Origin: an uncultured Gammaproteobacteria bacterium
GTDB lineage: Bacteria; Patescibacteriota; Microgenomatia; Levybacterales; UBA12049
NCBI GenBank assembly: GCA_964497535.1
Contig: CAZCCG010000002.1
Coordinates: forward strand, 104,227 to 168,226
DNA: 64,000 bases
Direction: 5' to 3'
In this document: positions 1-64,000 of the stretch, piece by piece
How positions within the stretch are numbered: the first letter of the stretch is position 1
How the letters are laid out: each line of letters begins with the position of its first letter
Program-made: the position numbers and the translations under genes
The notes under the pieces: model-generated
What the model was told of the DNA's origin: nothing
Databases searched by the model: none
What the model saw: the letters and a program-made list of their open reading frames with translations, nothing else

Positions 1-117
1 CAAGACAAAAAATCCCATACCACAGAGATAACCAATCCATAGTACATACCTCCGTTGTGATGCTTTTCGTTGCTATCAAAGAGCCAATATCAAATTGTCA
101 AAATAAAGTATAACAAA

Positions 118-1755
118 TTATGGTCTTTTGTATATCGTTACTGGTGTAGCAGCAATCAGTCCGGACAAATAAATGTTCAATTCATTTCCCAGATAAAGTT
201 GGAGGGCATGTGTCCTGGGAAAGTAAGCAATTGATTTATATTTTTCATGTTCCAGCCTTTTTATAAGTTCTTTTGTGGATGATAATTTTAAATAATTACG
301 ATTAAGCAGCGTGTCGGATAGGATAACATACTTCGGTAATTTCTTTGTAGTTGCATCAATAATTTGATAGGAAAAATAAGTATGGTAGTTGCGATTTTCC
401 TGTTTGAGGTAGTAGTCTTTGAGAACAAAATCAGGAACAGAGTGATAAATAGGGGTATTTTCAATACCAATATACGACCCTTTGGGAATATTTTTAAGAA
501 CCCATTCGGAAGACACCTGCACCGGTGCTTTTGTATATTTGGCACTGAGAAAAAAATAGGAAACAATCATTTGAAGTAGACCACAAACTATGAAAAGTGC
601 ATACCATGTATATTTTGTTTTTGTGGAGATACTTTTCACCCGTTCAAAGAGAACTCCGATCAAAAGAGCCAAAAATGGCAAGACTACCAGAAGCCTATTG
701 CCTGTTGCTCCAAGACCTAAAGGAATTAGAGAGATACTATAAACTACCAGACTGATTATGATAAAGACAGCTGGTTTATTTTTCTCTCTTTTCAGAAATA
801 TCTCGCCCACTGTCAGATATGATCCGTATACAAGTGCCGCAGTTGCAAGCAAAAAGAATCCATACCCGAAAATTCTGGGAAATTGTATCCCTATGGTATA
901 AACCCACGTCGGAATAGAGCCAATAAGAAAGTTAGTATCTTTTTGACTGGCTGTGGAAATATTTGAGGATAGATATTGCTGGTAGTTACTGAAACGAAAA
1001 ATAATATCCGGAATCCCCGCAAAAATGGCAAGAAGAGAACAAAATACTATCCCGATCGCCAGTTGTTTGTACTTACGCGTGAAGTTGGGTGTAAAATAAA
1101 AAAAGGCAATACCATAGAGAAGTAATTGAGGAAGGGCTGCCACTTTTGTCGCAAATGCCAATGCGCAGGGAATTGCCGCAAGTAAAAAGTTTTTAAGGGT
1201 TGGTTTTTCTCCATATCGCAAAATAAAAAAGAGTGAAAGCAGTATCCAAAACGTCAGGGCAATATCATATTTGAAATAATTGCTCAGGACTATCCACAGC
1301 GGTGTAACCGTAAAGAAAAAAACAGATACGAAAGGAGTTATTTTGAGATATTTTCTCGCAATGATTGCAATCAGAAGAATTGATAATACACCAAATAATA
1401 ACGTATTCAGACGCAAAACAATAAATATCTTTTCCTGCATTTGCAAATTGTCCATTGACGAATGTACTGAGAACGGTTGTATAACTCCTAAGATTACAAA
1501 AGGAATTAGATAAATACCCGTCAGAAAAAATTGGAAAATAGAACCATTTGCTGCTCCGCTAACATTTGGAGTACCATGTTTAAATAAAGCGCGGACTGCC
1601 TGCAATTGATGCCACTCATCCATATGATAATTAAAAGGATGTGTCTCATTTGGTATTCCCCATCCAATAACGCTTATCATCGCAAAAATGTAAACGAAAA
1701 CTACTAACAGAACCACTTTATTTTCTTTTCCCCATTGAAGAATCCTTGCCCACAT
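118..1755 (-). CDS. Polytopic GT-C family glycosyltransferase (PMT/ArnT-like, polyprenyl-phosphate-sugar dependent)
   Basis: 545 aa with more than 10 predicted TM helices. A DE motif sits in the first extracytoplasmic loop (NYHMDEWHQ), the typical GT39/GT83 architecture. Adjacent to the sugar-nucleotide genes. Confidence 0.55.
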   Translation of the reverse strand: MWARILQWGKENKVVLLVVFVYIFAMISVIGWGIPNETHPFNYHMDEWHQLQAVRALFKHGTPNVSGAANGSIFQFFLTGIYLIPFVILGVIQPFSVHSSMDNLQMQEKIFIVLRLNTLLFGVLSILLIAIIARKYLKITPFVSVFFFTVTPLWIVLSNYFKYDIALTFWILLSLFFILRYGEKPTLKNFLLAAIPCALAFATKVAALPQLLLYGIAFFYFTPNFTRKYKQLAIGIVFCSLLAIFAGIPDIIFRFSNYQQYLSSNISTASQKDTNFLIGSIPTWVYTIGIQFPRIFGYGFFLLATAALVYGSYLTVGEIFLKREKNKPAVFIIISLVVYSISLIPLGLGATGNRLLVVLPFLALLIGVLFERVKSISTKTKYTWYALFIVCGLLQMIVSYFFLSAKYTKAPVQVSSEWVLKNIPKGSYIGIENTPIYHSVPDFVLKDYYLKQENRNYHTYFSYQIIDATTKKLPKYVILSDTLLNRNYLKLSSTKELIKRLEHEKYKSIAYFPRTHALQLYLGNELNIYLSGLIAATPVTIYKRP

Positions 1756-1787
1756 AGTGATGTTATTATAGCTGATTTTTCTTCCTG

Positions 1788-1823
1788 TTCTACCTTTTTC
1801 TACTTTCTTCTACTTTTTTCTAC
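1788..1823. promoter_or_regulatory. Four direct TTCTAC repeats spaced exactly 10 bp apart in a divergent promoter region
   Basis: TTCTAC occurs at 1788, 1798, 1808 and 1818. The region lies between the divergently transcribed GT-C gene and the dehydrogenase operon. Confidence 0.3.
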
Positions 1824-1874
1824 TTCCTAGGCATTGATTTATACTCGCCTCTTCACTAAAATAGGGAAACGTAT

Positions 1875-3140
1875 ATGAGTAAAAAAACAATTTCGGTTAT
1901 TGGTATTGGCCGAGTGGGTCTTCCGCTCGCGCTGATCCTTGCCGAGGAAGGATACAAAGTATACGGAATTGGTCGTAACGAAGCAAAAATTGAACTCCTC
2001 AAAAAAAAGAAACTTCCCTTTATCGAAAAAGGAATCACAGCATTTAAAAAATATATTAATGTGTCTTTTATCCCTACCACTTCGTATGAAGTACTTTCAA
2101 AATCTTCTGTAATTATCCTTACACTGGGTACTCCCATTGATGAAAATATGAATCCGGTCCTGGATCAAATCAATGCTGCGCTTGATGCAATGATACCCTA
2201 TTTACGAAAAAATCAATTAATACTTCTGAGAAGCACTGTATCACCCGGAACTACAGTATATGTCAAAGACAAGCTGGAAATGATGACAAAATTTAAAGTA
2301 GGTAAAAATTTATTCCTTGCATTTTGTCCGGAACGAATCGCTGAAGGACAGGCTCTCCGAGAATTACGGGAAATTCCCCAAATTGTTGGAGGAATCAATG
2401 AAGCATCCAGCAAACACGCCAGAGAGTTTTTTGAATCCTGGAATGTACCGGTTGAAGTTACTGATTCAACTTCTGCTGAACTTGCCAAGCTTTTTACCAA
2501 CATGTATCGATATATTTCTTTTGCGATTTCAAATGAATTTATGGTAATTGCGGAAAGTTTTAATAAAAATATTCATGAAATCGTCCAGCTGGTAAATAAA
2601 GGATATAAAAGAGGAGGACTCGCATTACCAGGTCTCACTGCCGGGCCATGTCTTTTTAAAGATGGCTTTTTTTTAATCAATGAGAATCCTTTTTTGGACC
2701 TCATTACCGCATCGTGGAAAATCAATGAGGCAGTACCACTTTTTTTGATCAAAAAACTTCGGGAAAGAGTTAAATTAAAAAATAAGAGAGTTGCCATACT
2801 TGGCCTTGCTTTCAAGCCGGAAATTGACGACATACGGGAATCTTTGAGTTTTAAAATACGAAAGGCACTACTTCGGGAACATGCCCAGGTACTGCTCCAT
2901 GACCCGTTCGTCAAAAATTATCCAGCCCAAACGGTCTTTAGCAACATTAAAGAAGTACTCAAAGATGTAGATGTTGTAATTATTGCCACCAATCATAATC
3001 AATATAAAAAAGAAAAGGCCAAGATATTATCTCTCCTGAATAACAAAGTCTATATCTGTGATATCTGGAATATATTCGGGATTAATAAATTGCTTTTTAC
3101 CGTAAATCAAATCAAAACACATACTACTCGTAAAAAATAA
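1875..3140 (+). CDS. UDP-glucose/GDP-mannose dehydrogenase family nucleotide-sugar dehydrogenase
   Basis: N-terminal Rossmann motif VIGIGRVGLPLALILA. Family-typical central and C-terminal UDP-binding regions (GLAFKPEIDDIRES). Confidence 0.85.
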   Translation: MSKKTISVIGIGRVGLPLALILAEEGYKVYGIGRNEAKIELLKKKKLPFIEKGITAFKKYINVSFIPTTSYEVLSKSSVIILTLGTPIDENMNPVLDQINAALDAMIPYLRKNQLILLRSTVSPGTTVYVKDKLEMMTKFKVGKNLFLAFCPERIAEGQALRELREIPQIVGGINEASSKHAREFFESWNVPVEVTDSTSAELAKLFTNMYRYISFAISNEFMVIAESFNKNIHEIVQLVNKGYKRGGLALPGLTAGPCLFKDGFFLINENPFLDLITASWKINEAVPLFLIKKLRERVKLKNKRVAILGLAFKPEIDDIRESLSFKIRKALLREHAQVLLHDPFVKNYPAQTVFSNIKEVLKDVDVVIIATNHNQYKKEKAKILSLLNNKVYICDIWNIFGINKLLFTVNQIKTHTTRKK

Positions 3141-3141
3141 T

Positions 3142-4161
3142 ATGAAAATTCTAGTTACCGGCTCAGCCGGCTTCATCGGAGGATACTTGGTTGAAGAATT
3201 ATTACGTCTTGGACATACGGTGGTCGGAATTGACAATTATTCAAAGTATGGGAAACTTGAAAAAAGTTATGATCACAACAAAAACTATATCTTTATACAA
3301 GGGGATGCTAAAAATACCGTGCTTTTGAAAAAAGCAATAAAAAATTGTGACTATGTCGTCGCATTAGCTGCAAAAATAGGAGGAATCAGTTACTTTCATT
3401 CCCTGGCATATGATTTACTGGCGGAAAATGAACGGATTATTGCGGCAACATTTGATGCCGCAATTGCGGCTTTTCAAAAAGATAAATTGAAAAAAATAGT
3501 AGTTATCTCATCAAGTATGGTTTTTGAATCCGCAGAGATATTCCCTACTCCTGAAAGCGCTATTGATACATGTCCGCCTCCGAAATCGACCTATGGATTC
3601 CAGAAATTAGCCTGTGAATATTTTGCCAAAGGAGCATACGAACAATATAGGCTCCCCTACACAATAGTCAGACCCTTTAATTGCGTAGGAATCGGAGAAA
3701 CCAGGGCAAAAATGGGAACTACGTTAAAAAGCGGCAATGTAAAATTAGCTCTGAGCCACGTTGTTCCTGATTTAGTACAAAAAATTCTCAAGGGTCAGTA
3801 TCCCCTTCATATCTTAGGATCAGGCAAACAAATTCGTCATTACACCTATGCCGGCGATATAGCCAAGGGAATTTGCACCGCGATGTTTTCAAAAAAAGCG
3901 CTCAACCAGGATTTTAACATCTCAACAGATGAATCTACTTCTGTCCTGGAGTTGGCAAAACATATTTGGAAAAAAACACAGCAAAAAAAAGTATTCCGTT
4001 TTGTGAGCGATACTCCTTTTACCTATGATGTGCAAAAAAGGATTCCCGATACTACCAAATCAAAGAAAATCCTCCAGTTTGAAGCAACCACACCGCTTGA
4101 TACTATGCTTGATGAAGTAATTCCCTGGATTGAGCAGGAAATGAAACTGGGGAAATTGTAA
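3142..4161 (+). CDS. NAD-dependent epimerase/dehydratase (extended SDR)
   Basis: ILVTGSAGFIGGYLVEEL Rossmann motif and a YxxxK-type active-site region. Follows the dehydrogenase with a 1-nt gap. Confidence 0.8.
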   Translation: MKILVTGSAGFIGGYLVEELLRLGHTVVGIDNYSKYGKLEKSYDHNKNYIFIQGDAKNTVLLKKAIKNCDYVVALAAKIGGISYFHSLAYDLLAENERIIAATFDAAIAAFQKDKLKKIVVISSSMVFESAEIFPTPESAIDTCPPPKSTYGFQKLACEYFAKGAYEQYRLPYTIVRPFNCVGIGETRAKMGTTLKSGNVKLALSHVVPDLVQKILKGQYPLHILGSGKQIRHYTYAGDIAKGICTAMFSKKALNQDFNISTDESTSVLELAKHIWKKTQQKKVFRFVSDTPFTYDVQKRIPDTTKSKKILQFEATTPLDTMLDEVIPWIEQEMKLGKL

Positions 4162-4163
4162 GA

Positions 4164-6734
4164 ATGAAATTATCAATTATTGTACCTGTATTCCATGAAG
4201 AAAAAAATATTATCCAGGTTATAAAAAGAATCAATCACGATGTTGATACCTCTCATGAAATACTTATTATTTACGACAGCGTACTAGATCCGACCTATAT
4301 CGTCCTAAAAGATTATCTCCAGAAAAACCCAAAGAGCATCCGCCTCTTGCAGAGTGATCAGGGATCAAAAAAAGGAGTCATGAATGCCATAAAGACCGGT
4401 TTTGTCCATGCAAAAGGAAATGCCTGTGTAGTTCTGATGGCAGATCTTTCTGATGATATAACCCAAATAGATACTATGTATCATCTCTTCGAAAAAGGGT
4501 GGGATATTGTCTGCGCCTCACGGTATATGAAAGGCGGCAAGAAAATCGGCGGTCCTTTTATCAAGACTTTCCTTTCACGCATTGCAGGACTGACATTGCA
4601 TTATCTCTTTCGTATTCCTACTATGGACTCAACCAATGCTTTCAAACTCTACAACAGAAAGATTTTTGACGTAATAACACTGGAAAGTACCGGAGGGTTT
4701 GAATATTCCTTGGAAATAATACTAAAAGCACATAAAAAAGGATATAAAATTACTGAAATTCCGACAGTCTGGAAAGACCGGGAAGAAGGTACGTCAAACT
4801 TCAAAATGCTTGCCTGGCTTCCCCAATATGCAAAATGGTATTTTTATTCTTTTTCTCTACCATTTTTTAAAAAAATCTTTTCTTCAAATGTAGGGTTGGT
4901 TCTTATTAGCATGGTAGTGATTGTGTTAAAACTCAATGACATAGGGTTGGCATTGCGGGATAAAATAGTAATCAGCTCAAGCCTGGATTTTTCCTGGCAG
5001 GTCGATACAGTCCAACGGTTGCTGCACGGATATATCTTGGGAAAAGATTTTGTCTTTACCTATGGCCCCCTCTTTCAATTTCTTATCTCACTTCCTTCTC
5101 TGTTGCTGCATGTTCCTTCATACCTCTCCGTTGCGTTGTTCCCTGCAACAGGAATGGTAATAACCGGTATTTTGCTTACAATAGTAGTCAGACTGCTGTT
5201 GCCGAAAGACTCTGAACAGGTGATTCTTTTTGCCTATCTCCTTTTTGTTATTGGCATTGCATCTTTGGAACAGCTTATTGCAATTCGAATTCTTCTTCCT
5301 ATGGTCTATGCACTTATCTGGACAAAATATCTCATCTTTGATAAACCAACACTTAAAAAACACATAGGTATTGCACTACTGCCCAGTATCTTTGGGCTGT
5401 TTACCTATGATCTTTTTCTCTCATGTTTATTCATTACCATACTTCTTGCTTTTGGTTTTGTTCTTTATTCCAAAGACAAAAAACAAAAATTAAAATCTTT
5501 TTCTCTCTCAATTGTGCTGATACTCATGGCCCAGCTGCTCACCAGTCTTTTGCTGACAAATAATGGAGACTATATTCAGTATGCTGTTACCACGCTGCAT
5601 GATTACTATTATGTGATGAATATCCCCTGGCAATATGATCGTGATAATATACTTTTTATATTTCCCTGTATTCTTCTCCTGCTCATTCCGTACATAATTA
5701 CAATCAAAAATCTTTCAAACCACTTAAAAATATTGCTTATTGTTCTGACTATTGCGTCACTTCTTGAGATAAAAAGTGCGTTCATTCGTCCGGATGCGGG
5801 TCATATTATAAAAGCAGTATATCCCAGTATCATTATGGTTTTTTTAGTCCTGTATTTTGTCGCGCGTAATAAAAAAGGACTTATAATGCTAGGAATTCTT
5901 CTCTATATGCTAATTCCCTACAAACCGGTCTATTACAATACACTTGCCCCAAAAAATATTATTAATCTTTTGCATATTATACAAACCAAACCATCTTTTT
6001 TTTCTCTCTATAAGATGCCACCGGGCTATTACTATTCTGAGCAGGATTTTAAGACTTTTTCCTACCTTACTTCTGCCAATAGAAATAACATATGGATCTA
6101 TCCCTATGATAACTACATTGCCAATATTCAAAATAGCACGTATAACTCATTTGCTCTTCAATTGTATGATTATTCAAATTCATCAATAGAACAACAAACA
6201 GTCACACGGCTTGGGCAAAACCCGCCCGGCTATATTATCTTCGGCATTGATACAAAAGGAGCTTTGAATTTGGATGATATTCCAAATCTCACCCGTAATC
6301 CCCTTGTTTTTGCTTGGATTCTCAAAAATTATTCTGTTATGCAAACCAAACCTCATTATCTGATTTTGAAATATAATCCGGAAAAGAAAACCGCTGTAGA
6401 TAATACATCATGTAATCTATATAAGCTGGTTGTTGATTTAACTCCTGTTAACCCTTTTGAAAAAATATTCTCAAGTTTTGTGAAACCGTCTATTTATCTA
6501 ACAGGAGATCACAAACTCAGGTTACCCTATACTTCTTCGGCCAACTCATATAGTATCTTTACCGGATATAGAGATTCAAAAAAATTACAGCAACTTTTTG
6601 AAAATTCTATCAATTGGAATAACACAAAGGAAACCAATCAACAAGTAGGTATAAACAAACAAAATCCTTTTACTCACCACATTACTCTACTTGATTCATC
6701 GAAATTAAACACTGCTGTTATTTGTCTCAATTAA
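4164..6734 (+). CDS. GT2 glycosyltransferase (DPM1/GtrB-like, polyprenyl-phosphate sugar synthase) fused to a large polytopic membrane domain
   Basis: N-terminal ~230 aa resembles DPM1-like GT2 (IIVPVFHEEKNI ... LMADLSDD ... CASRYMKGG). It is followed by more than 10 TM helices and a C-terminal soluble region. Confidence 0.7.
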   Translation: MKLSIIVPVFHEEKNIIQVIKRINHDVDTSHEILIIYDSVLDPTYIVLKDYLQKNPKSIRLLQSDQGSKKGVMNAIKTGFVHAKGNACVVLMADLSDDITQIDTMYHLFEKGWDIVCASRYMKGGKKIGGPFIKTFLSRIAGLTLHYLFRIPTMDSTNAFKLYNRKIFDVITLESTGGFEYSLEIILKAHKKGYKITEIPTVWKDREEGTSNFKMLAWLPQYAKWYFYSFSLPFFKKIFSSNVGLVLISMVVIVLKLNDIGLALRDKIVISSSLDFSWQVDTVQRLLHGYILGKDFVFTYGPLFQFLISLPSLLLHVPSYLSVALFPATGMVITGILLTIVVRLLLPKDSEQVILFAYLLFVIGIASLEQLIAIRILLPMVYALIWTKYLIFDKPTLKKHIGIALLPSIFGLFTYDLFLSCLFITILLAFGFVLYSKDKKQKLKSFSLSIVLILMAQLLTSLLLTNNGDYIQYAVTTLHDYYYVMNIPWQYDRDNILFIFPCILLLLIPYIITIKNLSNHLKILLIVLTIASLLEIKSAFIRPDAGHIIKAVYPSIIMVFLVLYFVARNKKGLIMLGILLYMLIPYKPVYYNTLAPKNIINLLHIIQTKPSFFSLYKMPPGYYYSEQDFKTFSYLTSANRNNIWIYPYDNYIANIQNSTYNSFALQLYDYSNSSIEQQTVTRLGQNPPGYIIFGIDTKGALNLDDIPNLTRNPLVFAWILKNYSVMQTKPHYLILKYNPEKKTAVDNTSCNLYKLVVDLTPVNPFEKIFSSFVKPSIYLTGDHKLRLPYTSSANSYSIFTGYRDSKKLQQLFENSINWNNTKETNQQVGINKQNPFTHHITLLDSSKLNTAVICLN

Positions 6735-6736
6735 CT

Positions 6737-8002
6737 ATGAATCATTTCCAAACAATCGGAGAATATAGAAGCTATACCGGATGCCGCTTTTGCGAAAGTA
6801 AGCGCATAGTACCGGTTATTGATCTGGGACTCATGCCGCTGGCAGGAGGATTTCTCAAAAACAAAAATGAATTTGAGAAAGAAAAACTCTATCCGCTCGA
6901 GCTTCTCTTTTGTAAAGATTGCTTTTTACTCCAAACCAAACAGGTAATACAAAGCGATATATTATTTAAAAACTACTTTTATTTTTCTTCTTCCATTCAT
7001 ACGCTGGTCGAACATTTTCGAAAGCTCGCCAAAGAGCTGGGTCAAGCATATGCTTCTAAAGGAAAAAAGATAGTGGTGGAAATCGGATGTAATGACGGAA
7101 GTTTTCTCAAAGCCTGCGAAAACAATGGTTTTGTGCCGATTGGTGTGGACCCTGCTACCAATGTAGTTATGCCGCTCATCAAAAATGGTATGAATATCTT
7201 CAATGAATATTTCAACCAGCATTCGGCAACGAAGATTATTAAAAACTTCGGTAAAGCAGACATTATTTTTAGCTCAAATACTCTTGCCCATATCGAAGAT
7301 ATGCATGAGGTACTACGAGGAATCAAAAAAGTATTACAACCCCAAGGTTTGTTTATTTTTGAAGTGCATTATTTGGCAAAACTATTAAAAGACCTCCATT
7401 ATGACATGATCTATCACGAACACCAGTATTATTACTCTGTTCTTACCCTGCAACAGTTTCTGGATCAATTTGATATGGAAATCTGTGACGTCAAAGACAT
7501 TCCGATCCATGGAGGTTCTATACAAGTATGGGCACAGCACAAAAGTGAAGGAACACACAAAATCTCCCCTTCTGTCAAAAGATTCATCCGACAGGAACAG
7601 AAATTAGGATTGGACAAAGTCCAGACATTCAAGAAATTTTATAAAGAGATTGATACTACCAGAAAGAGCCTCCTTCGTTTACTTACAAGGCTTAGGAAGC
7701 AACAGAAAACTATTGCCGGATACGGCGCATCAGGGCGAGCGACAATCATTACTAATTTTTGTGGAATTGACTCAAGGCTTCTTGATTATATTATGGATGA
7801 TTCTCCGGCTCGCCAAAATATATATATGCCAGGAGTTCATATACAGACTTATTCTTCTTCAATTTTGGAAAGCAAACAGCCCCCGGCTTATACCCTTCTC
7901 TTTGCCTGGGCATTTATCGACGAGATCAAAAAAAGACATAGAAAGTATGAGAAAAGAGGAGGAAGATTTATTGTCCCGCTCCCAACAGTAAAAATTGTAT
8001 GA
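6737..8002 (+). CDS. NDP-hexose C-methyltransferase (TylC3/EvaC-type, zinc-ribbon + class I MTase + C-MT C-terminal domain)
   Basis: N-terminal CRFCES...LGLMPLAGGF zinc-binding motif, a central SAM-MTase region (VVEIGCNDGSFL), and a C-terminal IAGYGASGRATIITNF motif. The ORF track starts at a TTG at 6722; the ATG at 6737 avoids overlap with the upstream stop. Confidence 0.7.
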   Translation: MNHFQTIGEYRSYTGCRFCESKRIVPVIDLGLMPLAGGFLKNKNEFEKEKLYPLELLFCKDCFLLQTKQVIQSDILFKNYFYFSSSIHTLVEHFRKLAKELGQAYASKGKKIVVEIGCNDGSFLKACENNGFVPIGVDPATNVVMPLIKNGMNIFNEYFNQHSATKIIKNFGKADIIFSSNTLAHIEDMHEVLRGIKKVLQPQGLFIFEVHYLAKLLKDLHYDMIYHEHQYYYSVLTLQQFLDQFDMEICDVKDIPIHGGSIQVWAQHKSEGTHKISPSVKRFIRQEQKLGLDKVQTFKKFYKEIDTTRKSLLRLLTRLRKQQKTIAGYGASGRATIITNFCGIDSRLLDYIMDDSPARQNIYMPGVHIQTYSSSILESKQPPAYTLLFAWAFIDEIKKRHRKYEKRGGRFIVPLPTVKIV

Positions 8003-8868
8003 AAAAACATCCTACTATTTTGATTTTGGGAACCCGGGGAATGCTGGGACATACATTGTTTTCTTATTTTTCTTCTGTGTATCCAAAAACTACCTGGGGA
8101 ACCCAACGTAAAAAATCTTCCAACCCGTATCTACTACCTCTTTCTGTTGAAGGCTATGAAACGGATTTCAAAAAAATATTCAGAAGGGTAAAAAAGGTTG
8201 ATTATGTCATCAACGCAATTGTGATCAACCAAAAAGATGCAGCTATTCAAGATATCATCCGGGCTAACTCAATCTTCCCTCACCAACTGGAGACACTGGG
8301 CAAAAAGTATGGTTTTAAGCTCATCCACGTGTCAACGGACGCGGTATTCTCAGAACGGGCGGGCAAAGTAAATGAAAACACTCCGATCTCCCCTACAACG
8401 TTCTATGGTGCAAGTAAATTGCTCGGAGAAACGTCTGAGCCAAACGCCATAACCATCCGAACCTCACTGATTGGCCGAAGTCCCTATAAAAAAGAAGGGC
8501 TATTGGAACGGACAACAGGCCAAAAGACAGTAACTGCTTCTCCCAATCAACGCTGGGCAGGAGCTACAACACTTCAATTTACCACGTTTTGTAATTATCT
8601 ATGTAATGAAAAAGTATTTAAAAAACTACGCATTAAATCCACCGTGTTTCACTTTGCACCTTTGGGACCGACCAATAAGTATCACTTATTAAAGACCTAT
8701 CTTTCCTTGATTCATTCATCTTGCAAAGTACAAAAAACTACTCTTCCAAAAATGACCCGTCAATTGGCAACTCTTTACTCCCAGTTGCTTTTGAACAAAT
8801 ATTATCTCAATAATATTGAAAAGGCTCTTGAAGAATTACTCCTGTTTGAAGATAAAGCGGCTAACTAG
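7999..8868 (+). CDS. RmlD-like NAD(P)-dependent sugar reductase (dTDP-4-dehydrorhamnose reductase family)
   Basis: ILILGTRGMLG Rossmann motif. The HVSTDAVF...YGASKLLGE motifs match the RmlD substrate-binding domain. ATGA overlap with the upstream gene. Confidence 0.55.
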   Translation: MKKHPTILILGTRGMLGHTLFSYFSSVYPKTTWGTQRKKSSNPYLLPLSVEGYETDFKKIFRRVKKVDYVINAIVINQKDAAIQDIIRANSIFPHQLETLGKKYGFKLIHVSTDAVFSERAGKVNENTPISPTTFYGASKLLGETSEPNAITIRTSLIGRSPYKKEGLLERTTGQKTVTASPNQRWAGATTLQFTTFCNYLCNEKVFKKLRIKSTVFHFAPLGPTNKYHLLKTYLSLIHSSCKVQKTTLPKMTRQLATLYSQLLLNKYYLNNIEKALEELLLFEDKAAN

Positions 8869-9905
8869 TGTTTGAGGAGCTCCTCCTGGATTTCGGGGAG
8901 TGCTAACAAAAGCTTTGTTGTTTGTTTTTGATTTAACTGTTTGGTATTGGCCGAAGTATACGCATCCATTTTTGCAGCATCTGTCTTTTTCCAATGAAAC
9001 AGGTATTTATTGTAATCCAACCCCTGTGATTCAGAACGGATTCTATAATAGTTCCCATGTTCACTTGAACGTATCAGTTCCTCCTGAGCAATCAATGTCT
9101 CATGAACTTTTTCGCCTGCCCGTATACCCACTATTTCATATCCTTTGGAGTAATCAAATATTTCGCATACTGACCGTGCCAAAGTCTCCATTGTGCATGC
9201 AGGAGATTTACGAACATAGGTGCAGCCATTCTCCCCATAGATGAGGGTGTATAAGACCAGGTCTACGGCATCTTTGAGGGGAAGTAAAAACCGGGTCATA
9301 TCAGGATTGGTCACGGGAAGCTTTTTATTCTTGTGAATATGTTTTACAAAGTAAGGGATTACAGAACCTCTGGTGTACAGGACATTTCCATACCGTACTG
9401 TACAAAAGATAGTTTTTCCCTGATCCAGTAAGTTTTTGGATTCGGCAATAAATATTTTTTCCATCAATGCTTTTGACATCCCCATCGCATTAATGGGATA
9501 CACTGCTTTATCTGTGGAGAGTGCTACCACCTTTTGTACCTTGTGTTCTATTGCAGCGCTTACTACATTGTAAGCTCCCAGGATATTGGTCTTAACGGCT
9601 TCCATAGGATAAAATTCACAGTTGGGTACTTGCTTGAGTGCCGCCGCATGAAAAACATAGTCCACTCCTGACATCACACGGCTCAAACTTTCCTTGTCCC
9701 TAACATCTCCAATAACAAAGATAAGAATAGGATTATCAAATTCATTACGCATATCAAATTGTTTTTTTTCATCCCTGCTGAAAATGATAATTCTCTTTGG
9801 TTTACAATCCAAAAGGGCACCTACCACATAATGTCCAAAGGAACCGGTACCGCCGGTGATAAGAATTGTTTTGTTTTTTATAGCTTGCTTGTATACTCGT
9901 TTCAT
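8865..9905 (-). CDS. CapD/PseB/FlaA1-like UDP-GlcNAc 4,6-dehydratase (polysaccharide biosynthesis protein)
   Basis: The ILITGGTGSFG motif and family-typical layout. The start was trimmed to the ATG giving MKRVYK; the ORF track extends to 9941. Confidence 0.8.
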   Translation of the reverse strand: MKRVYKQAIKNKTILITGGTGSFGHYVVGALLDCKPKRIIIFSRDEKKQFDMRNEFDNPILIFVIGDVRDKESLSRVMSGVDYVFHAAALKQVPNCEFYPMEAVKTNILGAYNVVSAAIEHKVQKVVALSTDKAVYPINAMGMSKALMEKIFIAESKNLLDQGKTIFCTVRYGNVLYTRGSVIPYFVKHIHKNKKLPVTNPDMTRFLLPLKDAVDLVLYTLIYGENGCTYVRKSPACTMETLARSVCEIFDYSKGYEIVGIRAGEKVHETLIAQEELIRSSEHGNYYRIRSESQGLDYNKYLFHWKKTDAAKMDAYTSANTKQLNQKQTTKLLLALPEIQEELLKH

Positions 9906-9984
9906 AGAAGAGATGTGTATTATACAAAAAAAAGAAAGCACTAAGAACTACCTGAGAAAGACTTAACTATATCAAATCATGTCA

Positions 9985-10953
9985 TTATTGTCTGAATAAC
10001 CCTTCTGTAGTTCCCAAAAGCACTGCAAAGTCAGAGGTAAACTGAAAAAGGGGTAAATACCACAGTGCCGAAAGATGGTTGACATACCGGTAATTCTTTC
10101 CGATTGCCCAGAGACAATAAAAAATGAAAAAAAATAGTAAAAGTCCTATAAGAATATAATTCCCTGAAGTAAGAGCAATCACCAGAAGAATTCCTACCGA
10201 GAGATAGCGGGCAAAGATCAAAAATACCTTGGGTCTCCATAGCTTCGCTTGGGCATCGCCGAGGGCGAACCGGTAGAACATGGTATAGGCAGAAGTAAGA
10301 TTATCAGGTGGAATCCAGTATACTATAGCACTTTTTTCAAAGATAATTTTGTAGTTTTCGCTCTTCATTTTGTGGGCAAAAACATAGTCCTCATTATGAG
10401 AGAACTGCTCAGGAAACCCTCCGATTTTTTTCCATACGCTCTTTCGAAATGCCATAGAACGGGATGCGGGGAGAAAATTATCAGGAGTAACGTTGTCTTC
10501 CATAACCAAAACATAGGGGATAAGTGCCCGTTCAAAAAAAGTGTTCGAATAGCCACGATAATAGCCTGCAACTACTTCTGTCTTTGGATCTAAAAAGTGC
10601 TCATATATTTTCTCGATCCACTGAGAGTCCAGGCTACATCCGGCATCGGTAATAAAGATAACGTCCCCGCTGGATTTCCTAATCCCCTCATTTCTTCCTA
10701 CCGAACGATTCCCTCTTTTTTGCAAAATCTTTATAGGACTATTATCAGTCTTCTGTTGGTTGTGCTTAGTAGTATGATTTCTCTCTCTTAGATACTGAGT
10801 AATAACACCCATTGTATTATCGGCAGAACCTCCATCCACCAAAACAATTTCATCGGGATGACGCGTCTGCTGATCTATCGATTCCAACAATTTACCTATA
10901 GTATTTTCTTCGTTAAGGACTGTTATTACCAAAGATGTTCTTATTCTCGCCAT
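9985..10953 (-). CDS. GT2 glycosyltransferase with C-terminal TM helices (ArnC/GtrB-like)
   Basis: The VITVLNEENTIGKLLESI...VDGGSADNT motif region of GT2, with two C-terminal TM helices. Confidence 0.75.
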   Translation of the reverse strand: MARIRTSLVITVLNEENTIGKLLESIDQQTRHPDEIVLVDGGSADNTMGVITQYLRERNHTTKHNQQKTDNSPIKILQKRGNRSVGRNEGIRKSSGDVIFITDAGCSLDSQWIEKIYEHFLDPKTEVVAGYYRGYSNTFFERALIPYVLVMEDNVTPDNFLPASRSMAFRKSVWKKIGGFPEQFSHNEDYVFAHKMKSENYKIIFEKSAIVYWIPPDNLTSAYTMFYRFALGDAQAKLWRPKVFLIFARYLSVGILLVIALTSGNYILIGLLLFFFIFYCLWAIGKNYRYVNHLSALWYLPLFQFTSDFAVLLGTTEGLFRQ

Positions 10954-11981
10954 AAGTTAATATATAAATCGGCTACCCGATCCCACGTCTGCTCCCTCGC
11001 CCATGCATACGCCTTGCTGGTAAGAAGCTTTATCCTTTCGGGCTTATTTAGCAGATATTTTATTTGAATGCTAATCTCTTGGGAGGAATTGCCTATGATG
11101 AGGAATTTTGAAAAGGGAGTTAGCCTCAAATAGTCAGCTTTGAGAGGATTGTCGTATACCGCAAAGACAAGTCTTTTCGCAATAAAGGCTTCAAGGATGG
11201 ATAAATAGGAAGAAGCAAAGATAAAATCATACTTAGGAATTTCTTTCTCAACCCCCTTGGTGAATCCTGTTACACTCCCTACTGTCTCGACTTCCTGCCG
11301 GAGTGACCCATCACCTATGGCTGTAAACTCTACTTTCTGGTCACCTTCCCGTAATTGCCTGATAACATCTGCATACAATTCTATACCAGTATCTTTTTCA
11401 AGCCTCCCCAGGAAAGCAATTTTTATGACCTCTGCGGAAGGTTTTTTGTACAGAGACAGTATCGGATGGACTCCTCCATAGGTAATATAATTTGCCTTTG
11501 TATAGTACCACTTCTCAATAAACTCCCCAATACAGATATTTCCTTTTGACAACAGTTCACTCAATTTACGAATGACTATCGCCCTTTTTGCTGGAGGATA
11601 GACTCCTTCATATCCATGAAAGGTAGTGAAAACCGGCTTGTCCCGATAGATAAAACGGAAGGGTAAATACCAGAAAAAAACATCATGACAATGAATGACA
11701 TCAGCATCTTTGAGAATACTTTGATGATGGGAAAGCCAGGACCAAATCCGAAACTTTTTATACCAGTCGTCTTTCCCCGCCGGAATATGATGAATTGTTA
11801 ATCTACTCAGGACTGTTGGAGACAGGGGTAATTTGACCTTTGGATAACCGCTCGATAACTCTTCCGTAATGATAGTAACTTTATATCCTTTTTGGATCAG
11901 ATGCTTGGTAACCTCAAGGACATGGGTTTCAACTCCCCCAATGTGGGGATAGAAGTATTTGGTCAAAAAAACAACGGTCAT
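10941..11981 (-). CDS. GT4 (GT-B fold) glycosyltransferase
   Basis: N-terminal YFYPHIGGVETHVLEL-like motif; length and layout fit GT4. Confidence 0.7.
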   Translation of the reverse strand: MTVVFLTKYFYPHIGGVETHVLEVTKHLIQKGYKVTIITEELSSGYPKVKLPLSPTVLSRLTIHHIPAGKDDWYKKFRIWSWLSHHQSILKDADVIHCHDVFFWYLPFRFIYRDKPVFTTFHGYEGVYPPAKRAIVIRKLSELLSKGNICIGEFIEKWYYTKANYITYGGVHPILSLYKKPSAEVIKIAFLGRLEKDTGIELYADVIRQLREGDQKVEFTAIGDGSLRQEVETVGSVTGFTKGVEKEIPKYDFIFASSYLSILEAFIAKRLVFAVYDNPLKADYLRLTPFSKFLIIGNSSQEISIQIKYLLNKPERIKLLTSKAYAWAREQTWDRVADLYINLWRE

Positions 11982-12739
11982 GGTTTCTGGACTACGATGA
12001 AGATTTGGGATTCTCCAAAGAGCTTAAGAGAAATATAGTCTAGAAAGCTCACGATATCAACTAGAGAAAACTTGATAAAACGGATCAATTTGCCGGCAAT
12101 TGGATTGAGAAATAAAAAGTTACGCAAAACCCCTTCTGTTTTTTCCGTAGCAATAACGGTAAATCCAGCATTTTTTGCAATATCCTTGAGTTCCTCTACT
12201 GTATACCGGCGCAAGTGTCCAACTCTTTTATCAAAACCTGATGCATACCCCAACTTGTACAAAGGCGCGTTTTTTGATGGGGTGGACAAAATGGCTATTC
12301 CTTTTTTATTCAGGAGGTTAAAAATCTTCTTCATCGCATGCTTATCATCAGGCAAATGCTCCAGGACTTCACTGCAAAGTACATAATCATAGTTCCCCCC
12401 CGGCACCTTATGGGGAAATTCCATGGCTTCAAACTTCACATTTTTCAGATCCATCAATTTCGCGCTTTCCCTGGCAGATTCAACAGCCCTTTGTGAAATA
12501 TCAATCCCCACCACTGTATTGCCTTTGCTGGCCAGGTAGAAATCGATAGTCCCCGCCCCACAACCAATATCCAACACATTCCCCTTTTTTATGAATTTAT
12601 CAATGTATTTAATTATTATTTGATAAGTTATGTTGTTACCTTTAATCATATGGGTTTGTTTTGATGTGGTTTGATGAAAAATTTCATATTCTCTTTTATT
12701 CATGAGCTTAATTTTAACATTCAACAACATACTTGACAA
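11978..12739 (-). CDS. Class I SAM-dependent methyltransferase
   Basis: VLDIGCGAGTIDFYLA motif I and a downstream acidic motif. ATGA overlap with the GT4 gene. Confidence 0.75.
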   Translation of the reverse strand: MSSMLLNVKIKLMNKREYEIFHQTTSKQTHMIKGNNITYQIIIKYIDKFIKKGNVLDIGCGAGTIDFYLASKGNTVVGIDISQRAVESARESAKLMDLKNVKFEAMEFPHKVPGGNYDYVLCSEVLEHLPDDKHAMKKIFNLLNKKGIAILSTPSKNAPLYKLGYASGFDKRVGHLRRYTVEELKDIAKNAGFTVIATEKTEGVLRNFLFLNPIAGKLIRFIKFSLVDIVSFLDYISLKLFGESQIFIVVQKP

Positions 12740-15700
12740 ACAGTAACTTTTTTGATTATTCTGTTAATGTTGTGAGAAACTTCCTTGCCCAAAAGTTTCT
12801 TTTTTGGTTTATTCTAATAGCGGTATTACTCCTGCTATTTTCTTCTCGTTCTGTGTACGCAACTTCCAAAGTATTTAAGGATGATTTTGATGATGGCAAT
12901 GCTGATGGGTGGATTGTACCAAGGAATACATGTTTTTTTAATGGTTCTCCCTCACAATGGCAAGTTATTAATGGGAAGGTAGGGACAAAAATAAATGGTG
13001 GTGGGTGTATAACAGAACTAGTTCCTAATGATATTCTTTGGAATAATATTGGAGATAACTATTCGTTTGAATTTGACATGGACTTAGTTAGCGGAACGGA
13101 TCATAACTTTGGTTTTAGAAATACTGATCCAACTAAACTCTACTATGGAATCCATACATCTGCACCTAATTCTATGATATTACAACTGGTTGGTAATAGT
13201 AATATATACCAAAATACTGTTTATTTACCTGGAGAATTTTCTAATGGTCAAACTATACATTTTAAGATTGATGTGATAGGTGAACATATTAAGATATACA
13301 AGGGAATTCCTCCCCAACTAATATTAGATTATCCAGATGCCGGTGGATTAGCCCCAACTGGCAAAATAGTTTTACAAGCTTCTGCAGGAAGTGATCCTAG
13401 TTCTGAAACATATTTTGATAACATTGTTGTTACGAGTATTAATCCTGATCTTAATATTCCCTCTCTCAAACAAACGTCTGAACCATGGCAAGGACTTACT
13501 TATGATACTGCAAATATTTGGACTTCAGCCAATTCTACTATTAACCTATGGGGATGTGCCTTGACTTCAGTCACTATGGTTTTACAATATTACGGAATTA
13601 CAAAGCTAGTTGACGGAACAGTACTCAATCCAGGCACTCTTAATTCCTGGCTTAAGAGTCAAACTGATGGATATATAGGTAATGGTCTTTTGAACTGGCT
13701 AGCAATCTCAAGACTTAGCAAATTAGCAAAAGTACAAAATTCTTCCTTTTTATATGATGCACTTGAATTTCGAAGAATAAGTGGATCAGATTCGGCTCAA
13801 TTAACTTATGATATTAATAACTTAACTCCAGATATCTTAGAAGAACCCGGGCATTTTGTTGTTGCGAAAGGCATGAATGGAAATACTTTTAACATTAATG
13901 ATCCATATTATGACCGATTAACCCTCAATGAAGGTTATAATAATTCCTATTTATCGATTGAAAAATATATTCCTTCCCACACCAACCTCTCTTATATTTT
14001 ATTAGCTATTGACCCAAGTATGGATTTACTTATAATCGATCCACAAAATAATAAAACAGGGTCAGATGGAATAACAAACTATACACAAATTTCAAACTCC
14101 TCCTATTATTTACAAACTGGAATAACAGCACCTATCACCGGGATAACTTCTACTTCAAAAAAAATTCTTCTCCTTCCTACTCCTGTTGATGGAAATTATT
14201 CAATTGTTATTTATACAAACAATTCTTCTGTTCAAAACACCACTTTTAACCTCTATGAATACAATAAAAGTGGATATTTAAGTACGGCAACTTTTAGCGC
14301 AGCTCTGAAGCAAAATTTTCCTGCTCAGTATGAATTTATCTTCTCCCAAGATCTAGATCAACAATCAGCACCTATTGATAATACGAAACCAAAAATAATA
14401 AGTGCTAAAACTGCAGATACTGATAAAAACGGCAGGCTGGATGAAATAATAATAACATTTTCAAAGGATTTATTAGGATCCACGGTTACCAATTCTGACT
14501 TTTCTGTAACAACTTATACGCTAAAGCAAAACCAAGATGCTTCTGAAAATAACGGTGTTGTTACTTTGTATCTTGTTGAAAAAACAGAGAACGATACAGG
14601 ACAAACTCCGAAGATTTCATTAGCTAATCATGGAGTTGAAGATTTTAGTAATGGAAATTGGAATACTGAACAAACTATTACGACACAAGATTTTGCATCA
14701 CCGCTCGTTCCTATCATAAATATTGCTCAAGGTGATTATTATGCACCACAGCTGCTAACAATTTCCAGCTCAGATTTACCAAATATCCCTTCCCTTTACT
14801 ATACTTTTGATGGTTCAGATCCAGCTTCTTCCAGCAGTAGACTCCTCTATTCGACCCCTTTAACTATATCCGATGATCTGATTTTCAAAGCAGTTGCTAT
14901 AGATACAGGAGGAAATATTAGTGACACTCGCATTCAAACATATGGAATTGCTCCAGTTATTGATCCTGATTCTATTACCGTAACGGTAAGTGATACAGTC
15001 GCACTCGTATCTTGGACAACTAATAAAAACTCATATAGTAGAGTTATTTTTGGCAAACAACCAAAAAACATTCTTACATTTACTACGAGTGGTGGAACAT
15101 ATGGATATGAAAATACTACAATTGAAGATAATACTCGTGTACAAAATCATACTGTTACCCTTCCAAACCTTGAACCCGGATCAACATACTATTATCGAGT
15201 TATATCACGAGCAAGTCCTGAGCAAATTAGTACTGAAAGAAATTTTACTATTCCTGTAACTCCTATTGAATCTGTTATTTCATCAACTTCGCATTCTCCA
15301 GCCTCCCCCCAATTATCTAGCTCTATCTCTTCTTCAAATTTTTCCAAAAATATGGATTCATCTCAACCCTGTAATGATCAAAAACCTCAGAATTCTCCAG
15401 TACTTCTTTCTGCATTCCCAGGTATCAATACAGTAACACTTACTTGGACAGAATCTTCAACTCCGGTATCTTATTATTTAGTTTCTTATGGAATACATAG
15501 TGGGGAAACAATATATGGCAATCCCAATATTGGAGGTCGGGGAACAACGAGTTACGTGGTAGAAAATTTGTCAGGTGGAAAAAGATATTATTTTAAGATA
15601 CGTGCAGGAAATGGATGTATGCCCGGGGAGTATTCAAATGAAATTACCGCAACACCACTTGGTTTTGAATTGACAGGTATTGGAAGAGGATTTACAAAAG

Positions 15701-15921
15701 ATGTTCTAGGAACATCGACTAATGAAATTACAAAATTAAAACAACATCCAATCAGTTCTTTTATTATGAATACTAACACCCAATCGGCAAAATCAAATCT
15801 ACTAGTATTAAATAACCTTGAAACTACACTTAAAATTGTTTTTATCACTTTAGGATTAACCCTTGTAGGATGGGGTGGAATTAATATTTGGAGATTCTAC
15901 ATTGAAAAAGATCAAGTCTAA
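12733..15921 (+). CDS. Large secreted/surface protein with DUF1080-like N-terminal domain, C39-like papain-fold peptidase domain, FN3-like repeats and C-terminal TM anchor
   Basis: The WGCALTSVTMVLQYYGI motif resembles the C39/C39-like catalytic Cys region. N-terminal signal/TM segment. The C-terminal Cys-containing FN3-like module (TLTW...YYFKIRAGNGC) is followed by a TM helix. The true start may be the GTG at 12772. Confidence 0.5.
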   Translation: MTNSNFFDYSVNVVRNFLAQKFLFWFILIAVLLLLFSSRSVYATSKVFKDDFDDGNADGWIVPRNTCFFNGSPSQWQVINGKVGTKINGGGCITELVPNDILWNNIGDNYSFEFDMDLVSGTDHNFGFRNTDPTKLYYGIHTSAPNSMILQLVGNSNIYQNTVYLPGEFSNGQTIHFKIDVIGEHIKIYKGIPPQLILDYPDAGGLAPTGKIVLQASAGSDPSSETYFDNIVVTSINPDLNIPSLKQTSEPWQGLTYDTANIWTSANSTINLWGCALTSVTMVLQYYGITKLVDGTVLNPGTLNSWLKSQTDGYIGNGLLNWLAISRLSKLAKVQNSSFLYDALEFRRISGSDSAQLTYDINNLTPDILEEPGHFVVAKGMNGNTFNINDPYYDRLTLNEGYNNSYLSIEKYIPSHTNLSYILLAIDPSMDLLIIDPQNNKTGSDGITNYTQISNSSYYLQTGITAPITGITSTSKKILLLPTPVDGNYSIVIYTNNSSVQNTTFNLYEYNKSGYLSTATFSAALKQNFPAQYEFIFSQDLDQQSAPIDNTKPKIISAKTADTDKNGRLDEIIITFSKDLLGSTVTNSDFSVTTYTLKQNQDASENNGVVTLYLVEKTENDTGQTPKISLANHGVEDFSNGNWNTEQTITTQDFASPLVPIINIAQGDYYAPQLLTISSSDLPNIPSLYYTFDGSDPASSSSRLLYSTPLTISDDLIFKAVAIDTGGNISDTRIQTYGIAPVIDPDSITVTVSDTVALVSWTTNKNSYSRVIFGKQPKNILTFTTSGGTYGYENTTIEDNTRVQNHTVTLPNLEPGSTYYYRVISRASPEQISTERNFTIPVTPIESVISSTSHSPASPQLSSSISSSNFSKNMDSSQPCNDQKPQNSPVLLSAFPGINTVTLTWTESSTPVSYYLVSYGIHSGETIYGNPNIGGRGTTSYVVENLSGGKRYYFKIRAGNGCMPGEYSNEITATPLGFELTGIGRGFTKDVLGTSTNEITKLKQHPISSFIMNTNTQSAKSNLLVLNNLETTLKIVFITLGLTLVGWGGINIWRFYIEKDQV

Positions 15922-15994
15922 TACTTTGTATTAAAAAAAGAGAATGAATAATGGTGTTTGTCTCAGGAATTAAGTAAGAAGTAGTTTAATTTTA

Positions 15995-16026
15995 GCTAGA
16001 CACACCCGGTGTGTTAGGTAGACACA
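15995..16026 (-). repeat. REP-like palindromic element, copy A (reverse orientation)
   Basis: CTAGACACACCCGGTGTGTTAGGTAGACACAT is the reverse complement of the GATGTGTCTACCTAG-CACACACCGGGTGTGTG unit seen in copies C and D. Confidence 0.6.
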
Positions 16027-16040
16027 TAAGGATTTTATTT

Positions 16041-16712
16041 ATGCCATACAGAAAAGAACCAATTATTGTTAATCAGATCTACCATGTATTTAATAGAAGT
16101 ATTGCCAAACAGCCAATTTTTATTAATACTAGGGATTTTAAACGAATTACGAAACTCATTGATTTTTATAGATACAAGAACCTTCCATTACGTTTTTCTC
16201 ACTTTCAACGTATATCCTATGAGGAAAAAGTGGAAATAAAGAATACATTTATGATTCAAGAAAACCTTTCTATCGATATTCTCTGTTATTGTATAATGCC
16301 AAATCATATCCATTTTTTACTACGAGTAGTCAAATCTCAAGGGATATCTAATTTTATGAGAAATTTACAAAATAGTTATTCAAAATATTTTAATACTAAA
16401 TATCATAGAACAGGTTCTTTATTTCAGGACATGTTTAAAGCCGTCTTAATTGAAACAAATGAACAGTTAATTCATGTTTCAAAATATATCCATTTAAATC
16501 CGGCTACAGCATATATGGTTGAAATCGATAAATTAGAAACTTATGAGTGGTCATCATTTAAAAGTTATCTTGTAAATGATATTAATTCTTTAATTGAAGA
16601 TAGAACAGTTATGAATTTTTTTAGAACAAAAGAAGATTATAAAAGCTTTGTATTAGACCAAGCAACCTACCAAAGAGATCTAGACAATATCAAACATTTA
16701 ATGTTAGAGTGA
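16041..16712 (+). CDS. HUH Y1 transposase, IS200-like / REP-associated tyrosine transposase (RAYT)
   Basis: HuH motif MPNHIHFLL and catalytic Tyr motif KYIHLNP. 223 aa. Flanked by inverted REP-like copies A and B. The ORF-track start at 16011 (a GTG inside the repeat) was replaced by the ATG at 16041. Confidence 0.8.
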   Translation: MPYRKEPIIVNQIYHVFNRSIAKQPIFINTRDFKRITKLIDFYRYKNLPLRFSHFQRISYEEKVEIKNTFMIQENLSIDILCYCIMPNHIHFLLRVVKSQGISNFMRNLQNSYSKYFNTKYHRTGSLFQDMFKAVLIETNEQLIHVSKYIHLNPATAYMVEIDKLETYEWSSFKSYLVNDINSLIEDRTVMNFFRTKEDYKSFVLDQATYQRDLDNIKHLMLE

Positions 16713-16715
16713 ATT

Positions 16716-16775
16716 CCTGATGTGTCTAGCCCTGCCTGCCGGCAGGCAGGTGGCACACAACGGGTGTGTGGAATT
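16716..16775 (+). repeat. REP-like element, copy B, with an embedded GC-rich perfect palindrome
   Basis: CCTGATGTGTCTAG + CCTGCCTGCCGGCAGGCAGG (a perfect 20-nt palindrome) + TGGCACACAACGGGTGTGTGG. Confidence 0.6.
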
Positions 16776-18154
16776 TAGAGGAAGTGGCGGAGGAAGTTGG
16801 CATAGCGTGGATGTCGTAATTTCTCAAAAATTTCTTCTTCTAGCTGCCCGATACGCTGCCGGTTGGTCCCAACCCGTTCTCCTACCTCTTTTCCTGTACG
16901 TTGTATACCATCCTCCAGACCGAGCCGTAATTTCAATACTTCCAAATCTCTTTTGGTCAGAAGACCTGATCCGGGTACATAATCCTCATTCGCTACACTG
17001 TGGTCGTCCAAATAGGTAAGTATTTCATCCAGTGAAACTGAGGATACTGCCTGCTCCTGAGGGAGAGGTTTTTTATCCTTAGCAAATTCCAGCAATGTAA
17101 CACCATTCACATCAAGTGGTATATCAGAAGACACAGTATAGATTTTCTCCGCTTCCTGGATTTGTCTGATTTGTTTCTCTCCAAAAGGAGCACCTTTTCT
17201 GCCAATTAACTCCTCATCAGGTACTTCTCTTCCTTCTTCAATGCTTACTCGAGTACGATATTCATTCCATCGTCTCATTTTAGCGTGCATATGGATTGCT
17301 ATACGAATGGTAGTTCCATGATTATCCCTAAATCGGCTTTGAGCTTGCCGAATCCACCAGGTGGCGTAGGTTGAAAATGCATACCCCTGCCACCGTTCAT
17401 ATAATTCCACTGATTTTATTACCCCCATTGCTCCAACCTGGGTTAACTCCTTATACATGTCGTCTGAAAGATGAAAACGGCCTGCATTTGACATAGCCAG
17501 ACGGACATTGCGCTCAATCAGTTCTTGTTCTCCTCGCTTCCCTGCTGCAATCAGATCAGACAACGCCTCCTCATCGATACTTCCCACACGGATATCGCGC
17601 GTCACAGCAATCCCATCATATATTGGCAGGGGGTCTTTGACAAATTGGCTTTTCTTTTTCTGCTCTGCGAGTTTTGCATCACGTTCCTCCTGTTTTTTCA
17701 CTAATATATACGGAGAAATAAGCTCGGAAAGGGGATATCCCTCTACGCAAACCCCAGCCAGTACGTTGTGTACCTCCTGCTGTGTATAGGGAACTTTTCC
17801 AAAATTGAGTCTATGTCCGGTCAGAATAGTTCTCCCCACAAGCCCAGCCTGCAGAGTCTGAGCAATTCTACCCCGTTCTATTTCCTCACATAGCGCTGAT
17901 TCTATTTCTTTATTCTCCAGCGGACGGATAACATCAGGATGCAACCCATAGACTCCCTGCTTTTCCATAACATATTCCAATTCCTCATGGGAAGCCCCCA
18001 GGTATCCATTTCTATCTCCTCCAATGATTGGAACTGCTTCCTCCAATAGTTCACTCTCCAAGTCATCTAATTGCTCGTAAACTTGATCATCTCCCACCAA
18101 CTCCAATTCAGCAGCATCTTCACGTGGATTTAGAAATTCATTTTCTTGTCTCAT
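16775..18154 (-). CDS. RNA polymerase sigma-70 family factor (RpoD-like, regions 1.2-4 present)
   Basis: Region 2 FSTYATWWIRQAQSRF and IRIAIHM. Region 4 LTKRDLEVLKLRLGL...VGERVGTNRQRIGQLEEEIFEKLRHP. Acidic N-terminal region. GC content is markedly higher than in the flanking genes. Confidence 0.85.
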   Translation of the reverse strand: MRQENEFLNPREDAAELELVGDDQVYEQLDDLESELLEEAVPIIGGDRNGYLGASHEELEYVMEKQGVYGLHPDVIRPLENKEIESALCEEIERGRIAQTLQAGLVGRTILTGHRLNFGKVPYTQQEVHNVLAGVCVEGYPLSELISPYILVKKQEERDAKLAEQKKKSQFVKDPLPIYDGIAVTRDIRVGSIDEEALSDLIAAGKRGEQELIERNVRLAMSNAGRFHLSDDMYKELTQVGAMGVIKSVELYERWQGYAFSTYATWWIRQAQSRFRDNHGTTIRIAIHMHAKMRRWNEYRTRVSIEEGREVPDEELIGRKGAPFGEKQIRQIQEAEKIYTVSSDIPLDVNGVTLLEFAKDKKPLPQEQAVSSVSLDEILTYLDDHSVANEDYVPGSGLLTKRDLEVLKLRLGLEDGIQRTGKEVGERVGTNRQRIGQLEEEIFEKLRHPRYANFLRHFL

Positions 18155-18215
18155 AAAAAATCATGATAACACTTGATTATTGTATTATCAAAATGGTGAT
18201 TAACAATGCTGAGGA

Positions 18216-19517
18216 TTAGACTTTGGTTACATTCATGTGCATGATATGGGGAGCTTCAATAAAATGACGGATCCTTTTGTCATGTATCTCACGGGATACT
18301 CTTTCAGCGTCAACTTCACAAGGGAATACTGTTTCTATCTGGGACCCATCTCCCATGAGGTCTACAATCGTAAAATGGACTTTATCATCTTCATCTATAA
18401 AAAAACTATACATGTCAGTACCAAATTGGTAAAACTTTCCGCTTTGCAAACCTTCAGATATATCGGAAGCTTTAAATGTTCTTAATTGTGTGTAAAATGG
18501 CGGTTCCGGCGTTAACCCTCCATTTTCATGGGATGTAGTAATACGAAACGCTGAATCTGGCGATTGCGGCATTACAATAAAGACAGTATAGTTACCAGCT
18601 TGTTGCATTCTCAGGATATTGGTATCGAGCAAATCCGCAATTGCGCGGGTTACACTTAAATTCTCCAACGAGGCTTGCTCACGGATAGTACAGGTACCCA
18701 AATCTTGCGGTAACATACCAATCGCATGTGAATGAATATAATCGATTAAAATATCCCTATCTTTTTGTTCCATCTCATCATCCACACCGCGTGTCACAAC
18801 ACGTTGTGCAATAGCATACAGGTTTTCAATAATCCTATTTTGGTCCTTAGGCGGAAGCGAGCCAAGTAAGCTGTTTTCATATGCTTCCAATTCGTCCTTT
18901 TCTTCTTCTGCAACTTCCTCATCATCTAATAGAGGATCTGCGTTATCCAGCAAAGCACGAACTCCATAATGGTCATAAAAATGGGCCAAATCCCTGACAT
19001 TTGCAGAAACTTTTCGTCTCAAAAGCACCTGTTGACGTTCATCTGAGGGTAAAGATAATAACTCTGAATCATCCGGTAATGGAGTATCTACATACACACC
19101 AAATTTCTCAAGTTCTCCAAATACCCCATAGACAGCCTGTACGTTCCGCAGTAACTGTCTATGAGGAAGCTTCATGGCAACTGACATCCGTCCCTCGTTA
19201 TCGTACTGTGCTACTTCAACCGGCGGAAGCCCTTCTCGATCATAGGGCGTAAAATAATAGGCAACTTCCTCAAGGCTTTCTAAATCTTCACCATATTGTT
19301 CAAAACGAGTACGGCTTTGTCCGGATTGGGTAAATTCTTCAAGATGCTCTACCGTACCTCTTCTCAAATCAACAATGCAGGTTTTGTCAACATAAGGACC
19401 TTTGTTCCTTAAAACAAATGCTTTTTCTCCTGTTGAGGGATCTACTACTTTCCATTCCCAATCAGAAGGTGTAGAGGGTATACCATTGGGGGGTTGATCT
19501 TCTGGTCCTCGTCCCAT
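18216..19517 (-). CDS. Hypothetical acidic protein (no recognisable domain)
   Basis: Long ORF in the GC-rich segment. The ORF-track start (MLGRHIR...) lies inside REP copy C, so it was trimmed to the ATG giving MGRGPEDQ. Confidence 0.45.
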   Translation of the reverse strand: MGRGPEDQPPNGIPSTPSDWEWKVVDPSTGEKAFVLRNKGPYVDKTCIVDLRRGTVEHLEEFTQSGQSRTRFEQYGEDLESLEEVAYYFTPYDREGLPPVEVAQYDNEGRMSVAMKLPHRQLLRNVQAVYGVFGELEKFGVYVDTPLPDDSELLSLPSDERQQVLLRRKVSANVRDLAHFYDHYGVRALLDNADPLLDDEEVAEEEKDELEAYENSLLGSLPPKDQNRIIENLYAIAQRVVTRGVDDEMEQKDRDILIDYIHSHAIGMLPQDLGTCTIREQASLENLSVTRAIADLLDTNILRMQQAGNYTVFIVMPQSPDSAFRITTSHENGGLTPEPPFYTQLRTFKASDISEGLQSGKFYQFGTDMYSFFIDEDDKVHFTIVDLMGDGSQIETVFPCEVDAERVSREIHDKRIRHFIEAPHIMHMNVTKV

Positions 19518-19599
19518 AAAAATGAATTTTAACACTTTGGTTGAGAAAGGAAAAGCTCCAATAAATTGTGCTATGTAAAGAGAATTTTCAGCAACGCTC

Positions 19600-19637
19600 C
19601 TGATGTGTCTACCTAGCACACACCGGGTGTGTGCAGG
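19600..19637 (+). repeat. REP-like element, copy C
   Basis: CCTGATGTGTCTACCTAGCACACACCGGGTGTGTGCAGG. Confidence 0.6.
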
Positions 19638-19696
19638 TAAATAAAAAGGGGTGCCGCCGACGAATCAGCTGACACCCCACGTGTGTATTGATCAAG

Positions 19697-20167
19697 TTAC
19701 TCTTGACCAGGAAATATATGCAAAGCGTAACCATGCATCGCCTTTACTCGATCACGGGCATGCTCTAACTGCTCTGCATCCGGCTCCGGGAATACCGTCC
19801 GATAACGACCGTATCGCCAGGTAACCCCATGAGAGTCCACGACTATGAACTCATGTGGCTTACCCAGATAACTGGTGTAGCGCCTGGCTGCTCCTAGTAT
19901 AAGGTTAAGCGCTTGCACGAAAGCCAACGCCAAGGCAGGATTCTGGCAGATTTCCTGCTTCTGAGCAAAGTAACGATCGTCAGGAAAATAGGACAAGAGC
20001 TCAAGCGCCCGATCCTGCTCAACCGGAGCATCCGACTCGTGTGCGATAACGCAGATAAGCTCCAATGGTATTTCATTTACCATCTGGAAAACTGCCGCGG
20101 TATCCAACGCCATGGGAACTCCTTCCAATCGCGACTGTGGACTCAATGGTCCAATCCCTCCGTACAA
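19697..20167 (-). CDS. Hypothetical protein, paralog family A (member 1)
   Basis: Shares VxxMVNEIPLELICVIAHESD and a C-terminal W(R/K)YG(G)R...VFP motif with the next ORF. Followed at its 3' end by a GGGTG/CACCC-stem hairpin plus T-run. Confidence 0.5.
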   Translation of the reverse strand: MYGGIGPLSPQSRLEGVPMALDTAAVFQMVNEIPLELICVIAHESDAPVEQDRALELLSYFPDDRYFAQKQEICQNPALALAFVQALNLILGAARRYTSYLGKPHEFIVVDSHGVTWRYGRYRTVFPEPDAEQLEHARDRVKAMHGYALHIFPGQE

Positions 20168-20248
20168 CCGCTGAGATTATATAGTGAAGAGTTAAAGAAG
20201 TCAAAATAAAAGGGTGCCATCGAAGAACGATAACACCCGTATAGTATA

Positions 20249-20686
20249 TTAGCGGAGCCCAGCACCGGCACTGGAAATGATAGCTTTTATGCGTCGTTGC
20301 ATACGAGCTGTATTCTTCTCATCCAACGCAGGAAAGACTGAAACACGTCCTCCATACTTCCAGATTTGGTCACCAACTTGTAGGGTGATCTCATGGGCAT
20401 CCCCGATATAGTTGATGTTTTGCCGTGCATGGTCAAGCCGCCGCATCATCGCGTCGGCGAAAAACTGCATCCCTGACGGGTCTTGAAGAATTGTCTCCTT
20501 CATAGCACTGTAGTGCTCATCCGGAAATAGATCCAAGAGCAACAATGTCTGTGTCGGTGTAATCTCCGTATCTGCCTGGTGGGCTATGATACACACCAAT
20601 TCCAGCGGCATCTCGTTGGCCAGATCATAAGCAGTGCGCAAAATGTGCGGTACCGGCATGACTCTGCTCCTTTCCCAACTATGCAA
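20249..20686 (-). CDS. Hypothetical protein, paralog family A (member 2)
   Basis: Carries the NEMPLELVCIIAHQAD motif, paralogous to 19697-20167. It has its own downstream hairpin terminator. Confidence 0.5.
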   Translation of the reverse strand: MHSWERSRVMPVPHILRTAYDLANEMPLELVCIIAHQADTEITPTQTLLLLDLFPDEHYSAMKETILQDPSGMQFFADAMMRRLDHARQNINYIGDAHEITLQVGDQIWKYGGRVSVFPALDEKNTARMQRRIKAIISSAGAGLR

Positions 20687-20776
20687 TACCGTGGAGATTA
20701 TATAGTGAAGATCTTATGAAGTCAAAAAAAGAGGGTGCCCCGAGTCAGACTCGGAACACCCCATGGATAACGATGA

Positions 20777-21109
20777 TCAAGGAATTTTTGGATTTGAAAG
20801 TTCGAGACGTTGTCGTCTCTCGTAATCTCCAATTAACCTACTAATTGCATGCATCTCCTCCCGGATAGGCTGGAGTGAGCAATCGATTGTCTCCTGATCC
20901 AGGTTACACCTGGCCAGAATGGGCTGTATCTCTCTAACAGCTCCATCAAGCCGCATAAACTCTTGGTAGGCGAGATGGTAATCTTGACCAGACTGAAGCG
21001 ACTGCTCCTTTCTTGTCCGAGACAGCCAGACAATTACGACGACTACCCAGATAGCGCAGAGAACGATGACTACGACTAGCGGGTTGATGAGCCACTCCAA
21101 AGAATACAT
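20777..21109 (-). CDS. Hypothetical N-terminally membrane-anchored protein
   Basis: One N-terminal TM helix (LVVVIVLCAIWVVVVIVWL). GC-rich codon usage matches its neighbours. Confidence 0.4.
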   Translation of the reverse strand: MYSLEWLINPLVVVIVLCAIWVVVVIVWLSRTRKEQSLQSGQDYHLAYQEFMRLDGAVREIQPILARCNLDQETIDCSLQPIREEMHAISRLIGDYERRQRLELSNPKIP

Positions 21110-21125
21110 GATCCCTCCCCTCTCT

Positions 21126-21395
21126 CTAGTCTTCGAGTTTTGTTGTAATCCTGTCGATGATACGATTTACGTAATCGTTCAACTTTTCCCGGTGATGATA
21201 TACCACAGGACCTACTACCACAAAGATCACACCTGTGACAATGGAAGCAAGAAGAAAATGGTTAGTGAAGACTATTGTCAGGAAATGGCCAGCTGCAGTC
21301 CCCAGTAAGACCCCAACCATCAGACATGCAATCCCACCAAAAAGCCCCACGTAGTAACTCTTGACACTGTTTGCGAAGCTGTGGAACTTTTTCAC
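21126..21395 (-). CDS. Small membrane protein (2 TM helices)
   Basis: 89 aa with two hydrophobic helices. Confidence 0.35.
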   Translation of the reverse strand: MKKFHSFANSVKSYYVGLFGGIACLMVGVLLGTAAGHFLTIVFTNHFLLASIVTGVIFVVVGPVVYHHREKLNDYVNRIIDRITTKLED

Positions 21396-21547
21396 CTCAG
21401 TCCCCTTTCAATGTACTCACCACACGGAAAACTCCGCGGGTATTGATTGAGAGTATACACTACTATGAGATAGAAATCAAAGGTGTACAGATAAAAAAAG
21501 CCTCCCCCGCGAAGCGGGAAAGGCCTGGGATGCGCCACACGGCGCGG

Positions 21548-21940
21548 TTAACAGACGAGAACTAAGAAAGCGTGATCCGCCTCCTCACGGCTGGGGAATG
21601 CCTCGATAAGGCGAGTTCCGAGAAACTCAAGATGGCTGAGTTTGCGGGGGTGACCGATTTCCTCGGCGAACATGGACAATCCCCACGACTTGATCGTTGG
21701 CTGGTAAATCGCTACAACCTCAGCAATTCCTTGCCCAGGGTCGCAGACAATCGCCCAGTGGAGCGGGGAATTTTTGATGTCCTCGACCAAGTCGAGGGCG
21801 GCCCCCCAATGACCTGTCTGAAAGACGAACTCCCGACTAGGATGGATTCCGTGCAGGATCTGGAAGAACTCTTCCGAGTAACCTACCAGGATATCCGGCT
21901 CACCGGTCTGCTTATCGGCATAAACCAGGTAAATCATCAC
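21548..21940 (-). CDS. Hypothetical protein
   Basis: 130-aa ORF in the GC-rich, same-strand gene run; no recognised motif. Confidence 0.4.
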   Translation of the reverse strand: MMIYLVYADKQTGEPDILVGYSEEFFQILHGIHPSREFVFQTGHWGAALDLVEDIKNSPLHWAIVCDPGQGIAEVVAIYQPTIKSWGLSMFAEEIGHPRKLSHLEFLGTRLIEAFPSREEADHAFLVLVC

Positions 21941-22269
21941 GTCCTCCTGCTATGGTTTTGCTGAACATCGTGCTCAAGGACTCGCTGCAAGCATCTATTC
22001 CTGCAAGAATTGAAATCCTGCGCCAGGATAAATGTTGTCGGAGCCACCCCACAAAGCAAATCATGAGGGACAGTCATCCACCGGTTGAGACCCTCTATTG
22101 TGGGAAACTGACTCAATAGCCGGATCAAAAACCGGGACGATGCAGGATCCTGCATAAGTTGGCCTATCGCTTCATACACCAAATGTGAGACCTCGTGTCC
22201 TTCATCGAGGTATTCTTGACACCGGCGAGCTGTTTCATAATTGGTATGATCTGACGCAGACATTCCCAA
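21937..22269 (-). CDS. Hypothetical protein
   Basis: 110-aa ORF with an ATGA overlap with the downstream ORF; no recognised motif. Confidence 0.4.
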   Translation of the reverse strand: MGMSASDHTNYETARRCQEYLDEGHEVSHLVYEAIGQLMQDPASSRFLIRLLSQFPTIEGLNRWMTVPHDLLCGVAPTTFILAQDFNSCRNRCLQRVLEHDVQQNHSRRT

Positions 22270-22289
22270 CTCCTTCCATCTCTGGTCGA

Positions 22290-22502
22290 TTATTTCAGTA
22301 CGTCAAAGATGACTATCACAATCATCACTACACACGCAAAAACTAACCCTCCAAATACTGAAATCAAGAACCTCTCCATAGTCTCTCCCTGGGGAGAAGA
22401 ATACGCATAACCAGTCTTGAGCATTGGCATCTTTGGGATAAGCAACCACAGAAATGCTGACCCAAACAACAATGCCACAAGAGATACAGCTACAGATGCC
22501 AT
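22290..22502 (-). CDS. Small membrane protein
   Basis: 70 aa with two hydrophobic segments. Confidence 0.3.
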   Translation of the reverse strand: MASVAVSLVALLFGSAFLWLLIPKMPMLKTGYAYSSPQGETMERFLISVFGGLVFACVVMIVIVIFDVLK

Positions 22503-22697
22503 TTCCCCTCCCTGGAGTGTTGGTTCGCTTGAACGTATTCCAAGCGAGTACCCTTCTATCTACCAAAATAAACAGAATGTCACCCGCTTGGCAAAATCAA
22601 GGTGCAATTTACTCATTTCATGACCAGAAACTGGTGAAAAATGATTGAAGAGATTATAACAAAGGAAGAATACAGAGTCAAACTATAGGATTATGAT

Positions 22698-22724
22698 GGG
22701 CGGTCGAGTCTGACTCGACCGCCC
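22698..22724. terminator. Perfect 12-bp-stem hairpin (GGGCGGTCGAGTC-TGA-CTCGACCGCCC), probable terminator downstream of the SDR gene
   Basis: Perfect inverted repeat directly 3' of the minus-strand FabG-like gene. There is no strong U-tract, so the terminator role is tentative. Confidence 0.35.
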
Positions 22725-22746
22725 AGTAGACTTGCATGTTGGGAAA

Positions 22747-23520
22747 CTATGCCATGACCATGCCGCCATCGACGTGAAGTACCTGTCCAGTAATATATGC
22801 CGCTGCGGGATCAAGGAGCAAGAATGCTACGACTCCAGCTACCTCAACCGAAGTACCAGGACGCCCGATAGGAATCATCGCAAGGATTTGATCTTTCATG
22901 CTCTCAGATACGTTGTCCCACATGGGACTTGGGATGTATCCGGGAGCGACAGCGTTGACTGTAATCCCTCGTTTGGCGTTCTCCAGAGCCGCAGACTTGG
23001 TTAGTCCGATCAAACCAGCTTTGGCTGCTGCATAGTTGGCTTGGCCGGCATTCCCGATCACGCCAACCACCGAGGTGACATTGACGATCCGTCCAAACCT
23101 ACGATGTGCCATCCTTCTGTATTCCCTATTTCCCAAGACCTCCCGGGTACAGAGGAATGCCCCTCGAAGATTGGTAGCCAGCACCGAATCCCAATCAGCC
23201 GGGGGCAGGAATGGGATAAGGTTATCGCGATTGATACCGGCGTTGTTTACCAGGAAATCAATGCGGCCAAACCGATTATATGTCCTGGCAACAAGCCGAA
23301 CCACTTCCGATTCTTTGGCAACATCAGCCTGAAGCGCAATGGTCTCACTACCAGAGAGACGGATTGACCGAGCAACCTTCAACGCCTGGGAACGATCCCG
23401 ATGATAGTGGACTACAACTGAAACTCCTTCTCGTCCCAGTGCCTCTGCAATTGCAGCACCAATCTCTCCGGAAGCTCCGGTAACCAGAGCCACTTTGCCA
23501 ATTCCCCTCTGATCTGCCAT
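22747..23520 (-). CDS. 3-oxoacyl-ACP reductase-like short-chain dehydrogenase/reductase (FabG family)
   Basis: TGASGEIGAAIA Rossmann motif, NNAG, and a catalytic S...YxxxK region (NYAAAKAG). Confidence 0.85.
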   Translation of the reverse strand: MADQRGIGKVALVTGASGEIGAAIAEALGREGVSVVVHYHRDRSQALKVARSIRLSGSETIALQADVAKESEVVRLVARTYNRFGRIDFLVNNAGINRDNLIPFLPPADWDSVLATNLRGAFLCTREVLGNREYRRMAHRRFGRIVNVTSVVGVIGNAGQANYAAAKAGLIGLTKSAALENAKRGITVNAVAPGYIPSPMWDNVSESMKDQILAMIPIGRPGTSVEVAGVVAFLLLDPAAAYITGQVLHVDGGMVMA

Positions 23521-23624
23521 GAAAAAACTCCTTGGATCTGGCCAATTGGCTTGACCTGTGCCCCTTTTTCATCAATAGAAATATACTGATGAGCAAAGTC
23601 AGAAGATTATATCACTCTTTTCAT

Positions 23625-24656
23625 CTAAATCTTTATTTTTATGAAAACGATTGTGGGAGTTTGGCCCAGTAGTCCAATTTTGTAACTACTGATCTGATGA
23701 TTGGGAAACACGTGCTTTGCATGTTTGATTAGTAAGTCAGGTTTGGATACTAATAAACATAACGCTGCCTCTGGTTGAAGGATTCTTTTGTACTCCTCAA
23801 GTGTCTTTCTATACAAATCTGTAATACTTCCTATCGCAATCTGCTTATCCCAGGGGAGATTGGAAATAGCAGCATTAAAGAAATCACTATTCCATGTAAT
23901 TTTGGTAGCATCCAAGTTTTTTATGTGATCTAATTGATCAAAACCTAACCTGCTTAAGTTGTTTTGGCTAATCGTTACACTTTCCGGGTCACTATCTCCT
24001 CCATACACACTGTTACCCATAAAGAATGCTTCACAAAGGACTGTCCCGCTGCCACAAAAATTATCGACAACCTTTAGGTTTTGCTTTCCTTCTGTAACCA
24101 TCACTACCATTGCTGCCGCTACTGTTGCTTTCAAAGAACCTGGCTTGGATACTGTTTTGTAGCTGCGATGATGTAAGCTTTCCGGGGTCAACCGCACAGA
24201 AATAAAAAGCTTTGATCCATCGATAAAGATACGGATGTCAAAATTGCTGTGGTCAAACGCACGATATTCCCATTGGTATTTTTGAGAAATTTCCTGTGCT
24301 GCGGTTCTGGTTATTTCTTTTGAATCCAACTTATTTTTGGCGCTACTGATTGTCAGGGAAAACGTCTGAGGATCCAGTGTTCGTACCTGTTGCAGCATAC
24401 TTCTGGTTTTGCGTAAGTCCAAGCCATTTATTATTTCCAAAAGTTGCGGCAACGCAGTTACCTCTTCATCAGATGCGAGAAGTATTCCAATATCATCAAC
24501 CGTTCTTAACCGAACCAGAGTTTCAAAAGAAGCATGTGTTTTAAATACAATCCGTTTGTCCAAAACCTCAAGGATATGTGCATCTTTTATATACGATACA
24601 ATTTCCTGTTCAACAATTTGTTCCAGGCCTTTGGTGCAATACGCAATGTAGTTCAT
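23625..24656 (-). CDS. THUMP-domain class I SAM-dependent RNA methyltransferase (RlmL/Trm11-like)
   Basis: N-terminal THUMP-like region. MTase motif I DNFCGSGTV and motif IV NLPW. Confidence 0.6.
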   Translation of the reverse strand: MNYIAYCTKGLEQIVEQEIVSYIKDAHILEVLDKRIVFKTHASFETLVRLRTVDDIGILLASDEEVTALPQLLEIINGLDLRKTRSMLQQVRTLDPQTFSLTISSAKNKLDSKEITRTAAQEISQKYQWEYRAFDHSNFDIRIFIDGSKLFISVRLTPESLHHRSYKTVSKPGSLKATVAAAMVVMVTEGKQNLKVVDNFCGSGTVLCEAFFMGNSVYGGDSDPESVTISQNNLSRLGFDQLDHIKNLDATKITWNSDFFNAAISNLPWDKQIAIGSITDLYRKTLEEYKRILQPEAALCLLVSKPDLLIKHAKHVFPNHQISSYKIGLLGQTPTIVFIKIKI

Positions 24657-25423
24657 GAAGAGAGAATAAATTTGTTAACCACATCAACTACTCCGTCTTC
24701 TGTTACAGAAGGTGCGATATAATCTGCAATTGCTTTAAGATCCGGTACCGCATTACCCATAGCAACTTTGAGTCCACATGCCATCAGAAGCGGAAAATCA
24801 TTATAACTGTCTCCTACTCCGATGACCTCTTCTTTTTTCAGGTTCAACTGTTTTAAAACCGCCGCAATACCTTGCAGTTTTGTAGCTTTTACATGAGTAA
24901 TATTTATTCCATATTTGTGAGGATTTTTATGATGTATTTTTTGTACAGAAATATTGTGAAGATGAGAAAGTTTTTTGGCAAGATCATCTATTTTTTTTGA
25001 AGAATAATGTTCATAGGTAAAAATCATATAGGCTTTTTGGAAAGGATCTCCCTTTTTGAAGTAATTATTTATAAATGACCTGTCAAAGGTTTTTTGTTTG
25101 AGATAGAACGGTATTTTTTCCTGATCTAAGAGGTTAATAATGATTTCCGCATCCCGTAAGTCTAACGGTTGCTCATACATAACTTCTTTACTGGAAAGTT
25201 CTATGACTTGTGCGCCATTATTTACGATAACAAATCCTTTTTTTAATTGTAACTTTTCCAGAATATTGAGAATAAACGGATAAGAACGCCCTGTTACCAA
25301 ACAGATTTCTAACTTTTGCTGTGCTTTGCCAATAGCTATTGCTACGGCATCTGAAGGAAGAGCATTATAGTCATAGGGAATCAATGTCCCATCGACATCA
25401 AGCATGATTGCCTTGTATTTCAT
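24653..25423 (-). CDS. HAD-IIB Cof-type phosphatase
   Basis: DVDGTL motif I, GDSYND motif, and Cof-like length. Very low GC. Confidence 0.8.
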   Translation of the reverse strand: MKYKAIMLDVDGTLIPYDYNALPSDAVAIAIGKAQQKLEICLVTGRSYPFILNILEKLQLKKGFVIVNNGAQVIELSSKEVMYEQPLDLRDAEIIINLLDQEKIPFYLKQKTFDRSFINNYFKKGDPFQKAYMIFTYEHYSSKKIDDLAKKLSHLHNISVQKIHHKNPHKYGINITHVKATKLQGIAAVLKQLNLKKEEVIGVGDSYNDFPLLMACGLKVAMGNAVPDLKAIADYIAPSVTEDGVVDVVNKFILSS

Positions 25424-25526
25424 AGGGGAATTGTATCACAGGAATTTGAAGCCAAAGGGGTATGGATTAAAAAAGTGCCGGGAAGATTGCTCTTCCCGGC
25501 TTTATAGAATCGGACGTTGTGGACGA

Positions 25527-25805
25527 CTAGCCGTACATGAACTTCATCACCAATAGCGCAAGTGATTGAAACGCAATAAAGATGTTTGTTATCACAATTG
25601 GTGGACTCTTGACAGCCTTTGTACCGTAGATCATCCAGCAACAACTCTGAGTGAAGAATAGAAGCAAAGTCCAAGGAGACAAATCTTTTGTCTCGCTGGT
25701 CTGCAAAACCTGGATAAGCTGAGGTGTAAGCATAAAGATGGCCAATATAGACCCTATATAGCCAAACGTATGCCACGAGATCAGCCGCTTCATCTTTCCC
25801 TCCAC
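25527..25805 (-). CDS. SemiSWEET (PQ-loop/MtN3 family) sugar transporter
   Basis: 92 aa, three TM helices, PQ motif in TM1 (LTPQLIQVLQT). Matches the SemiSWEET layout. Confidence 0.6.
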   Translation of the reverse strand: MEGKMKRLISWHTFGYIGSILAIFMLTPQLIQVLQTSETKDLSPWTLLLFFTQSCCWMIYGTKAVKSPPIVITNIFIAFQSLALLVMKFMYG

Positions 25806-25939
25806 TTAACGTGCGATGGGGGGAATTATAACAAAAAACATGAGATAAAACAAACTATGGGGTTCTTTAAGGGTTGGGGTTTCAAAAAATAAAAAACCCC
25901 CGGTACCCAAAAGGTACCGAGGGCGTCGTCTTGCAGAGA

Positions 25940-26611
25940 TTACTGTCCCTGCCCGCACTGGCGGAAATAGTTGTTGCGGAGCTGCCGCAACCTTGGAAAT
26001 ACAACCATTTTCCACCATGGCGCTGCCGCTGCATCGAGCTGTACGGTGTCCTGAACCCAGGTGAGAAACTCTTCCTCTGATGCGTTCACAGAGAGCTTTC
26101 TTCCCGGTGAAACGAGCGTCGAATCCTCTGCGCCTATGATGCGCAGATTCCATGCTCTCTTCTGCGGATCCTCCTCCATTGTGAAATATATCTGCAGGTA
26201 CTTGGTAGAGGAAAGGGGTTGAATCAGAGTCGTGGTAGCCTCGCCGTAATTTCCCCCGGGGATTGGCATGGGCCACACTCCGGATATAGTTCCCGGCGGC
26301 ATATACGGTGCTACTTCCAGTCCCGCCAACAACGCGGCCTTGAGTTGCCGTTGTGCAGCAGAGGTGGCTGTGGGGATACCATTTTCCCCAACGGAGAAGT
26401 AGATGTCCAGACAAATGTCGCGGGAGTTATCCCACAACTCAATGAGCTGGAAGTGTACCTCCACTTCTTCCACAGACACCTGGATCCGCTCGTCTGAAAA
26501 AGCTATCGAGACTGCGGTCCTCCACTCCCGACACGCTTGCTCCCTAATGTCATGATGGGCCATGAAGTACCGGTACAAGTCGGGCAAACACTTCGCGATG
26601 ATACGCGGCAT
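25940..26611 (-). CDS. Hypothetical protein (GC-rich segment)
   Basis: 223-aa ORF with ordinary amino-acid composition. The overlapping alternative-frame ORF 25806-26414 is R/G-rich and was judged spurious. A hairpin plus T-run lies 3' of it at about 25875-25920. Confidence 0.45.
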   Translation of the reverse strand: MPRIIAKCLPDLYRYFMAHHDIREQACREWRTAVSIAFSDERIQVSVEEVEVHFQLIELWDNSRDICLDIYFSVGENGIPTATSAAQRQLKAALLAGLEVAPYMPPGTISGVWPMPIPGGNYGEATTTLIQPLSSTKYLQIYFTMEEDPQKRAWNLRIIGAEDSTLVSPGRKLSVNASEEEFLTWVQDTVQLDAAAAPWWKMVVFPRLRQLRNNYFRQCGQGQ

Positions 26612-26845
26612 GATCTGCTCCTTTTCTGGGCTTCACCTTTGTCTACTCCGAATCGTCGGAGTGAAGTGAAACTGCCCCATCAAATAAGAATGTGTTCTTA
26701 TCTCATAGGGTAGTATCACTTAACAAAAGGAAACAATTGCAGTAATCTTAATGTGCAAGAATTTGAAATGCTACAAAATCGTTTTTGAGCCTGCAGAGTA
26801 TAGCAAAAAAGAATATGAAAGTAAACTATAGGGCAAAATATTTTC

Positions 26846-26875
26846 TTGACAAAGGCTATGGGCTCATGATATAGT
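26846..26875 (+). promoter_or_regulatory. Sigma-70-type promoter with extended -10 (TTGACA-18-TGaTATAGT)
   Basis: TTGACA at 26846-26851, TG at 26867-68 and TATAGT at 26870-75. Confidence 0.45.
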
Positions 26876-26954
26876 AATCTCATGAACAAAGCACAGCAAT
26901 TAAATAGAAGACCAATAACTTCCTAACGGGGAGGTATTTGTCGTGTGTACAAAA

Positions 26955-26974
26955 CTCCCCCTGGGAGTTTTTTT
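26955..26974 (+). terminator. Intrinsic terminator hairpin (CTCCC-CCT-GGGAG + T7) in the leader upstream of the paralog-B pair; an upstream GGGGAG could form an alternative pairing
   Basis: Stem-loop followed by TTTTTTT about 80 nt downstream of the predicted promoter and about 110 nt upstream of the ATG at 27083. GGGGAG at 26927-26932 could alternatively pair with CTCCCC. Confidence 0.4.
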
Positions 26975-27082
26975 GTTGTGGAAAAGCACCTTAAAACTTA
27001 TAGGAGGCAGTGACCTCAGGAAGATTATAAGTCTTTCTGCGGGTGCTGCTTACCTATACTATAGCAGCGCCGGGAGAGGTAG

Positions 27083-27736
27083 ATGGACGACCGTTCCTAT
27101 GCGAGAGTACATGTTCATGGAGACAAATCTATGGAAGGAGACAAAGTATCACTGGTGAGTACCTCACCCCTTGGGCCCCGCCTCGAAACCAACATCGGGT
27201 ACTGTCCCTTTGTACGCGAGGTTGAATACTGCGCCTTCTTTGGACAAGTACCGTTGGGTGAATACTATTTGGTATATACCACACAAACCGGTATCCACCA
27301 GATCGATACGGCTTTGGAAGCTTTTATCGATCTGCCGAAGTTCCGGCTGGATACCGCTCGTGTGGTACCGGTAGTACCTTTCTCCGCCGAAAAAGACCTC
27401 GTAAAGGCAATGCGTGAAGCACAACAAGACCTCATGCATTGTCTTGTGTTGTCTCCGAGCATCAAGTATGGAGTACTTTGGTACGCTCGCAGTGTACTTA
27501 CGTCTCGATTGGCTCAAGCTGAAAAAGAGTTGGAGCGTCGGGGAAAGCAACAACTGGGAGGTTTGACAACCGAGCAACAGAGAGGCCTGCAGGAACTCTC
27601 CGAATGTGTTCTGCGGAGTATGAAAACCTTGGAGCTCCATAGCGCACTTGACTTCTACCGATTGCTTTCGATCCTCTGTAACGAAAGTACTACGGTAGCC
27701 AAAGTTATGCGGATAATCTATCCTGCACTCCGCTGA
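27083..27736 (+). CDS. Hypothetical protein, paralog family B (member 1)
   Basis: Shares SLVSTSPLGP, ELERRGKQQLGGLTTEQQ and DFYRLLSIL with the next ORF. Confidence 0.55.
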   Translation: MDDRSYARVHVHGDKSMEGDKVSLVSTSPLGPRLETNIGYCPFVREVEYCAFFGQVPLGEYYLVYTTQTGIHQIDTALEAFIDLPKFRLDTARVVPVVPFSAEKDLVKAMREAQQDLMHCLVLSPSIKYGVLWYARSVLTSRLAQAEKELERRGKQQLGGLTTEQQRGLQELSECVLRSMKTLELHSALDFYRLLSILCNESTTVAKVMRIIYPALR

Positions 27737-27750
27737 GAAGTACACACCGA

Positions 27751-28467
27751 GTGTATGCAAACACTAGAAGCACTGGAGGAGAAATGGACGAACATTGGGC
27801 AAGTGTGTGGGGCAAAACCTACAAAGATGAGGTAGTTGTACACGTTGGAAGAGGAATGAAAGGAGCCCGTATTTCGCTCGTCAGCACTAATCCGCTTGGG
27901 CCGCATCTCCACGCATACGTTGAGCAATTCGGTTCTCTGAGAGGAGAAGGAGGAGGGTTTGGCGCCGTCTTTGAGAACGTACCCGCCGGCGAGTACTGGG
28001 TTGTTGGGATGCACTTGGGACACTGCATCATTGAGGCAGGAGTAGATGCCAAACTTCTACCTGGGGATATCCCGGATAACATCGTACTGCTAGATCCCGG
28101 ATACCAGGATTCTCATCTGCGTAAGGCCATCTCCGCTGCATGTAACAACCTCAAGAAACTTACCGGCGTCTCCTGGGGTATGAAATATGCAGCACTGTTG
28201 TATACTCGCAGGCAGTTTGCACCCGAGATGAGTGCAGCTGAAAAGATCCTCGAACGGCGGGGCAAGAACCATCTTGCCGGTCTCACAACAGAGCAAGAGA
28301 AGATACTCGGTATTATTTCCCAAACTGTTGTGGAGAATATGACAGAGCTTGGGCTGTGTCGGGCAATCGATTTCTATCGGTTGCTCTCGCTTCTTTACAA
28401 AGGAAGGAAAGACAGCGCCAAAATCCTGGAGATGCTTCATCCGAATCAAGGTAATTCGGTGGAGTAA
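27751..28467 (+). CDS. Hypothetical protein, paralog family B (member 2)
   Basis: Tandem paralog of 27083-27736 (SLVSTNPLGP, ILERRGKNHLAGLTTEQE, DFYRLLSLL). An imperfect hairpin plus T-run follows at about 28473-28516. Confidence 0.55.
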   Translation: MYANTRSTGGEMDEHWASVWGKTYKDEVVVHVGRGMKGARISLVSTNPLGPHLHAYVEQFGSLRGEGGGFGAVFENVPAGEYWVVGMHLGHCIIEAGVDAKLLPGDIPDNIVLLDPGYQDSHLRKAISAACNNLKKLTGVSWGMKYAALLYTRRQFAPEMSAAEKILERRGKNHLAGLTTEQEKILGIISQTVVENMTELGLCRAIDFYRLLSLLYKGRKDSAKILEMLHPNQGNSVE

Positions 28468-28524
28468 AACCATCATGCCCGGTTTCCCATTCGTGGGGAG
28501 CCGGGCTCTTTTTATGGGATAATC

Positions 28525-28560
28525 CCGATGTGTCTACCTACCACACACCGGGTGTGTGTA
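28525..28560 (+). repeat. REP-like element, copy D (abuts tRNA-Val 3' end)
   Basis: CCCGATGTGTCTACCTACCACACACCGGGTGTGTGTA. Confidence 0.6.
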
Positions 28561-28568
28561 AAAAGGAG

Positions 28569-28640
28569 TGGACCCGAGAGGATTCGAACCCCTGACATCT
28601 GCAATGTGAATGCAGCGCTCTACCACTGAGCTACGAGTCC
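28569..28640 (-). tRNA. tRNA-Val (anticodon CAC)
   Basis: Cloverleaf by eye: acceptor GGACTCG/CGGGTCC, D-arm GCTC-AGTGGTA-GAGC, anticodon arm CTGCA-TTCACAT-TGCAG, T-arm with TTCGAAT loop. No encoded CCA. Confidence 0.85.
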
Positions 28641-28808
28641 TAATAAACCAGCTGCTTGCCCCGTATATTTGCTCTTGCGAAACCCCGATATAATGGGGAT
28701 GAGCAAGTAAGAATTGTACGGGGAGCCAAGCGGCCTCAAATCAACCCTTATCTTACCATAAAAACCCTCACATTGACAAAGAAAGCCAATATTTGGGAGA
28801 ATAGATAG

Positions 28809-29399
28809 ATGAGTCTTACTACCCGAATATTTCTCTTCCTTGTTGATATTGCCCAAACACTTCTGATTGCAGGAGTTTTATTTTTAATCATTTATAAAAC
28901 GCTGGTAGCTCCTTTTCAGGTCAATGGACAATCTATGTTTCCCAATTTCCATGATGGAGAGTATGTGCTTACCAACCTGATCGGATTTGAAGATCTCTTT
29001 GTATATAAAGTACATTTTGGCAAGCTCAAATTAGGAGATGTAGTGGTATTTAAGGCTCCTCCTGATCCTTCAAAAGATTATATAAAACGTGTAATTGGCG
29101 TGGCAGGTGATACCGTAATGATCCAAAATGGGGATGTTTATTTGAATGGAAAACTTCTTGACCAAAGTTCGTTTCTGGGAGCTGAGGTAAAAACATACGG
29201 CGGAGCATTTATGCCGGAAGGGGTTACCAAAACAGTACCACAAGGGAATTATTTTGTAATGGGTGACAATCGGGGAGGAAGTTCAGATTCGCGGGAATGG
29301 GGATTTGTTCCTCAAGATGTAGTAATTGGGACATCCATGTTAGTGTATTGGCCGGTTAATGAAGTACGAATAGTGAAAAATCCCTATACCAAACAATAA
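28809..29399 (+). CDS. lepB: Signal peptidase I
   Basis: N-terminal TM helix, catalytic Ser region GQSMFPNF, Lys box YIKRVIGVAGD, and GDNRGGSSDSR. Confidence 0.85.
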   Translation: MSLTTRIFLFLVDIAQTLLIAGVLFLIIYKTLVAPFQVNGQSMFPNFHDGEYVLTNLIGFEDLFVYKVHFGKLKLGDVVVFKAPPDPSKDYIKRVIGVAGDTVMIQNGDVYLNGKLLDQSSFLGAEVKTYGGAFMPEGVTKTVPQGNYFVMGDNRGGSSDSREWGFVPQDVVIGTSMLVYWPVNEVRIVKNPYTKQ

Positions 29400-30233
29400 T
29401 TATTCTGCCAAACCTTCTTTTGTTAAAATTTCGTGGATTTTCTTCAGCTGTGGTGACGTTTTTTCCGGATCTCCTTTGATCACAATTGTCATACGAGCCA
29501 ACAAACGGGATTGAAATACTGATACTTTGTCAAATTCATATTTCTTCTCAATTGCCTGTGCCATTTCATCAAGCTCAGGAATCCATAACCGGTCTTTTTT
29601 GGTGTTGGGCTCTTTTTTCTGTTGTTCACCTTTGATATGCCGGGCATCTTCCTCTGCCTGACGAACCGTCAGATTTTCTTTGAGAATCTTTTTAAAAAGT
29701 TCCAGCATAAGCTTGGGATCTCCCAAAGAAATCAAAGGCCGCACATGTCCTTCGGTAATAACTCCGGCTACTAACGCATCTTTAATAGCATCAGGAAGCG
29801 TCAATAACCGAATCGTGTTGGAAACTGCAGGAGCACTTTTTCCTACTCTTTTAGCAACTTCTGTGGTTCCGAGACCAAATTCATCAATAAGTCTCTTGTA
29901 TGCCAGGGCTCGTTCAATAGGATTAAGATCCTCCCGTTGTACATTTTCAACGATTGACATCTCAAGCATTCCCTGAGGAGTGGTTATCTTCACGACTACA
30001 GGAACCACCTTCAAGCCTACAATTTTTGCTGCTCTCCAACGGCGTTCACCTGCAATAATCTGATACCCTGCCGGTGTTTTGGCAACTACAATTGGTTCCA
30101 AAATCCCCTGTTCTTTAATAGAATCAACCAGTTCTGAAAGAGATTCGGGCATAATTACACCCCGGGGCTGAAGAGGATTTGACTGAAGGAGCTGAATTTC
30201 CAGCTCGTATATTCGTTCTTCTTGTGAATCCAT
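29400..30233 (-). CDS. parB: ParB/Spo0J family chromosome partitioning protein
   Basis: ParB box GERRWRAA and an HTH region. Its stop abuts the lepB stop (convergent, zero gap). Confidence 0.85.
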   Translation of the reverse strand: MDSQEERIYELEIQLLQSNPLQPRGVIMPESLSELVDSIKEQGILEPIVVAKTPAGYQIIAGERRWRAAKIVGLKVVPVVVKITTPQGMLEMSIVENVQREDLNPIERALAYKRLIDEFGLGTTEVAKRVGKSAPAVSNTIRLLTLPDAIKDALVAGVITEGHVRPLISLGDPKLMLELFKKILKENLTVRQAEEDARHIKGEQQKKEPNTKKDRLWIPELDEMAQAIEKKYEFDKVSVFQSRLLARMTIVIKGDPEKTSPQLKKIHEILTKEGLAE

Positions 30234-30241
30234 ACAATTGG

Positions 30242-30499
30242 TTAACCTTGAGCAGTAACTACCTCTACTACTTTTTTGCCTCTGCGGATTTTAAACTGAA
30301 CAACACCCTGCGCTACCGCAAATAAGGTGTAATCTCTTCCCATACCCACATTTTTCCCAGGATGAAATTTAGTACCTTTTTGACGAACCAAAATATTTCC
30401 CGCAATTGCAGGCTGTCCACCATAGATTTTAACTCCAAGTCTTTTGGCTTTGGAATCTCTATTTCCTTTAACTGCTCCTTGTGCTTTTGTATGTGCCAT
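30242..30499 (-). CDS. rpmA: 50S ribosomal protein L27
   Basis: MAHTKAQG...[13 protein letters not shown] is the canonical L27 N-terminus. Confidence 0.9.
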
Positions 30500-30572
30500 A
30501 TAAATCTTTGTTTGTGAAAACTTAAGTCTATTTTAGCTTGATTTTTCACAATGTCAAGCTACTCAAAATAGA

Positions 30573-30995
30573 TCAGCTTGTTTTACTTTTTTTGACGATT
30601 GCTTTCTTTTTTACAACCTTGGGTGCTACGCTTCCTTTTTCTACTTTGGGGGCTGTTTCTACTTTTTTTGCGGGTTTGTCATCCTTGCCACGAATTTGGC
30701 TGATTTTGACTTTGGTCAAAGATTGACGATGTCCCTGTACTCTTCTATATCGTGCTTTTGCCTTGAATTGAGAAACGCGAATTTTGTCGCCTTTCATATC
30801 GCCCAGAATATCGGCTGTTACAACCACATCTGAAAGAAGAGGAGCCCCAACGAGTGAATGAGCATCATTTACATACAAAAGAACTTCTCCAAAGGTGATT
30901 GTCTTCCCATCATGGGTAAGTCGCTCTACCTCAAGGATATCCCCTTCTGATACTCTATATTGCTTTCCCCCGGTCTTAATAACTGCGTATTTCAT
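30573..30995 (-). CDS. rplU: 50S ribosomal protein L21 (with Lys-rich C-terminal extension)
   Basis: MKYAVIKTGGKQYRVSEGD is the canonical L21 start. Confidence 0.9.
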   Translation of the reverse strand: MKYAVIKTGGKQYRVSEGDILEVERLTHDGKTITFGEVLLYVNDAHSLVGAPLLSDVVVTADILGDMKGDKIRVSQFKAKARYRRVQGHRQSLTKVKISQIRGKDDKPAKKVETAPKVEKGSVAPKVVKKKAIVKKSKTS

Positions 30996-31022
30996 AGATA
31001 TTTGGGTATTATACCAAAATAC

Positions 31023-32102
31023 TCACCGGATTTCTAGAATCTCCTTCTTTTTGGAGTATCTACTAAAAGAAGAGACTATTCCTACTATTATAAAACTGGA
31101 GAGAATGGAGCTACCTCCATAGGATACAAAGGGCAATGTAATACCTACAATCGGAACCAACCCGATATTCATGCCTATGTTTATAAAAAATTGGATTAAT
31201 AACAGAAAAAAGGCTGAAATGGTGAATATTTTACAAAACATATCGGAGGAATCCAAAAATACACGAAACATGTGATAGAGAAGCAAAGCAAAGAGCACAA
31301 TTACCAAAACTGAGCCTACAAACCCTAAATCTTCCGAAAGGGTAGCAAATATAAAATCTGTATGATGCTCAGGCAAAAACTGTAACCCCGATTGTGTCCC
31401 CAAGCTCAACCCCTTGCCAAAAAATCCTCCGGATCCCACCGCAATCAGTGACTGAATCGCATTATAAGAAATGCCCAATGGATCGCTAGCGGGATTGATA
31501 AATGTCAAAAGCCGTTGCCGTTGATATCCATGCAGAAACGTCAGCAAAAAAGGAAAAGAAATTCCCACCAATACTATTCCTCCTAGAAATACCCAGAGTG
31601 GATATCCGACAACCAACAAAGTAGAAAATACGACAAGACAATATAAAATCGCGTTGCCCAGATCCGGTTGCTTATCAATCAGAAGTACAATGGGAGAAAG
31701 AAAAAGCAGTACCAGAAAAAAATTTCTGACAGTGGGAGTTCTCTGGGATAAAAAAGTTGCAAAGGCAATCAGGAGAAATGGTTTGAGAATTTCTGAGAAT
31801 TGAATACGAAACCCTATAATTTCAACCCAACGGACTGCTCCGCGGCTGGAGATTCCCAACAGGAGCACCAATACCAATAATATAAAAGAAACAATATAAA
31901 TCGGCTTCTCATATATTTGCAAAAGCCGGATATCTATTTGAGAAATACCAACAAATACAATCAATGAGAAAATCGCATATACGAGCTGGGCTTTAAAATA
32001 ATCTCCCTGAATAGAAAAAAGAGTAACTAACCCCAGAAGTACCAGAAAAACCACCGGCAATAGAATTCCCCAATTAATATTGGCCAAAAGTGATCTGATC
32101 AT
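31023..32102 (-). CDS. SEDS family peptidoglycan glycosyltransferase (FtsW/RodA)
   Basis: 10-TM layout and the conserved GSGGFFGKGLSLGTQ ... LPEHHTDFIFA motifs. Confidence 0.85.
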   Translation of the reverse strand: MIRSLLANINWGILLPVVFLVLLGLVTLFSIQGDYFKAQLVYAIFSLIVFVGISQIDIRLLQIYEKPIYIVSFILLVLVLLLGISSRGAVRWVEIIGFRIQFSEILKPFLLIAFATFLSQRTPTVRNFFLVLLFLSPIVLLIDKQPDLGNAILYCLVVFSTLLVVGYPLWVFLGGIVLVGISFPFLLTFLHGYQRQRLLTFINPASDPLGISYNAIQSLIAVGSGGFFGKGLSLGTQSGLQFLPEHHTDFIFATLSEDLGFVGSVLVIVLFALLLYHMFRVFLDSSDMFCKIFTISAFFLLLIQFFINIGMNIGLVPIVGITLPFVSYGGSSILSSFIIVGIVSSFSRYSKKKEILEIR

Positions 32103-35056
32103 ATGCGTTGGACAGAAAACGCATCACTTGTTGAAAGGTTGCGAACCAATGCTTGTTTTTTGATATGCTCTTCAAATTCTTTCGGCCAATCAGACAACGT
32201 CACATCTACCTGTTCAGAAAGTGTCGTGCCAAGTTTTTTTCTCTCTTCCTGAATCTTTCTCACAATATCTCTGGCTTGTCCTTCCTTCTCAAGCTGAGGA
32301 GTAATCATAGTATCAAGTTCAACCTTGAGTTCTCCCGTTCCTTTTTCAAACTTTATTTCCTTAACATTTAGTTCTTCTTTTAATAATTGCGTCATTTGAT
32401 CATTGAATGAAAATTGAAAATTATAAATTGTAAATTTAGATAAGGGTTGTTTTACTTTTAGTTGTTTCTCCTTCCGCTGTGCATGCCCAAGTTCTACAAT
32501 CTTTCTAATGTGATCCATCTGCGCTCCCAATTCTTGATTCATAATTCGTGATTCATAATTTGGCCATGCAGCAAGATGAACAGATTCTTCCCCAGTTAAA
32601 TTCTTGTAAATACTTTCGGCAAAAAAAGGCGTGATCGGAGCAAGAAGCTTAGATAGTGTTATGAGAACTTCATAACAGGTAGCATAAAATGCTTGTTTGT
32701 CTGCTTCATCCTCTGTGCTTGGTCCGACTCTATCACGACTGCGTCTGATATACCACGTTGAAAAATCAGTAATAAAGTTTTGAAGAAGTGTTATTGCGGT
32801 AACCGTATCAAAATCTTCCAGTGCATCAGTTACCTCTTTGATAAGCGTATGTAAAAGAGAACTAATCCACTGATCCAATATATTCTTTGAAATTGGAAAT
32901 TGGAAATTGGAAATTTGAAATTCTTTTAGATTCCATCCATCAGTCGTGGCGTAGGTTACAAAGAAGTTATAGACATTCCACAAAATCAGCATCATTCCCC
33001 GTACCTGCAGACGGTATTGTTCTTCAGAAATGATAATATCCTCTCCATGCATGACCGGGCTTCCCAACAAATAGAGGCGCAATGCATCTCCTCCATATCG
33101 TTCAAGCATTTCTTTGGGGTCAGGATAGTTTTTGAAGTTTTTACTCATTTTTCTGCCATCAGTTCCCAGAATTACTCCTTCAACTACTACATTTTTTGCC
33201 AGATAATTCTGTCCGTCATGGCGCAACTTGAGTGCATTGGCAATAACATGCAGGACATAAAACCATGCCCGGATTTGTCCGGTGTATTCGGCAATAAATT
33301 GCGGAGGATAAAAACTCTCAAGAGGAGGCAACTTGCCCTGAGAGGAATCAAAGGGCTTGCCCTGAGCGGAGTCGAAGGGCTTGCCCTGAACGGAGCTGAA
33401 GGGATAATGCCGTTCACCAAAAGAGGCAGAACCGGCTTCTATCCAACTGTCCAGAACCTCCGGTACCCGATGGGCTTTTTTGCCGCATTTTTTGCACGTT
33501 ACAACAATCTCATCAATCTCGGGTTTGTGCAAAGTAGTAACTGTTTGCCCTGACGCTTGCTCTAATTCTTTAATACTACCCGGTACAAACCGCTGTCCAC
33601 ATTCACATTCCCATACCGGCACCGGACTTCCCCAATATCTGTTACGGGATATATTCCAATCAGGAGCATTCTCAAGACTCTTTAAAAATCTACCGTTTTT
33701 AAAATGAGCCGGGAACCAATTCACCATTTCATTCGTCTTGGCCATATCCTTTTTCAAATCCTGGACATGCACATACCATGCATTAATTGGAGCGTGATAC
33801 AAACGAGTATGACACCGCCAGCATAGCGGGACATTATGTAATGCTTCTTCGTTTCTATAAATTAATCCTCTGTTTTTCAAATCTTCGTCCACAACCTTAT
33901 TGGCTTTGAGATAATACATGCCGCCAAATTTGGGAACATCGGTTTTGATAATTCCCTCTTCATCCAAATGCATTTCGATATGGATATTATTCTCAAGCAT
34001 TGCCTTCAAATCTTCTTCTCCATATGGTGCTATCGTGACAACGCCAGTCCCCTCTTCTGCGGTGACAAAATCTCCCCCAACGATTTCAAATGCTTTTTCT
34101 CCGGGTTCGATTGGATAGTAATCATAATGAGGAATAAAATGCCGCCCGATCAGTTTGGTGCCTTTGAATTCTTCAACAACTTCATATTCTCCCGTGAGCA
34201 TTTTAAGGGTGGTCTTTGCGAGAATATAATACTCATCACGTTGCTTAACTTTCATATATGTGAATTGGGGATTTACTGCCAGAGCCGAAGTTACAATTTT
34301 ATTCCATGGAGTAGTAGACCACGCTAATATGAAAGTCCCCGGTTCGTCTTTCAATTCATACTTATATGTCGTTGCCGCATCAAGAATTTCTTTATGGTTC
34401 TCAGCATCCATTGCTACTTCAAAATTGGAAATGGGGGTTGCACAATGTGGACAGTAGAGTGAAACCCGAAGACCTTTATAAACAAACCCTTTCTCATACA
34501 TTTGCTTAAAAACCCACATGACCGATTCCATGTAGGGCATGTCCCAGGTTTTATAGGCATGCTTGAAATCTGCCCATCTCCCAATATGATCGATATACCA
34601 CTCCCATTCCCCTGAAACTTCATTTACGTAGTGAAGGCATCGTTGAATAAACTTTTTTATTCCGATTTTTTCTTCAATATCTTTTTTGCGCTTTATCTCC
34701 AATTCTCCCTCTACTTTGTTTTCAATCGGAAGTCCGTGTCCATCCCATCCCCATACCCGTCGCACATGATACCCCTTCATTGTCCAATACCGGCCATAGA
34801 CATCTTTAGGGAGACTGGAAAGAAGGGTTCCATAATGCGGCATGCCGGTAACAAAAGGCGGACCGTCCAGAAATGTCCAGTCACCTTTGGGAGAATCCTT
34901 TTCCAAAGACTTTTCAAATATTTTATCTTTTTTCCAAAACTTCAATATCTCTTCCTCAAGTTGTGGGAAATTTACTTTAGGATCAACAGGAGCAAACCTG
35001 TTTTGTTTTTTGTCAGCCATATGCCTCATTGTACCTAATTTATGCTTATTCTTCAA
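32099..35056 (-). CDS. ileS: Isoleucine--tRNA ligase
   Basis: HYGT (HIGH-class) motif PHYGTLL, KMSKN (KMSKS) motif, and zinc-finger Cys pairs. ATGA overlap with ftsW/rodA. Confidence 0.95.
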   Translation of the reverse strand: MKNKHKLGTMRHMADKKQNRFAPVDPKVNFPQLEEEILKFWKKDKIFEKSLEKDSPKGDWTFLDGPPFVTGMPHYGTLLSSLPKDVYGRYWTMKGYHVRRVWGWDGHGLPIENKVEGELEIKRKKDIEEKIGIKKFIQRCLHYVNEVSGEWEWYIDHIGRWADFKHAYKTWDMPYMESVMWVFKQMYEKGFVYKGLRVSLYCPHCATPISNFEVAMDAENHKEILDAATTYKYELKDEPGTFILAWSTTPWNKIVTSALAVNPQFTYMKVKQRDEYYILAKTTLKMLTGEYEVVEEFKGTKLIGRHFIPHYDYYPIEPGEKAFEIVGGDFVTAEEGTGVVTIAPYGEEDLKAMLENNIHIEMHLDEEGIIKTDVPKFGGMYYLKANKVVDEDLKNRGLIYRNEEALHNVPLCWRCHTRLYHAPINAWYVHVQDLKKDMAKTNEMVNWFPAHFKNGRFLKSLENAPDWNISRNRYWGSPVPVWECECGQRFVPGSIKELEQASGQTVTTLHKPEIDEIVVTCKKCGKKAHRVPEVLDSWIEAGSASFGERHYPFSSVQGKPFDSAQGKPFDSSQGKLPPLESFYPPQFIAEYTGQIRAWFYVLHVIANALKLRHDGQNYLAKNVVVEGVILGTDGRKMSKNFKNYPDPKEMLERYGGDALRLYLLGSPVMHGEDIIISEEQYRLQVRGMMLILWNVYNFFVTYATTDGWNLKEFQISNFQFPISKNILDQWISSLLHTLIKEVTDALEDFDTVTAITLLQNFITDFSTWYIRRSRDRVGPSTEDEADKQAFYATCYEVLITLSKLLAPITPFFAESIYKNLTGEESVHLAAWPNYESRIMNQELGAQMDHIRKIVELGHAQRKEKQLKVKQPLSKFTIYNFQFSFNDQMTQLLKEELNVKEIKFEKGTGELKVELDTMITPQLEKEGQARDIVRKIQEERKKLGTTLSEQVDVTLSDWPKEFEEHIKKQALVRNLSTSDAFSVQRI
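33333..33404 (-). repeat. In-frame 3 x 24-bp GC-rich tandem repeat inside ileS encoding (PFDS[AS]QGK)x3
   Basis: Three near-identical 24-nt units (CTTGCCCTGAGNGGANTCNAAGGG). The local GC is about 58% against about 38% for the gene. Confidence 0.8.
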
Positions 35057-35082
35057 TCCAGCCTATCTGTTATAATTGCGCT

Positions 35083-35448
35083 ATGAATAAACGACGAATT
35101 GTTGAGACGTATACCCAAGGTTGGGAGAGAGGAAATAAAGAACAAATTCTGAGTGTTTTGAACACTGACTGCACGATTATTGAATCCCATGGACCTTTGT
35201 ATCGGGGTTTGCAAAAAGTAGAGTTGTGGATTGATGATTGGAAGAAAAAAAGAAATAGAGTAATGCGCTGGGATATTAAATCTTTTTACGTCCTCCAGGA
35301 CACGGTCCTTTTTGAATGGCATTTTCAGTGCATGGTAGATAATATGGCACATGCATTTGATGGAATTAGTATTGTGAAGTTCTCAAAAAACAAAATAAGC
35401 TATATACGCGAATACAAAACAACCGCTCCCCTCTACACCCCTAACTAA
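35083..35448 (+). CDS. NTF2-like/SnoaL-like small protein
   Basis: Start trimmed to the ATG at 35083, which is preceded by a TATAAT box. Weak similarity to NTF2-fold proteins (WERGNKEQILSVL...). Confidence 0.35.
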   Translation: MNKRRIVETYTQGWERGNKEQILSVLNTDCTIIESHGPLYRGLQKVELWIDDWKKKRNRVMRWDIKSFYVLQDTVLFEWHFQCMVDNMAHAFDGISIVKFSKNKISYIREYKTTAPLYTPN

Positions 35449-35526
35449 CTCTATACTTTACGCTTTACGTTTCCTCTTTAACTATACGCTATACCCTAAC
35501 ACCTAAACGCTAACGCATTCTCCCTA

Positions 35527-36975
35527 TTGTTTTTGAAAAAAAATTCTAATACACTATTTTATACTGCAATGAAATACATCTTTATTACCTTTGCCAGACT
35601 TGCTGACCCAGTCGCTTACAAACTAAAACTTGAAGGTTTTGATGTAACCGTCGGCGTTATCGAAAATGTCAAAGAATACGTAATGGAAGAGGAAGTATCA
35701 GGAGCCAAAGAAGATGAATACGAAAAGCAAACCCGTATCTCCCAATTTAAAGGACTATTAGAACTGCAAGAAGCCAATAAAGTTATTGAATGGATGAAAA
35801 CTATCAAGAATCCTCATGACTATTTTGTTTTTTTTGATGAAAACAATTTATATCGATGGGCAGATAAAATCCGTGATTTGGGCTTTGAGGGAAATTTCCC
35901 CACCAAAGAAGATTTCATGTTTGAAATAGACCGCGACATGGCGAAAAAATTTGTAAAAGAACATTATCCCCGACTCAATACTCCCGAAGTTGTAGAATTT
36001 AGCAAAGTTGAAGATGCACTGAAATTTGTAGAAAAGACAGACCAGATTTGGGTACTGAAAGGAAAAGATGATAGCGCCCAAACATTTGTCCCCGACGTAA
36101 ATGATGTAGGGTTGGCAAAGGGACAATTGACAGAGATGCTTAAAAACTTCCCCAACAAATATGAAAAACGGGGATTTATCCTGGAGCTTTTGATCCCATC
36201 AATCGTAGAACTAACTCCTGAAAAACTCTATTATGATGGTGTTCCGTTGGGCACCAGTATCGATCTGGAAAACAAGTCATTTGGGAGCGGAAATATCTCG
36301 ACTCAGACAGGATGTGCCCAGGATCTGGTGTTTCCGACGGATATGGATGACCGTATCAATCGAATTGCTTTCCCCGAAATTGTTGATGAAATGGCGAGAA
36401 ATCATAAAGGACTTTTCATCTGGGATGCGTCAATTCTTATCAATAGACGGGATGGGAAAATGTATTTTGGGGAATTCTGTTCAAACCGCGCCGGATACAA
36501 TTCATTCTTTACAGAACTTGCGCAATCTCCATCTGTAAATGACTTTTTTGAAAAAGTAGTCCACAAAAAAAATCCCTATACCCTGGGAACTGTTGCCACA
36601 TCAGTCCGTATTTTTAACATGAATACCGATGATAATGATAAAGTTTCGGCAAATATCACTATTGATTACAAACCGGAAATCGAAAAAGATTTATGGTTGT
36701 GGGATGTACGCAAAAATCAGCGGGGAAGACTTGTTACCGTCGGTGCGGATTGGAATTTAGCAGTCATTACAGGATCGGGCAAATCAATTGATGAAGCTGT
36801 AAATAGAATGTATAAAAATGTTGATGGGTTTTCATTTGTAGGAGGGTATTGGAGATCAAAAGACGATTACTTATCCCTGGATTATTCAACTTCAATTCTC
36901 AACCGGTTAAATTACGGATTGGAACGAGGACTCTACAAACTTCCTTTTGACGTAAAAGTCGGGAATATTAAATAA
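35527..36975 (+). CDS. ATP-grasp superfamily protein with PurD-like (glycinamide ribonucleotide synthetase-like) pattern
   Basis: The central region WVLKGKDDSAQTFV...GFILELLIP...YYDGVPLGT...GSGNISTQTGCAQD...LFIWDASILINRRDGKMYFGEFCSNRAGYNS follows the PurD ATP-grasp motif order. There is no neighbouring purine-pathway gene. Confidence 0.4.
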   Translation: MFLKKNSNTLFYTAMKYIFITFARLADPVAYKLKLEGFDVTVGVIENVKEYVMEEEVSGAKEDEYEKQTRISQFKGLLELQEANKVIEWMKTIKNPHDYFVFFDENNLYRWADKIRDLGFEGNFPTKEDFMFEIDRDMAKKFVKEHYPRLNTPEVVEFSKVEDALKFVEKTDQIWVLKGKDDSAQTFVPDVNDVGLAKGQLTEMLKNFPNKYEKRGFILELLIPSIVELTPEKLYYDGVPLGTSIDLENKSFGSGNISTQTGCAQDLVFPTDMDDRINRIAFPEIVDEMARNHKGLFIWDASILINRRDGKMYFGEFCSNRAGYNSFFTELAQSPSVNDFFEKVVHKKNPYTLGTVATSVRIFNMNTDDNDKVSANITIDYKPEIEKDLWLWDVRKNQRGRLVTVGADWNLAVITGSGKSIDEAVNRMYKNVDGFSFVGGYWRSKDDYLSLDYSTSILNRLNYGLERGLYKLPFDVKVGNIK

Positions 36976-36988
36976 AGCAGCTTATTCT

Positions 36989-37504
36989 TTAGTTCTCTTC
37001 CCAAACTTCCGCAATCGCAACTTTTGATTTTTCTATTCTTTTTTCAGACGGTTGGTCTTTGTGTAGTTGGTCAGTGACATGCTCCACAGCGGTCTGGATT
37101 TTTGCAGTATCAATTCGTTTCTCATGGCTCTTCCAGTCATATCCCAGGTTTTCTATAAATTGACGTTCAATTTTATTGGCGAGCCGGTGATATTTTCGAT
37201 ATAATTTGTACTCTTGAGGATACTGATCCGGAGCATCATCATCAGTATCAAATTTATCAATAAGTGCGGGGGTAATTCCTGCAGATTTTATCAATGTAAA
37301 TTCGATAAATTCATGGATAAAAATTGCGTTGTTGACAATCGGGTCACCCATATCATAGGCAACAATCGTATTATCAAAATAGTCTCCCACATCTTCATAC
37401 CGCATGATTTTGCGGATTTCAAAACGCACCTTTTGGTAGTCTACGAGTCGTTCCTTGAGCTCATCCTGGGATTTCATGTCCCTATTATAGCTCTTCATTT
37501 CCAA
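36989..37504 (-). CDS. Hypothetical protein
   Basis: 171-aa ORF with no recognised motif. Confidence 0.4.
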   Translation of the reverse strand: MEMKSYNRDMKSQDELKERLVDYQKVRFEIRKIMRYEDVGDYFDNTIVAYDMGDPIVNNAIFIHEFIEFTLIKSAGITPALIDKFDTDDDAPDQYPQEYKLYRKYHRLANKIERQFIENLGYDWKSHEKRIDTAKIQTAVEHVTDQLHKDQPSEKRIEKSKVAIAEVWEEN

Positions 37505-37576
37505 AAAAGAAACGTACTCATCAAACCCTTACTGCTTTCATATACCCTTCTTACTCTTGCTTACTATCATTAGCCT

Positions 37577-38821
37577 ATGCAAAAGCCAGGTGAACATATT
37601 TCTTTGTGGATCAAAACCGCACCCTCAACAGATTATCCATCGCTGAGAAAAGATACTACGGTAGACGTCGTAATTATAGGTGGAGGAATTGCCGGTATAA
37701 CTACTGCATATTTTCTCAAGGAAAAAGGGTTGAAAGTGGCACTCTGTGAAGCAGACAGGATTGTAAAAAATGTCACAGGGTACACAACCGCAAAAGTACC
37801 CTCACTTCATGATGTTATTTATAACCCCATCTCGAAATCATACGGCAAAGACCAGGCACAACTTTATGCGGATGCTAATCAAGATGCAATTGAAATGCTT
37901 GCGGCAATTATCAAAAAAAACAACATTGATTGTGACTTTATAAGAAAGGATTCTTATACCTATACTCAAGAGAATCAATATATTGACGATCTAAAAAAAG
38001 AAGCAACTACAGCAAAAGATATTGGACTTCCGGCAGAATTTACAACCGAGGTTCCCTTGCCATTCAAAGTAAAAGCTGCGGTATGTTTTAAAAATCAAGC
38101 TCAATTTCATCCCCGCAAGTACTTATTGGCACTGAGCAAAACTATTGCTGATAATAAAAATTTCCTTTTTGAACAAACCCGTGCATTGAAGATTCGAGAA
38201 GGTGAACCGTGTATTGTAGAAACTGCTACATCGAGCATCAAAGCAAAATACATTGTTATAGCAACACATTTCCCTATTTTTGATGAGAATCATTTTTATG
38301 CCCGCATGTATCAACAACGGTCATATGTACTTGCAGCAAAAATAAAAAGCAAACTTCCGAGTGGAATGTTTATTAGCATTGAGCATCCATTTCATACCTT
38401 TCGTACACAAAGGGACGGAATGGATGAATTACTTATATTTGGTGGACAAGACCACAAAAGCGGACAAGGAGGAGATACACAAAAGCGTTATAATTTACTT
38501 GAAAAAAAACTAAAAGAATGGTATTCCCTTTCCTCTATCAAATATAGCTGGTCAACACAAGACAATATGACTCCCGATAAAATTCCCTATGTTGGTAGAT
38601 CAACCAAAAAATCTAAATATATATTTGTGGCAACAGGATTTAATGGATGGGGTATGACCAACTCTGTCGTTGCAGCACAACTTCTAACAGACCTGATAAC
38701 CGGCAAAAAAAATCCATTAGAAAAATTATATGATCCATCGCGGCTCACCCTACAACAAACCAAAGAACTCATTGCACAAAATATTAATACCGGTATAGAA
38801 CTTGTGAAAGGAAAAGTATGA
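37577..38821 (+). CDS. FAD-dependent oxidoreductase (DAO family)
   Basis: FAD-binding motif VDVVIIGGGIAGITTAYFL at the N-terminus. Confidence 0.75.
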   Translation: MQKPGEHISLWIKTAPSTDYPSLRKDTTVDVVIIGGGIAGITTAYFLKEKGLKVALCEADRIVKNVTGYTTAKVPSLHDVIYNPISKSYGKDQAQLYADANQDAIEMLAAIIKKNNIDCDFIRKDSYTYTQENQYIDDLKKEATTAKDIGLPAEFTTEVPLPFKVKAAVCFKNQAQFHPRKYLLALSKTIADNKNFLFEQTRALKIREGEPCIVETATSSIKAKYIVIATHFPIFDENHFYARMYQQRSYVLAAKIKSKLPSGMFISIEHPFHTFRTQRDGMDELLIFGGQDHKSGQGGDTQKRYNLLEKKLKEWYSLSSIKYSWSTQDNMTPDKIPYVGRSTKKSKYIFVATGFNGWGMTNSVVAAQLLTDLITGKKNPLEKLYDPSRLTLQQTKELIAQNINTGIELVKGKV

Positions 38822-39126
38822 CCAAAAAAATAAATAAAGTATCAGACTTAAAAAACGGACAAGCAACAGTTATTGAATCAGGGAAGGAGAAAATCGCTGT
38901 ATATAAAGACATGAAAGGGAAAATCCACTCAGTTTCTGCAGTTTGTACCCATATGGGCTGCATTGTACTCTGGAATAATGCTGAGCTCACATGGGATTGT
39001 CCCTGTCATGGATCCAGATTCTCTTTTGAAGGAAAAGTAATTCAAAGCCCGGCAAATACTGACTTACCTGTAAAACCAATTCCTCACAAAAACCATGAAT
39101 GCGAGAACTGCGAATGTAAGAGTTAA
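38818..39126 (+). CDS. Rieske [2Fe-2S] domain protein
   Basis: CTHMGC ... CPCHGS (CxH...CxxH). ATGA overlap with the upstream oxidoreductase suggests translational coupling. Confidence 0.8.
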   Translation: MTKKINKVSDLKNGQATVIESGKEKIAVYKDMKGKIHSVSAVCTHMGCIVLWNNAELTWDCPCHGSRFSFEGKVIQSPANTDLPVKPIPHKNHECENCECKS

Positions 39127-39143
39127 ACTTTTAACCTACCAAA

Positions 39144-39347
39144 TTACTCGTACTCATCATACTCAGTATTGGTTTCCTCTCTTTCTTTCATTTTTTCATC
39201 AGCATCTTTTTGCTTGATTTTCCCTTTTACTTTTTGGATACCCCCTTTAATCCCTTTTACAGGATTTACAGAATGCTGATTCCAGTCGCCTTTTGCTTCA
39301 TCTACCATGCCTTCTGTTTTTTCTTTTAAATCATCTGCCATTCCCAT
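39144..39347 (-). CDS. Small highly charged protein, possibly CsbD-like stress protein
   Basis: 67 aa, Lys/Glu-rich, with KGxxKEA-like motifs. Confidence 0.3.
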   Translation of the reverse strand: MGMADDLKEKTEGMVDEAKGDWNQHSVNPVKGIKGGIQKVKGKIKQKDADEKMKEREETNTEYDEYE

Positions 39348-39445
39348 ACTATCACCTCCTTTTATTACCCTAGTCTAATCTTTTAAACTCTGTTTTGAAT
39401 AAAAAGACCGTAATAAACCCGTAATAACTACGGTATAATGGGCAT

Positions 39446-40273
39446 ATGAAAAGCCGGAACAAACCCACAAAAATCATAGGGGTCCTCAATATAACTCCTG
39501 ATTCCTTTTCTGATGGAGGACAATTTTTGGATCCTCAAGCAGCAATAAAACGAGCGCTTACCATGATCCACGAAGGAGCTGATATCATTGATGTCGGTGG
39601 GCAGTCGTCACGGCCCGGAAGTGAACCCATATCACCACAAGAAGAATTGGATCGAGTTTTGCCTGTTATCACAGAGTTAAAAAAGCTGGTTCCCTCCCAT
39701 GTCAGGCTTTCTATTGACACCTATCATGCTCTTGTTGCGCAGATTGCCCTGGAAGCAGGGATACATATGGTAAATAGTCTGGGAGGGTTTCTCTTTGATC
39801 CATCCCTGGCGCAGATTATCCGACACTATAATTGTGAGATTATTATCTATCATATTAAAGGTACGCCAAAAACTATGCAAAAAACTATTATCTATACCGA
39901 TATTATCCAGGAGATCAAAGAATTTTTTAAACAACAAATTGACATAGGCAAAAAGCACGGAATTGAAAAAAATAAATTCTTACTTGATCCGGGTATTGGA
40001 TTTGGAAAAAGTAGTAACCATAATCTTGAGATTATCCGCAAGTTTGAGAAATTTTCAACTTTTGATATACCTCTTGTTATCGGAATCTCACGAAAAAGCC
40101 ACCTGGGTATAATCCTACAAGAAAAACTGGGTATAGAAACAAAACCGGATGAACGACTTGAAGCGTCTCTGGCAGAAACCGCAATCGCGGTACTTAAAGG
40201 TGCATCAATAATAAGAACCCATGATGTAAAAGAAACCAGAAAGTTTCTGGCAATCTTAGATGAGTTAAAATAA
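39446..40273 (+). CDS. folP: Dihydropteroate synthase
   Basis: IIGVLNITPDSFSDGG and DVGGQSSRPG pterin-binding motifs. Confidence 0.9.
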   Translation: MKSRNKPTKIIGVLNITPDSFSDGGQFLDPQAAIKRALTMIHEGADIIDVGGQSSRPGSEPISPQEELDRVLPVITELKKLVPSHVRLSIDTYHALVAQIALEAGIHMVNSLGGFLFDPSLAQIIRHYNCEIIIYHIKGTPKTMQKTIIYTDIIQEIKEFFKQQIDIGKKHGIEKNKFLLDPGIGFGKSSNHNLEIIRKFEKFSTFDIPLVIGISRKSHLGIILQEKLGIETKPDERLEASLAETAIAVLKGASIIRTHDVKETRKFLAILDELK

Positions 40274-40304
40274 TCTATACTGTCATCACAAGAAACAACT
40301 ATAA

Positions 40305-40371
40305 TTGTCATTGCGAGGAACCCTTCGACTTACTATGTTCACTCAGGGTGACGAAGCAATCTCAATGACAA
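40305..40371 (+). other. Long imperfect inverted repeat in the folP-folK spacer (TTGTCATTG...CAATGACAA outer stem, nested CTTCGAC/GACGAAG)
   Basis: A 9-bp outer stem plus inner pairings seen directly. A TATAAT lies at 40301-40306. Confidence 0.3.
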
Positions 40372-40396
40372 AAATATATAGAATAAAACAAAAACT

Positions 40397-40885
40397 ATGC
40401 ATAAAGTAATACTGGCACTGGGATCAAATGTTGGGAATAAACAGGAAAATATTAGCAAAGCTGTTGATTCATTACACATCCTATTGGAAGATATTCATGT
40501 TGCGAATTTGTATCGTTCACATGCTGTTGGATTTACCGAGCAGGATGATTTCATAAATACGGCAGTGAGGGGATATACTAATCTATCTCCTCAAGAGTTA
40601 TTGGAGAGAATAAAAAAACTCGAAAAAAAACTGGGAAGGAAAAAGAGATTCCGTTGGGGACCACGAGAAATAGACATTGATATTATTTTTTATGATGATC
40701 AAATAATTCAGACAGAACTGTTGGAACTACCCCACCCCAGAATGCATGAGCGGGATTTTGTCCTCCAACCATTAACAGATCTCCAGCCACAGTTACTCCA
40801 TCCGGTTTTGAATAAAACAGTCCAAACTCTTTTGGAAGAACTACCGCCGGAGTCTCATTCAATCGTGGAAAAACTCTACAGCTAG
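40397..40885 (+). CDS. folK: 6-hydroxymethyl-7,8-dihydropterin pyrophosphokinase
   Basis: [10 protein letters not shown] start, [12 protein letters not shown] and [14 protein letters not shown] motifs. Confidence 0.85.
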
Positions 40886-40907
40886 ACACATCCGGTGTGT
40901 GCTACAA
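40882..40907 (-). repeat. REP-like element, copy E (short form, reverse orientation) between folK and folE
   Basis: GCTAGACACATCCGGTGTGTGCTAC; it overlaps the folK stop codon. Confidence 0.5.
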
Positions 40908-40917
40908 TCCCAGAGTT

Positions 40918-41475
40918 ATGAAGCGGACGAAAATTCAACATCTTATATCTCAATTACTCAAGGAGCTCGGGGAAGATCCAGGACGTGAAGGACTTAAAAA
41001 GACTCCAGAACGTGTTGAAAAAATGCTGGAATATCTTACCAGTGGCTACAAAACTTCTTCCAAAAAAATCGTGAACAATGCTATTTATACCCACGAAGTG
41101 AGCAATATGGTGATTTTGAAAAATATTGAGCTTTATAGTCTATGCGAGCACCATATGCTCCCTTTTTTTGGTAAATGCCATATCGGATATATCGCAAATG
41201 GCAAAGTATTGGGAGTAAGCAAACTTGCCAGAATTGTCGATATGTATTCCAGACGGCTACAAATACAGGAACGGCTCACTGAGCAAATTGCCCATGAAAT
41301 TATGGAAGTAACTCGACCCTTGGGAGTAGGGGTAGTAATTGAAGCACAACATCTGTGTATGATGATGCGAGGGGTGGAAAAACAAAATTCAGTAATGGTA
41401 ACATCATCGGTTTTGGGAAACTTCCGTACCCAACAGGCAACCCGGGAAGAATTCCTCACCCTCATCCACAGATAA
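40918..41475 (+). CDS. folE: GTP cyclohydrolase I
   Basis: [16 protein letters not shown] and the QERLT motif. Start trimmed to the ATG at 40918; the ORF track begins at a GTG inside REP copy E. Confidence 0.9.
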
Positions 41476-41593
41476 TTCCTGGTTTGAATCCTGACCTTCC
41501 ATGCCTCATTTAGCCTCATGTATATTGATAAAATACTTAAGCGATGGTAATCAAAGCTTGCAATGAACTGAGAAACATCACTACAATTAAGAA

Positions 41594-42304
41594 GTGGAAA
41601 TTAAGACAAAAGTATTTAAAGATATTTTTTCTAATGATATTCTCATTGTCGGTGAAGCAGGAATAATAATCAGAAGAGGAAACTTATTTCCATTCCCATC
41701 CTTTAATGGATCGTTTTATACAGATAAAATATTACTTTACTCAGAGATTGCCTCTATCGATTCTTATCCAGCTATTCCTTTAATAAATCGTGGATTTATT
41801 CATTTTATAATGAAAGGGGATACACGCCATTGGATAACTGGATGGTTGGCTTCTTGTTATTATATTCTAGAACCTTTATTTGTTTGGTATAGTTTCATGG
41901 GAAATAATCAATTTAAGGAGGCACTTGTGCTCATTCAGCAACGAATGAATGGTAGCCCAGCTATAACTCAAAAACAGATAGATTTGCTGCATGCATTAGC
42001 ACCTTATCAGAAACGTTCATGGGTAGGAATTCTACTTAGCTATGGCATACTTTTAATTAGTGTGTTTGTAATTTACATATTCGGGATAAATATACTTTAT
42101 GGAATAGGTGATATTTTGAAGTTCATTAGTAATTTATTCCCGGAGTTAGATCCTTTAGCTCTATTTATTCCACTCTTTATTTTGATGATAATCATTTTTC
42201 AAATAGTTCCAATGTTTCTCAATTTTATTGGGAATATTTATATAACTCGTAAGCAAATTCAACAGCTCAACAAGGAAATCTCAGATCTAGAAAGATCATC
42301 GTAA
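41594..42304 (+). CDS. Hypothetical polytopic membrane protein
   Basis: Several TM helices; no recognised motif. Confidence 0.4.
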   Translation: MEIKTKVFKDIFSNDILIVGEAGIIIRRGNLFPFPSFNGSFYTDKILLYSEIASIDSYPAIPLINRGFIHFIMKGDTRHWITGWLASCYYILEPLFVWYSFMGNNQFKEALVLIQQRMNGSPAITQKQIDLLHALAPYQKRSWVGILLSYGILLISVFVIYIFGINILYGIGDILKFISNLFPELDPLALFIPLFILMIIIFQIVPMFLNFIGNIYITRKQIQQLNKEISDLERSS

Positions 42305-42452
42305 AAAGTTCCGACATAGTAGTTCGGCTTCTCTCACTATCTTCGATCCAGAAGAACAATGCTCAATTTAGCCTTAGAAAGCCGTTAAAAATGCCATGCC
42401 CCTGTTTGGATTAATAGTTTTCAATAGATTAAAAGTGTTGTAGAATAGTTTT

Positions 42453-43046
42453 ATGAGAAAGATTGTTGTTCTTGAATTTATTACCCTTGATGGCATCATG
42501 CAGGCACCGGGTGGACCAAAAGAAGATACGTCTGGCGGTTTCAAATATGGCGGGTGGACAGCTCCTTATTTTGATACAGTGTCGGGAAAAGAAATGGAAA
42601 AGCAGATGAAAGGAAAATATGATCTTCTTCTTGGACACAAAACGTATGACATCTGGACGGGATATTGGCCAGAGCATACAGAAGGGTGGCCACAAGTAAA
42701 CAAAATTACAAAATATGTTGTCTCAAAAACCTTAAAAAACCCAACATGGGAAAATACTGTAGTGATAAAAGATATTAAAGAATTAAAAAAACTAAAGAAC
42801 TCAAACGGTCCGACTCTGCAGGTGTACGGAAGCAGTATTCTTGTCCAGACATTAATGGAGTATGATTTGGTAGATGAATTTTGGCTTAAAATATTTCCTA
42901 TTACTCTTGGAACCGGAAAACGGTTGTTTGATAAAGGGACAATACCTGCTTCTTTTACACTCGTTGAATCTAAAATTTCCCCAAGTGGTGTAATTTTTGC
43001 TTCATACAAACGTGCAGGAAAAGTCAAAACGGGAGTCATAGAATAA
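42453..43046 (+). CDS. Dihydrofolate reductase family protein (RibD C-terminal domain-like)
   Basis: MRKIVVLEFITLDGIMQAPGGP start, typical of the RibD_C/YwjB DHFR-like family. Confidence 0.7.
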   Translation: MRKIVVLEFITLDGIMQAPGGPKEDTSGGFKYGGWTAPYFDTVSGKEMEKQMKGKYDLLLGHKTYDIWTGYWPEHTEGWPQVNKITKYVVSKTLKNPTWENTVVIKDIKELKKLKNSNGPTLQVYGSSILVQTLMEYDLVDEFWLKIFPITLGTGKRLFDKGTIPASFTLVESKISPSGVIFASYKRAGKVKTGVIE

Positions 43047-43069
43047 AAAGTTCCCACAAGATTGTACTT

Positions 43070-43369
43070 TTGCAAAAGGGAATTCCCCCAGATATAATAT
43101 CTTCAATGGATAACAAGAAAAGATGCCAGAGTTGTGGTATGCCTCTATCAGATACATTTAATAACTACGGAACAAACGCTGACGGGTCAAAAAATCCACT
43201 GTTTTGTACGTTTTGTTTTCAGAAAGGAAATTTCACCAATCCCAATCAGACTCTTGAAGAAATGATCCAATCATCCATAAAGAACATGACAGAGGATCAA
43301 GGACTAGAGCCTGATCAAGCAGACAAATTAGCCAGACAGGTTATTCCACAACTCGGCCGTTGGACCTAA
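43070..43369 (+). CDS. Hypothetical zinc-ribbon protein
   Basis: CQSCG...CTFC four-Cys arrangement. Confidence 0.35.
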   Translation: MQKGIPPDIISSMDNKKRCQSCGMPLSDTFNNYGTNADGSKNPLFCTFCFQKGNFTNPNQTLEEMIQSSIKNMTEDQGLEPDQADKLARQVIPQLGRWT

Positions 43370-43381
43370 ATCCTCTTCATT

Positions 43382-44122
43382 ATGAATTTGATAAAAACAA
43401 AAAGCTTTGAACTGGCTATCTATACCCAGGGCAATCCTAATTCTGAAAAATTTGCACTCGTTTTGCCAGGAAAACTCGATACAAAAGATTACTCACATAT
43501 GAGAAGCCACGTGGAATACCTTGCCAATCAAGGATACTTTGCTCTTTCTTTCGATCCACCCGGAACCTGGGAAAGTCCGGGAGATATAAGGCTTTATACA
43601 ATGACGAATTACTTAAAAGTTATAAATGAACTAATAGAATCGTATGGGAATAAACCAACTTTTTTGATGGGTCACAGTAGAGGTGGAACAATGGCAATAT
43701 TAGTAGGGACCTCCAATCCTCTGGTAACAGGTTTTGTAGCAATTTTCTCAGGATTTATAAATGGACGGGGTGAAGAAGATTTAGAATGGAAAGAAAAAGG
43801 AATGTATGTCTCAATGCGTGATTTACCTCCCGGTGGAGGATCGAAAGAAAAACAATTTGAATTACCATATAGTTTTCTGAAAGATGAAAGAAATTATGAT
43901 ATTACTCAAGGATTAGAAACATCGGATAAACCCAAACTTTTTATGCTTGGCTTACAAGATAATCTAGTTCAACCACAAATAATAAGAGAAACATATAATC
44001 TAGCAGCAGAACCAAAACAACTATATGAAATGAATTCCAACCATGATTATAGACATGACCAAACATTGATAGAAGAAGTTAATAATAGAGTTGGAAAATT
44101 TATAAAAGATTTTAATTTATAA
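43382..44122 (+). CDS. Alpha/beta hydrolase
   Basis: GHSRGG nucleophile elbow (GxSxG). Confidence 0.65.
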   Translation: MNLIKTKSFELAIYTQGNPNSEKFALVLPGKLDTKDYSHMRSHVEYLANQGYFALSFDPPGTWESPGDIRLYTMTNYLKVINELIESYGNKPTFLMGHSRGGTMAILVGTSNPLVTGFVAIFSGFINGRGEEDLEWKEKGMYVSMRDLPPGGGSKEKQFELPYSFLKDERNYDITQGLETSDKPKLFMLGLQDNLVQPQIIRETYNLAAEPKQLYEMNSNHDYRHDQTLIEEVNNRVGKFIKDFNL

Positions 44123-44125
44123 ACG

Positions 44126-44698
44126 ATGACAGTTTCTACAAAAATCAGATGTGAATGGGTGAGTACAGATTCCCTTGATATTGCATATCATGATACGGAA
44201 TGGGGTAGGCCTGTCCATGATGATAAAAAACTCTTTGAATTTATAACACTGGAAGGTGCACAAGCAGGACTATCGTGGACAACAATTTTAAAAAAAAGAG
44301 AAAACTATAGAAAAGCTTTTGACTTATTCGATGTAAAAAAAATTGCAAAATATGATTCCAAAAAAGTTACTTCCCTTCTTGCAGATAGTGGCATTATCAG
44401 AAACAAACTAAAAATTGCCGCAACGATTCAAAACGCAAAAGCATTTATCGCTGTACAAAAAGAATTTGGAAGTTTTGATACATATATCTGGCAATTTGTA
44501 GAGAATAAACCAATCAAAAACTCATTTAAAACACTCAGTGACTATCCAACCAAAACAAAAGTTGCCGAAAAAATGAGTAAGGATTTACTATCAAGAGGAT
44601 TTAAATTTGTCGGCCCTACCATTTGTTATGCTTTCATGCAGGCTGTTGGGATGACAAATGACCATCAGCTGCAATGCTTCCGTTATAACAACGTCTAA
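44126..44698 (+). CDS. tag: DNA-3-methyladenine glycosylase I
   Basis: HDTEWGRPVHDD ... EFITLEGAQAGLSWTTIL are canonical Tag motifs. Confidence 0.85.
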   Translation: MTVSTKIRCEWVSTDSLDIAYHDTEWGRPVHDDKKLFEFITLEGAQAGLSWTTILKKRENYRKAFDLFDVKKIAKYDSKKVTSLLADSGIIRNKLKIAATIQNAKAFIAVQKEFGSFDTYIWQFVENKPIKNSFKTLSDYPTKTKVAEKMSKDLLSRGFKFVGPTICYAFMQAVGMTNDHQLQCFRYNNV

Positions 44699-44720
44699 CA
44701 TTTTTGATATACTTCTATCA

Positions 44721-45290
44721 ATGAATTTAATATTTATCAGACATTCAAAATCCCTGGTTAACCCACATATTCCTATCACTACTTGGGGACTCTCGCAAGA
44801 AGGCGTTGTTTTGGCAAAAAAGTTGCAAGATCTTACACAGATAAAAACTCTGGATGTGATTTATGTAAGTTTGCAGCCGAAAGCATTGGAGACAGCTCTC
44901 CTGGCAACAAAAAATCTGGGAATTCCTATAAAAACAGATGACAACCTTACAGAATCGACTTCTTTTACCGCTAAGTTTGTAAGTGTTGAGCAGCTAGATA
45001 AAAATACAAAAGATTATTATTCCAGTAAAGACAAAAGTATTAACGGCGGAGAGACTTCGCACGTTGCAGTAAATCGTTTTAACAATGTAATAAGCGATAT
45101 TGTAAAAAGAGAAAAAGACAAACAAAATATAGGAATTGTTTCTCATGGTAATATTTTGGCCGACTTTACAATGCAATATGCCAAAGGAAATGCATATGAA
45201 CTGGTGGAAAAAATGAAACAGCCCGACATTGCGGTTTTTGATTGGAATACCAAAAAGTTTACCATTTTTTTTGGAGATATTACACTCTAA
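44721..45290 (+). CDS. Histidine phosphatase family protein (phosphoglycerate mutase-like)
   Basis: RHSKS (RHG-like) motif at the N-terminus after trimming to the ATG at 44721. The H of HGN lies near SHGNILA. Confidence 0.6.
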   Translation: MNLIFIRHSKSLVNPHIPITTWGLSQEGVVLAKKLQDLTQIKTLDVIYVSLQPKALETALLATKNLGIPIKTDDNLTESTSFTAKFVSVEQLDKNTKDYYSSKDKSINGGETSHVAVNRFNNVISDIVKREKDKQNIGIVSHGNILADFTMQYAKGNAYELVEKMKQPDIAVFDWNTKKFTIFFGDITL

Positions 45291-45315
45291 CAACCTTATT
45301 ATAAAAATTTAGAAC

Positions 45316-45873
45316 TTACTTCATTCTTTTATACATGTATACATGGTCGTCGTAATCATTGCCTCGTTTTATTCCTTTTGGTAATACTCCATATGTCACA
45401 AATCCATATTTCTCATACATATGCAGGGCGATTTTATTTTGGGCATAAAGCGTCATGCGTATCAATTCCATTTGTGGCAATTCTTTTTTTGCCACTGTGA
45501 TGATACTATCCAAAAGAATCGTCCCGATCCCCTCTGCACGGGCATCTTTTGCCAATGTTATACCTAACACTCCAACATGAGTATGGATTGCTTCTTCCAT
45601 GATGATTGAAGCAGTTCCTACTAAGGAATCTTTACTCCATACTGTTAACATTATTGCCTTGTGCTGATCAATTTTCTCAAGAAATGATTTCAACCACTTT
45701 TTTTCCGCTTCAAGCGGCACATGTTCTCCCTGAAGTCTGAGAAATATACGTTCCTTCGAAAGCGCGTTGATATAGTCACACAAAATCTGCGCATCAGACA
45801 TCTGAGGATAACAAATAGTAATATCTCTCCCGGTTTTTGATATGCCTTGATAAACAATGCTGTGGTGGTTCAT
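45316..45873 (-). CDS. GNAT family N-acetyltransferase
   Basis: Acetyl-CoA binding region VGVLGITLAKDARAEGIGTILL. Confidence 0.7.
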   Translation of the reverse strand: MNHHSIVYQGISKTGRDITICYPQMSDAQILCDYINALSKERIFLRLQGEHVPLEAEKKWLKSFLEKIDQHKAIMLTVWSKDSLVGTASIIMEEAIHTHVGVLGITLAKDARAEGIGTILLDSIITVAKKELPQMELIRMTLYAQNKIALHMYEKYGFVTYGVLPKGIKRGNDYDDHVYMYKRMK

Positions 45874-45925
45874 TCAACCATTATAACAATTTCTGCTGAG
45901 GAATCTGTCTGCAAATACTGAGGAA

Positions 45926-46189
45926 CTATTTTTTTCTTTCAACTACAATTGAGCACTCCGTAACCAGCGCCGCAATAGCGCCAATTGCTGCCAAAGCCGG
46001 AGCTAACAATGCTCCTACTACGCCAAAAGTTAGGGGAAATTCTACCAAGGTCTTGCCTTGTTTGTCTTTTATAATAATTCGTCTGATATTGCCCTCTTTC
46101 AGCAATTCTTTCACCTTTGCCAAAAGCTGCTCGCCTTTTACCTCAAATGTCTCTTCCGTTGTAGCCGTTTTCTTTGCTTTTGTTGCCAT
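45926..46189 (-). CDS. Small hypothetical protein with C-terminal hydrophobic segment
   Basis: Start trimmed to MATKAKK; resembles the DUF4342-like layout. Confidence 0.35.
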   Translation of the reverse strand: MATKAKKTATTEETFEVKGEQLLAKVKELLKEGNIRRIIIKDKQGKTLVEFPLTFGVVGALLAPALAAIGAIAALVTECSIVVERKK

Positions 46190-46271
46190 AGACCCAGTAT
46201 ACCAAAGATAGAACACATTACAATAGAATTACTCCTTTTCATCCATGCAGTCATATGCTACAGTAGTGCAT

Positions 46272-46305
46272 AATCTGCCCCGAAATACTCAAATCTGCCC
46301 CAAAA
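46272..46305 (+). promoter_or_regulatory. Two direct repeats AATCTGCCCC(G/A)AAA spaced 20 bp apart upstream of the RND efflux operon
   Basis: Seen directly at 46272-46285 and 46292-46305. Confidence 0.3.
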
Positions 46306-46357
46306 CAATAGCATATCTCAATACTACAGCTAATTATATGGTCTCTGACTATATTTT

Positions 46358-47854
46358 TTGATGTGGATCAGTACGTCAATTATTTCTATGAGAATTACAT
46401 CTATAAGAAACTCTGTTATTCACGTTACAAAAAATGCCCATACACGAGGCTTTGTCATATATAGAAAAGTGCGAATAGAGCTTGGCAAAAGACCACTCCT
46501 AGTATTTTTCCTTACGCTTGGCCTTCTGTTACTGTTGATCATTTTAGGAAATCTTTTGCGCAGTCCTACTCAAACTTCTCAAAAACAAGTTACATCGATA
46601 AAGCAAGTTTCAGTATATAACATAGGAAGTGTACCTAAAATACGAGTTCAAGCACAAATTGAAAAATCAGGCGTAGTAACAATTACTTCACTTACTCAAG
46701 GAGTCGTACAAAAAATTCACGCAATCCAGGGAGAGCATGTACGTCGCGGGCAAACACTTATTTCCTTGTCTACTAACTACCAGGGAGGAAATGCACTCTC
46801 AACACAACGTTTGATTACTCAAAAACAGTATGAAAGTACAAAAGATACTTTCCAATTGCAAAAAGAAACGATTGACAAACAAAAAGACCAAGCGCGTAAA
46901 ACTGAGATACAGGCTTCTGAACTGCGTGCAATCCAAGCCCAATCAATCAGCTCTACCCAATCGCTTATCAGCCTCAATAACACGATTCTTTCAACTCTGG
47001 GACAAAATTTAAATCAGTTCCAAGCAAACAATACCGGAGGGATTAATAATCAAAATATCCTTTCCACCCAAATTTTACAGAGTCAATTTCAGAGCGCAAA
47101 TAACCAACTCAACCAGTCTCTTCTCACCGCCCAATACCAGTCGAGTGATACGAATACTCCTGCAGAGCTTGCCAGACTCCAAAGAGACATAACAATCAAA
47201 CAGCTGGAGCTACAACAGAAAACACTTGACTTAAATCTTGAAGTGAGCAAACTTCAACTACAAGTTGCTCAAATCAACGAAGCTACTATGTACCCATCTG
47301 CTCCTTTTTCCAGTACTGTCCAGCGTGTCTTTGTAAAAATGGGAGAAGCTGTTAACCCCGGAACTCCTTTGGTACTACTTGCTCAAGATGTGGAAGATGA
47401 CCCAATTGTAGCAATAGCCTATGTCCCCAAGGATATTGCTGACCAGGTATCTCTGCTTGAACCAAGTGTTTTATATTTTAATGGGAAATCGTACCAAACA
47501 TATCCCTCATATATTAGCCAGGAAGCAATTTCAGGAGAACTCTATGGCATTTATTATCCTATTCCGGATGGATTTAGCGCAGATCTGACCGATAAAGGAT
47601 CAATTCAGGTTGATCTTCCCGTAGGCAGACTCAATACGAGCGCAATCGTCCCCTTCGTACCAATAGATGCAGTATTTCAAACCCAGGATGGCGCCTTTAT
47701 TTATATTGTTACGAAGGGACAGGTCGTAAGCAAAAAAGTAACATTGGGAGCTGTACTGGGCAACCAGGTTGAAATTCTCTCCGGACTGAGTGACAAAGAC
47801 CAGGTAATTCTGAATAGAAATGTAATAGCCGGAGATAAAGTACAAGTAAATTAA
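46358..47854 (+). CDS. Efflux RND transporter periplasmic adaptor (membrane fusion protein)
   Basis: N-terminal TM helix, a lipoyl-like motif GVVQKIHAIQGEHVRRGQTLISL, and a long Q-rich coiled coil. The start codon is uncertain. Confidence 0.65.
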   Translation: MMWISTSIISMRITSIRNSVIHVTKNAHTRGFVIYRKVRIELGKRPLLVFFLTLGLLLLLIILGNLLRSPTQTSQKQVTSIKQVSVYNIGSVPKIRVQAQIEKSGVVTITSLTQGVVQKIHAIQGEHVRRGQTLISLSTNYQGGNALSTQRLITQKQYESTKDTFQLQKETIDKQKDQARKTEIQASELRAIQAQSISSTQSLISLNNTILSTLGQNLNQFQANNTGGINNQNILSTQILQSQFQSANNQLNQSLLTAQYQSSDTNTPAELARLQRDITIKQLELQQKTLDLNLEVSKLQLQVAQINEATMYPSAPFSSTVQRVFVKMGEAVNPGTPLVLLAQDVEDDPIVAIAYVPKDIADQVSLLEPSVLYFNGKSYQTYPSYISQEAISGELYGIYYPIPDGFSADLTDKGSIQVDLPVGRLNTSAIVPFVPIDAVFQTQDGAFIYIVTKGQVVSKKVTLGAVLGNQVEILSGLSDKDQVILNRNVIAGDKVQVN

Positions 47855-47864
47855 CCTATGAACT

Positions 47865-50800
47865 ATGGCAAAACAAGAAAGCACATTTTTAAAACATCTC
47901 AAACTTGACCCCAGACAGGAAAAATCTTTTATCGCTGCCTATCTTGGAAATTCCAGATTGGTTATTCTCTTATTGCTCTTAATTATATTGATAGGACTTA
48001 GCTCTTTCTTTGGACTCTCCAGAACTCTTAACCCCGAAATTAAAATTCCTATTGTAGTGGTAACCACTATACTTCCCGGAGCAAATCCACAGGATATTGA
48101 AAGCCTGGTAACGATTCCAATCGAAGATTCAGTACGAGGGGTACAAAAAATTAAGACTCTCACCTCAACTTCTCAAGATTCTGTCTCTTCCATTAGTATT
48201 GAATTTAATTCTGGTGTTGATCCTGATAAGGCAAAAGCAGATATCCAATCTGCTGTAGATTCAGTAACTACACTTCCACAAGATGCACAAACGCCCACTG
48301 TTATTAAATTGGATTTTGAAAATCAGCCGGTGTGGATATTTGATGTAACAACCTCCAAAGATGATGGATCGTTATTTCGATTCGCAAAAGACCTGCAGGC
48401 CAAATTGAAGGATCTGCCCGAAATTGACAAAGCGGATGTTTCAGGACTTGAAGATACCGAAGTTCAAATAACTATCAAACCTGAGGCCTTTACTACCTAT
48501 CAGATAAACCCTGTCCAAATTTCTCAGTTAGTTACCAGTGCTCTCAAAGCTTTTCCGGCAGGTTCTGTACGTGCCCAGAATAGCACGTTTGCTATGAGTA
48601 TTAATGCTCAAGCTGTAACTGTGGCAGATATCCGTAAATTGGAAATAAATCTCAACGGGCAACCGGTTGCTCTTTCTCAAATTGCATTCATTTCAGAGCA
48701 TCCCAAACCTGACCAATCACAGTCATATCTGATATACCCCAATCAAATACCCAAACGCTCAGTAACATTTAATGTTTATAAAGTTTCCAGCGTAAATATC
48801 GACACGGCAGCAAATGCGGCTACTACATTGGTAGAAGATCAAATCAAAGCAAGTGGAGGGGGGTTCCAAATCGCGACTGTTCAAAATACTTCGGAAGAAA
48901 TCGATCGACAATTTTTTGATTTGGCACGAGACTTTACTATAACAATTGTTCTTGTTGTTATTGTTTTATTCATATTCCTGGGCGGCAGACAAGCATTGGT
49001 ATCTGCATTGTCTGCACCACTGAGTTTTTTAATAGTGTTTTCTGTAATGAAAGCCACAGGAATTTCCCTCAATTTCTTATCATTGTTCTCTCTTATTTTG
49101 TCATTGGGACTGTTGGTTGATGATACTGTCGTTGTGATCTCAGCAATGACGTTCTACTACAAAACTGGCAGATTTACTCCGCTTCAAACAGGGCTTCTGG
49201 TCTGGAGAGATTTTTTGATTCCTGTATTTACTACCACCATCACAACGGTATGGGCATTTTTACCTCTGTTGCTGGCAACCGGTATTATTGGAGAGTTTAT
49301 TAAATCTATTCCGGTCGTTGTATCAACCGCGTTGGCAGCATCATTTTTTGTCAGTATCTTTATTACATTACCACTTATCATTATTTTATTTATTGGTAAT
49401 ATTCCTAAAAGAGTAGTAATTTTTCTCAAAATTATTGTTTTTTTAGGGATTGTAGGACTATTTTATATTCTCTTACCAAAAAATAATAACTTTGTCGTAT
49501 TACAAGTACTGGTTTTTATGATAGTTTTACTGATTGGGTACCATATCCGTACCAATCTGAATCAGGCCATCCATCTCTTTTTTCATCGAATAGTAATCTT
49601 TACTAAAAGACTACGAAAATCTTCCAAAAAAACTCCCGTTATTCCTACCACTGTATCTGGTTTTCAGTGGAGAAAAACAATTGACAGCGGAATTATTAGC
49701 TTTGACAGATTTAATATACGGTACCGCAAGATGATAGAAGGAATTATTAAAAATCCCACGAAACGAAGACAAACAGTAGCAATGGTTATTATCTTTTTTA
49801 TTTTCGCGTTTCTTCTGGTACCGCTTGGATTTGTTAAAAGTGAATTCTTTCCAAAATCTGATCAAGACATTATTTATCTCAACTTAGAACTTCCTGCCGG
49901 AACGTATATTAATGAAACACAAGTTGAATCGTTACAATTGTTGAAAACTGTCAAAAATACACCCGAATTAAAATTCGCGACCCTGGATGTGTCAAAAAGT
50001 TATACCTCAGGACAAGGAGCAGGATCAGGAGGAGGAAATACTGCACTTATTACTTTAACACTTTTGAAAAAAGACGAGCGCAAAATAAGTTCTTCAGATA
50101 TTGCAGATCAGTTGCGCAAACAATTCGCAAATTACCAGAAAGGAACATTAAGTGTTGTTGAACTTTCCGGAGGACCTCCGGTTGGAGCTGACCTTCAGAT
50201 AAAATTACTCGGAGATAACTTAAATACCCTAGATGCATATGCTAATAAAGTACAAACCTTTTTAAAACAACAAAAAGGGGTAACCAACATAGAAAAATCT
50301 ATCAAACCCGGTACCCCAAAAGTTACCTTTACCCCCAACCTTACGGTACTTTCTAAAAACAATATGGGAATTGATCAGGTAGGATTATATCTACGGATGT
50401 ATGCTTCTGGATTTGGGGTGGGAAAGATAAAATTTGACGGTGATACAAAAGATACTGATATAACACTGCGATTCTACCAGGGCTCTGCTTTTGCAAACTC
50501 GGTCAATTCAGTCCTAATTCCAAATACAAGTGGAGACAAGCTTCCTATCTCATCCTTAGGGACTTTTTCTCTCACACCAAACCCGACTTTAATAACGCGA
50601 GAGGAAGGGAAACGGACTCTTTCTATTTCAGCCTCGGTAACCAAAGGATTCAATGTTACGGATCTGAATAAAAAGCTGGAGTCGTATGCTGACACCGGAC
50701 TCAATCTACCAAGCGGTTATTCATGGAAGACTGGAGGAGCAAATGAAGAAAATCAAAATAGCATACAGTCAATTTTACAAGCTATGATACTATCATTTTT

Positions 50801-51281
50801 GTTAATCATTATAACAATGGTTGTCCAGTTTTCTTCATTCCGAAGAGCCCTGATTGTTATGCTTGTTATTCCTCTGTCAATTTCCGGAGTATTTATTATC
50901 TTTGCTCTCCTGGGTATACCACTCTCATTTCCGGCTCTCATAGGACTGTTGGCTCTTTTTGGAATAGTAGTCAAAAATTCTATATTGATTGTGGATCGAA
51001 TCGTACAAAACAGCAAAGAAGGATTGACACTTATTGACTCAATTGGAGAAGCATCGGCATCACGACTTGAACCAATTGCTCTTACTTCTTTTTGTACTAT
51101 CGTAGGTCTTATTCCTATTACCCTTACCGACCCCTTATGGAGAGGTTTGGGAGGAGCGATTATTGCAGGACTGACGTTCTCAGGAACAATTATGTTATTC
51201 TTTATTCCGGTAGTCTATTATCTGTTATTTCGAGGAGAGGAAAAAAACGAAAAACTCACTGTTACAAACCATCCCCGGTAA
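47865..51281 (+). CDS. RND family efflux transporter permease (AcrB/HAE-like), 12 TM
   Basis: 1138 aa. The N-terminal TM1 plus large loop pattern (IPIVVVTTILPGANPQDIE...) is characteristic of AcrB-type pumps. Confidence 0.85.
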   Translation: MAKQESTFLKHLKLDPRQEKSFIAAYLGNSRLVILLLLLIILIGLSSFFGLSRTLNPEIKIPIVVVTTILPGANPQDIESLVTIPIEDSVRGVQKIKTLTSTSQDSVSSISIEFNSGVDPDKAKADIQSAVDSVTTLPQDAQTPTVIKLDFENQPVWIFDVTTSKDDGSLFRFAKDLQAKLKDLPEIDKADVSGLEDTEVQITIKPEAFTTYQINPVQISQLVTSALKAFPAGSVRAQNSTFAMSINAQAVTVADIRKLEINLNGQPVALSQIAFISEHPKPDQSQSYLIYPNQIPKRSVTFNVYKVSSVNIDTAANAATTLVEDQIKASGGGFQIATVQNTSEEIDRQFFDLARDFTITIVLVVIVLFIFLGGRQALVSALSAPLSFLIVFSVMKATGISLNFLSLFSLILSLGLLVDDTVVVISAMTFYYKTGRFTPLQTGLLVWRDFLIPVFTTTITTVWAFLPLLLATGIIGEFIKSIPVVVSTALAASFFVSIFITLPLIIILFIGNIPKRVVIFLKIIVFLGIVGLFYILLPKNNNFVVLQVLVFMIVLLIGYHIRTNLNQAIHLFFHRIVIFTKRLRKSSKKTPVIPTTVSGFQWRKTIDSGIISFDRFNIRYRKMIEGIIKNPTKRRQTVAMVIIFFIFAFLLVPLGFVKSEFFPKSDQDIIYLNLELPAGTYINETQVESLQLLKTVKNTPELKFATLDVSKSYTSGQGAGSGGGNTALITLTLLKKDERKISSSDIADQLRKQFANYQKGTLSVVELSGGPPVGADLQIKLLGDNLNTLDAYANKVQTFLKQQKGVTNIEKSIKPGTPKVTFTPNLTVLSKNNMGIDQVGLYLRMYASGFGVGKIKFDGDTKDTDITLRFYQGSAFANSVNSVLIPNTSGDKLPISSLGTFSLTPNPTLITREEGKRTLSISASVTKGFNVTDLNKKLESYADTGLNLPSGYSWKTGGANEENQNSIQSILQAMILSFLLIIITMVVQFSSFRRALIVMLVIPLSISGVFIIFALLGIPLSFPALIGLLALFGIVVKNSILIVDRIVQNSKEGLTLIDSIGEASASRLEPIALTSFCTIVGLIPITLTDPLWRGLGGAIIAGLTFSGTIMLFFIPVVYYLLFRGEEKNEKLTVTNHPR

Positions 51282-51293
51282 ATCGAAACTCAA

Positions 51294-51941
51294 TTATTTA
51301 CTGCTAAGCTTCTGGTCGATAACCTTTTTGAAGTCTGCTACCTGAGGTACTCCCTCCATCTTTTGTCCATTTACAAAAAATGTCGGCGTGGCATTTACTC
51401 CCAATGCATCTCCATCCTGTATATCCTGCTCAATCCGTTTGGCAGAAGCATTATTTTGCACCTCTGTTTTAAATTTCTCAATATCCAACCCGAGCTTTTG
51501 GGCATACTTTATATAGAGATCAAGGGGTTGAGGACTATCGCTCCACTCACTTTGGTTTTTATAGAGCACGTCATGCATTTCCCAGAATTTCCCCTGGTTC
51601 CCTGCCGCTTCGGCCGCTTCGGCAGCGCTATGGGAATTTTTATGCATTGTCAAAGGGAAATTTCGAAACACAAAGGTTATCTTCTTACCATACGTAGATT
51701 CTATTTGCTCAACAACCGGCTCTGCTACTCCACAAGCAGGACATTGATAATCTCCAAATTCTACAATAATAACTTTGGAAGAACCCTTTGTAGTATGGCT
51801 ACTCTTGCGAACCAGAAGTTTTGGATCAATTTTTTGGACTTGGTTGGGAGCTGCATTCCCACCCATCAGAAATACTGCTCCGCCCAAAAGAACCAGGCTA
51901 ACAATCCCAATTCCAATCATGATTTTTACATCTTGCTTCAT
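51294..51941 (-). CDS. DsbA/BdbD-like thiol:disulfide oxidoreductase
   Basis: Signal anchor, thioredoxin fold and a CPAC active site. Confidence 0.8.
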   Translation of the reverse strand: MKQDVKIMIGIGIVSLVLLGGAVFLMGGNAAPNQVQKIDPKLLVRKSSHTTKGSSKVIIVEFGDYQCPACGVAEPVVEQIESTYGKKITFVFRNFPLTMHKNSHSAAEAAEAAGNQGKFWEMHDVLYKNQSEWSDSPQPLDLYIKYAQKLGLDIEKFKTEVQNNASAKRIEQDIQDGDALGVNATPTFFVNGQKMEGVPQVADFKKVIDQKLSSK

Positions 51942-52405
51942 TTTTTCCTGTTAATTCTGTGTAATTGTACCATACACAATGTAATAAGGGTAAATGCTAC
52001 AAAAGAAAGCATAGGAACTGTCAAAAAGCCAAAAATCTGAAGCTGTACGGTTGCACAAGATATAACTTCTGAACCGCAAGGAATAGTAATAGGCAACAGA
52101 TTAGCTTGAAGGAGAATCTGATAGAACGCAACAATCATTCCTAAAATACTCAATGGTACAACAAAAAAAGGGATATTTTTGTCTTCTTTTAAAATTCCAG
52201 CAGGGATTAACCAGACCAAGGGATACATTACTATTCGTTGGAACCAGCAGAGTGAGCAGGGGGGATACTGCAATATTTCACTGATATACAAACTGGAGAG
52301 CAGTGATAAAAGGGCAATCACCCATGAAAAATAGAGAAGATATTTCCTTTGTGTTACCATTCTGAGATCATTTTCATTATATATCTTCGCTCTTACCTCA
52401 TGCAA
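51938..52405 (-). CDS. DsbB/BdbC-like disulfide bond formation protein B
   Basis: PCSLCWFQRIVMYP first Cys pair and PCGSEVISC second pair, with 4 TM helices. ATGA overlap with the DsbA-like gene. Confidence 0.75.
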   Translation of the reverse strand: MHEVRAKIYNENDLRMVTQRKYLLYFSWVIALLSLLSSLYISEILQYPPCSLCWFQRIVMYPLVWLIPAGILKEDKNIPFFVVPLSILGMIVAFYQILLQANLLPITIPCGSEVISCATVQLQIFGFLTVPMLSFVAFTLITLCMVQLHRINRKK

Positions 52406-52474
52406 CTAATTTCCTATTTGACTCTTCAAAAATTCTTAGCTATGCTAGATAGAGAGCTCTAACCAGACAATTGC

Positions 52475-53371
52475 ATGAACAAACAGAGAGTTATTATTTT
52501 AGGCATTATTGGTACTCTGTTACTCGGAGGTATTTTATTTACAGTAATTGTAGCAAACCAACAACAAGAGATCCGATCCAATGCGCAAGCTGTCCCTACT
52601 CCTACTACTGCTGTCTGTCCCGCGCCTGACGCTGTACAGAATGTAATAATAGACTATCCAAATTGTACCGGACAAACAGTAGGAAGCACATGTGATTATG
52701 TGACTGCTTCCTGCAGCTGGTCCCCTGTTACTACGGCAAGCACCTATACCGTAAAGGTCACAGAAGTAGAAACAGGAACTGTCGTTAAAAATAACGAACA
52801 GCAAAATAGCAGTACTACCAAAATAACATTCCCCGTGAATCAAGGAAAAACATATAAGTGCGACGTTTTTGCCACAAACTCATGTGGAACCAACGGTGGG
52901 GTAGGTACCTTTAGCCTCCTGTGTAAAGCAGACGCCCTGTTAACTACTCCCACACCGGTTATCACAACTGCACCTACCACAGCACCTACCCCTACTCCAG
53001 TAACACTTGCCTGCGGCTTCACTCCCTGCAATGTAAATGCCAAATGCCAAACAGGTTTAGTCTGTATTATCACCAATAATAACCAAGGATACTGCGCATT
53101 CCCACAATACCAAACCGCATGTAAAAATAGTCCTTCTACTGCCAGTTGCTGCACTCCACCTGCGGCTCCGACGACACCTCCCAACTCACCTCCCAACTCA
53201 TCTCCAAGCGCAGTGGTACAACCAACCGCCTGGCCTACTCAAATAGCAGTAGTACCAACAGCAATACCCACACTGCCGGCTACAGGAGATACTTCACCGG
53301 TTATTTTGGTAGGAAGTATTGGGGCAGCCCTCACAATCATCGGTGGTATCCTTGCCTTCTTCGTCCTCTAA
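52475..53371 (+). CDS. Secreted Cys-, Pro- and Thr-rich protein with FN3-like module and C-terminal LPATG sorting motif
   Basis: Signal anchor, a Cys-containing FN3-like module, and LPATG followed by a hydrophobic segment. There is no terminal positively charged tail. Confidence 0.5.
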   Translation: MNKQRVIILGIIGTLLLGGILFTVIVANQQQEIRSNAQAVPTPTTAVCPAPDAVQNVIIDYPNCTGQTVGSTCDYVTASCSWSPVTTASTYTVKVTEVETGTVVKNNEQQNSSTTKITFPVNQGKTYKCDVFATNSCGTNGGVGTFSLLCKADALLTTPTPVITTAPTTAPTPTPVTLACGFTPCNVNAKCQTGLVCIITNNNQGYCAFPQYQTACKNSPSTASCCTPPAAPTTPPNSPPNSSPSAVVQPTAWPTQIAVVPTAIPTLPATGDTSPVILVGSIGAALTIIGGILAFFVL

Positions 53372-53507
53372 AAGAGTAAAGCTAAAAGCGAAAAGTGTAA
53401 AACAACGTATAACGTATAGTTATTAGGGTCTAGCGTTTAGTTTTACTGGAGACGGTAGCTCGCCTCGCTTCGCAGGCGAAGCGGGTCTGTAGACCGTAGA
53501 CCTGCTT

Positions 53508-53552
53508 CCTGATGTGTCTAGCTAATCTGTCTACAGCAAATGCGGTAGACAG
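53508..53552 (+). repeat. REP-like element, copy F (variant: GATGTGTCTAG head plus CTGTCTAC...GTAGACAG palindrome) in a palindrome-rich convergent intergenic region
   Basis: CCTGATGTGTCTAGCTAATCTGTCTACAGCAAATGCGGTAGACAG. A CGCTTCGC-AG-GCGAAGCG hairpin lies upstream at 53466-53483. Confidence 0.45.
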
Positions 53553-53574
53553 TTTCAACTCTGAATGATTATAC

Positions 53575-54315
53575 CTACTCCGTGGGGGTTATCCCATATA
53601 CAGTAAGCGGCGTACCTGGATTATTATCAGTAGCGTAGGTTGTAAAGCCTTCAGTCACTGGACCTGCCCAATCAAAGAGTTTTTTAGCATTTTCATTGCT
53701 GATATTAATACAGCCATGGCTCATCGGATGACCAAAATTATTATGCCAATATGCTCCATGTAATCCAAATCCCTGAGTTTTGGGTACTTCATTATTATAG
53801 AAATACATCGTATATTCTACATTTGGTAAATTGTAATAGGTTCCAATAGCCGGATTGCCACCCGCCATACGGGTACTACGAAGCTTTATCCATATCGTAA
53901 ATTCACCTGCTGGTGTCGGATACCACTTCCCTGAGGATATCGGGAAATCCATATCCAAAATTCCATCATCATAGGCATACAAATGTTGCGAGGAAAGATC
54001 AACGTAAATATGTTTTTTTGAATTATCCGTTTGTGCTCCTAAAACATTAGGCATAGTATCGGTTTGAGCAACAATTAAAGGCGCTGCTACTTTTTTCCCC
54101 ATAAATATTCCTTGGGTACTTGTTTGTGGTTTCCCACTGAGATCTTTTATACAGCTGATAGAATTTGCGCAGGAGGCAACTAACGCTTTCGGAGGAGTAC
54201 CATGAAGCACTGTCAAAACACCAATACTGAGTAGAGCAAGGATTCCAAATACCCACGCACGAGACAGTGAGGTACGCTTTGTTTTTCGCCGGATACTATG
54301 ATGTTTTTTGGGCAT
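53575..54315 (-). CDS. L,D-transpeptidase (YkuD fold)
   Basis: Catalytic HG...SHGCI motif (GFGLHGAYWHNNFGHPMSHGCINI), with an N-terminal TM anchor. Confidence 0.8.
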   Translation of the reverse strand: MPKKHHSIRRKTKRTSLSRAWVFGILALLSIGVLTVLHGTPPKALVASCANSISCIKDLSGKPQTSTQGIFMGKKVAAPLIVAQTDTMPNVLGAQTDNSKKHIYVDLSSQHLYAYDDGILDMDFPISSGKWYPTPAGEFTIWIKLRSTRMAGGNPAIGTYYNLPNVEYTMYFYNNEVPKTQGFGLHGAYWHNNFGHPMSHGCINISNENAKKLFDWAGPVTEGFTTYATDNNPGTPLTVYGITPTE

Positions 54316-54429
54316 GTAGTATTACAGTAGAGCAAAATTCACCTTGTGTAAAGAGGCAATGTGAGGCTAAAATAAGCATCCCTGGTCTTGACAATAGCCC
54401 TATAGTATGTTATACTTCGTCTTCTGCCT

Positions 54430-55086
54430 ATGATACTAATACCACTTTTTTCAGCTATAACTTTGGTCTTGACAGGACTCATGTTTGGGCCTATAAACCC
54501 CATGCAACACCCTCAAAGTAGGGTTCTTTCAACACATCAAATGTCACTTACCGACCGGTATCAGGTACCAAGTGTGAATGATGTGTTTAAAGATAATATC
54601 CTTCTTAATATCGCCTATATGAACGGGAGAGTAGCCTCCCCCAGAGACATAAATTGGAATAGCCTGAATAAACCCTTCCAAACTCATTTTATACTGCAAC
54701 CCGGTGAGATGTTTGCTTTCCATGATGATGTACTTCCTCAGTTTGAAGGCAAAGTAACCAAAACAACCAAAGCTCATTTTAATGCCCAGGAAGGATTCAA
54801 ATCCGATGGATATTTATTTGGAGACGGGGTATGTCATTTGGCATCATTAATTGGTTGGGCAGCACGTGACGCACAACTGGATGTTGTAGCACCAACAAAT
54901 CATGATTTTATGACAATTCCGGAAATTCCTTCCAAATATGGCGTCTCTATTTACGCAGCTTCGGGAGAATCATCAGTGAGTGAACAACAAAATCTCTATA
55001 TCAAAAATAATTTTAAAAAACCGATCGCATTTGTATTTGACTATAAAAACGAGCAATTAAAAGTTTCGGTCCTCCGACTGGACTAA
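54430..55086 (+). CDS. VanW-like protein
   Basis: GDGVCHLASLIGWAARDAQLDVVAPTNHDF matches the GGGVCQVSSTLYNAAL...NH core of the VanW domain. Confidence 0.55.
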   Translation: MILIPLFSAITLVLTGLMFGPINPMQHPQSRVLSTHQMSLTDRYQVPSVNDVFKDNILLNIAYMNGRVASPRDINWNSLNKPFQTHFILQPGEMFAFHDDVLPQFEGKVTKTTKAHFNAQEGFKSDGYLFGDGVCHLASLIGWAARDAQLDVVAPTNHDFMTIPEIPSKYGVSIYAASGESSVSEQQNLYIKNNFKKPIAFVFDYKNEQLKVSVLRLD

Positions 55087-55093
55087 TCTCTTC

Positions 55094-55891
55094 TTGCATT
55101 TTTGTCCATTACTGTTTAGTATAATAACTATGGATAGAAAAATTGTTGTAGCAGTAATTCTATTAATAGTTCTGGGGATCGTAGTTACAAAATCCTCAAT
55201 GAGATCCTCACTATTTTCTTCACCTTCTGCGTCTACTGTAACGGCACAAGATATATCGATAGTTTCAAATTCTATAAAACAAAATGCCAATAACATTACT
55301 ATATCCATGGTATATCCGCAGATTTTATCTGATTCAAATAACTCGGCTCAAAATGCAATAAATACGGATATTCAAAAGTTTGTGAATAGCAACATTACCT
55401 TTATGCAAACTCAAATTAATGATTATAATACCGGTAGCCCATCCAAAAATCCTGCTTCTCAAATAAATGGTGTCTATACAACCGGCCAACAGGGAAAAAC
55501 AGTTGTTTCTGTTCATTTCACCTTTTTCTATAACACCCAATTTCTCGCCCATCCGATTACCTATAACAAAACACTAGTTTATAATCTTAATTCAGGCAAG
55601 AGGATAACAACCGGTGGGTTATTCAAATCAAATTCTAATTATGTACAGGTACTTTCAAACTATGTCCAAAAAGATCTTGCGAAAAAATTCGAGCAAAACC
55701 CCAACTCTTCAGCATTTATTACTGAAGGACTTTCAAATCCAAAAAATCTCCAAAACATTATAGTCAGCGATAATAGCGTTATTATTTTCTTTGACCCTGC
55801 TACTATTGCACCCGATTATGTAGGTACTGTTGAGGTAGCTATTCCTTTTTCTTCAATCCAAAGCATTCTAAATCCCCAACTCCTTCAATAG
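55094..55891 (+). CDS. Membrane-anchored protein, possibly RsiV-like (DUF4163/DUF3298)
   Basis: N-terminal TM helix and a weak pattern match only. Confidence 0.3.
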   Translation: MHFCPLLFSIITMDRKIVVAVILLIVLGIVVTKSSMRSSLFSSPSASTVTAQDISIVSNSIKQNANNITISMVYPQILSDSNNSAQNAINTDIQKFVNSNITFMQTQINDYNTGSPSKNPASQINGVYTTGQQGKTVVSVHFTFFYNTQFLAHPITYNKTLVYNLNSGKRITTGGLFKSNSNYVQVLSNYVQKDLAKKFEQNPNSSAFITEGLSNPKNLQNIIVSDNSVIIFFDPATIAPDYVGTVEVAIPFSSIQSILNPQLLQ

Positions 55892-55937
55892 TTTTTAAAT
55901 TTCGAATTCATGGCCCAACAGCAATATTTCGAAGAGT

Positions 55938-57014
55938 TTGGTACAATACCGTATGCCTTCCCTTGCTGAGCAAAAATCATCTTATAATTTTGCTGTTGAC
56001 GTACTTCGTATTGTTGCTATCACGGCAGTTGTAGGAATCCATACTACTACAAAGGTACTAGAAGCAACCCATTATAATATTGCAGCTGAATTCATAACAT
56101 TATTTTTCAATCAATCTCTTCGTTTTGCTGTACCTCTTTTTTTCTTAATTTCCGGATTTGTTCTGGAATTGAATTATCGGGAACTGTTTCATTATTCTAC
56201 CTATTTCAAACGTAGAGCAGCGCGTCTTATTATCCCTTATTTATTCTGGAGCCTTTTCTATTGGGTGGGAATCTTCCACTATCCTCTTTTTTCTATCAAC
56301 TTTTTATTTGCTCTATTGGTAGGCAGTGCTTCCTATCAACTTTATTTTATTCCAACTCTTATCATTTTTTATGCTCTTTTTCCTCTCTTTCATCGCTATT
56401 ACTCATTCATAAAAAATAAACTATTTCTTGTGGTAATTATCATCAGTGAGATATTCCTACTCGGATATGATTATTATATCCATCGCTTTTCTCTGGCTGA
56501 TCCGTTACGGGTATCACTGCTTAATTTAGGAATCTTTATTTTGGGAATGATCGCAAGCCACCATGAAACTTCTATTTTGAGCTTCTTTAAAAAATACAGT
56601 CTCGCCTTAAAATGGTCTCTTCTTTTATTGCCGTTGTTTCTTACTATTCAATCCGGTTATTTATATCTGACTACGCATCGCTTAGATGCTATCTACTCAC
56701 AATATCATCCATTTGTCTATTGTTACACTCTTTTATTAAGTGTTGTTCTATTCTCTATTTTCACTCGCTGGGAGCCCCTGCGGAAAAAAGTTCTGTTACT
56801 TTCCAAGCTTTCTTTTTTTGTTTTTTTTGTACATATAGCATTCTTATATCTTTTTTGGAATACCCTGGGGAGAAATCTCTTGCAATCATTGCCTGAGAAT
56901 ATACTTTTTGATATTCTCTACAATCTATTCTTTTTTGTAACAGTTGCCATTCTCTCATTTTTGGCTGCATGGATTATCCATACCCTTCCGTGGGTTAAAA
57001 GAATTACCGGCTAA
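55938..57014 (+). CDS. Acyltransferase family 3 membrane protein (OatA/OafA-like O-acyltransferase)
   Basis: VDVLRIVAITAVVGIHT start and about 10 TM helices. Confidence 0.75.
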   Translation: MVQYRMPSLAEQKSSYNFAVDVLRIVAITAVVGIHTTTKVLEATHYNIAAEFITLFFNQSLRFAVPLFFLISGFVLELNYRELFHYSTYFKRRAARLIIPYLFWSLFYWVGIFHYPLFSINFLFALLVGSASYQLYFIPTLIIFYALFPLFHRYYSFIKNKLFLVVIIISEIFLLGYDYYIHRFSLADPLRVSLLNLGIFILGMIASHHETSILSFFKKYSLALKWSLLLLPLFLTIQSGYLYLTTHRLDAIYSQYHPFVYCYTLLLSVVLFSIFTRWEPLRKKVLLLSKLSFFVFFVHIAFLYLFWNTLGRNLLQSLPENILFDILYNLFFFVTVAILSFLAAWIIHTLPWVKRITG

Positions 57015-57621
57015 GATACTGTTGAAATATATTCCTATCTTCGTATTTTTGTTGGGTATAAACTACTAGACGCTGAGAATAATTTTTTTTCAATCGGTCA
57101 AATGTACCTTTGCATGTAATTAAATTTAACCGTGGGTTAGAACTTGTGCCAAAAACTTTGTTGACCGGAAATTGATCATATTGGTATGTTTCTTTTGCCG
57201 TAACGATAAAATATAGTTGTTTGTTATCACCCTGTATGATGATACTATCCCCTTTTTCAAGTTGTGAAAGGTTATAAAAAACAGCAGGTCCCGTGAGAGA
57301 ATCTACATGCCCATCAATAACGGCATTCCCCACCTCTCCCGGCTTATATCCCAACTTATACCATCCCACATTATTCGTATCTTTGGGTACATCCATTCTC
57401 TTTACAGAATCCAACCCCACTGCTTCTATTTTTGCTGTAATACCAAGACGAGGGATGGAGAGTATCTGCGGATGCTGAATAACATGGGGAGCAAATACTA
57501 TTGAGGATGCCATTCCCATCCTGCCAGGATTGTTTCGAAGATATACAAGAGTAGTGCCTCCTCCCCACCCAATTATTATCCCAACCAAAAGGGAGAAGAA
57601 TATAATCATTACTTTTTTCAT
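57004..57621 (-). CDS. Sortase
   Basis: N-terminal TM helix, catalytic His region AVIDGHVD, TLxTC-type Cys motif LNLITCKG, and a conserved Arg downstream. Confidence 0.8.
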   Translation of the reverse strand: MKKVMIIFFSLLVGIIIGWGGGTTLVYLRNNPGRMGMASSIVFAPHVIQHPQILSIPRLGITAKIEAVGLDSVKRMDVPKDTNNVGWYKLGYKPGEVGNAVIDGHVDSLTGPAVFYNLSQLEKGDSIIIQGDNKQLYFIVTAKETYQYDQFPVNKVFGTSSNPRLNLITCKGTFDRLKKNYSQRLVVYTQQKYEDRNIFQQYLSR

Positions 57622-57684
57622 ATTTTATATGCCAATAGGTACTGTTGAGTATCAGTACCTATCAAGCATTTGTTGGACAGATTT

Positions 57685-57990
57685 TTATTGACTACCGCCC
57701 AATCCTGTTGAAGGAGCGCTATTTGGCATAGTTCCCGGTCCTCCACCAACTCCCGGTTTGAAATCGTTTGAGTTAGTATCATTATTTGATGATCCGGCTG
57801 AACCATTCATACTACTCCCATTATTGGTAGTCCCGACCCCGGTATTACCACTCATATTGGAATTTGAGCTGTTATAAGTAGAACTATTGTTACCCATACC
57901 TGGAGTTGTACTCTGTGCTAATACTACTCCTGCAGTTAAAAGAAGTGCTGATGCAGCAATGGCTGCAGAAGTTGCAAGTGTTTTTCTCAT
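57685..57990 (-). CDS. Secreted low-complexity (Gly/Ser/Asn-rich) protein
   Basis: Signal peptide MRKTLATSAAIAASALLLTAGVVLA, then a low-complexity region. Confidence 0.4.
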   Translation of the reverse strand: MRKTLATSAAIAASALLLTAGVVLAQSTTPGMGNNSSTYNSSNSNMSGNTGVGTTNNGSSMNGSAGSSNNDTNSNDFKPGVGGGPGTMPNSAPSTGLGGSQ

Positions 57991-58156
57991 TAATAATTCA
58001 CCTCCTTTTCTGTATTACCTATCATGTAAAATATTCTGCAATGACAATCAATTGTTCTTGTTCATTGCTACGGTATAATACCTTTTGTCTGTTAGAAAGA
58101 AACATGGTAGGGGTAAGAAAAAAGTAAATTAGATAGTATGCTCCTGATATCTCACC

Positions 58157-58194
58157 AAAAAGCGCACTACTATTTCTATTTGAGTGCGCCTTTT
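58157..58194. terminator. Bidirectional intrinsic terminator (AAAAA-GCGCACT...AGTGCGC-TTTT)
   Basis: A 7-bp stem flanked by an A-run and a T-run, 3' of the minus-strand gene 58218-58685. Confidence 0.5.
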
Positions 58195-58217
58195 GTGGCT
58201 CATTTTTTGATGAACTA

Positions 58218-58685
58218 TTACTGCCCTGTAGTTGTATTACTTGCAGTAGTATTCATCATAGCTGGAGCTTGACCTGCTCCGGTACCGCTCACCTCAATGG
58301 AAGGGGTTGCAGGACCACCTTGCATGCCGGAATTATTGTTTCCTTCGCAATATGACCATAGTTGGAAATAATATTTTGTTCCCGGTGTTAAGGAAGCTAC
58401 AGTATATTGTCGTGTATTTCCATTTCCCGGCAACTGGACTGCGCCAAATTGATAATTTCCAGGATTATATCCATACACGAGCGAATAGTTCGTTATCGGC
58501 CCTGATTGTCCCCACGTAAGTGTTACAGCTCCCGATTGTGGGCCAGTAACAGCTGTAACTGGACTAGCCGCTTGTGCCTGACATGCTGCATACGCTGACG
58601 AAGGAGTTTGGAGAGTTCCTCCGATTAACAACAAAAACGCGATAACGGGAATTGATATTTTTTTCAAGACTACTTTCAGACTCAT
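58218..58685 (-). CDS. Secreted protein with Cys-containing FN3-like domain
   Basis: Signal peptide ending AYA. The TLTW...YSLVYGY...YYFQLWSYCEG pattern is shared with the C-terminus of 12733-15921 and with 52475-53371. Confidence 0.5.
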   Translation of the reverse strand: MSLKVVLKKISIPVIAFLLLIGGTLQTPSSAYAACQAQAASPVTAVTGPQSGAVTLTWGQSGPITNYSLVYGYNPGNYQFGAVQLPGNGNTRQYTVASLTPGTKYYFQLWSYCEGNNNSGMQGGPATPSIEVSGTGAGQAPAMMNTTASNTTTGQ

Positions 58686-58837
58686 AGTGCCTCATTCACC
58701 TCCTTTGTCAAATTAGAGTAGCAAAGAAATGTAAATCTACAACTATTACAGTGTAAGAGAATTGAAAACAGCCCGGTATGTCAATCACCTTTTAAGAAGA
58801 AACCGTGAACAACGCGCTCTGAAGAGAACACCGCAAC

Positions 58838-60187
58838 CTATTGGCACTTTACTGTTACAGAGGGAGAAAATGCTGACCAATTATTACTATTTTGTGACGT
58901 CGTATAGGCATATTGTGCATAATATGTCGTACCAGAGTTGAGAATAAAACCGGTATTCAAATTCTGGTTGGCACCGGGATTATTTGGGGTAACCACAGAA
59001 TTCATAGTATTATTTGCATTACTTGAGGTACCTATTGTTACGAGATATTGTTGTACGTTTGCAAGATTGGCTTTCGTATTATAATTGATAGTCGCTTCAC
59101 GCATACTTCCCTGCTGTTGATTGCTACAATTGGCAGTAATAGTATTGCCAGGAGTTCCTGTGCTTGGAGCTTGTATTGTAAGTACTTCTCCGGATGCTGG
59201 GGCGGCAATTGTCAAAACTTGAGATTGTGAAAATGGTTGATTATTGACCCATAAATATGCCTGAACGTCATATGATACTCCTGCAGTTGCACCGTTCCAA
59301 TTCCAATTCATACCGTTTCCTGCAGAAAGTCCTGATGCTGCTTGGCTAAAGGTACCTCCACCACTGCGGCGTACTCCCAGACTAACTGTTGCATTATTTG
59401 GTATGTTCCCGTTGAAATTGATAGTACCTGAAAGGCTAACTTTTGACGGAGCAGCGGCAACAGCTGGCGCGGGTGGAGTAACTGTGGAGTTAATAGTAAG
59501 TGTTTCGTCATCAGCAGGCCCTGCGGTTTGGATCGTTGATCCCGTAACGATTGTATCTCCATTTTGTACAAGAATCGGTCGGATTGTATATTTAACTCCT
59601 TCTTGAGCATCTGTCCAACTCCACGTACTGCCATCAGTAGGTGCAAGATCTGATTGGATTGTTTGGTAATCGCTGCTTCCTGCTTCTTTGGCTTGTATTG
59701 TTATCGTGCTTCCCGATGGGATATAACCGTTTATATTGAGTGCTCCTACTATCGTTGTTTTTTTCGGTTGTGCGGGCTTTTCTACTGCTAAAATTCTAAG
59801 TGATGCGTTATCGGTTGGTGCCACAATTTGGGTAATGTTTGATTGAGTAGTAGCGGCATTGTTTTGCATGACATATGCTTGAAGTTCATAAGTAACTCCT
59901 GACTCAGCGCCCTCCCAACTCCATGTTGCTCGATCTTTTGCCGGCACCTGGGTTACAACGATATTAAATTGCCGTGCTCCAAGTTTTCGTGCTCCTATAG
60001 AAATTGTTGAACCCTCTGGTACATCCCCATCCAAATCAATTACTCCATCAATACCTGAAACATTATTTTTTGTGTTTTGGGGAATAATAGTAATAGGAGA
60101 TTTCGTACCACTTGCAGAAAACCACCCGATAATTCCAATAATAATCAGAAGAAGAATAATGATGCCAAGCAAAAATTTAGTGCTCAT
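58838..60187 (-). CDS. Membrane-anchored secreted protein with three internal ~95-aa repeats
   Basis: N-terminal TM helix. Three repeats each contain a (S/N)W(S/N)W...GV(T/K/S)Y core. Confidence 0.5.
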   Translation of the reverse strand: MSTKFLLGIIILLLIIIGIIGWFSASGTKSPITIIPQNTKNNVSGIDGVIDLDGDVPEGSTISIGARKLGARQFNIVVTQVPAKDRATWSWEGAESGVTYELQAYVMQNNAATTQSNITQIVAPTDNASLRILAVEKPAQPKKTTIVGALNINGYIPSGSTITIQAKEAGSSDYQTIQSDLAPTDGSTWSWTDAQEGVKYTIRPILVQNGDTIVTGSTIQTAGPADDETLTINSTVTPPAPAVAAAPSKVSLSGTINFNGNIPNNATVSLGVRRSGGGTFSQAASGLSAGNGMNWNWNGATAGVSYDVQAYLWVNNQPFSQSQVLTIAAPASGEVLTIQAPSTGTPGNTITANCSNQQQGSMREATINYNTKANLANVQQYLVTIGTSSNANNTMNSVVTPNNPGANQNLNTGFILNSGTTYYAQYAYTTSQNSNNWSAFSPSVTVKCQ

Positions 60188-60280
60188 CTATATTGCTCAT
60201 TCTCCAAAAATTCGCTACCTTTGTCAAGATATCAAAACTCAAGCATTATGCAATTTACTTTAATTGTTAGAAGTTAGTAG

Positions 60281-60793
60281 TTATATTCCGCATTGCTCAC
60301 TGTGTTTTTCAATTGACTGTATATATTGTTTGGTAACTTCATTTTTAAGATAACTCTTGCTATTGCCGTGACTACCCACCAGAACTATCAAACTGTCATA
60401 TGGATGAATTTGCACAGAAAGAAAATCAGGTGCTTTTTTTCCGTTTATATACGCACTCATCGGTTTTGATGTATCAAAAGAATATTTTAAATTAGTAAAA
60501 AGATCACTCCAATACACCGGTTCCCGATGTACATGCACCACATCACCTACCAACTCATGCAAATGAGCTTTTTCTATCTGTTCGTCTTCATGTTCTACAT
60601 TTTTTGCAACAGTACATGGTTTTTCATGCATATATTCAGGTTTGGCAAAGTCAACTTGTTTTCCATTTACATAGACTTGAAAACCGGCATGATAATGAAC
60701 ATGTTTCAATTCAGGATGGTTAAAAAAGGAGAGAGCTGCCATTCCCATGAAAAGCACAACAATAATTGTTATTGGTATAAAATATTTTTGCAT
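60281..60793 (-). CDS. Hypothetical membrane-anchored His-rich protein
   Basis: N-terminal TM helix and HVHYH / HLHEL / HVH clusters. Confidence 0.4.
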   Translation of the reverse strand: MQKYFIPITIIVVLFMGMAALSFFNHPELKHVHYHAGFQVYVNGKQVDFAKPEYMHEKPCTVAKNVEHEDEQIEKAHLHELVGDVVHVHREPVYWSDLFTNLKYSFDTSKPMSAYINGKKAPDFLSVQIHPYDSLIVLVGSHGNSKSYLKNEVTKQYIQSIEKHSEQCGI

Positions 60794-60930
60794 ACAAGCA
60801 TTGTATTAATTCCATCATTTTAAGTCAACAAAACGAAACGGAAAATGTATTTTGTATTTATTATTATTGACAATCCTGCAATTCTCCTCTACTATTTCTA
60901 TAACTCTTCAATTAGAAAGGAGGTGAGTAC

Positions 60931-61482
60931 ATGAAATTACAAAACTTATGGTGGCTCCTTCTCCTGCAAGGACTTTTTCTTATTCTTTTCGGATTTGTAG
61001 CAATCGCTTGGCCAGGACTTACTTTTGTAACACTTGTTTTCATATTTGCGATTTATATTTTACTTTCCGGAGTTTTAAACATTATACATAGTGTTATTGG
61101 AACCAAAGATCATCAATACTGGTTCTTAACTTTGGTCTTAGGAATAGTAGAAGTTTCTGCAGGTGTCTATGCACTCAATAACCCAGGAATAAGTATTGCT
61201 ATATTGGTTCTTCTTATTGGATTTACCTTTATTGTGCGCGGGGTATTGGGCGTCATTTCAGCATTTGCTCCCATGTATACAGATACCCATAAACTTCTTC
61301 TTATTGTAATCGGAGTTTTGAGTGTAGTAGCTGGAATTATTGTGTTGAGGTATCCAGTAGCTGGTACTCTCGCTTTTACATGGGTTATCGGTGTCTACGC
61401 ACTCATTGCCGGAGCGATTATGATTGCTCTTTCAATTTCGGTAAAAGATCTTACTCAGTCGCGTTCCAAAAGATCCCGATAA
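60931..61482 (+). CDS. HdeD/DUF308 family membrane protein
   Basis: Six TM helices with the typical LLLQGLFLILFGFVAIAWPG start. Confidence 0.65.
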   Translation: MKLQNLWWLLLLQGLFLILFGFVAIAWPGLTFVTLVFIFAIYILLSGVLNIIHSVIGTKDHQYWFLTLVLGIVEVSAGVYALNNPGISIAILVLLIGFTFIVRGVLGVISAFAPMYTDTHKLLLIVIGVLSVVAGIIVLRYPVAGTLAFTWVIGVYALIAGAIMIALSISVKDLTQSRSKRSR

Positions 61483-61559
61483 GAATCCGTATTTCAATAA
61501 ATAACACTGAGTTAAATCGGTGTTATTTATGTGAGCAGGATATATCAATATTATAATAT

Positions 61560-62327
61560 ATGGTTGCTAAAGAATTAACAGAATATATTAGAAAAGCCCG
61601 AAAGAGCAATTTATCAGATAACCAAATCAGATACAAGCTCGTAACTGGAGGGTGGCCGGCAGAAGATGTCGATCATGCTCTTATTCAGACTAATGATCCT
61701 TCTCTCTTTTCTCAAATTCCTACCCGTATATGGATAGGCGGAGCTACTGTTCTTTGCGTATTGATAGGACTTGTGTTGATCTCTCCATTTATTTCTGCTG
61801 CCATCAATAGTTTTGTTACGGCACATACTCCTTCTCATTGTTCTATTCCATTTAATACAAGCAATAACGACATACTGTTCCAAAAGGCAAATGGAGAAAG
61901 TATCAAGATATCAAGTAAAACATATCATTATACTTTTATATCTCCTTGCACACTTTCTCCCTCCGTCGATCCTTCTCAAATCTCCACCAGTAGTACCATA
62001 CGTTTCTTCAATCAATTCCGCCTCAAAAGAAATTCATATGCTCATGCTTCCATCGATTTTCTGACAACTATTGTAAAAGAAGATCAGGAAAAAATAAACT
62101 CAGTACTGGTTATAAATTCAACTGCCGTCACCCAAGTTGTTATAAATAAGATCTCCTGGACAAAATTTGATAATAAGAAAGAAAAAAATACATGGTATGT
62201 AACTACAAAAGATAATATAATGTATCGATTTATTCTGGTTTATGATAATACTAAGATACCGCAGGAATTTCAAAAAGAAAAACAAGCACTTGAGACTATG
62301 CTTTCGACATTTTCTATGACTCAATGA
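61560..62327 (+). CDS. Hypothetical protein with one TM helix
   Basis: No recognised motif. Confidence 0.4.
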   Translation: MVAKELTEYIRKARKSNLSDNQIRYKLVTGGWPAEDVDHALIQTNDPSLFSQIPTRIWIGGATVLCVLIGLVLISPFISAAINSFVTAHTPSHCSIPFNTSNNDILFQKANGESIKISSKTYHYTFISPCTLSPSVDPSQISTSSTIRFFNQFRLKRNSYAHASIDFLTTIVKEDQEKINSVLVINSTAVTQVVINKISWTKFDNKKEKNTWYVTTKDNIMYRFILVYDNTKIPQEFQKEKQALETMLSTFSMTQ

Positions 62328-62335
62328 AAGTGAAA

Positions 62336-63094
62336 TTACGTTAGTGTTACGCAAACTGGAAAATGATCAGAGGCTACATTTGTTAATTCATTTTTTATTA
62401 CGTGATACTCTTTGAGATAAGGACCCAATAATGTAGAGAGAAAAATGTAATCCAATCGCAAAGCTGCATGAGCCGCATCTGTGCTTGATGGGGTGGGAAC
62501 AGTATTTTCACCATTTTTCATAAAATCGAGCGCTGCATCAATATACCCTGATCTAAAAACTTTTTCTACTACATCAAAACGAAGCTTCCCCCTATCTGCA
62601 AACTTTTTCAATTGGGTAGTATTGAAAGATTCAACAATCTCCGGATTATAATTATCTCTTGGTGACAATGAATTAAAGTCTCCCATAAGAATTGAATTTT
62701 TATAATTATTTTGAAATGAAAGAACGGTATCAATCTCTTTGAGTCGTATGTCTTCAGAGTAAGGGGCCAAATGTAGACTGGCAATAGAAAGTTCTCCAAG
62801 CGGAGAATCAATAAGAGCTACCATGCAAGCCCGCATGAAATTATTTAGTTTAAAAACTTTTTTGAGGGGATATTTGGAAAAGATTGCTACATGATAATCA
62901 AATTCGCTAGACTGTGCCACATCAAAGAAAGGTAATTGTGTAGTATCAGCAAATCTTTTGATAATATTTTTATCTAAAAACATATTTGCTTCGTTAATAG
63001 TTAAATAGTCCGGCGACCGCTGCTTGATTACTTGAGCAATTGTGGGTAATCTCTTTGCTCCTCCATCCAAAATGTTATATGTCATCAATTTCAT
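62336..63094 (-). CDS. Endonuclease/exonuclease/phosphatase (EEP) family protein
   Basis: MTYNIL...NEAN N-terminal motifs and SDHFPV at the C-terminus. Confidence 0.75.
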   Translation of the reverse strand: MKLMTYNILDGGAKRLPTIAQVIKQRSPDYLTINEANMFLDKNIIKRFADTTQLPFFDVAQSSEFDYHVAIFSKYPLKKVFKLNNFMRACMVALIDSPLGELSIASLHLAPYSEDIRLKEIDTVLSFQNNYKNSILMGDFNSLSPRDNYNPEIVESFNTTQLKKFADRGKLRFDVVEKVFRSGYIDAALDFMKNGENTVPTPSSTDAAHAALRLDYIFLSTLLGPYLKEYHVIKNELTNVASDHFPVCVTLT

Positions 63095-63095
63095 A

Positions 63096-63512
63096 TCACT
63101 CCCAAGGGAATACTTTAACCTCAGTTACTTCTTTCAGAAAATAATCAGGTTTTATCTGGGTGATCGGCATTGTATACAAACAGGTTGTTGTCACACGGAC
63201 TCCTTTTCCTTCAAGATATTTCTTTGCAACAATCAAACTCTTTCCCGTCTCAAGCATATCCTCAACGAGTAAAATATCTTTCCCGGAAATATTTTCTACA
63301 ATGTCTGTTGTTACTTTTCTATCCTCCCCTATTTTTTTGACCGTTAAACAATACATATCTTTTACTTCCAAATTCCTCGACAATAATCGGGCAGGTATAA
63401 TCCCACCTTTCACAATTCCAATAACGATATCCGGCGTAATATCTATTTTGGTAGAGAGTTTTTCAATTTCATTTTCACATTCTTCCCACGTCATAAAACT
63501 TTTACCTTTCAT
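63096..63512 (-). CDS. Type I phosphoribosyltransferase (purine PRTase-like)
   Basis: PRPP-binding motif ILLVEDMLETGKSL. Confidence 0.7.
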   Translation of the reverse strand: MKGKSFMTWEECENEIEKLSTKIDITPDIVIGIVKGGIIPARLLSRNLEVKDMYCLTVKKIGEDRKVTTDIVENISGKDILLVEDMLETGKSLIVAKKYLEGKGVRVTTTCLYTMPITQIKPDYFLKEVTEVKVFPWE

Positions 63513-63585
63513 GAGCTTATGATAGCAGAGGTATATTCTTTTTTCTACTTTCTTTTACTTTTTATACTCTATTTACTTTTGAAGA

Positions 63586-64000
63586 TTACATTTTCCCTTG
63601 TGATTTGAGGCGTCGTGCTTCTACTTCGTCCAGAATCTTTTTTCGGATTCTGATATTTTTTGGTGTTACTTCTACCAATTCATCATCAGCGATGTATTCC
63701 AATGCGTCTTCAAGTCCCATGATTTTAGGAGTATTTTGTTTCAGGTTTGTCCCTTCTCCTTTTGAGCGCATATTACTGAGTTGTTTGGTTTTGCAAACAT
63801 TGATACTCATATCATCAGGACGAGCATTTTGGCCTACCACTTCTCCTTTATATATTTGGGTAGCGGGTCCAATAAACAATGTCCCTCGGTCTTGTGCATT
63901 CACGAGTCCATACAAATTGCTAACGCCACTCTCATGGGCGACAAGTGATCCTTGTTCACGCTTCACACTAAATCCGTCATCCGGTCGATATTCCAAAAAC
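63586..64000 (-). CDS. typA: Translational GTPase TypA/BipA, C-terminal part (gene continues beyond window end)
   Basis: The C-terminal ...ADDELVEVTPKNIRIRKKILD...RRLK tail is characteristic of BipA. The sequence is truncated at the window edge. Confidence 0.75.
   Translation of the reverse strand, partial: FLEYRPDDGFSVKREQGSLVAHESGVSNLYGLVNAQDRGTLFIGPATQIYKGEVVGQNARPDDMSINVCKTKQLSNMRSKGEGTNLKQNTPKIMGLEDALEYIADDELVEVTPKNIRIRKKILDEVEARRLKSQGKM

Follow-up and report, generated by a model that had tools for sequence, protein, structure and literature searches.

Which glycosyltransferases work together in this locus, and which sugars do they carry to the cell surface? The locus lies in a 64,000-nucleotide stretch of DNA (the window) from an uncultivated, small-genome bacterium of the Patescibacteria (CPR), whose nearest relatives carry the label Candidatus Levybacteria. 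As listed in the initial annotation of this glycosylation locus, its ten genes are real open reading frames with the expected domains by ORF calls, Pfam and NCBIfam (Table 1). Drawing on domain and fold identities, protein fusions, conserved residues and gene neighbourhoods, we read the locus as a cell-surface glycan decoration island with two relays that pass sugars by way of polyprenyl phosphate and two routes that modify nucleotide sugars, a reading for which, taken whole, the balance tips slightly in favour. The locus probably continues past the left edge of the window, since relatives have a Wzx-like flippase and a methyltransferase after the PMT_2 gene. The window, whose left edge probably cuts the locus, yielded neither a flippase gene (GtrA, ArnE/F or Wzx) nor a priming phosphoglycosyl transferase.

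Table 1. Features of the glycosylation locus, with positions in the window
Feature	Position	Strand	Profile match or layout
PMT_2 GT-C, 545 aa	118-1755	-	PMT_2 7.5e-8, 33.2 bits vs cut-off 26.1
NDP-sugar 6-dehydrogenase, 421 aa	1875-3140	+	TIGR03026 3.6e-93
Extended SDR, epimerase-like, 339 aa	3142-4161	+	Epimerase 1e-39
GT2/GT-C fusion, 856 aa	4164-6734	+	GT2 at residues 4-170, then ~620 aa membrane and soluble part
Fusion residues 1-238: predicted cytoplasmic polyprenyl-phosphate sugar synthase (GT2/GT-A) and interface helices	4164-4877	+	
Fusion residues 239-856: predicted GT-C-fold membrane glycosyltransferase and C-terminal extracytoplasmic alpha/beta domain (~590-856)	4878-6734	+	
NDP-hexose C-methyltransferase (C-MT; TylC3/TcaB9/KijD1 type), 421 aa	6737-8002 (or from 6722)	+	Methyltransf_13, Methyltransf_14
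RmlD-like NDP-4-ketohexose reductase, 289 aa	7999-8868	+	RmlD_sub_bind 7e-16
FnlA/CapE-type UDP-GlcNAc 4,6-dehydratase/5(3)-epimerase, 346 aa on record	8865-9905 (ORF to 9941)	-	Polysacc_synt_2 7e-97
GT2 with two C-terminal membrane helices, 322 aa	9985-10953	-	Glycos_transf_2 5e-21
GT4 (GT-B) cytoplasmic glycosyltransferase, 346 aa	10941-11981	-	Glyco_transf_4 3.7e-16
Class I SAM methyltransferase, 253 aa	11978-12739	-	Methyltransf_31 1.3e-24

The initial annotation proposed a relay from the fused GT2 domain to the separate PMT_2 enzyme, a pairing that did not hold up. Its description of the fused GT2 as DPM1/GtrB-like was sound: the top Foldseek matches are DPMS (5mlz), ArnC (9bhe) and GtrB (9nyc), profile comparison with PDB sequences gives DPMS (1.3e-25), GtrB (2.7e-15) and ArnC (4e-13), and the best NCBIfam matches are PgfS, ArnC, dolichyl-phosphate hexose transferase and PpgS. 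A point against this is that the domain reads MADLSDD at the position of the DAD motif of DPM1 and ArnC. The rest of the protein, with nine predicted membrane helices and a C-terminal soluble part, had been called a large polytopic membrane domain; judging by its AF2 model (pLDDT 86.7, pTM 0.86), it is itself an outward-facing glycosyltransferase of GT-C fold, from a family without a database model. GT-C enzymes make up all 14 of its best PDB matches in Foldseek, with noise below those (AftA best at 6e-5, then DPY19, ALG9, AftB, PglB, AftD, ALG12, ArnT and ALG3), at modest TM-scores of 0.38-0.44. Its first outer loop holds the invariant residues D275, S277, W278, D281, R285, D295 and TYGP299-302. 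The family has 202 relatives among 1.84 billion cluster representatives, and none of the 10 members searched matched Pfam. Standalone members of 600-740 aa lie beside DPM1-like GT2 genes in CPR, Planctomycetota, Lentisphaeria, Acidobacteriota and Bacteroidota, and the fusion therefore records a conserved partnership. In this first relay, the GT2 domain would take a sugar from its nucleotide carrier and attach it to polyprenyl phosphate on the cytoplasmic side, the lipid-linked sugar would cross the membrane, and the protein's own GT-C domain would pass the sugar to an acceptor outside.

It seems very improbable that the membrane domain is instead a non-catalytic anchor, scaffold or translocator of the lipid-linked sugar, with the PMT_2 enzyme as the sole outward-facing transferase. 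All 14 significant fold matches are catalytic transferases, the invariant acidic residues fall exactly in the loop where GT-C catalytic residues are sited, and the C-terminal domain, extracytoplasmic and conserved, is similar to the domains on the acceptor side of AftA-type enzymes. In most relatives PMT_2 is also fused to a GT2 of its own, although the lack of a dedicated flippase gene in the window, the TM-scores of only ~0.4 and the PMT_2 genes that adjoin the fusion in two related loci (L002 and L007) would suit a non-catalytic role.

The PMT_2 enzyme is partnered by the 322-aa GT2 and not by the fused GT2, because the two form one polypeptide in eight of ten related loci; the locus thus holds two GT2-to-GT-C relays. 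These GT2-PMT_2 fusion proteins (841-870 aa; L005, L006, L008, L011, L012, L013, L021 and L022) have a homologue of the 322-aa GT2 as their N-terminal half, and in this genome the two genes are split. The 545-aa protein, with ~10 membrane helices, is PMT/ArnT-like as first annotated, and not a ligase or polymerase. Its relatives score better than it does (PMT_2 7e-14, PMT 1.6e-9), and 11 sequences share, without variation, the motif HPFxYxMDEWxQ (D46, E47) that immediately follows TM1 and the residues R115, D164, K204 and D250. The 322-aa GT2 has a GtrB-like architecture, with membrane helices at residues 243-261 and 267-285; the PDB sequences of GtrB, DPMS and ArnC did not match it, and it resembles no known polyprenyl-phosphate GT2 enzyme specifically. 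It would form the first half of the second relay and the PMT_2 enzyme the second half.

Membership of PMT_2/PMT and the DE motif in the first outer loop also raise the question of whether this enzyme, alone or with the first relay, is a protein O-glycosyltransferase acting on Ser/Thr-rich linkers, rather than on a polysaccharide or lipid. Actinobacterial Ppm1/Pmt would be an analogue, as would the streptococcal systems GtrB/PgtC2 and PgfS/PgfM1 set out below. A candidate target is the divergently transcribed 1062-aa neighbour (12733-15921), which carries Fn3 domains and a Ser-rich stretch between an N-terminal membrane helix and a C-terminal membrane anchor; however, it is syntenic in no relative. 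We consider protein glycosylation unlikely, as PMT_2 also takes in enzymes that modify lipid A and glycans, ArnT among them, and the best fold match of the first relay's GT-C domain, AftA, is a polysaccharide-building enzyme. Moreover, a Wzx-like flippase adjoins the GT2-PMT_2 fusion in relatives, which suggests a glycan pathway.

Two sets of enzymes could supply sugars to these relays. In the first route, the dehydrogenase and the adjacent SDR would produce an epimer of (N-acetyl)hexuronic acid. The dehydrogenase passed no NCBIfam equivalog cut-off; among solved structures it comes closest to Cap5O (1e-51) and to an archaeal UDP-ManNAcA dehydrogenase, and homologues 66-69% identical to it occur in L005, L008 and L010. 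The SDR was initially annotated as an epimerase/dehydratase, the family to which it belongs. Its best solved relatives are GalE (4zrm, 1.7e-25), UDP-GlcA 4-epimerase (6zl6) and UXS (4lk3), and its motifs read SSSM...YGFQK, with SSSM where dehydratases have TDE and decarboxylases TSE; it therefore reads as epimerase-like more than as a dehydratase.

The second route likely runs from UDP-GlcNAc to a 4-keto-6-deoxy sugar, followed by C-methylation and 4-reduction. The FnlA/CapE-type enzyme would convert UDP-GlcNAc to UDP-2-acetamido-2,6-dideoxy-4-ketohexose, the TylC3/TcaB9-type enzyme would methylate it beside the keto group (C-3 most likely, C-5 possible) and the RmlD-like enzyme would reduce C-4, yielding UDP-2-acetamido-2,6-dideoxy-C-methyl-L-hexose. 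The first of these had been labeled CapD-like and is now placed more precisely by STDKAVYPINAMGMSK, the M-x-x-x-K of FnlA/CapE (Y in PseB), and by its matches to FnlA (4j2o, 3.5e-102), CapE (3vvb, 1e-100) and PseB/FlaA1 (2gn4, 2.7e-69), with TIGR04130 at 391 bits under an equivalog cut-off of 730. The C-MT has the zinc ribbon, SAM domain and C-terminal C-MT domain that were claimed for it (Methyltransf_13 8.4e-20, Methyltransf_23 1.4e-21, Methyltransf_14 1.1e-50), matches KijD1 (5t64, 8e-74), MtmC (4rv9, 2.5e-72) and TcaB9 (3ndi, 2.6e-71) over its full length, and retains the zinc and catalytic residues in alignment (CxxC...CxxC, EIGCNDG, NTxxH, Y-x-E-H). The protein record has the 421-aa form, and a start at the TTG at 6722 would give 426 aa. 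The start of the RmlD-like gene overlaps the C-MT stop in an ATGA. Its product, likewise correctly assigned at the outset, scores 58.6 bits for RmlD_sub_bind (cut-off 27), only 45 bits against 224 for TIGR01214, matches RmlD structures weakly (2ggs and 5u9c) and shows GxxGxxG, STD and YGASK. The FnlA-like gene sits in an opposite, convergent operon with the genes for the 322-aa GT2, the GT4 and the 253-aa methyltransferase, and in no relative did the 10 kb around the fusion turn up an FnlA-like homologue, so that the tie between this gene and the C-MT is circumstantial. In that operon, the GT4 has homologues (36-49% identical) in nine related loci, and the 253-aa protein, whose start codon is uncertain, is probably a sugar O-methyltransferase with homologues (52-53% identical) that adjoin the GT4 homologue in L008 and L013.

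Sugar C-MTs had been thought rare in surface-glycan loci. The family is, however, very large in metagenomes, with at least 4240 clusters at E<=1e-30 among 8000 candidates scored, and therefore not rare; its members also turn up repeatedly in related Patescibacteria loci. As a sugar cassette, the C-MT/RmlD-like pair is variable: six of about 16 loci of the clade have it, the window included. A C-MT with an SDR/RmlD-like reductase (PF04321 match) adjoins the fusion in L002, L006 and L007, among which homology to the window's reductase is detectable only for the L002 and L007 proteins. Against the proposed second route, C-MTs in relatives have other SDRs as partners, and L002 additionally has an RmlC-like cupin. 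In L008 and L010 a paralogous C-MT lies directly beside a standalone DPM1-like GT2, an arrangement that fits a C-methyl sugar on polyprenyl phosphate but does not prove it.

Synteny favours the first relay as the presumed carrier of the C-methyl sugar: in L002, L007, L008 and L010 a C-MT gene abuts either the fusion or a DPM1-like GT2 that stands alone, and in L002 and L007 the fusion has the C-MT and RmlD-like genes directly upstream. These arrangements weigh against a competing reading, possible although on the doubtful side, in which the relay carries the hexuronic or N-acetylhexuronic acid, along the lines of the Rhizobium RgtE/RgtA-D polyprenyl-phosphate GalA donor or the Ugd/ArnA/ArnC/ArnT logic, and the Leloir enzymes (GT4 and 322-aa GT2) add the C-methyl sugar to a lipid-linked glycan in the cytoplasm. 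For it speak the contiguity of the dehydrogenase, SDR and fusion genes (gaps of 1-2 nt) and the SDR itself, which, rather than the C-MT, is the neighbour of DPM1-like GT2 kept across phyla: homologues 59-65% identical adjoin such genes in Planctomycetota, Lentisphaeria and Actinomycetota loci without a C-MT. L005 likewise combines dehydrogenase, SDR, small methyltransferase and fusion without a C-MT, and in L011, L013 and L021 an SDR of some kind goes with the GT2/GT-C pair. Were the sugar cassette exchangeable, one reading could hold in some genomes and the other in others.

Compared with known systems, the C-MT shares with TylC3, EryBIII, EvaC, TcaB9, KijD1, MtmC and NovU the same three domains (full-length ~1e-72), the zinc cysteines, the SAM motif and the E-H dyad, and, as in deoxysugar pathways, it has a 4-ketoreductase as its neighbour. 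Unlike those antibiotic enzymes, it belongs to a surface-glycan locus in a CPR genome, and its substrate is likely a UDP-2-acetamido-4-keto sugar and not a dTDP-2,6-dideoxy sugar. WbvB and WbvR make UDP-L-RhaNAc, and the FnlA/CapE-type first enzyme with the RmlD-like C-4 reductase parallels this pair within the FnlA/FnlB/FnlC, CapE/F/G and WbvB/WbvR/WbvD pathways. However, the locus lacks FnlB/CapF and a 2-epimerase (FnlC/CapG/WbvD), interposes a C-MT, and its enzymes score under the NCBIfam equivalog cut-offs. A TylCIII-like C-MT has been proposed for the Coxiella O-antigen sugar virenose (PMC3539893).

With the Arn (Ugd, ArnA, ArnB, ArnC, ArnD, ArnE/F and ArnT) and galacturonic acid (Rhizobium RgtE/RgtA-D) pathways the locus shares an NDP-sugar dehydrogenase, a uronic-acid-modifying SDR, a lipid-phosphate-sugar GT2 and a PMT_2/ArnT-type GT-C. 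Unlike Arn, it has no aminotransferase, formyltransferase, deformylase or ArnE/F, and the SSSM of its SDR lacks the Glu of decarboxylases. The host is a monoderm-like CPR bacterium without lipid A, as far as known, and the acceptor must therefore differ from that of the Arn pathway.

The best and only significant fold matches of fusion residues 215-856 are AftA/AftB/AftD, DPY19, ALG3/9/12, PglB and ArnT, with which they share a multi-helix membrane module, an acidic first outer loop and an extracytoplasmic C-terminal domain, although sequence similarity is undetectable, TM-scores are ~0.4 and a GT2 is fused at the N-terminus. Three-component polyprenyl-phosphate sugar systems include GtrA/GtrB/Gtr(type) and CsbB/GtcA/YfhO. 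They also include AglD/AglR/AglS of Haloferax (PMC3871713) and streptococcal GtrB/PgtC2 and PgfS/PgfE/PgfM1 (PMC12041528), which are precedents for the GT2-to-GT-C logic. As in these systems, a cytoplasmic GT2, here matched to DPMS, GtrB and ArnC by fold and profile, would load one sugar on polyprenyl or dolichyl phosphate and a GT-C would transfer it outside; Pgf also has an SDR epimerase, and the Wzx-like gene of relatives recalls AglR. Unlike them, the window has no GtrA/GtcA-type flippase gene, the first relay's GT-C belongs to no described family by Pfam (not YfhO, PMT_2, GT83 or any Gtr type), and GT2 and GT-C form one polypeptide, in this genome for the first relay and in relatives for the second.

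The locus at positions 118-12739 comprises ten closely packed genes, which ORF calling places in three transcription blocks (see the table). All domains named in the initial annotation were confirmed with Pfam and NCBIfam, and its interpretation is supported in part: the C-methyltransferase domain and the glycosylation genes stand, but the wiring of the relay and the supposed rarity of the C-methyltransferase do not. The nearest solved relatives of the dehydrogenase are Cap5O and a UDP-ManNAcA dehydrogenase. Promoter and terminator scans did no better than chance (55 hits, with 58 expected), and operons were therefore not defined from them. The window has a G+C content of ~37% and also codes for a sigma-70 factor, RodA/FtsW, ParB, ribosomal protein L21, a class I aminoacyl-tRNA synthetase and one tRNA-Val. 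The locus proteins have almost only metagenomic homologues, and the named ones belong to Patescibacteria (Candidatus Levybacteria/Levyibacteriota, Roizmanbacteria); the proteins of the window itself form singleton clusters at 90% identity and were seen in runs SRR9179560-63.

Coordinates of the locus genes, of other features in the window and of features in related loci (L-numbers) from other genomes or metagenomes
Feature	Position	Strand	Remarks
PMT_2 protein, 545 aa	118-1755	-	minus-strand block 1
Nucleotide-sugar dehydrogenase	1875-3140	+	plus-strand block (gaps 1-2 nt or overlaps); TIGR03026 3.6e-93
339-aa SDR	3142-4161	+	plus-strand block
856-aa GT2/GT-C fusion	4164-6734	+	plus-strand block
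C-methyltransferase (C-MT)	6722/6737-8002	+	plus-strand block
RmlD-like reductase	7999-8868	+	plus-strand block
FnlA/CapE-type enzyme	8865-9905/9941	-	minus-strand block 2, convergent with plus-strand block
GT2_322	9985-10953	-	minus-strand block 2
GT4	10941-11981	-	minus-strand block 2; Pfam/NCBIfam
Class I methyltransferase, 253 aa	11978-12739	-	minus-strand block 2; Pfam/NCBIfam
Predicted surface protein, 1062 aa	12733-15921	+	divergent from locus
IS200-type Y1 transposase	16011-16712	+	
Sigma-70 family protein, 459 aa	16775-18154	-	
High-G+C stretches	20000-24000, 26000-28000		G+C up to 0.46-0.49
Only short or overlapping ORFs	20.2-22.7 kb, 25.8-28.5 kb		within high-G+C stretches
tRNA-Val	28568-28640		
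498-aa protein, RND transporter, DsbA-like thioredoxin and DsbB	46358-52405		
Membrane acyltransferase	55938-57014	+	Acyl_transf_3
339-aa SDR homologues, L016-L019, L023	about 8800-10700 each		500-2260 in short locus L017
Second C-MT paralogue and DUF6798 protein, L002	15452-16681		
GT2-PMT_2 fusions, L005	1-181, 4445-7057		
GT2-PMT_2 fusion, L006	19946-22528		
Sugar cassette, L008	3438-8001		
Sugar cassette, L021	17112-18731		

The 856-aa protein joins a DPM1-like GT2 to a large membrane domain (residues 239-856), and its AlphaFold model, built from 26 homologues, has a pLDDT of 84. Pyrococcus DPMS, Salmonella ArnC and GtrB are the best solved matches of the GT2 part; these enzymes fill all of Foldseek ranks 1-24, and a profile search of PDB sequences also recovered DPMS (1.3e-25), GtrB (2.7e-15) and ArnC (4e-13). 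Helices 215-231 and 233-238 form a juxtamembrane interface ahead of TM1. With its modelled fold agreeing, the GT2 part is a predicted polyprenyl-phosphate glycosyltransferase of the DPMS/GtrB/ArnC class. At the position of the D-x-D metal motif the family consensus is MADLSDD; of the DAD motif of DPM1/ArnC it presumably retains just the second Asp. Residues 215-856 modelled on their own reached a pLDDT of 86.7 and a pTM of 0.86, and their 14 top PDB fold matches are all GT-C enzymes (E 6e-5 to 0.34; probability 0.75-1.0, at least 0.90 in 12 of the 14), among them AftA (6e-5), DPY19, ALG9, AftB, PglB, AftD, ALG12, ArnT and ALG3. Past rank 14 the probability drops below 0.1, except for GPI mannosyltransferase I, again a GT-C, at rank 19 (probability 0.60). 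The catalytic loop of GT-C enzymes sits directly after TM1, as the first extracytoplasmic loop; right after TM1 (241-265) of the fusion, D275, S277, W278, D281, R285, D295 and TYGP are invariant (for the three Asp, counted over 26 sequences). Fold matches to GT-C enzymes only, together with these invariant loop-1 residues, argue that the membrane domain is itself the predicted outward-facing transferase. An O-antigen ligase or polymerase identity was rejected for either membrane protein of the locus, with no Wzy_C match and neither WaaL nor SEDS among the fold matches.

Neither the window protein nor any of 10 relatives, distant members included, has a Pfam match at E<=0.01 in this membrane domain, and profile and single-sequence searches gave no PDB sequence match. 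Compared by sequence, the predicted GT-C fits none of the described GT-C sequence families (PMT_2, YfhO, PTPS_related, DUF6798, STT3 and others). Only 202 relatives at E<=1e-3, 43 of them at E<=1e-30, were recovered from 1.84 billion cluster representatives; about one third of the close relatives are fusions, the rest being standalone proteins of 600-650 aa. With a domain HMM, standalone members were located in Planctomycetota, Lentisphaeria, Acidobacteriota and Bacteroidota, where they neighbour DPM1-like GT2 genes; the fusion is thus a record of a conserved partnership between two genes.

The initial annotation had the fused GT2 supplying the PMT_2 protein, however, in 8 of 10 related loci the PMT_2 homologue is joined to a homologue of GT2_322, the 322-aa GT2 of the locus, in one protein of 841-870 aa, with the GT2 as N-terminal and PMT_2 as C-terminal half. 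In view of these fusions and of the GT-C domain within the 856-aa protein itself, that relay should therefore be replaced by two, one from GT2 to the new GT-C inside the 856-aa protein (relay 1) and one from GT2_322 to PMT_2 (relay 2). The PMT_2 protein clears its family cut-off (33.2 bits against 26.1), and its homologue in L008 also matches PF02366 (PMT) at 1.6e-9. Across 11 sequences the stretch HPFxYxMDEWxQ directly past TM1 (residues 14-32) is kept, M45-D46-E47-W48 with the acidic DE motif of loop 1 is invariant, and R115, D164, K204 and D250 are also kept. Profile and single-sequence searches of the PDB gave no match for this protein, whose acceptor may be protein Ser/Thr, a lipid or a glycan. 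GT2_322 has two C-terminal membrane helices, like GtrB, and showed no specific sequence likeness to GtrB, DPMS or ArnC. In relatives, a Wzx-like flippase and a 276-aa methyltransferase come after the GT2-PMT_2 fusion, and inside the window neither a priming transferase nor any gene like GtrA, ArnE/F or Wzx was found. Since the PMT_2 gene ends at window position 118, the flippase and methyltransferase genes may, by analogy, lie just beyond the window edge. In some relatives (L005, L006) a single locus holds two genes for GT2-PMT_2 fusions together with YfhO- and PTPS_related-type GT-C genes, giving up to four or five GT-C enzymes within 20 kb.

Judged from the encoded enzymes, a predicted C-methyl sugar route is present at the locus. 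The C-MT has three Pfam domains, Methyltransf_13, Methyltransf_23 and Methyltransf_14. Its four-Cys zinc ribbon matches Methyltransf_13 (PF08421, 8.4e-20, 71 bits against a cut-off of 31.3), with CRFC...CKDC aligned to the Cys pairs of KijD1 and MtmC, and the C-terminal domain on which the original reading depended is retained over profile positions 1-160 of 160 (Methyltransf_14, PF08484, 1.1e-50). In the alignment IYHEH, NTLAH and EIGCNDG match the corresponding residues of KijD1 and MtmC; following the TcaB9 literature, we take Y-x-E-H and N-x-x-x-H to be catalytic and EIGCNDG to be the SAM motif. KijD1 (5t64, 8e-74), MtmC (4rv9, 2.5e-72) and TcaB9 (3ndi, 2.6e-71), which align over the full length, are all solved sugar 3-C-methyltransferases; NovU catalyzes C-5 methylation. 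The window C-MT would act on an NDP-4-ketohexose, with C-3 or, after the manner of NovU, C-5 as the site of methylation. Such enzymes had been described as rare outside antibiotic pathways, which does not hold in sequence space, where at least 4240 clusters of the 8000 candidates scored match the window C-MT at E<=1e-30. Among the matches listed, 120 clusters (the query's own included) share 49-70% identity with it along its full length, nearly all of them from environmental assemblies. A TylCIII-like enzyme has long been proposed for virenose, an O-antigen sugar of Coxiella (PMC3539893).

The protein initially called CapD-like is indeed a Polysacc_synt_2 dehydratase (7e-97), but specifically one of the FnlA/CapE type, with solved-structure matches to FnlA (4j2o, 3.5e-102) and CapE (1e-100) and to PseB at only 2.7e-69. 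Its AMGMSK corresponds to AMGISK of FnlA and CapE, where PseB has LYGATK, and as in FnlA and CapE an unusual M-x-x-x-K replaces the SDR Y-x-x-x-K. It scores 390.9 bits, under the TIGR04130 cut-off of 730, and we accordingly class it as FnlA/CapE-like and not as an equivalog of FnlA. FnlA, CapE, WbjB and WbvB convert UDP-GlcNAc to UDP-2-acetamido-2,6-dideoxy-4-ketohexoses with enolisation at C-3 and C-5, the chemistry that TylC3-type enzymes exploit. The third enzyme of this proposed route is a predicted RmlD-like reductase, not RmlD: only the Pfam domain passes (RmlD_sub_bind, 7e-16, 58.6 bits against a cut-off of 27), the score being far under that of the RmlD equivalog (TIGR01214, 45 bits against 224). 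It carries GxxGxxG, STD and YGASK, and its gene start overlaps the C-MT stop. The 339-aa SDR, an extended SDR closest to GalE, UDP-GlcA 4-epimerase and UXS, reads SSSM where dehydratases and decarboxylases carry TDE or TSE. On this ground a role as the 4,6-dehydratase feeding C-MT was rejected, and the SDR is treated as epimerase-like, a putative partner of the dehydrogenase.

Synteny was assessed with tblastn searches of the window proteins against 45 loci, together with Pfam scans of neighbouring genes. Both relays and the GT4 form the core shared across related loci, with a homologue of the 253-aa methyltransferase adjoining the GT4 in some of them (L008, L013), and the neighbouring sugar-modifying enzymes vary between loci. 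The L008 cassette holds a GFO/IDH/MocA oxidoreductase, an ATP-grasp enzyme, a HAD phosphatase and a DegT aminotransferase, that of L021 a carbamoyltransferase, L002 a second C-MT paralogue with a DUF6798 membrane protein, and some other loci only an SDR; cassette chemistries across loci include C-methylation, amination, carbamoylation and O-methylation. These neighbourhoods suggest a conserved core of two lipid-carrier relays into which exchangeable sugar cassettes would plug, and such cassettes are a likely source of surface diversity at strain level.

The C-MT gene adjoins the fusion in the window, L002 and L007, where it is also paired with a recognisable RmlD-like homologue, and lies near it in L006, where the 296-aa SDR beside it matches RmlD_sub_bind and went undetected by tblastn as a window-gene homologue. 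In L008 and L010 a standalone DPM1-like GT2 has a C-MT paralogue as its immediate neighbour. The C-methyl sugar route is thus plausibly coupled to relay 1. No relative has a counterpart of the FnlA-like gene near its fusion, L002 having instead an RmlC-like cupin and another SDR (best solved match 6vo6), and the most widely conserved neighbour of the DPM1-like GT2 is the 339-aa SDR (59-65% identity, Planctomycetota included). Homologues of this SDR in L016-L019 and L023, from CPR, Planctomycetota, Lentisphaeria and Actinomycetota, always stand beside a DPM1-like GT2, and in L016-L019 (Lentisphaeria, Planctomycetota) a distant member of the new GT-C family follows the pair within two genes, which suggests that SDR, DPM1-like GT2 and GT-C may form a widespread module. 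An apparent SDR-GT2 fusion in Paludisphaera (L018) was rejected, its two matches being in different reading frames. An equally possible reading has relay 1 carrying the product of the dehydrogenase and SDR, with the C-methyl sugar added by the cytoplasmic GT4 or GT2. In a further reading, single polypeptides (the 856-aa protein here, GT2-PMT_2 fusions in relatives) would act as self-contained make/flip/transfer enzymes, each making a polyprenyl-phosphate sugar at the cytoplasmic face, passing it through the membrane with no separate GtrA/ArnEF/Wzx-type flippase and transferring it outside, in relay 1 by the unclassified GT-C family; the cargo in this genome would be a C-methyl-branched 2-acetamido-2,6-dideoxyhexose. 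We consider this full account unlikely. We know of no description of such a sugar in any surface glycan.

Beside the locus lies the gene of the 1062-aa protein, which has an N-terminal membrane helix, a C39-like peptidase domain, CHB_HEX_C/Fn3_assoc and PAP_N/Fn3 domains, and a Ser-rich stretch 'SVISSTSHSPASPQLSSSISSS' followed by a C-terminal membrane anchor. It is a possible acceptor for O-glycosylation; tblastn found no synteny for it in the relatives compared. The IS200-type transposase gene directly past the locus and this gene may mark a mobile or recombination-prone boundary. In the sigma-70 family protein region 2 begins only at residue 212, and the N-terminal extension of ~200 aa is without a Pfam match. 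Two stretches stand out by their G+C from the 0.35-0.40 elsewhere; the ORFs tested in them had no Pfam match, and Rfam, also at a relaxed threshold, gave nothing there except the tRNA-Val. Further along, an AcrB-type RND transporter (1138 aa, 20 predicted membrane helices) is preceded by a 498-aa protein with weak, sub-threshold biotin-lipoyl-like matches only, possibly its membrane-fusion-type partner, and is followed by a DsbA-like thioredoxin and DsbB, envelope machinery that might be unexpected in a small-genome Patescibacteria bacterium. A membrane acyltransferase, of the type that O-acetylates surface glycans, is encoded at a distance from the locus.

Patescibacteria are abundant, mostly uncultivated and attached to host cells. 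To our knowledge their surface chemistry is almost unknown, though attachment must depend on it. The gene fusions described here serve as Rosetta stones: they show which GT-C is the cognate partner of each GT2, and they expose a GT-C family without a database model that is also present in unfused form in Planctomycetota, Acidobacteriota and Bacteroidota. Having both enzymes naturally in a single GT2-GT-C chain would also be handy for structural work on the passage of lipid-phosphate sugars from synthase to consumer across the membrane, a step that, as far as we know, is still poorly understood for Dol-P-Man and Und-P-sugars.

In the literature searched, nothing specific was found on GT2-GT-C fusions or on Patescibacteria glycosylation machinery, a weak negative and no proof of novelty. 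In gene content the locus resembles Arn and Rgt, however, it lies outside the Arn pathway because ArnB aminotransferase, ArnA formyltransferase/decarboxylase (the formyltransferase part), ArnD and ArnE/F are absent from the locus proteins and from the window's membrane ORFs. Its most interesting element is the fused GT2/GT-C enzymes with their unannotated GT-C family, rather than the C-MT. In mechanism, the likeness is to three-component systems that decorate by way of lipid-phosphate sugars, namely GtrABX, CsbB/GtcA/YfhO, GtrB/PgtC2 and PgfS/PgfE/PgfM1 (PMC12041528), and AglD/AglR/AglS (PMC3871713).

Follow-up and report, generated by a model that had tools for sequence, protein, structure and literature searches.

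A gene for a 223-aa Y1 HUH protein, bracketed by two inverted copies of a short hairpin element, is most likely a CPR representative of a type of system that is already known. We analysed a 64-kb stretch of DNA, referred to here as the window, together with homologous loci in other CPR genomes. The unit is probably TIRtron- or REPtron-like, comprising a domesticated Y1 HUH single-stranded DNA endonuclease/ligase, encoded by what is probably a single-copy gene, and its cognate DNA sites. What is new is that the gene and its inverted elements recur as a unit across CPR loci, with a hairpin whose sequence differs between genomes while its pairing is kept. It is also new that the head of the element covaries with the hairpin arm and that the promoter for a leaderless mRNA usually lies within the upstream copy. 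Within the library that we searched, no paper on RAYT or REP in CPR turned up.

We scored the window with a covariance model (CM) built from copies of the element in other genomes. The gene, the copies and one nested palindrome are as follows.

15993..16035, minus strand: copy A, the upstream flank of the RAYT-like gene, inverted relative to copy B (CM 32 bits)
16041..16712, plus strand: gene for the 223-aa Y1 HUH protein, with NHIHFLL (HUH), an FQ motif, YIHLNP (catalytic Tyr) and a YEWSS tail
16714..16772, plus strand: copy B, the downstream flank, beginning 2 nt past the stop codon (CM: head part 14.3 bits, hairpin 10.9 bits)
16731..16750, no strand: perfect 20-nt palindrome CCTGCCTGCCGGCAGGCAGG nested in copy B, unique in the window
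19598..19633, plus strand: copy C, full element TCCTGATGTGTCTACCTAGCACACACCGGGTGTGTG (CM 33.9 bits; fold -11.5 kcal/mol, z -3.46)
28523..28558, plus strand: copy D, full element (CM 46 bits, the top score in the window)
40879..40905, minus strand: copy E, partial, a hairpin with a head-like 3' extension and no 5' head (CM 11.8 bits)
53507..53552, plus strand: copy F, a variant (CM 9.7 bits; fold -9.4 kcal/mol, z -2.76)

The first-pass annotation had recognised the HuH motif NHIHFLL and the tyrosine motif YIHLNP in the 223-aa ORF, and both are borne out by a match to Pfam Y1_Tnp (PF01797) at 47.4 bits (cut-off 23, E 2.6e-12). The true start of the ORF is the ATG at 16041, and the ORF ends at 16712. 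We rejected the GTG at 16011 as a start, as this codon is an artefact created by the repeat; the repeat supplies spurious GTG starts at 19619 (minus strand) and 40897 as well. The annotation had already ascribed artefactual start codons to two of the copies. H91 and Y149 never vary across 50 homologues and H89 hardly does (conserved in at least 90%), which argues that catalysis has been kept. The family consensus motifs are PNHxHFLL, SLFQ, RYIHLNP and YxWSS, with a variable middle residue (I/V/F/Y/L) in NHxH. The CPR family comprises 1139 clusters at 50% identity (E<=1e-30), and the named homologues of the window protein belong to Candidatus Levybacteria, in keeping with the CPR-like host that had been proposed from the sequence.

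Comparison with both RAYT and IS200 TnpA proteins, which the annotation had called for, marks the protein as RAYT-like and not a classical IS200/IS605 TnpA. It scores 53.3 bits on the NCBIfam REP_Tyr_transpos model versus 17.7 bits on the IS200 model, for which the cut-off is 55. The best PDB match of its AF2 model (pLDDT 91) is 4er8, E. coli TnpA_REP in complex with a REP hairpin (E 1.2e-6, TM 0.73 over the whole target, 188 columns), which ranks above the IS608 and ISDra2 TnpA structures. Sequence searches of the PDB, with the single protein and with a profile, reached only ISDra2 TnpA, and that weakly, so that a fold search was required to detect TnpA_REP. On the strength of its motifs (NHxH, FQ, YIHLNP and WSS), profile comparison and modelled fold, we place the window protein in the RAYT superfamily. 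Judged by profile alignment, it is much closer to TIRYT (that is, RAYT Group 1 or TnpAY1 subclass 2.1) than to canonical E. coli RayT: hhalign gives 99.3% probability (score 130, E 4.8e-20) against a TIRYT-type protein of a P. aeruginosa plasmid, which has inverted repeats GGGGACAG on its flanks, versus 55% (score 34, 19% identity) against E. coli RayT. The C-terminus is helical over residues 188-221 in the AF2 model; the sole Pfam match at E<=0.1 is Y1_Tnp, with none to the HTH-like domains Bac_DnaA_C, HTH_23 or HTH_28.

These comparisons, taken together with the genomic setting, make it very improbable that the unit is an autonomous IS200/IS605-type insertion sequence moving as a whole. Such an element would be expected to carry a Y1_Tnp domain, and the unit does lie elsewhere in this genome than in three related Levybacteria. 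Synteny around the RAYT-like gene holds in three Levybacteria genomes and breaks down in 30 loci further removed, and this lack of synteny beyond the closest clade means that movement of the whole unit is possible. However, synteny among the three genomes itself speaks against a mobile insertion sequence, as do the low IS200 score, the presence of a single gene copy in 64 kb, ends that are inverted rather than on the same strand, and a tyrosine motif, YIHLNP, that is not of the Y-x3-Q form (PMC6006769). No TnpB ORF was noticed beside the gene in the list of ORFs, which was inspected in place of a dedicated search. The 433-aa genes that adjoin the unit in the window and in another genome (L003) were considered as orthologues and proved unrelated.

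The element itself is about 40 nt long and consists of a head, TCCnnATGTGTCTAsCTA, and a hairpin, CACACACCGGGTGTGTG; as a search pattern it may be written TCCNNRKGTGTCWA..hairpin. From the sequence alone, the first-pass annotation had counted six copies of a palindromic repeat, two of them oppositely oriented around the ORF and the others near 19600, 28525, 40882 and 53508, and had placed all of them at gene boundaries. Pattern statistics and the CM uphold this account: the head pattern has 8 matches in the window versus 1.24 expected (0 of 100 shuffles reach 8), and the palindrome has 5 sites, plus a doubtful one at 27741, versus 0.06 expected. Four of the six copies, including the two that flank the gene, are full, and two, E and F, match the model just partially (about 10-12 bits). 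The doubtful site (27741-27757, TACACACCGAGTGTATG) is a hairpin with neither head nor CM match, and we left it uncounted. The CM scan found nothing convincing in the window beyond copies A-F, and Logan contigs covering about 10 kb further left and 1.4 kb to the right hold no additional copies. The annotation had named absence of the repeat elsewhere and kinship of the ORF with canonical IS200/IS605 TnpA as findings that would speak against its interpretation; since the repeats recur elsewhere in the window and the protein is not of the classical type, neither applies.

Copies A (minus) and B (plus) are inverted around the ORF with their heads facing the gene. On its own strand copy A reads TCCTTATGTGTCTACCTA-ACACACCGGGTGTGT-CTAGCTA, with the head at 16015-16028, the hairpin at 15999-16015 and a second head-like unit at 15993-16006. 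Copy B runs from the head TTCCTGATGTGTCTAGCC through the inserted 20-nt palindrome, whose perfect symmetry at 16731-16750 agrees with the annotation, to the family hairpin CACACAACGGGTGTGTG (16754-16770). This palindrome is a separate element; the exact 20-mer also occurs in another Levybacteria genome (L006), in frame within a RarA/MgsA gene, and in another Patescibacteria genome (L014). Folding of the copies as DNA, likewise suggested earlier, predicts stem-loops of -4.4 kcal/mol for A (z -2.2) and -15 for B (z -3.05), alongside those listed for C and F.

Every copy in the window is intergenic or overlaps a stop codon. The end of copy B adjoins the stop codon of a convergent sigma-factor gene (16775-18154, minus strand). 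Copy C lies between two minus-strand genes and precedes a 433-aa gene, whose real start (19517) is about 80 nt away. It is 94% identical to copy D, which separates a 238-aa gene from tRNA-Val (28568-28640, minus strand), facing the 3' ends of both, and whose minimum free energy fold adopts an alternative pairing of head with 5' arm. Copy E, GTAGCACACACCGGATGTGTCTAGCTG on the minus strand, occupies the 32-nt gap between folK (40397-40885) and folE (40918-41475), with the TAG stop of folK inside the repeat, and its 3' arm continues into head-like GTGTCTAGCT. Copy F has a canonical head, TCCTGATGTGTCTAGCTA, and then a different hairpin, CTGTCTAC-N10-GTAGACAG, whose arms are themselves head-like; it lies directly 3' of YkuD (53575-54315, minus strand), which in related Levybacteria is the gene before the RAYT-like unit. 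Copies B and D delimit a segment of higher G+C (16.8-28.5 kb) that ends at the tRNA. We considered a prophage or integrative origin for this segment, and its recognisable genes are ordinary ones (sigma factor, SDR, methyltransferase, HAD hydrolase).

Outside the window, the unit is a recurrent one, present in hundreds of other CPR genomes. The reverse-complemented upstream flank aligns to the downstream flank above every shuffled control in 71 of 81 homologous loci (median score 44 versus 17 shuffled), and the CM matches inspected at loci with both flanks lie on the minus strand upstream and on the plus strand downstream. A recurrence test for dispersed copies based on 11-mers was too noisy in AT-rich DNA, and the covariance model was used instead. 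Three reservations apply to the covariation figures: the sequences of the seed alignment had been chosen beforehand for head-arm similarity and perfect stems (5 bp or more), the alignment derived from the CM follows the model to which it was fitted, and shuffle-based scores may be inflated by related sequences. With these in mind, the hairpin has 87.6% of its cells paired, double changes in all 8 pairs and a covariation of 0.516 versus 0.195 when shuffled and at most 0.16 when slid, and the head is 85.7% paired with the 5' arm at a covariation of 0.239 versus 0.081. Complementarity of head and 5' arm allows two alternative hairpins that exclude each other. Protein and hairpin also vary together: identity between proteins is 54.1% when they share a hairpin type and 48.4% when they do not, a difference reached in 0 of 2000 permutations, and plain shared ancestry could produce this correlation. 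The 3' arm plus 8-12 nt is duplicated in tandem in 11 of 76 elements (14%) versus 11 of 3000 random positions, and these duplications are possible footprints of activity.

The distribution and form of the element bear on whether it belongs to a canonical REP/REPIN-RAYT system, in which a Group 2/3-like RAYT would maintain a large genome-wide population of REP singlets and doublets, sampled by the window. The hallmarks of such systems are inverted flanking repeats, high-copy dispersal, a GT[AG]G 5' foot and a single-copy, vertically inherited gene (Nunvar 2010; Bertels & Rainey 2011). The inverted flanking copies, the siting of copies at the edges of genes, in many cases convergent ones, and TnpA_REP as the top structural match would all fit, and many symmetric head-hairpin-head' elements in other genomes, seen as overlapping plus and minus CM matches (for example in L022, L047, L040 and L091), resemble REPINs or 'double foot' REPs. 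Nonetheless, we consider this reading unlikely. The RAYT equivalog cut-off of 80 bits (NCBIfam NF047646), on which E. coli RayT scores 179, is missed by the window protein (53.3) and by three other family members (29-58), and the match to RayT by hhalign is weak. In an alignment of 80 copies the foot of the palindrome shows no GT[AG]G, and a conserved CTA stands 2-4 nt before the stem instead. Density is low as well: the 64 kb of the window hold 6 copies and the adjoining 10 kb on the left hold none, and about 15 extra ones are spread over 718 kb at homologous loci (roughly one per 50 kb). A strict head-plus-hairpin pattern scan of genome contigs brought up 1-3 exact copies per genome in three other CPR genomes, and exact 30-nt matches to the element lie there away from the gene flanks. 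Of the REP-RAYT module named in the first-pass annotation, the RAYT-like protein (the 4er8 match; 53 versus 18 bits) and the inverted ends stand, while a canonical pairing of REP with RAYT is not supported, given the sub-threshold score, the 55% hhalign probability, the missing GT[AG]G and the low copy number.

The upstream copy also holds sequences that would be expected to drive the gene. TTGACA occurs in 54 of 79 upstream copies versus 4 of 78 downstream copies; 46 upstream copies contain the full -35/-10 consensus (TTGACA-N17-TAnnnT), and in 22 the -10 stops 6 nt short of the ATG. In most family members, the mRNA from this embedded promoter appears, by its predicted start, to be leaderless. 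Copy A belongs to the 'TCTA' type; the TTGACA -35 box of upstream copies in other genomes is missing from it, and no promoter-like site faces the gene. Expression of the window gene is not accounted for by an embedded promoter, and this counts against our preferred explanation. We prefer a role for the element at the level of DNA because tRNA is the sole Rfam match in the window and the upstream hairpin falls outside the transcript predicted from the embedded promoter; on these grounds we set aside a role at the level of RNA.

The same promoter overlap might suggest that transposase-type activity has been lost and that the elements are now operators, or hairpins that stabilise or terminate transcripts, with dispersed copies as a small regulon or relics. 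It would suit such regulation that the gene's own -35 box and the upstream copy overlap in so many loci, that copies C and A precede genes in like orientation, that copies B, D and F lie at the 3' ends of convergent genes, and that direct repetition of the head motif (X, below) recalls arrays of binding sites. We nevertheless judge it rather improbable. Catalysis seems retained, in view of the invariant H91 and Y149 and nearly invariant H89, and the hairpins have no T-run, with 0 terminator-like sites. Identical elements stand at unrelated loci of distant genomes, and a solo element of a foreign type that adjoins tRNA-Lys in one genome (L010) suits spread better than conserved regulation.

Returning to the TIRtron/REPtron-like unit, we infer a mechanism from these features. 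The site, about 40 nt, would consist of TCCnnR, a head X (~AGGTGTCWA), a spacer (~CTA), a 5' arm X', a 3-nt loop and a 3' arm X. The protein may bind the hairpin when the DNA is single-stranded, for example at a replication fork, and would cut and rejoin near it by means of the HUH histidines and Tyr149. The element might occasionally be copied or recombined into other intergenic sites, as copies C, D, E and F may have been in the window. The two exclusive hairpins could act like the guide/cleavage-site pairing of IS608, or provide a second binding site, and protein binding at a promoter-bearing upstream copy would lead to autoregulated expression.

A bolder proposal, which we regard as speculative and improbable, is that a CPR-wide, self-regulating single-stranded DNA recombination system shapes genome architecture rather than merely spreading repeats, with complementarity between head and hairpin arm setting its specificity by an IS608-like guide rule. 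Head-arm covariation and the tandem duplication of the 3' arm in 14% of elements are hints of such a system. Copy F, for its part, lies beside YkuD/VanW, the place of the gene in related genomes, and is inverted relative to copy A, 37 kb away. This placement is compatible with an element-mediated A-F inversion that also took away the gene's promoter. A further hint is the segment of higher G+C, ending at a tRNA, that copies B and D delimit.

Work on RAYT and TIRYT systems has drawn on complete genomes and has dealt mostly with Proteobacteria, Cyanobacteria and Bacteroidetes. Group 1, or subclass 2.1, is the largest group and was reported without REP-like structures; a sister family in the reduced genomes of CPR offers a simple, strongly covarying pair of protein and site. 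Hundreds of natural variants of hairpin and head provide a ready data set on how such enzymes read DNA sites. Gene calling in CPR is affected too, as the element yields false GTG starts and most family members are apparently leaderless.

Among known systems, the IS200/IS605 TnpA proteins (IS608, ISDra2) share the HUH/Y1 fold and, as we would predict for the CPR protein, hairpin recognition, and the segment 5' of the hairpin that is complementary to the hairpin region recalls the guide/cleavage-site rule of IS608. The CPR unit differs in its inverted ends, its single copy and its Y..NP in place of Y..Q. The E. coli REPtron, in which RayT/TnpA_REP is paired with REP/BIME (Nunvar 2010; Ton-Hoang 2012; structure 4er8), likewise has a single-copy gene with inverted hairpin repeats on its flanks and between other genes, and shares the motif YIxxNP..WP(F/W)S(S/T) from the catalytic Tyr on. 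In contrast to it, the CPR element has no GTAG foot, its copies probably number in the tens rather than hundreds, and the window protein is 58 aa longer than RayT.

The closest counterpart is TIRtron/TIRYT (Di Nocera et al. 2013, PMC3733652), which equals RAYT Group 1 (Bertels et al. 2017, PMC5581495) and TnpAY1 subclass 2.1 (Quentin et al. 2018, PMC6006769) and is reported to combine terminal inverted repeats with an absence of REPs (PMC6006769, PMC3733652). The CPR protein differs from it in being just 25-29% identical, in an insertion at residues ~40-75 that adds about 31 aa, and in a C-terminus that does not align; at their C-terminus, subclass 2.1 proteins are described as carrying an HTH-like domain (Bac_DnaA_C, HTH_23 or HTH_28). 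Differences also lie in the well-defined covarying hairpin with a 3-nt loop, the promoter embedded in the upstream copy, and the CPR host; subclass 2.1 was defined on complete genomes. The likenesses begin with a protein of about 220-240 aa that has NHxH, FQ/W[EQ], Y[IV]HLNP and a serine-containing tail, the window family's motifs being equal to those listed for subclass 2.1 (NHVH or NH[YF]H; W[EQ] or FQ; YIELNP or Y[IV]HLNP; SS tail; Table 1, PMC6006769). Inverted repeats bracket the gene at a fixed short distance in both, and repeat copy number is low to moderate, the flanking 16-mers of Group 1 averaging about 12 per replicon. The head consensus of the window family, AGGTGTCAA (GGTGTCWA), bears a partial resemblance to the TIRYT sequence GGGGWSAS, with a match at 6 of 8 positions.

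The 223-aa RAYT-like ORF runs from its real start, ATG 16041, to 16712, and a longer GTG ORF from 16011 starts within a repeat. As the first-pass annotation described, the ORF is bracketed by two inverted copies (A and B) of a composite repeat, and we found the four further copies in the window that it had reported (C to F). The repeat is tripartite, made up of a conserved TCC, a head and an imperfect palindrome, and in copy C reads TCCTGATGTGTCTACCTAG then CACACACCGGGTGTGTG. Across the window, the head pattern has 8 matches against 1.24 expected, and the palindrome 5 clear sites against 0.06 expected.

Copies of the repeat in the window
15993-16035, minus strand: copy A, bracketing the RAYT-like ORF, inverted relative to B, head on the gene side
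16714-16772, plus strand: copy B, bracketing the RAYT-like ORF, inverted relative to A, head on the gene side
19598-19633: copy C, complete element
28523-28558: copy D, complete element
40879-40905, minus strand: copy E, hairpin whose 3' arm runs on into a head-like GTGTCTAGCT, between folK and folE
53507-53552: copy F, canonical head with a different hairpin after it

Copies C and D, both complete, share 94% identity. A covariance model, whose training copies came mainly from other genomes, scored D at 46, C at 34 and A at 32 bits and recovered B, E and F weakly; it gave no copies beyond A to F in the window and none in the 10 kb beyond its left edge. Copies folded as single-stranded DNA beat their shuffles (z -1.6 to -3.5), with copy D preferring an alternative hairpin that pairs the head with the 5' arm. 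A short hairpin, TACACACCGAGTGTATG, at 27741-27757 between two plus-strand ORFs is family-like and lacks a head, and may represent a relic or a chance resemblance. The artefactual start codons attributed to the repeat are present: in-frame GTG codons at 16011, 19619 (minus strand) and 40897 artificially lengthen three ORFs, with MLGRHIR... seen twice, and the real starts are 16041, 19517 (minus strand) and 40918. Nested in copy B is the perfect 20-nt palindrome noted earlier, CCTGCCTGCCGGCAGGCAGG (16731-16750), which has exact matches in two other CPR genomes, a Levybacteria locus (L006, 453-472) and a Patescibacteria locus (L014, 3605-3624). The L006 copy lies in frame within a RarA/MgsA gene, coding SLPAGRQ. 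The palindrome appears to be another conserved palindromic element, one able to sit inside genes.

The bracketed arrangement extends to other genomes. In three other Levybacteria the orthologue occupies one neighbourhood (DinB-family polymerase, Mrr, DUF2079, Maf, YkuD, a 211-aa gene, the gene itself, then tRNA-Lys or VanW), and a related element brackets it in inverted copies. This conserved synteny within one clade, together with the single copy of the gene and its inverted ends, makes an autonomous insertion sequence an unlikely description of the unit. The DinB-family (IMS) gene lies 4-8 kb from the Levybacteria orthologues (loci L003-L010), and in E. coli K-12 (L098/L099) about 3 kb separates rayT from dinB, a shared proximity that is probably coincidence.

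A metagenome scan yielded 80 further loci with homologues 42-60% identical. When the upstream flank was reverse-complemented and aligned with the downstream flank, the score exceeded every shuffled control in 71 of 81 loci (median 44 vs 17). The element layout is constant: TCCnnR, a head of approximately AGGTGTCWA, a CTA-containing spacer, a 5-9 bp stem and a 3-nt loop. Dispersal is modest: homologous loci totalling 718 kb contain about 15 non-flank copies, many of them 1-2 kb or less from the gene. A strict 30-nt pattern was matched in three other CPR genomes, those of two unclassified Patescibacteria and one CPR2 bacterium, at 1-3 sites each; these copies are nearly identical to window copies C and D, and one of the genomes has a 49%-identical homologue that is likewise flanked. 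At locus L010, a solo CCACCT-type element (8079-8123) directly follows tRNA-Lys, in a genome whose own gene has flanking elements of the ACATACC/GGTGTG type; a single genome can therefore hold more than one type. tRNA genes also lie within about 50-170 nt of the unit or a dispersed copy in other loci (L004 10766, L006 10753, L019 1574, L040 1960, L047 10845, L073 1505) and in the window (28568).

The stem varies by genome (CACAC/GTGTG, CACCT/AGGTG, CACCC/GGGTG, AACAC/GTGTT, ACGAT/ATCGT and others), with complementarity kept throughout. In a model-derived alignment of 129 copies, 87.6% of hairpin cells were paired, double changes occurred in 8 of 8 pairs, and the covariation score was 0.516 vs 0.195 in shuffles and no higher than 0.16 in slid controls. 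The head is complementary to the 5' arm because it repeats the 3' arm; these two segments were 85.7% paired, with covariation of 0.239 vs 0.081, a result less circular than that for the hairpin because the head is unpaired in the model. Protein identity was 54.1% within a hairpin type vs 48.4% otherwise (0 of 2000 permutations), consistent with protein and site being inherited together or co-evolving.

Upstream copies are systematically unlike downstream and dispersed ones: 34 of 37 aligned upstream copies have GTGTCAA (TTGACAC on the gene strand), whereas copies of the latter two kinds have GTGTCTA or other variants. TTGACA occurs in 54 of 79 distinct upstream regions vs 4 of 78 downstream regions, followed after 16-18 nt by TAnnnT in 46 upstream regions. 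Among the L017-L096 flanks, 22 loci have TTGACA-N17-TAnnnT inside the upstream element with the -10 ending 6 nt before the ATG (for example, L017 9961-10003), so a leaderless mRNA is predicted for this gene family in CPR bacteria. Copy A of the window belongs to the downstream type, is separated from the ATG region by only 5 nt and has no promoter of the TTGACA/TAnnnT kind. Symmetric head-hairpin-head' copies are common in other genomes, where their hits on the two strands overlap. In 11 of 76 elements vs 11 of 3000 random positions (0.4%), the 3' arm and the next 8-12 nt are tandemly duplicated, as two or three repeats on the distal side, which may have been left by cleavage-rejoining or by slippage.

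Tandem duplication of the 3' arm
L014 1414-1500
flanks of L037, L039, L043, L058, L083, L085 and L093

The window itself may have been rearranged. YkuD (53575-54315, minus strand) and VanW (54430-55086, plus strand), the gene's usual neighbours in related Levybacteria, stand divergently 37 kb from the RAYT-like gene, with copy F beside YkuD at the expected place of the gene. A candidate inversion between two copies of the element would account for the mutually inverted orientation of A and F and also for the promoterless copy A. The stretch between positions 16.8 and 28.5 kb (16775-28520) has 45-50% G+C vs 34-38% around it, with its left edge at copy B and its right edge near copy D and tRNA-Val; B and D bound it in direct orientation, with copy C inside. 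It encodes a sigma-70-like factor whose N-terminal extension is long, as well as an SDR, a methyltransferase and a HAD hydrolase, and several of its proteins have no Pfam match. The block may have been acquired or rearranged. Other repeats in the window include a 52-nt direct repeat, 85% identical (20167-20218 and 20688-20739), after two small tandem minus-strand genes; read on the minus strand, it has a GC hairpin and T-run, then TTGACT-N17-TATAAT, and would form a terminator-promoter module present twice. A 985-aa ORF contains three tandem 24-nt units (33332-33403), and a 10-nt periodic TTCTAC repeat separates divergent genes (1785-1828).

The protein is assigned to Y1_Tnp by Pfam. A word-indexed search gave 855 homologues, the best 50-63% identical and 218-230 aa long, with those named belonging to Candidatus Levybacteria; an exhaustive profile search gave 1139 clusters at 50% identity (E up to 1e-30). 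H91, Y149, W170 and S172 are invariant in the family and H89 nearly so. This conservation of the catalytic residues (H91, Y149 and H89) and the near-identical elements at unrelated places in distant genomes weaken the view that the elements have a purely regulatory role. The AlphaFold model (pLDDT 91) matched E. coli TnpA_REP with its REP hairpin best (4er8; TM 0.73 on target, 188 columns), ahead of the IS608 and ISDra2 TnpA structures (about 0.6 over about 140 columns), and the NCBIfam IS200 model scored 18 bits. Thus the RAYT-like part of the original assignment stands. The canonical REP-RAYT part fails: the GTAG foot is absent, the NCBIfam REP-associated tyrosine transposase model scored 53 bits, under its 80-bit cut-off, the family profile matched E. 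coli RayT weakly (55% probability, score 34), and copy number, provisionally, also argues against it.

The unit is best explained as TIRtron/REPtron-like, pairing a domesticated Y1 HUH enzyme with the hairpin sites cognate to it. Such an enzyme would act on single-stranded DNA, may occasionally seed or recombine element copies at intergenic sites and would probably repress its own promoter; binding, cleavage and mobility would be expected by analogy with its family. In the literature searched, we found no paper linking RAYT, TIRYT or REP elements to CPR/Patescibacteria, and published RAYT/TIRYT surveys were based on complete genomes. The covarying hairpin structure in a system resembling subclass 2.1, the head-arm complementarity and the embedded leaderless promoter may be new for the group.

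Among known systems, subclass 2.1 of a published classification (PMC6006769) has the motifs seen here, NHxH, FQ, YIHLNP and WSS; this is the subclass that corresponds to RAYT Group 1 (PMC5581495) and the TIRYTs (PMC3733652). The family profile matched a TIRYT-like protein, a 230-aa 'transposase' of a P. aeruginosa plasmid flanked by inverted repeats with GGGGACAG, at 99.3% probability (score 130, 29% identity). The CPR family differs from this protein by an insertion of about 31 residues and by a C-terminus that fails to align with it.

Follow-up and report, generated by a model that had tools for sequence, protein, structure and literature searches.

The window analysed here, 64,000 nucleotides long, contains between a RAYT transposase gene and the 3' end of a tRNA-Val gene a segment of about 11.8 kb that is richer in GC than its surroundings (0.467 at 16716-23560 and 0.491 at 25811-28567, against 0.367-0.384 in the flanks), as a sequence-only reading had noted. 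The question is how this DNA came to lie there: as one island with a sigma factor of its own, as an artefact of assembly, or by some other route.

Judging from its sequence, the host is an uncultured Candidatus Levybacteria (CPR) bacterium; its IleRS is 62-70% identical to those of 80 Levybacteria loci, 57 of which keep the gene order IleRS-RodA-o140-L27-ParB-LepB. Among 25 relatives scanned, 13 have the tRNA-Val(cac) gene next to LepB. On the other side lies bigFn3, the first gene of a conserved glycan locus, and its homologues (family F3) directly follow LepB/tRNA-Val in relatives. In 25 of 48 relative loci a distance of 8-551 nt separates LepB from the start of the glycan locus, whose genes belong to the same families as those at 9985-15921 of the window. 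Since LepB/tRNA-Val is thus followed by the bigFn3/glycosyltransferase locus within about 0.5 kb, the interval 15.9-28.57 kb is the 12.6-kb content of a variable hotspot. In 48 loci of related Levybacteria the segment was not found at the syntenic site, and in 46 of them the whole interval including the sigma gene is missing there. Within ±10 kb around the IleRS of each relative, the scope of this comparison, none of the island genes occurs apart from positional homologues of the sigma gene in L045 and L080; THUMP, HAD and sigma genes may be located elsewhere in the relatives' genomes. L017, L032 and L075 carry small high-GC cargo at this site, and one of the cargo families there also has an AAAGGAG SD. 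The features of the hotspot and its anchors are as follows.

12733-15921, plus strand: bigFn3 surface protein, left-hand anchor; Pfam Peptidase_C39_2 and fn3 domains
16000-16034, minus: REP copy A, opposite in orientation to copies B, C and D, directly upstream of the RAYT gene; hairpin fold
16041-16712, plus: RAYT (REP-associated Y1/HUH transposase); Pfam Y1_Tnp, E=2.9e-12; GC 0.27
16713-16775, plus: REP copy B, interrupted by the nested 20-nt palindrome CCTGCCTGCCGGCAGGCAGG; fold -15.4 kcal/mol, z=-3.3
16775-18154, minus: divergent RpoD-like sigma-70, 459 aa; Pfam regions 2 and 4; outside the foreign blocks
18216-19517, minus: ORF433, acidic lineage-specific ORFan, 5' of sigma in the same orientation
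19598-19633, plus: REP copy C, direct repeat, 94% identical to D; left edge of block 1
19634-23560, minus: foreign block 1; GC 0.44-0.58, GC3 z = 2.9-5.2; intrinsic terminators
19697-20113, minus: A1, block 1
20249-20659, minus: A2, block 1
20777-21109, minus: m110, block 1
21126-21395, minus: m89, block 1
21548-21937, minus: o130, block 1
21937-22263, minus: o110, block 1
22290-22502, minus: o70, block 1
22747-23520, minus: FabG, block 1; Pfam and NCBIfam matches
23625-24656, minus: THUMP/UPF0020 RNA methyltransferase (Pfam), GC3 0.38; overlaps the HAD gene
24653-25423, minus: Cof-type HAD phosphatase (Pfam), GC3 0.29
25450-28522, mixed strands: foreign block 2; GC 0.48-0.54, GC3 0.50-0.64
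25527-25793, minus: SemiSWEET, block 2; PQ-loop Pfam match
25940-26611, minus: o223, block 2
26612-27082: AT-rich divergent promoter region of block 2, between o223 and B1
27083-27736, plus: B1, block 2
27784-28467, plus: B2, block 2
28523-28558, plus: REP copy D, ending 9 nt from the tRNA-Val 3' end
28568-28640, minus: tRNA-Val(cac) (ARAGORN and Rfam), conserved right-hand anchor adjoining LepB

The segment is a mosaic, as had been proposed, with the host-like THUMP and HAD genes splitting the GC-rich DNA, but the foreign composition does not extend from 16.7 kb; it begins at about 19.63 kb. Only two blocks are compositionally foreign, at 19.63-23.56 kb and 25.45-28.56 kb. Their genes have a GC3 of 0.45-0.64 (z = 2.9-5.4), 3-5 sd above 52 host genes that include L27, IleRS and ParB, whereas sigma, ORF433, THUMP and HAD lie at z = -0.8 to 0.9. 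Over sigma and ORF433 the rise in GC is due to amino-acid composition (GC1 0.57-0.62), their GC3 being host-like at 0.38 and 0.32, respectively. The compositional break is evident in GC and GC3 and modest, at about 2 sd, in GC-normalised tetranucleotide usage (correlation with the host 0.69-0.71, host segments themselves giving r = 0.81 +/- 0.05), and in this measure the similarity between blocks 1 and 2 does not exceed that between random host segments. Of the low-GC, native-looking genes previously placed at 23.6-25.8 kb, HAD and THUMP indeed have host-like GC3, and their operon (23625-25423, minus strand) has no SD and carries a start-proximal promoter of the host type, with TGTGATACAAT 7 nt ahead of the start codon of HAD. 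SemiSWEET, by contrast, has a GC3 of 0.57 and a strong SD and therefore belongs to the foreign block.

Expression signals separate the same two sets of genes. Every block gene, eight in block 1 and four in block 2, has an SD, and in 11 of the 12 it is a strong one; among 50 host genes SD sites were counted for 9, or for 4 when only the first start codon is considered (Fisher p = 3e-6 to 3e-8). SDs are scarce in core genes of Levybacteria as well (L27 6/64, LepB 3/43, o140 1/68). The 64 kb contain three perfect TTGACT-N17-TATAAT promoters, all within block 1 (20176-20204, 20697-20725 and 22653-22681), and block 2 has divergent promoters and terminators. The idea that each ORFan has a terminator of its own did not hold, as several share operons of two or three genes (m89-m110, o70-o110-o130, B1-B2), and GGGTG/CACCC stems occur only 3' of A1, A2 and m110. 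Both suspected pairs of tandem paralogues are real, A1/A2 and B1/B2 being 37% identical each (E = 1e-28 and 3e-37), and the terminator-promoter cassettes of A1/A2 are 85% identical. The FabG-like SDR was likewise borne out by its family matches; it is only about 50% identical to Bacillales FabG. The gene caller of the Logan contigs left m110, m89, o110 and o70 uncalled, although they have good SD sites. The sequence-only reading had seen no recognisable domains in the paralogue pairs, and searches of Pfam, PHROG, NCBIfam and PADLOC gave no match for the ORFans. The B family found only itself in 5.8 billion proteins and ORF433 only itself among 1.84 billion representatives, each search recovering its query; ORF433 had no family or PDB match, and for the other ORFans the libraries tried, of families, structures, phages and plasmids, gave none.

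Of the alternative explanations, the one that survives best, although we consider it unlikely, is that the blocks are a decayed prophage or mobile element of Levybacteria, composed of morons and lysis-like small membrane proteins, whose integrase and structural genes have been lost. Units with their own promoter, SD-led ORF and terminator, the deviant GC, a hotspot site adjoining a tRNA gene, the three small transmembrane proteins among the block genes and a weak match of m89 to Phage_holin_3_6 (E=0.033, 14.7 bits) would fit such an origin. However, there was no PHROG match below E=1e-3, IMG/VR held no relatives of sigma, ORF433, B2, the A family or o223, blastn and tblastn comparisons with 50,697 phage genomes gave no relatives either, genes for an integrase, terminase, capsid or tail were not found, and FabG and SemiSWEET are cellular-type genes.

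Slightly less likely still is a single tRNA-targeted island of about 11.8 kb, acquired in one event, with its own sigma factor driving the ORFans as an accessory system. The sigma factor is complete, as had been claimed, with an acidic N-terminus, region 1.2, an insert and regions 2-4, and aligns end to end to RpoD_Cterm; its TIGR02393 score of 135.7 bits is under the cut-off of 354. Its identity is about 35% with RpoDs and 25-35% with anything else, and it has evolved much faster than housekeeping proteins of the same genomes (IleRS 62-70%, ParB 70-80% identity). This extreme divergence, the absence of the interval from the syntenic site in most relatives, its position at the tRNA-Val 3' end and the canonical -35/-10 promoters of the blocks, which an RpoD-like sigma could read, speak for an island. 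Yet in sigma and ORF433 the GC3 is host-like, an SD is missing and the promoters are start-proximal and of the host type (extended -10 elements, TGTTATCAT some 8 nt ahead of the sigma ATG and TGTTAAAAT 9 nt ahead of that of ORF433), and the blocks are the opposite on all three counts. Full-length positional homologues of the sigma gene adjoin bigFn3 in L045 and L080 (the latter 25% identical), and the DNA from there to tRNA-Val holds wholly different cargo, namely a cluster of thiamine ABC transporter and kinase genes. The sigma gene is thus not cargo of the GC-rich DNA, which is itself split by THUMP and HAD, and no evidence links it with the ORFans as one accessory system.

Nor do the ends of the segment point to site-specific integration. 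No integrase was found in any frame of the segment, and no att repeat derived from a tRNA or duplicated tRNA 3' end was detected, so that tRNA-Val, earlier regarded as a classic insertion point, is a hotspot boundary and not a demonstrated att site. All three REP copies reported before (B, C and D) were found, together with a fourth, inverted one (A), and the RAYT gene is flanked by the inverted copies A and B. The same REP adjoins RAYT homologues, 48% identical, in L092 and L095, two other metagenome contigs. The REPs are part of a RAYT/REP system and lie in ordinary extragenic positions. Horizontal acquisition is upheld for the two blocks by GC3, SD usage and promoter type, but not for one REP-bounded island.

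That the block genes are native and vertically inherited, their composition and SDs resulting from selection such as for very high expression, is improbable. Highly expressed genes would have consensus promoters and strong SDs and terminators, as these do, and the tetranucleotide deviation is modest, but neither ORF433 nor the B family has a homologue outside this genome in the searches described, the block genes are missing at the syntenic site in 48 relatives, and their GC3 lies 3-5 sd above that of the host genes, L27, IleRS and ParB included.

The 12.6-kb stretch is real and correctly assembled. Logan contigs (SRR9179560, SRR9179562, SRR9179563), 100% identical to the window, cover 6775-28550 and 28595-30501 between them, and each internal boundary between host and foreign DNA, including those at 16.7, 19.6, 23.6 and 25.8 kb, is crossed by these assemblies, which were made independently from three runs. 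A chimera of assembly or binning, with GC-rich DNA of another organism joined at repeats, is therefore barely credible, in spite of the abrupt GC changes at REP copies and of the 44 nt at the REP-D/tRNA joint (28551-28594) that these contigs do not span, as the outer flanks are immediate neighbours in relatives, an order that a chimeric join would not recreate and whose conservation makes a chimera very unlikely at this last junction also.

The interval 15.9-28.57 kb is, we think, probably a lineage-specific fill of a recombination and insertion hotspot in a Candidatus Levybacteria chromosome, between the IleRS-RodA-L27-ParB-LepB-tRNA-Val block and the bigFn3/glycosyltransferase cell-surface locus. 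Three layers may be distinguished in it: the RAYT gene with its REP hairpins; a host-adapted layer, comprising the fast-evolving RpoD-like sigma with its upstream ORFan and the THUMP methyltransferase-HAD phosphatase operon; and two blocks of about 3.9 kb and 3.1 kb, apparently acquired recently. The blocks retain donor-type signals (high GC3, strong SD, consensus -35/-10, strong intrinsic terminators) in moron-like units of one to three genes, presumably expressed independently of their neighbours. Illegitimate or REP-assisted recombination, rather than site-specific integration, may have brought them in, in at least two events. Their genes, among them two pairs of tandem paralogues that seem to be diversifying, three small membrane proteins, FabG and SemiSWEET, might act in an accessory capacity, be it at the envelope, in defence or in interaction with a host. 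Two imported gene blocks amid host-adapted genes make this an ordinary genomic islet, not a single island with its own sigma factor.

Several known systems resemble parts of this arrangement. With group 1/2 sigma-70 factors (RpoD/SigA-like) the sigma factor shares region 1.2, regions 2-4, region 4.2 and a near-canonical region 2.4 (YATWWIRQA), but it scores far under RpoD equivalog cut-offs. As in the REP/RAYT systems of Proteobacteria (REPINs), a Y1 transposase gene lies between inverted REP hairpins, additional copies are extragenic at 3' ends, and a GTAG motif stands by the palindrome; unlike there, the host belongs to the CPR and the 64 kb hold four copies only, all inside 12.6 kb. REPs here mark block edges, and their role in moving the blocks is a candidate one. 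Tyrosine or serine integrase, duplicated tRNA 3' segment, transfer genes and phage genes set tRNA-integrating islands, ICEs and prophages apart from this segment, which like them abuts a tRNA 3' end, deviates in GC and is absent from relatives. Phage morons are comparable in their independent promoter-ORF-terminator units and in a GC unlike that of their neighbours, but the units of the blocks do not lie inside a prophage and no phage homologues were found. Closest are integrase-less islets at chromosomal hotspots, known as flexible or hypervariable regions, which likewise lie between conserved syntenic anchors, vary in content among relatives, deviate in composition, are rich in ORFans and often, as here, adjoin a surface-glycan locus and a tRNA gene. 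The present case differs from these in its CPR host, in the host-adapted genes interleaved with foreign ones, and in foreign genes that also depart from their surroundings in initiation mode (SD-led as opposed to SD-poor with short leaders) and in promoter type.

The GC-rich segment of this Levybacteria (CPR) genome, which lies between a glycan locus and the tRNA-Val/LepB genes, resolves into two foreign blocks set among genes of host type. In sliding windows, GC is 0.33-0.41 in the flanks and 0.42-0.51 across 16.7-28.6 kb, with a dip at 23.6-25.5 kb. Computed per segment, the values are 0.467 (16716-23560), 0.384 (23561-25810) and 0.491 (25811-28567) versus 0.367 and 0.384 outside; a rise in GC had been estimated from small samples in the sequence-only reading. 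The elements concerned are:

16000-16034: REP-A, inverted copy of a repeat found beside the RAYT gene
16041-16712: RAYT gene
16713-16775: REP-B, with a nested 20-nt perfect palindrome
16775-18154, minus strand: sigma factor gene
18216-19517, minus strand: ORF433
19598-19633: REP-C, direct
19634-23560, minus strand: block 1 (A1, A2, m110, m89, o130, o110, o70, FabG)
23625-24656: THUMP methyltransferase gene
24653-25423: HAD phosphatase gene
25450-28522: block 2 (SemiSWEET, o223, B1, B2)
28523-28558: REP-D, direct, 9 nt from the 3' end of tRNA-Val
28568-28640, minus strand: tRNA-Val(cac), present as first read

When GC3 was compared with that of 52 ORFs outside the segment (0.332 +/- 0.056), A1, A2, m110, o130, o110, FabG, o223, B1 and B2 deviated with z = 2.9-5.4, and SemiSWEET (0.57) also looked foreign. 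The sigma gene (0.38, z = 0.9), ORF433 (0.32, z = -0.2), THUMP (0.38) and HAD (0.29) are host-like; the total GC of sigma and ORF433 is raised because their GC1 is 0.57-0.62, reflecting an acidic amino-acid composition. The segment had been described as compositionally foreign throughout, with HAD, SemiSWEET and THUMP as native-looking exceptions. Foreign composition is retained for the two blocks but not for the four host-like genes, and of the three exceptions THUMP and HAD stand while SemiSWEET does not. The GC-normalised tetranucleotide usage of the blocks is only about 2 sd off the host, and blocks 1 and 2 are not particularly alike, so that a single donor is not shown; a common donor for the two was considered and dropped, as this signature lends it no support.

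The same partition emerges from signals of gene expression. A strong GGAG/GAGG Shine-Dalgarno (SD) motif is found at -9 to -13 in 11 of the 12 GC-rich block genes (for example GGAAGGAG, GCAGGAGGA and TGGAGGAG) versus 9/50 host genes if a start anywhere within the first 50 codons is accepted, or 4/50 if only the first start is taken (Fisher p = 3e-6 and 3e-8, respectively). Levybacteria core genes with well-defined starts carry the motif in 6/64 (L27), 3/43 (LepB) and 1/68 (o140) cases. A -10-like hexamer stands immediately ahead of the ATG in 13 of 42 host genes, among them sigma (TGTTATCAT), ORF433 (TGTTAAAAT) and HAD (TGTGATACAAT). Perfect TTGACT-N17-TATAAT sites occur three times in the 64 kb, all within block 1, and the transcription units of the blocks are predicted to end in strong intrinsic terminators. 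Because the SD and promoter signals are independent and split the genes just as GC3 does, the segment is not one island. A single island bounded by REPs is thus given up, only the two blocks being foreign, and its mosaic nature is borne out by the host-like sigma, ORF433, THUMP and HAD genes among them.

Levybacteria genes in general are SD-poor, and many have a -10-like hexamer 5-12 nt ahead of the ATG; in o140 orthologues from many genomes TATAAT is found right ahead of the start codon. Such placement implies that the corresponding mRNAs would be short-leader or leaderless.

The transcription units of the blocks, as predicted, are:

Block 1, minus strand: FabG unit, followed by a hairpin
Block 1, minus strand: o70-o110-o130 unit, predicted promoter 22681-22653, predicted terminator 21526-21498
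Block 1, minus strand: m89-m110 unit, predicted terminator 20762-20732
Block 1, minus strand: A2 and A1, each with a promoter and terminator of its own
Block 2: SemiSWEET unit, with its own terminator
Block 2: o223 unit, with its own terminator
Block 2: B1-B2 operon, AT-rich divergent promoter region 26.6-27.05 kb, predicted terminator 28477-28506

Block 1 is thus predicted to comprise four units and block 2 three. Two transmembrane helices each are found in o70 and m89, and one in m110. Two antisense ORFs, both of 130 aa, occupy nearly the same coordinates in 21548-21964; the one on the minus strand has an SD motif and was called in the Logan assemblies. Both tandem paralogue pairs noticed at first reading are genuine, as A1/A2 and B1/B2 are each 37% identical (E = 1e-28 and E = 3e-37, respectively). 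Over 52 nt, A1 and A2 share a terminator-promoter cassette at 85% identity, versus 37% for their proteins, which suggests a tandem duplication in which regulation is conserved while the coding sequence diverges fast. The assignments of RAYT, a complete sigma-70 factor, a FabG-like SDR, a THUMP/UPF0020 methyltransferase, a Cof-type HAD phosphatase and SemiSWEET were all matched by Pfam/NCBIfam, which also recognised LepB and ParB. FabG stays below the TIGR01830 cut-off (280.7 vs 297.75) and passes that of the FabG subfamily NF009466 (237.8 vs 222); it is about 50% identical to fabG of Bacillus, Listeria and Staphylococcus.

The sequence-only reading had offered an assembly chimera as an alternative, and this is untenable: contigs from independent Logan assemblies of three runs (SRR9179560, SRR9179562 and SRR9179563) agree with the window at 100% identity (6775-23562, 22673-26692, 24484-28097, 26663-28550 and 28595-30501) and span each internal boundary of host-like with GC-rich DNA. 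The run accessions were looked for in the literature without a match. The only gap between them, 28551-28594, runs from the REP-D palindrome to the tRNA body, both of which are repeats and so break de Bruijn unitigs; as the outer flanks of the segment adjoin in relatives, a false join there is very unlikely. This mosaic genomic islet of a CPR genome is real, and its assembly is correct.

Its site is recognisable in related genomes. The IleRS gene (32099-35056) matches 80 loci at 62-70% identity, nearly all from Candidatus Levybacteria/Patescibacteria MAGs, and the order IleRS-RodA-o140-L27-ParB-LepB is kept in 57 of them. LepB is followed by tRNA-Val(cac) in 13 of the 25 loci scanned, and a glycan-locus gene begins 8-551 nt past LepB in 25 of 48 loci having enough flank. 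The glycan-locus families with counterparts in the relatives are:

9985-10953: GT2, family also in relatives' locus after LepB
10941-11981: GT4, up to 59% identical to relatives' copy after LepB
11978-12739: methyltransferase, family also in relatives' locus after LepB
12733-15921: bigFn3, directly left of the segment, family also in relatives' locus after LepB

Since the relatives have these same flanking families as neighbours, the stretch at 15.92-28.57 kb is the fill of the interval between LepB and the glycan locus, which measures about 0.2-0.5 kb in many relatives versus 12.6 kb here. The segment is missing at the syntenic site in 48 Levybacteria loci, and FabG, THUMP, HAD, SemiSWEET and the ORFans have no homologue in any of the 80. 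Other cargo is found at the site elsewhere: a thiamine ABC transporter and pyrophosphokinase cluster in three loci (L045, L080, L083), and small GC-rich ORFans in three more (L017, 6983-8832; L032, 17158-17755; L075, 16317-16814), with GC 0.46-0.50 vs 0.39-0.40 in the core; an AAAGGAG SD motif is also present in one ORFan family that L017 and L032 have in common. Levybacteria in general have a hotspot where the tRNA-Val/LepB genes meet the glycan locus.

Some features of the neighbouring genes may be recorded here. The bigFn3 protein, which heads the glycan locus in many Levybacteria, has 1062 aa, a very low GC3 (0.21) and Peptidase_C39_2, CHB_HEX_C, Fn3_assoc, purple-acid-phosphatase N and fn3 domains. 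An insert in IleRS (33332-33403, minus strand) is a tandem repeat of 3 x 24 nt (87% matches) that encodes a repeated PFDSAQGK-like octapeptide. TPA MAG records named "uncultured Gammaproteobacteria" (L010, L013, L017, L018, L023 and many others) have IleRS at 62-69% identity and the complete Levybacteria gene order, and a few records with IleRS matches and this gene order are titled Methylomirabilota, Acidiferrales or Lysobacterales; these labels look wrong.

The sigma factor had been taken as brought in by the island. Its acidic N-terminus is followed by region 1.2, an insert of about 110 aa and regions 2-4, in which the 2.4 and 4.2 motifs are near-canonical. It passes the Pfam models for regions 2 and 4, which makes it a member of the sigma-70 family; it reaches only 135.7 bits against TIGR02393 (RpoD; cut-off 354) and is below the cut-off of every RpoD equivalog. 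Among 5.8 billion proteins it matches only a flat plateau of RpoDs at about 35% identity, and no close relative was found in a GTDB genome scan (with this single protein as query) or in IMG/VR. In L080 and L045 a sigma gene occupies the same position, immediately beside bigFn3. The L080 protein can be aligned with that of the window over the full length at 25% identity, and each of the three has its nearer matches among canonical RpoDs (35-40%), the other two being more distant. These positional homologues, together with the host-type codon usage and promoter, indicate that the sigma gene is a fast-evolving older resident of the locus and not cargo of the GC-rich DNA. Its import with an island is therefore not supported, and it is not linked to the imported genes. 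The L045 copy, from a complete Levybacteria genome (CP066685.1), has a frameshift in an A5 run (L045 20860-20980) that splits the gene just before region 2.3/2.4; a pseudogene, slippage and a sequence error are all possible readings. In L080 the gene that lies upstream of the sigma, ORF256, is unrelated to ORF433. The MZA anti-phage system, whose MzaA is a sigma, was discarded as a candidate: the match is confined to the sigma domain (129.9 bits vs a cut-off of 800), and PADLOC has no other match in the locus, MzaB-E included.

The ORFans have no relatives in PHROG, PADLOC, NCBIfam, PDB or IMG/VR, nor among phages or plasmids, and Pfam at E <= 10 gave only noise. ORF433 found only itself in an exhaustive scan of 1.84 billion representatives, the B-family profile only B1 and B2 in 5.8 billion proteins, and PDB sequence searches with ORF433, the A and B families and o223 gave nothing significant. 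Matches of m110 and o223 to PHROG families of unknown function (E ~2e-3 to 6e-3) were judged to be noise, and phage and plasmid searches returned only generic fabG similarity. AlphaFold models were of low confidence (pLDDT 46 and 57), and the latter, of the A family, had no fold match below E = 1 in Foldseek against PDB. Of the proposed undescribed accessory system, the absence of recognisable families holds, but nothing was found that links the genes at the system level. We consider it rather improbable that GC-rich, SD-led ORFan cassettes are a recurrent imported class targeting the LepB/tRNA-Val-glycan boundary in SD-poor Levybacteria (here, and in miniature in L017, L032 and L075), delivered via a vector or from the higher-GC bacterial host of these episymbionts, with the A and B families, the small membrane proteins and the fast-evolving sigma forming an undescribed host-interaction/defence module whose -35/-10 promoters the sigma would read.

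As to mechanism, all four REP copies in the 64 kb are extragenic and lie between 16.0 and 28.6 kb; they form hairpins and sit at gene 3' ends. Copies B, C and D had been recognised at first reading, although D stops 9 nt short of the tRNA which it was thought to abut, and the inverted copy A is additional. The RAYT gene (Pfam Y1_Tnp) lies between REP-A and REP-B, which are inverted about it and both fold as hairpins, so that a Y1 (HUH) gene between inverted REP hairpins, as in REP/RAYT systems, is present. Exact copies of the 29-nt REP core are found in seven further metagenome contigs (Hainich groundwater, JGI; L089-L095), two of which hold RAYTs only 48% identical to that of the window, so the REP is far more conserved than the transposase. 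No publication connecting RAYTs and Patescibacteria turned up in a literature search. REP-C and REP-D bracket the foreign DNA plus THUMP-HAD, and either took part in recombination or merely colonised intergenic terminator regions.

The RAYT, at the end far from the tRNA, is the only mobility gene of the segment: Pfam found no integrase, recombinase or resolvase in main or alternative ORFs in any frame of 16-28.6 kb, and the window has no second copy of the 22-nt tRNA 3' segment with up to 3 mismatches allowed. Site-specific integration is thus not supported. We favour a model in which DNA would have been acquired stepwise and independently of an integrase at the hotspot, from putative donors, organisms or elements, that used SD motifs and had about 50% GC, and probably recently, as the donor signals are still unameliorated.

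The islet is a clean and well-anchored case of recent gene import into a CPR genome, in which GC3, ribosome-binding sites and promoter architecture each independently separate imported from host genes, and it carries several protein families for which no relatives are detectable, two of them duplicated and diverging. This combination makes it a useful subject for work on the expression of SD-led foreign genes in SD-poor CPR bacteria. Of most interest are how host and imported genes differ in their translation and transcription signals, and the fact that GC-rich, SD-led ORFans recur at the site in other Levybacteria. No new mechanism or system is revealed. Unlike tRNA-integrating islands of the integrase type, the segment has neither an integrase at the tRNA end nor an att direct repeat, yet it resembles them in its deviant composition (GC3 z = 2.9-5.4) and its absence from 48 relatives' loci. 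The units of the blocks, while differing from phage morons in having no prophage context and no phage homologues, share with them the promoter-ORF-terminator arrangement and the deviant GC.
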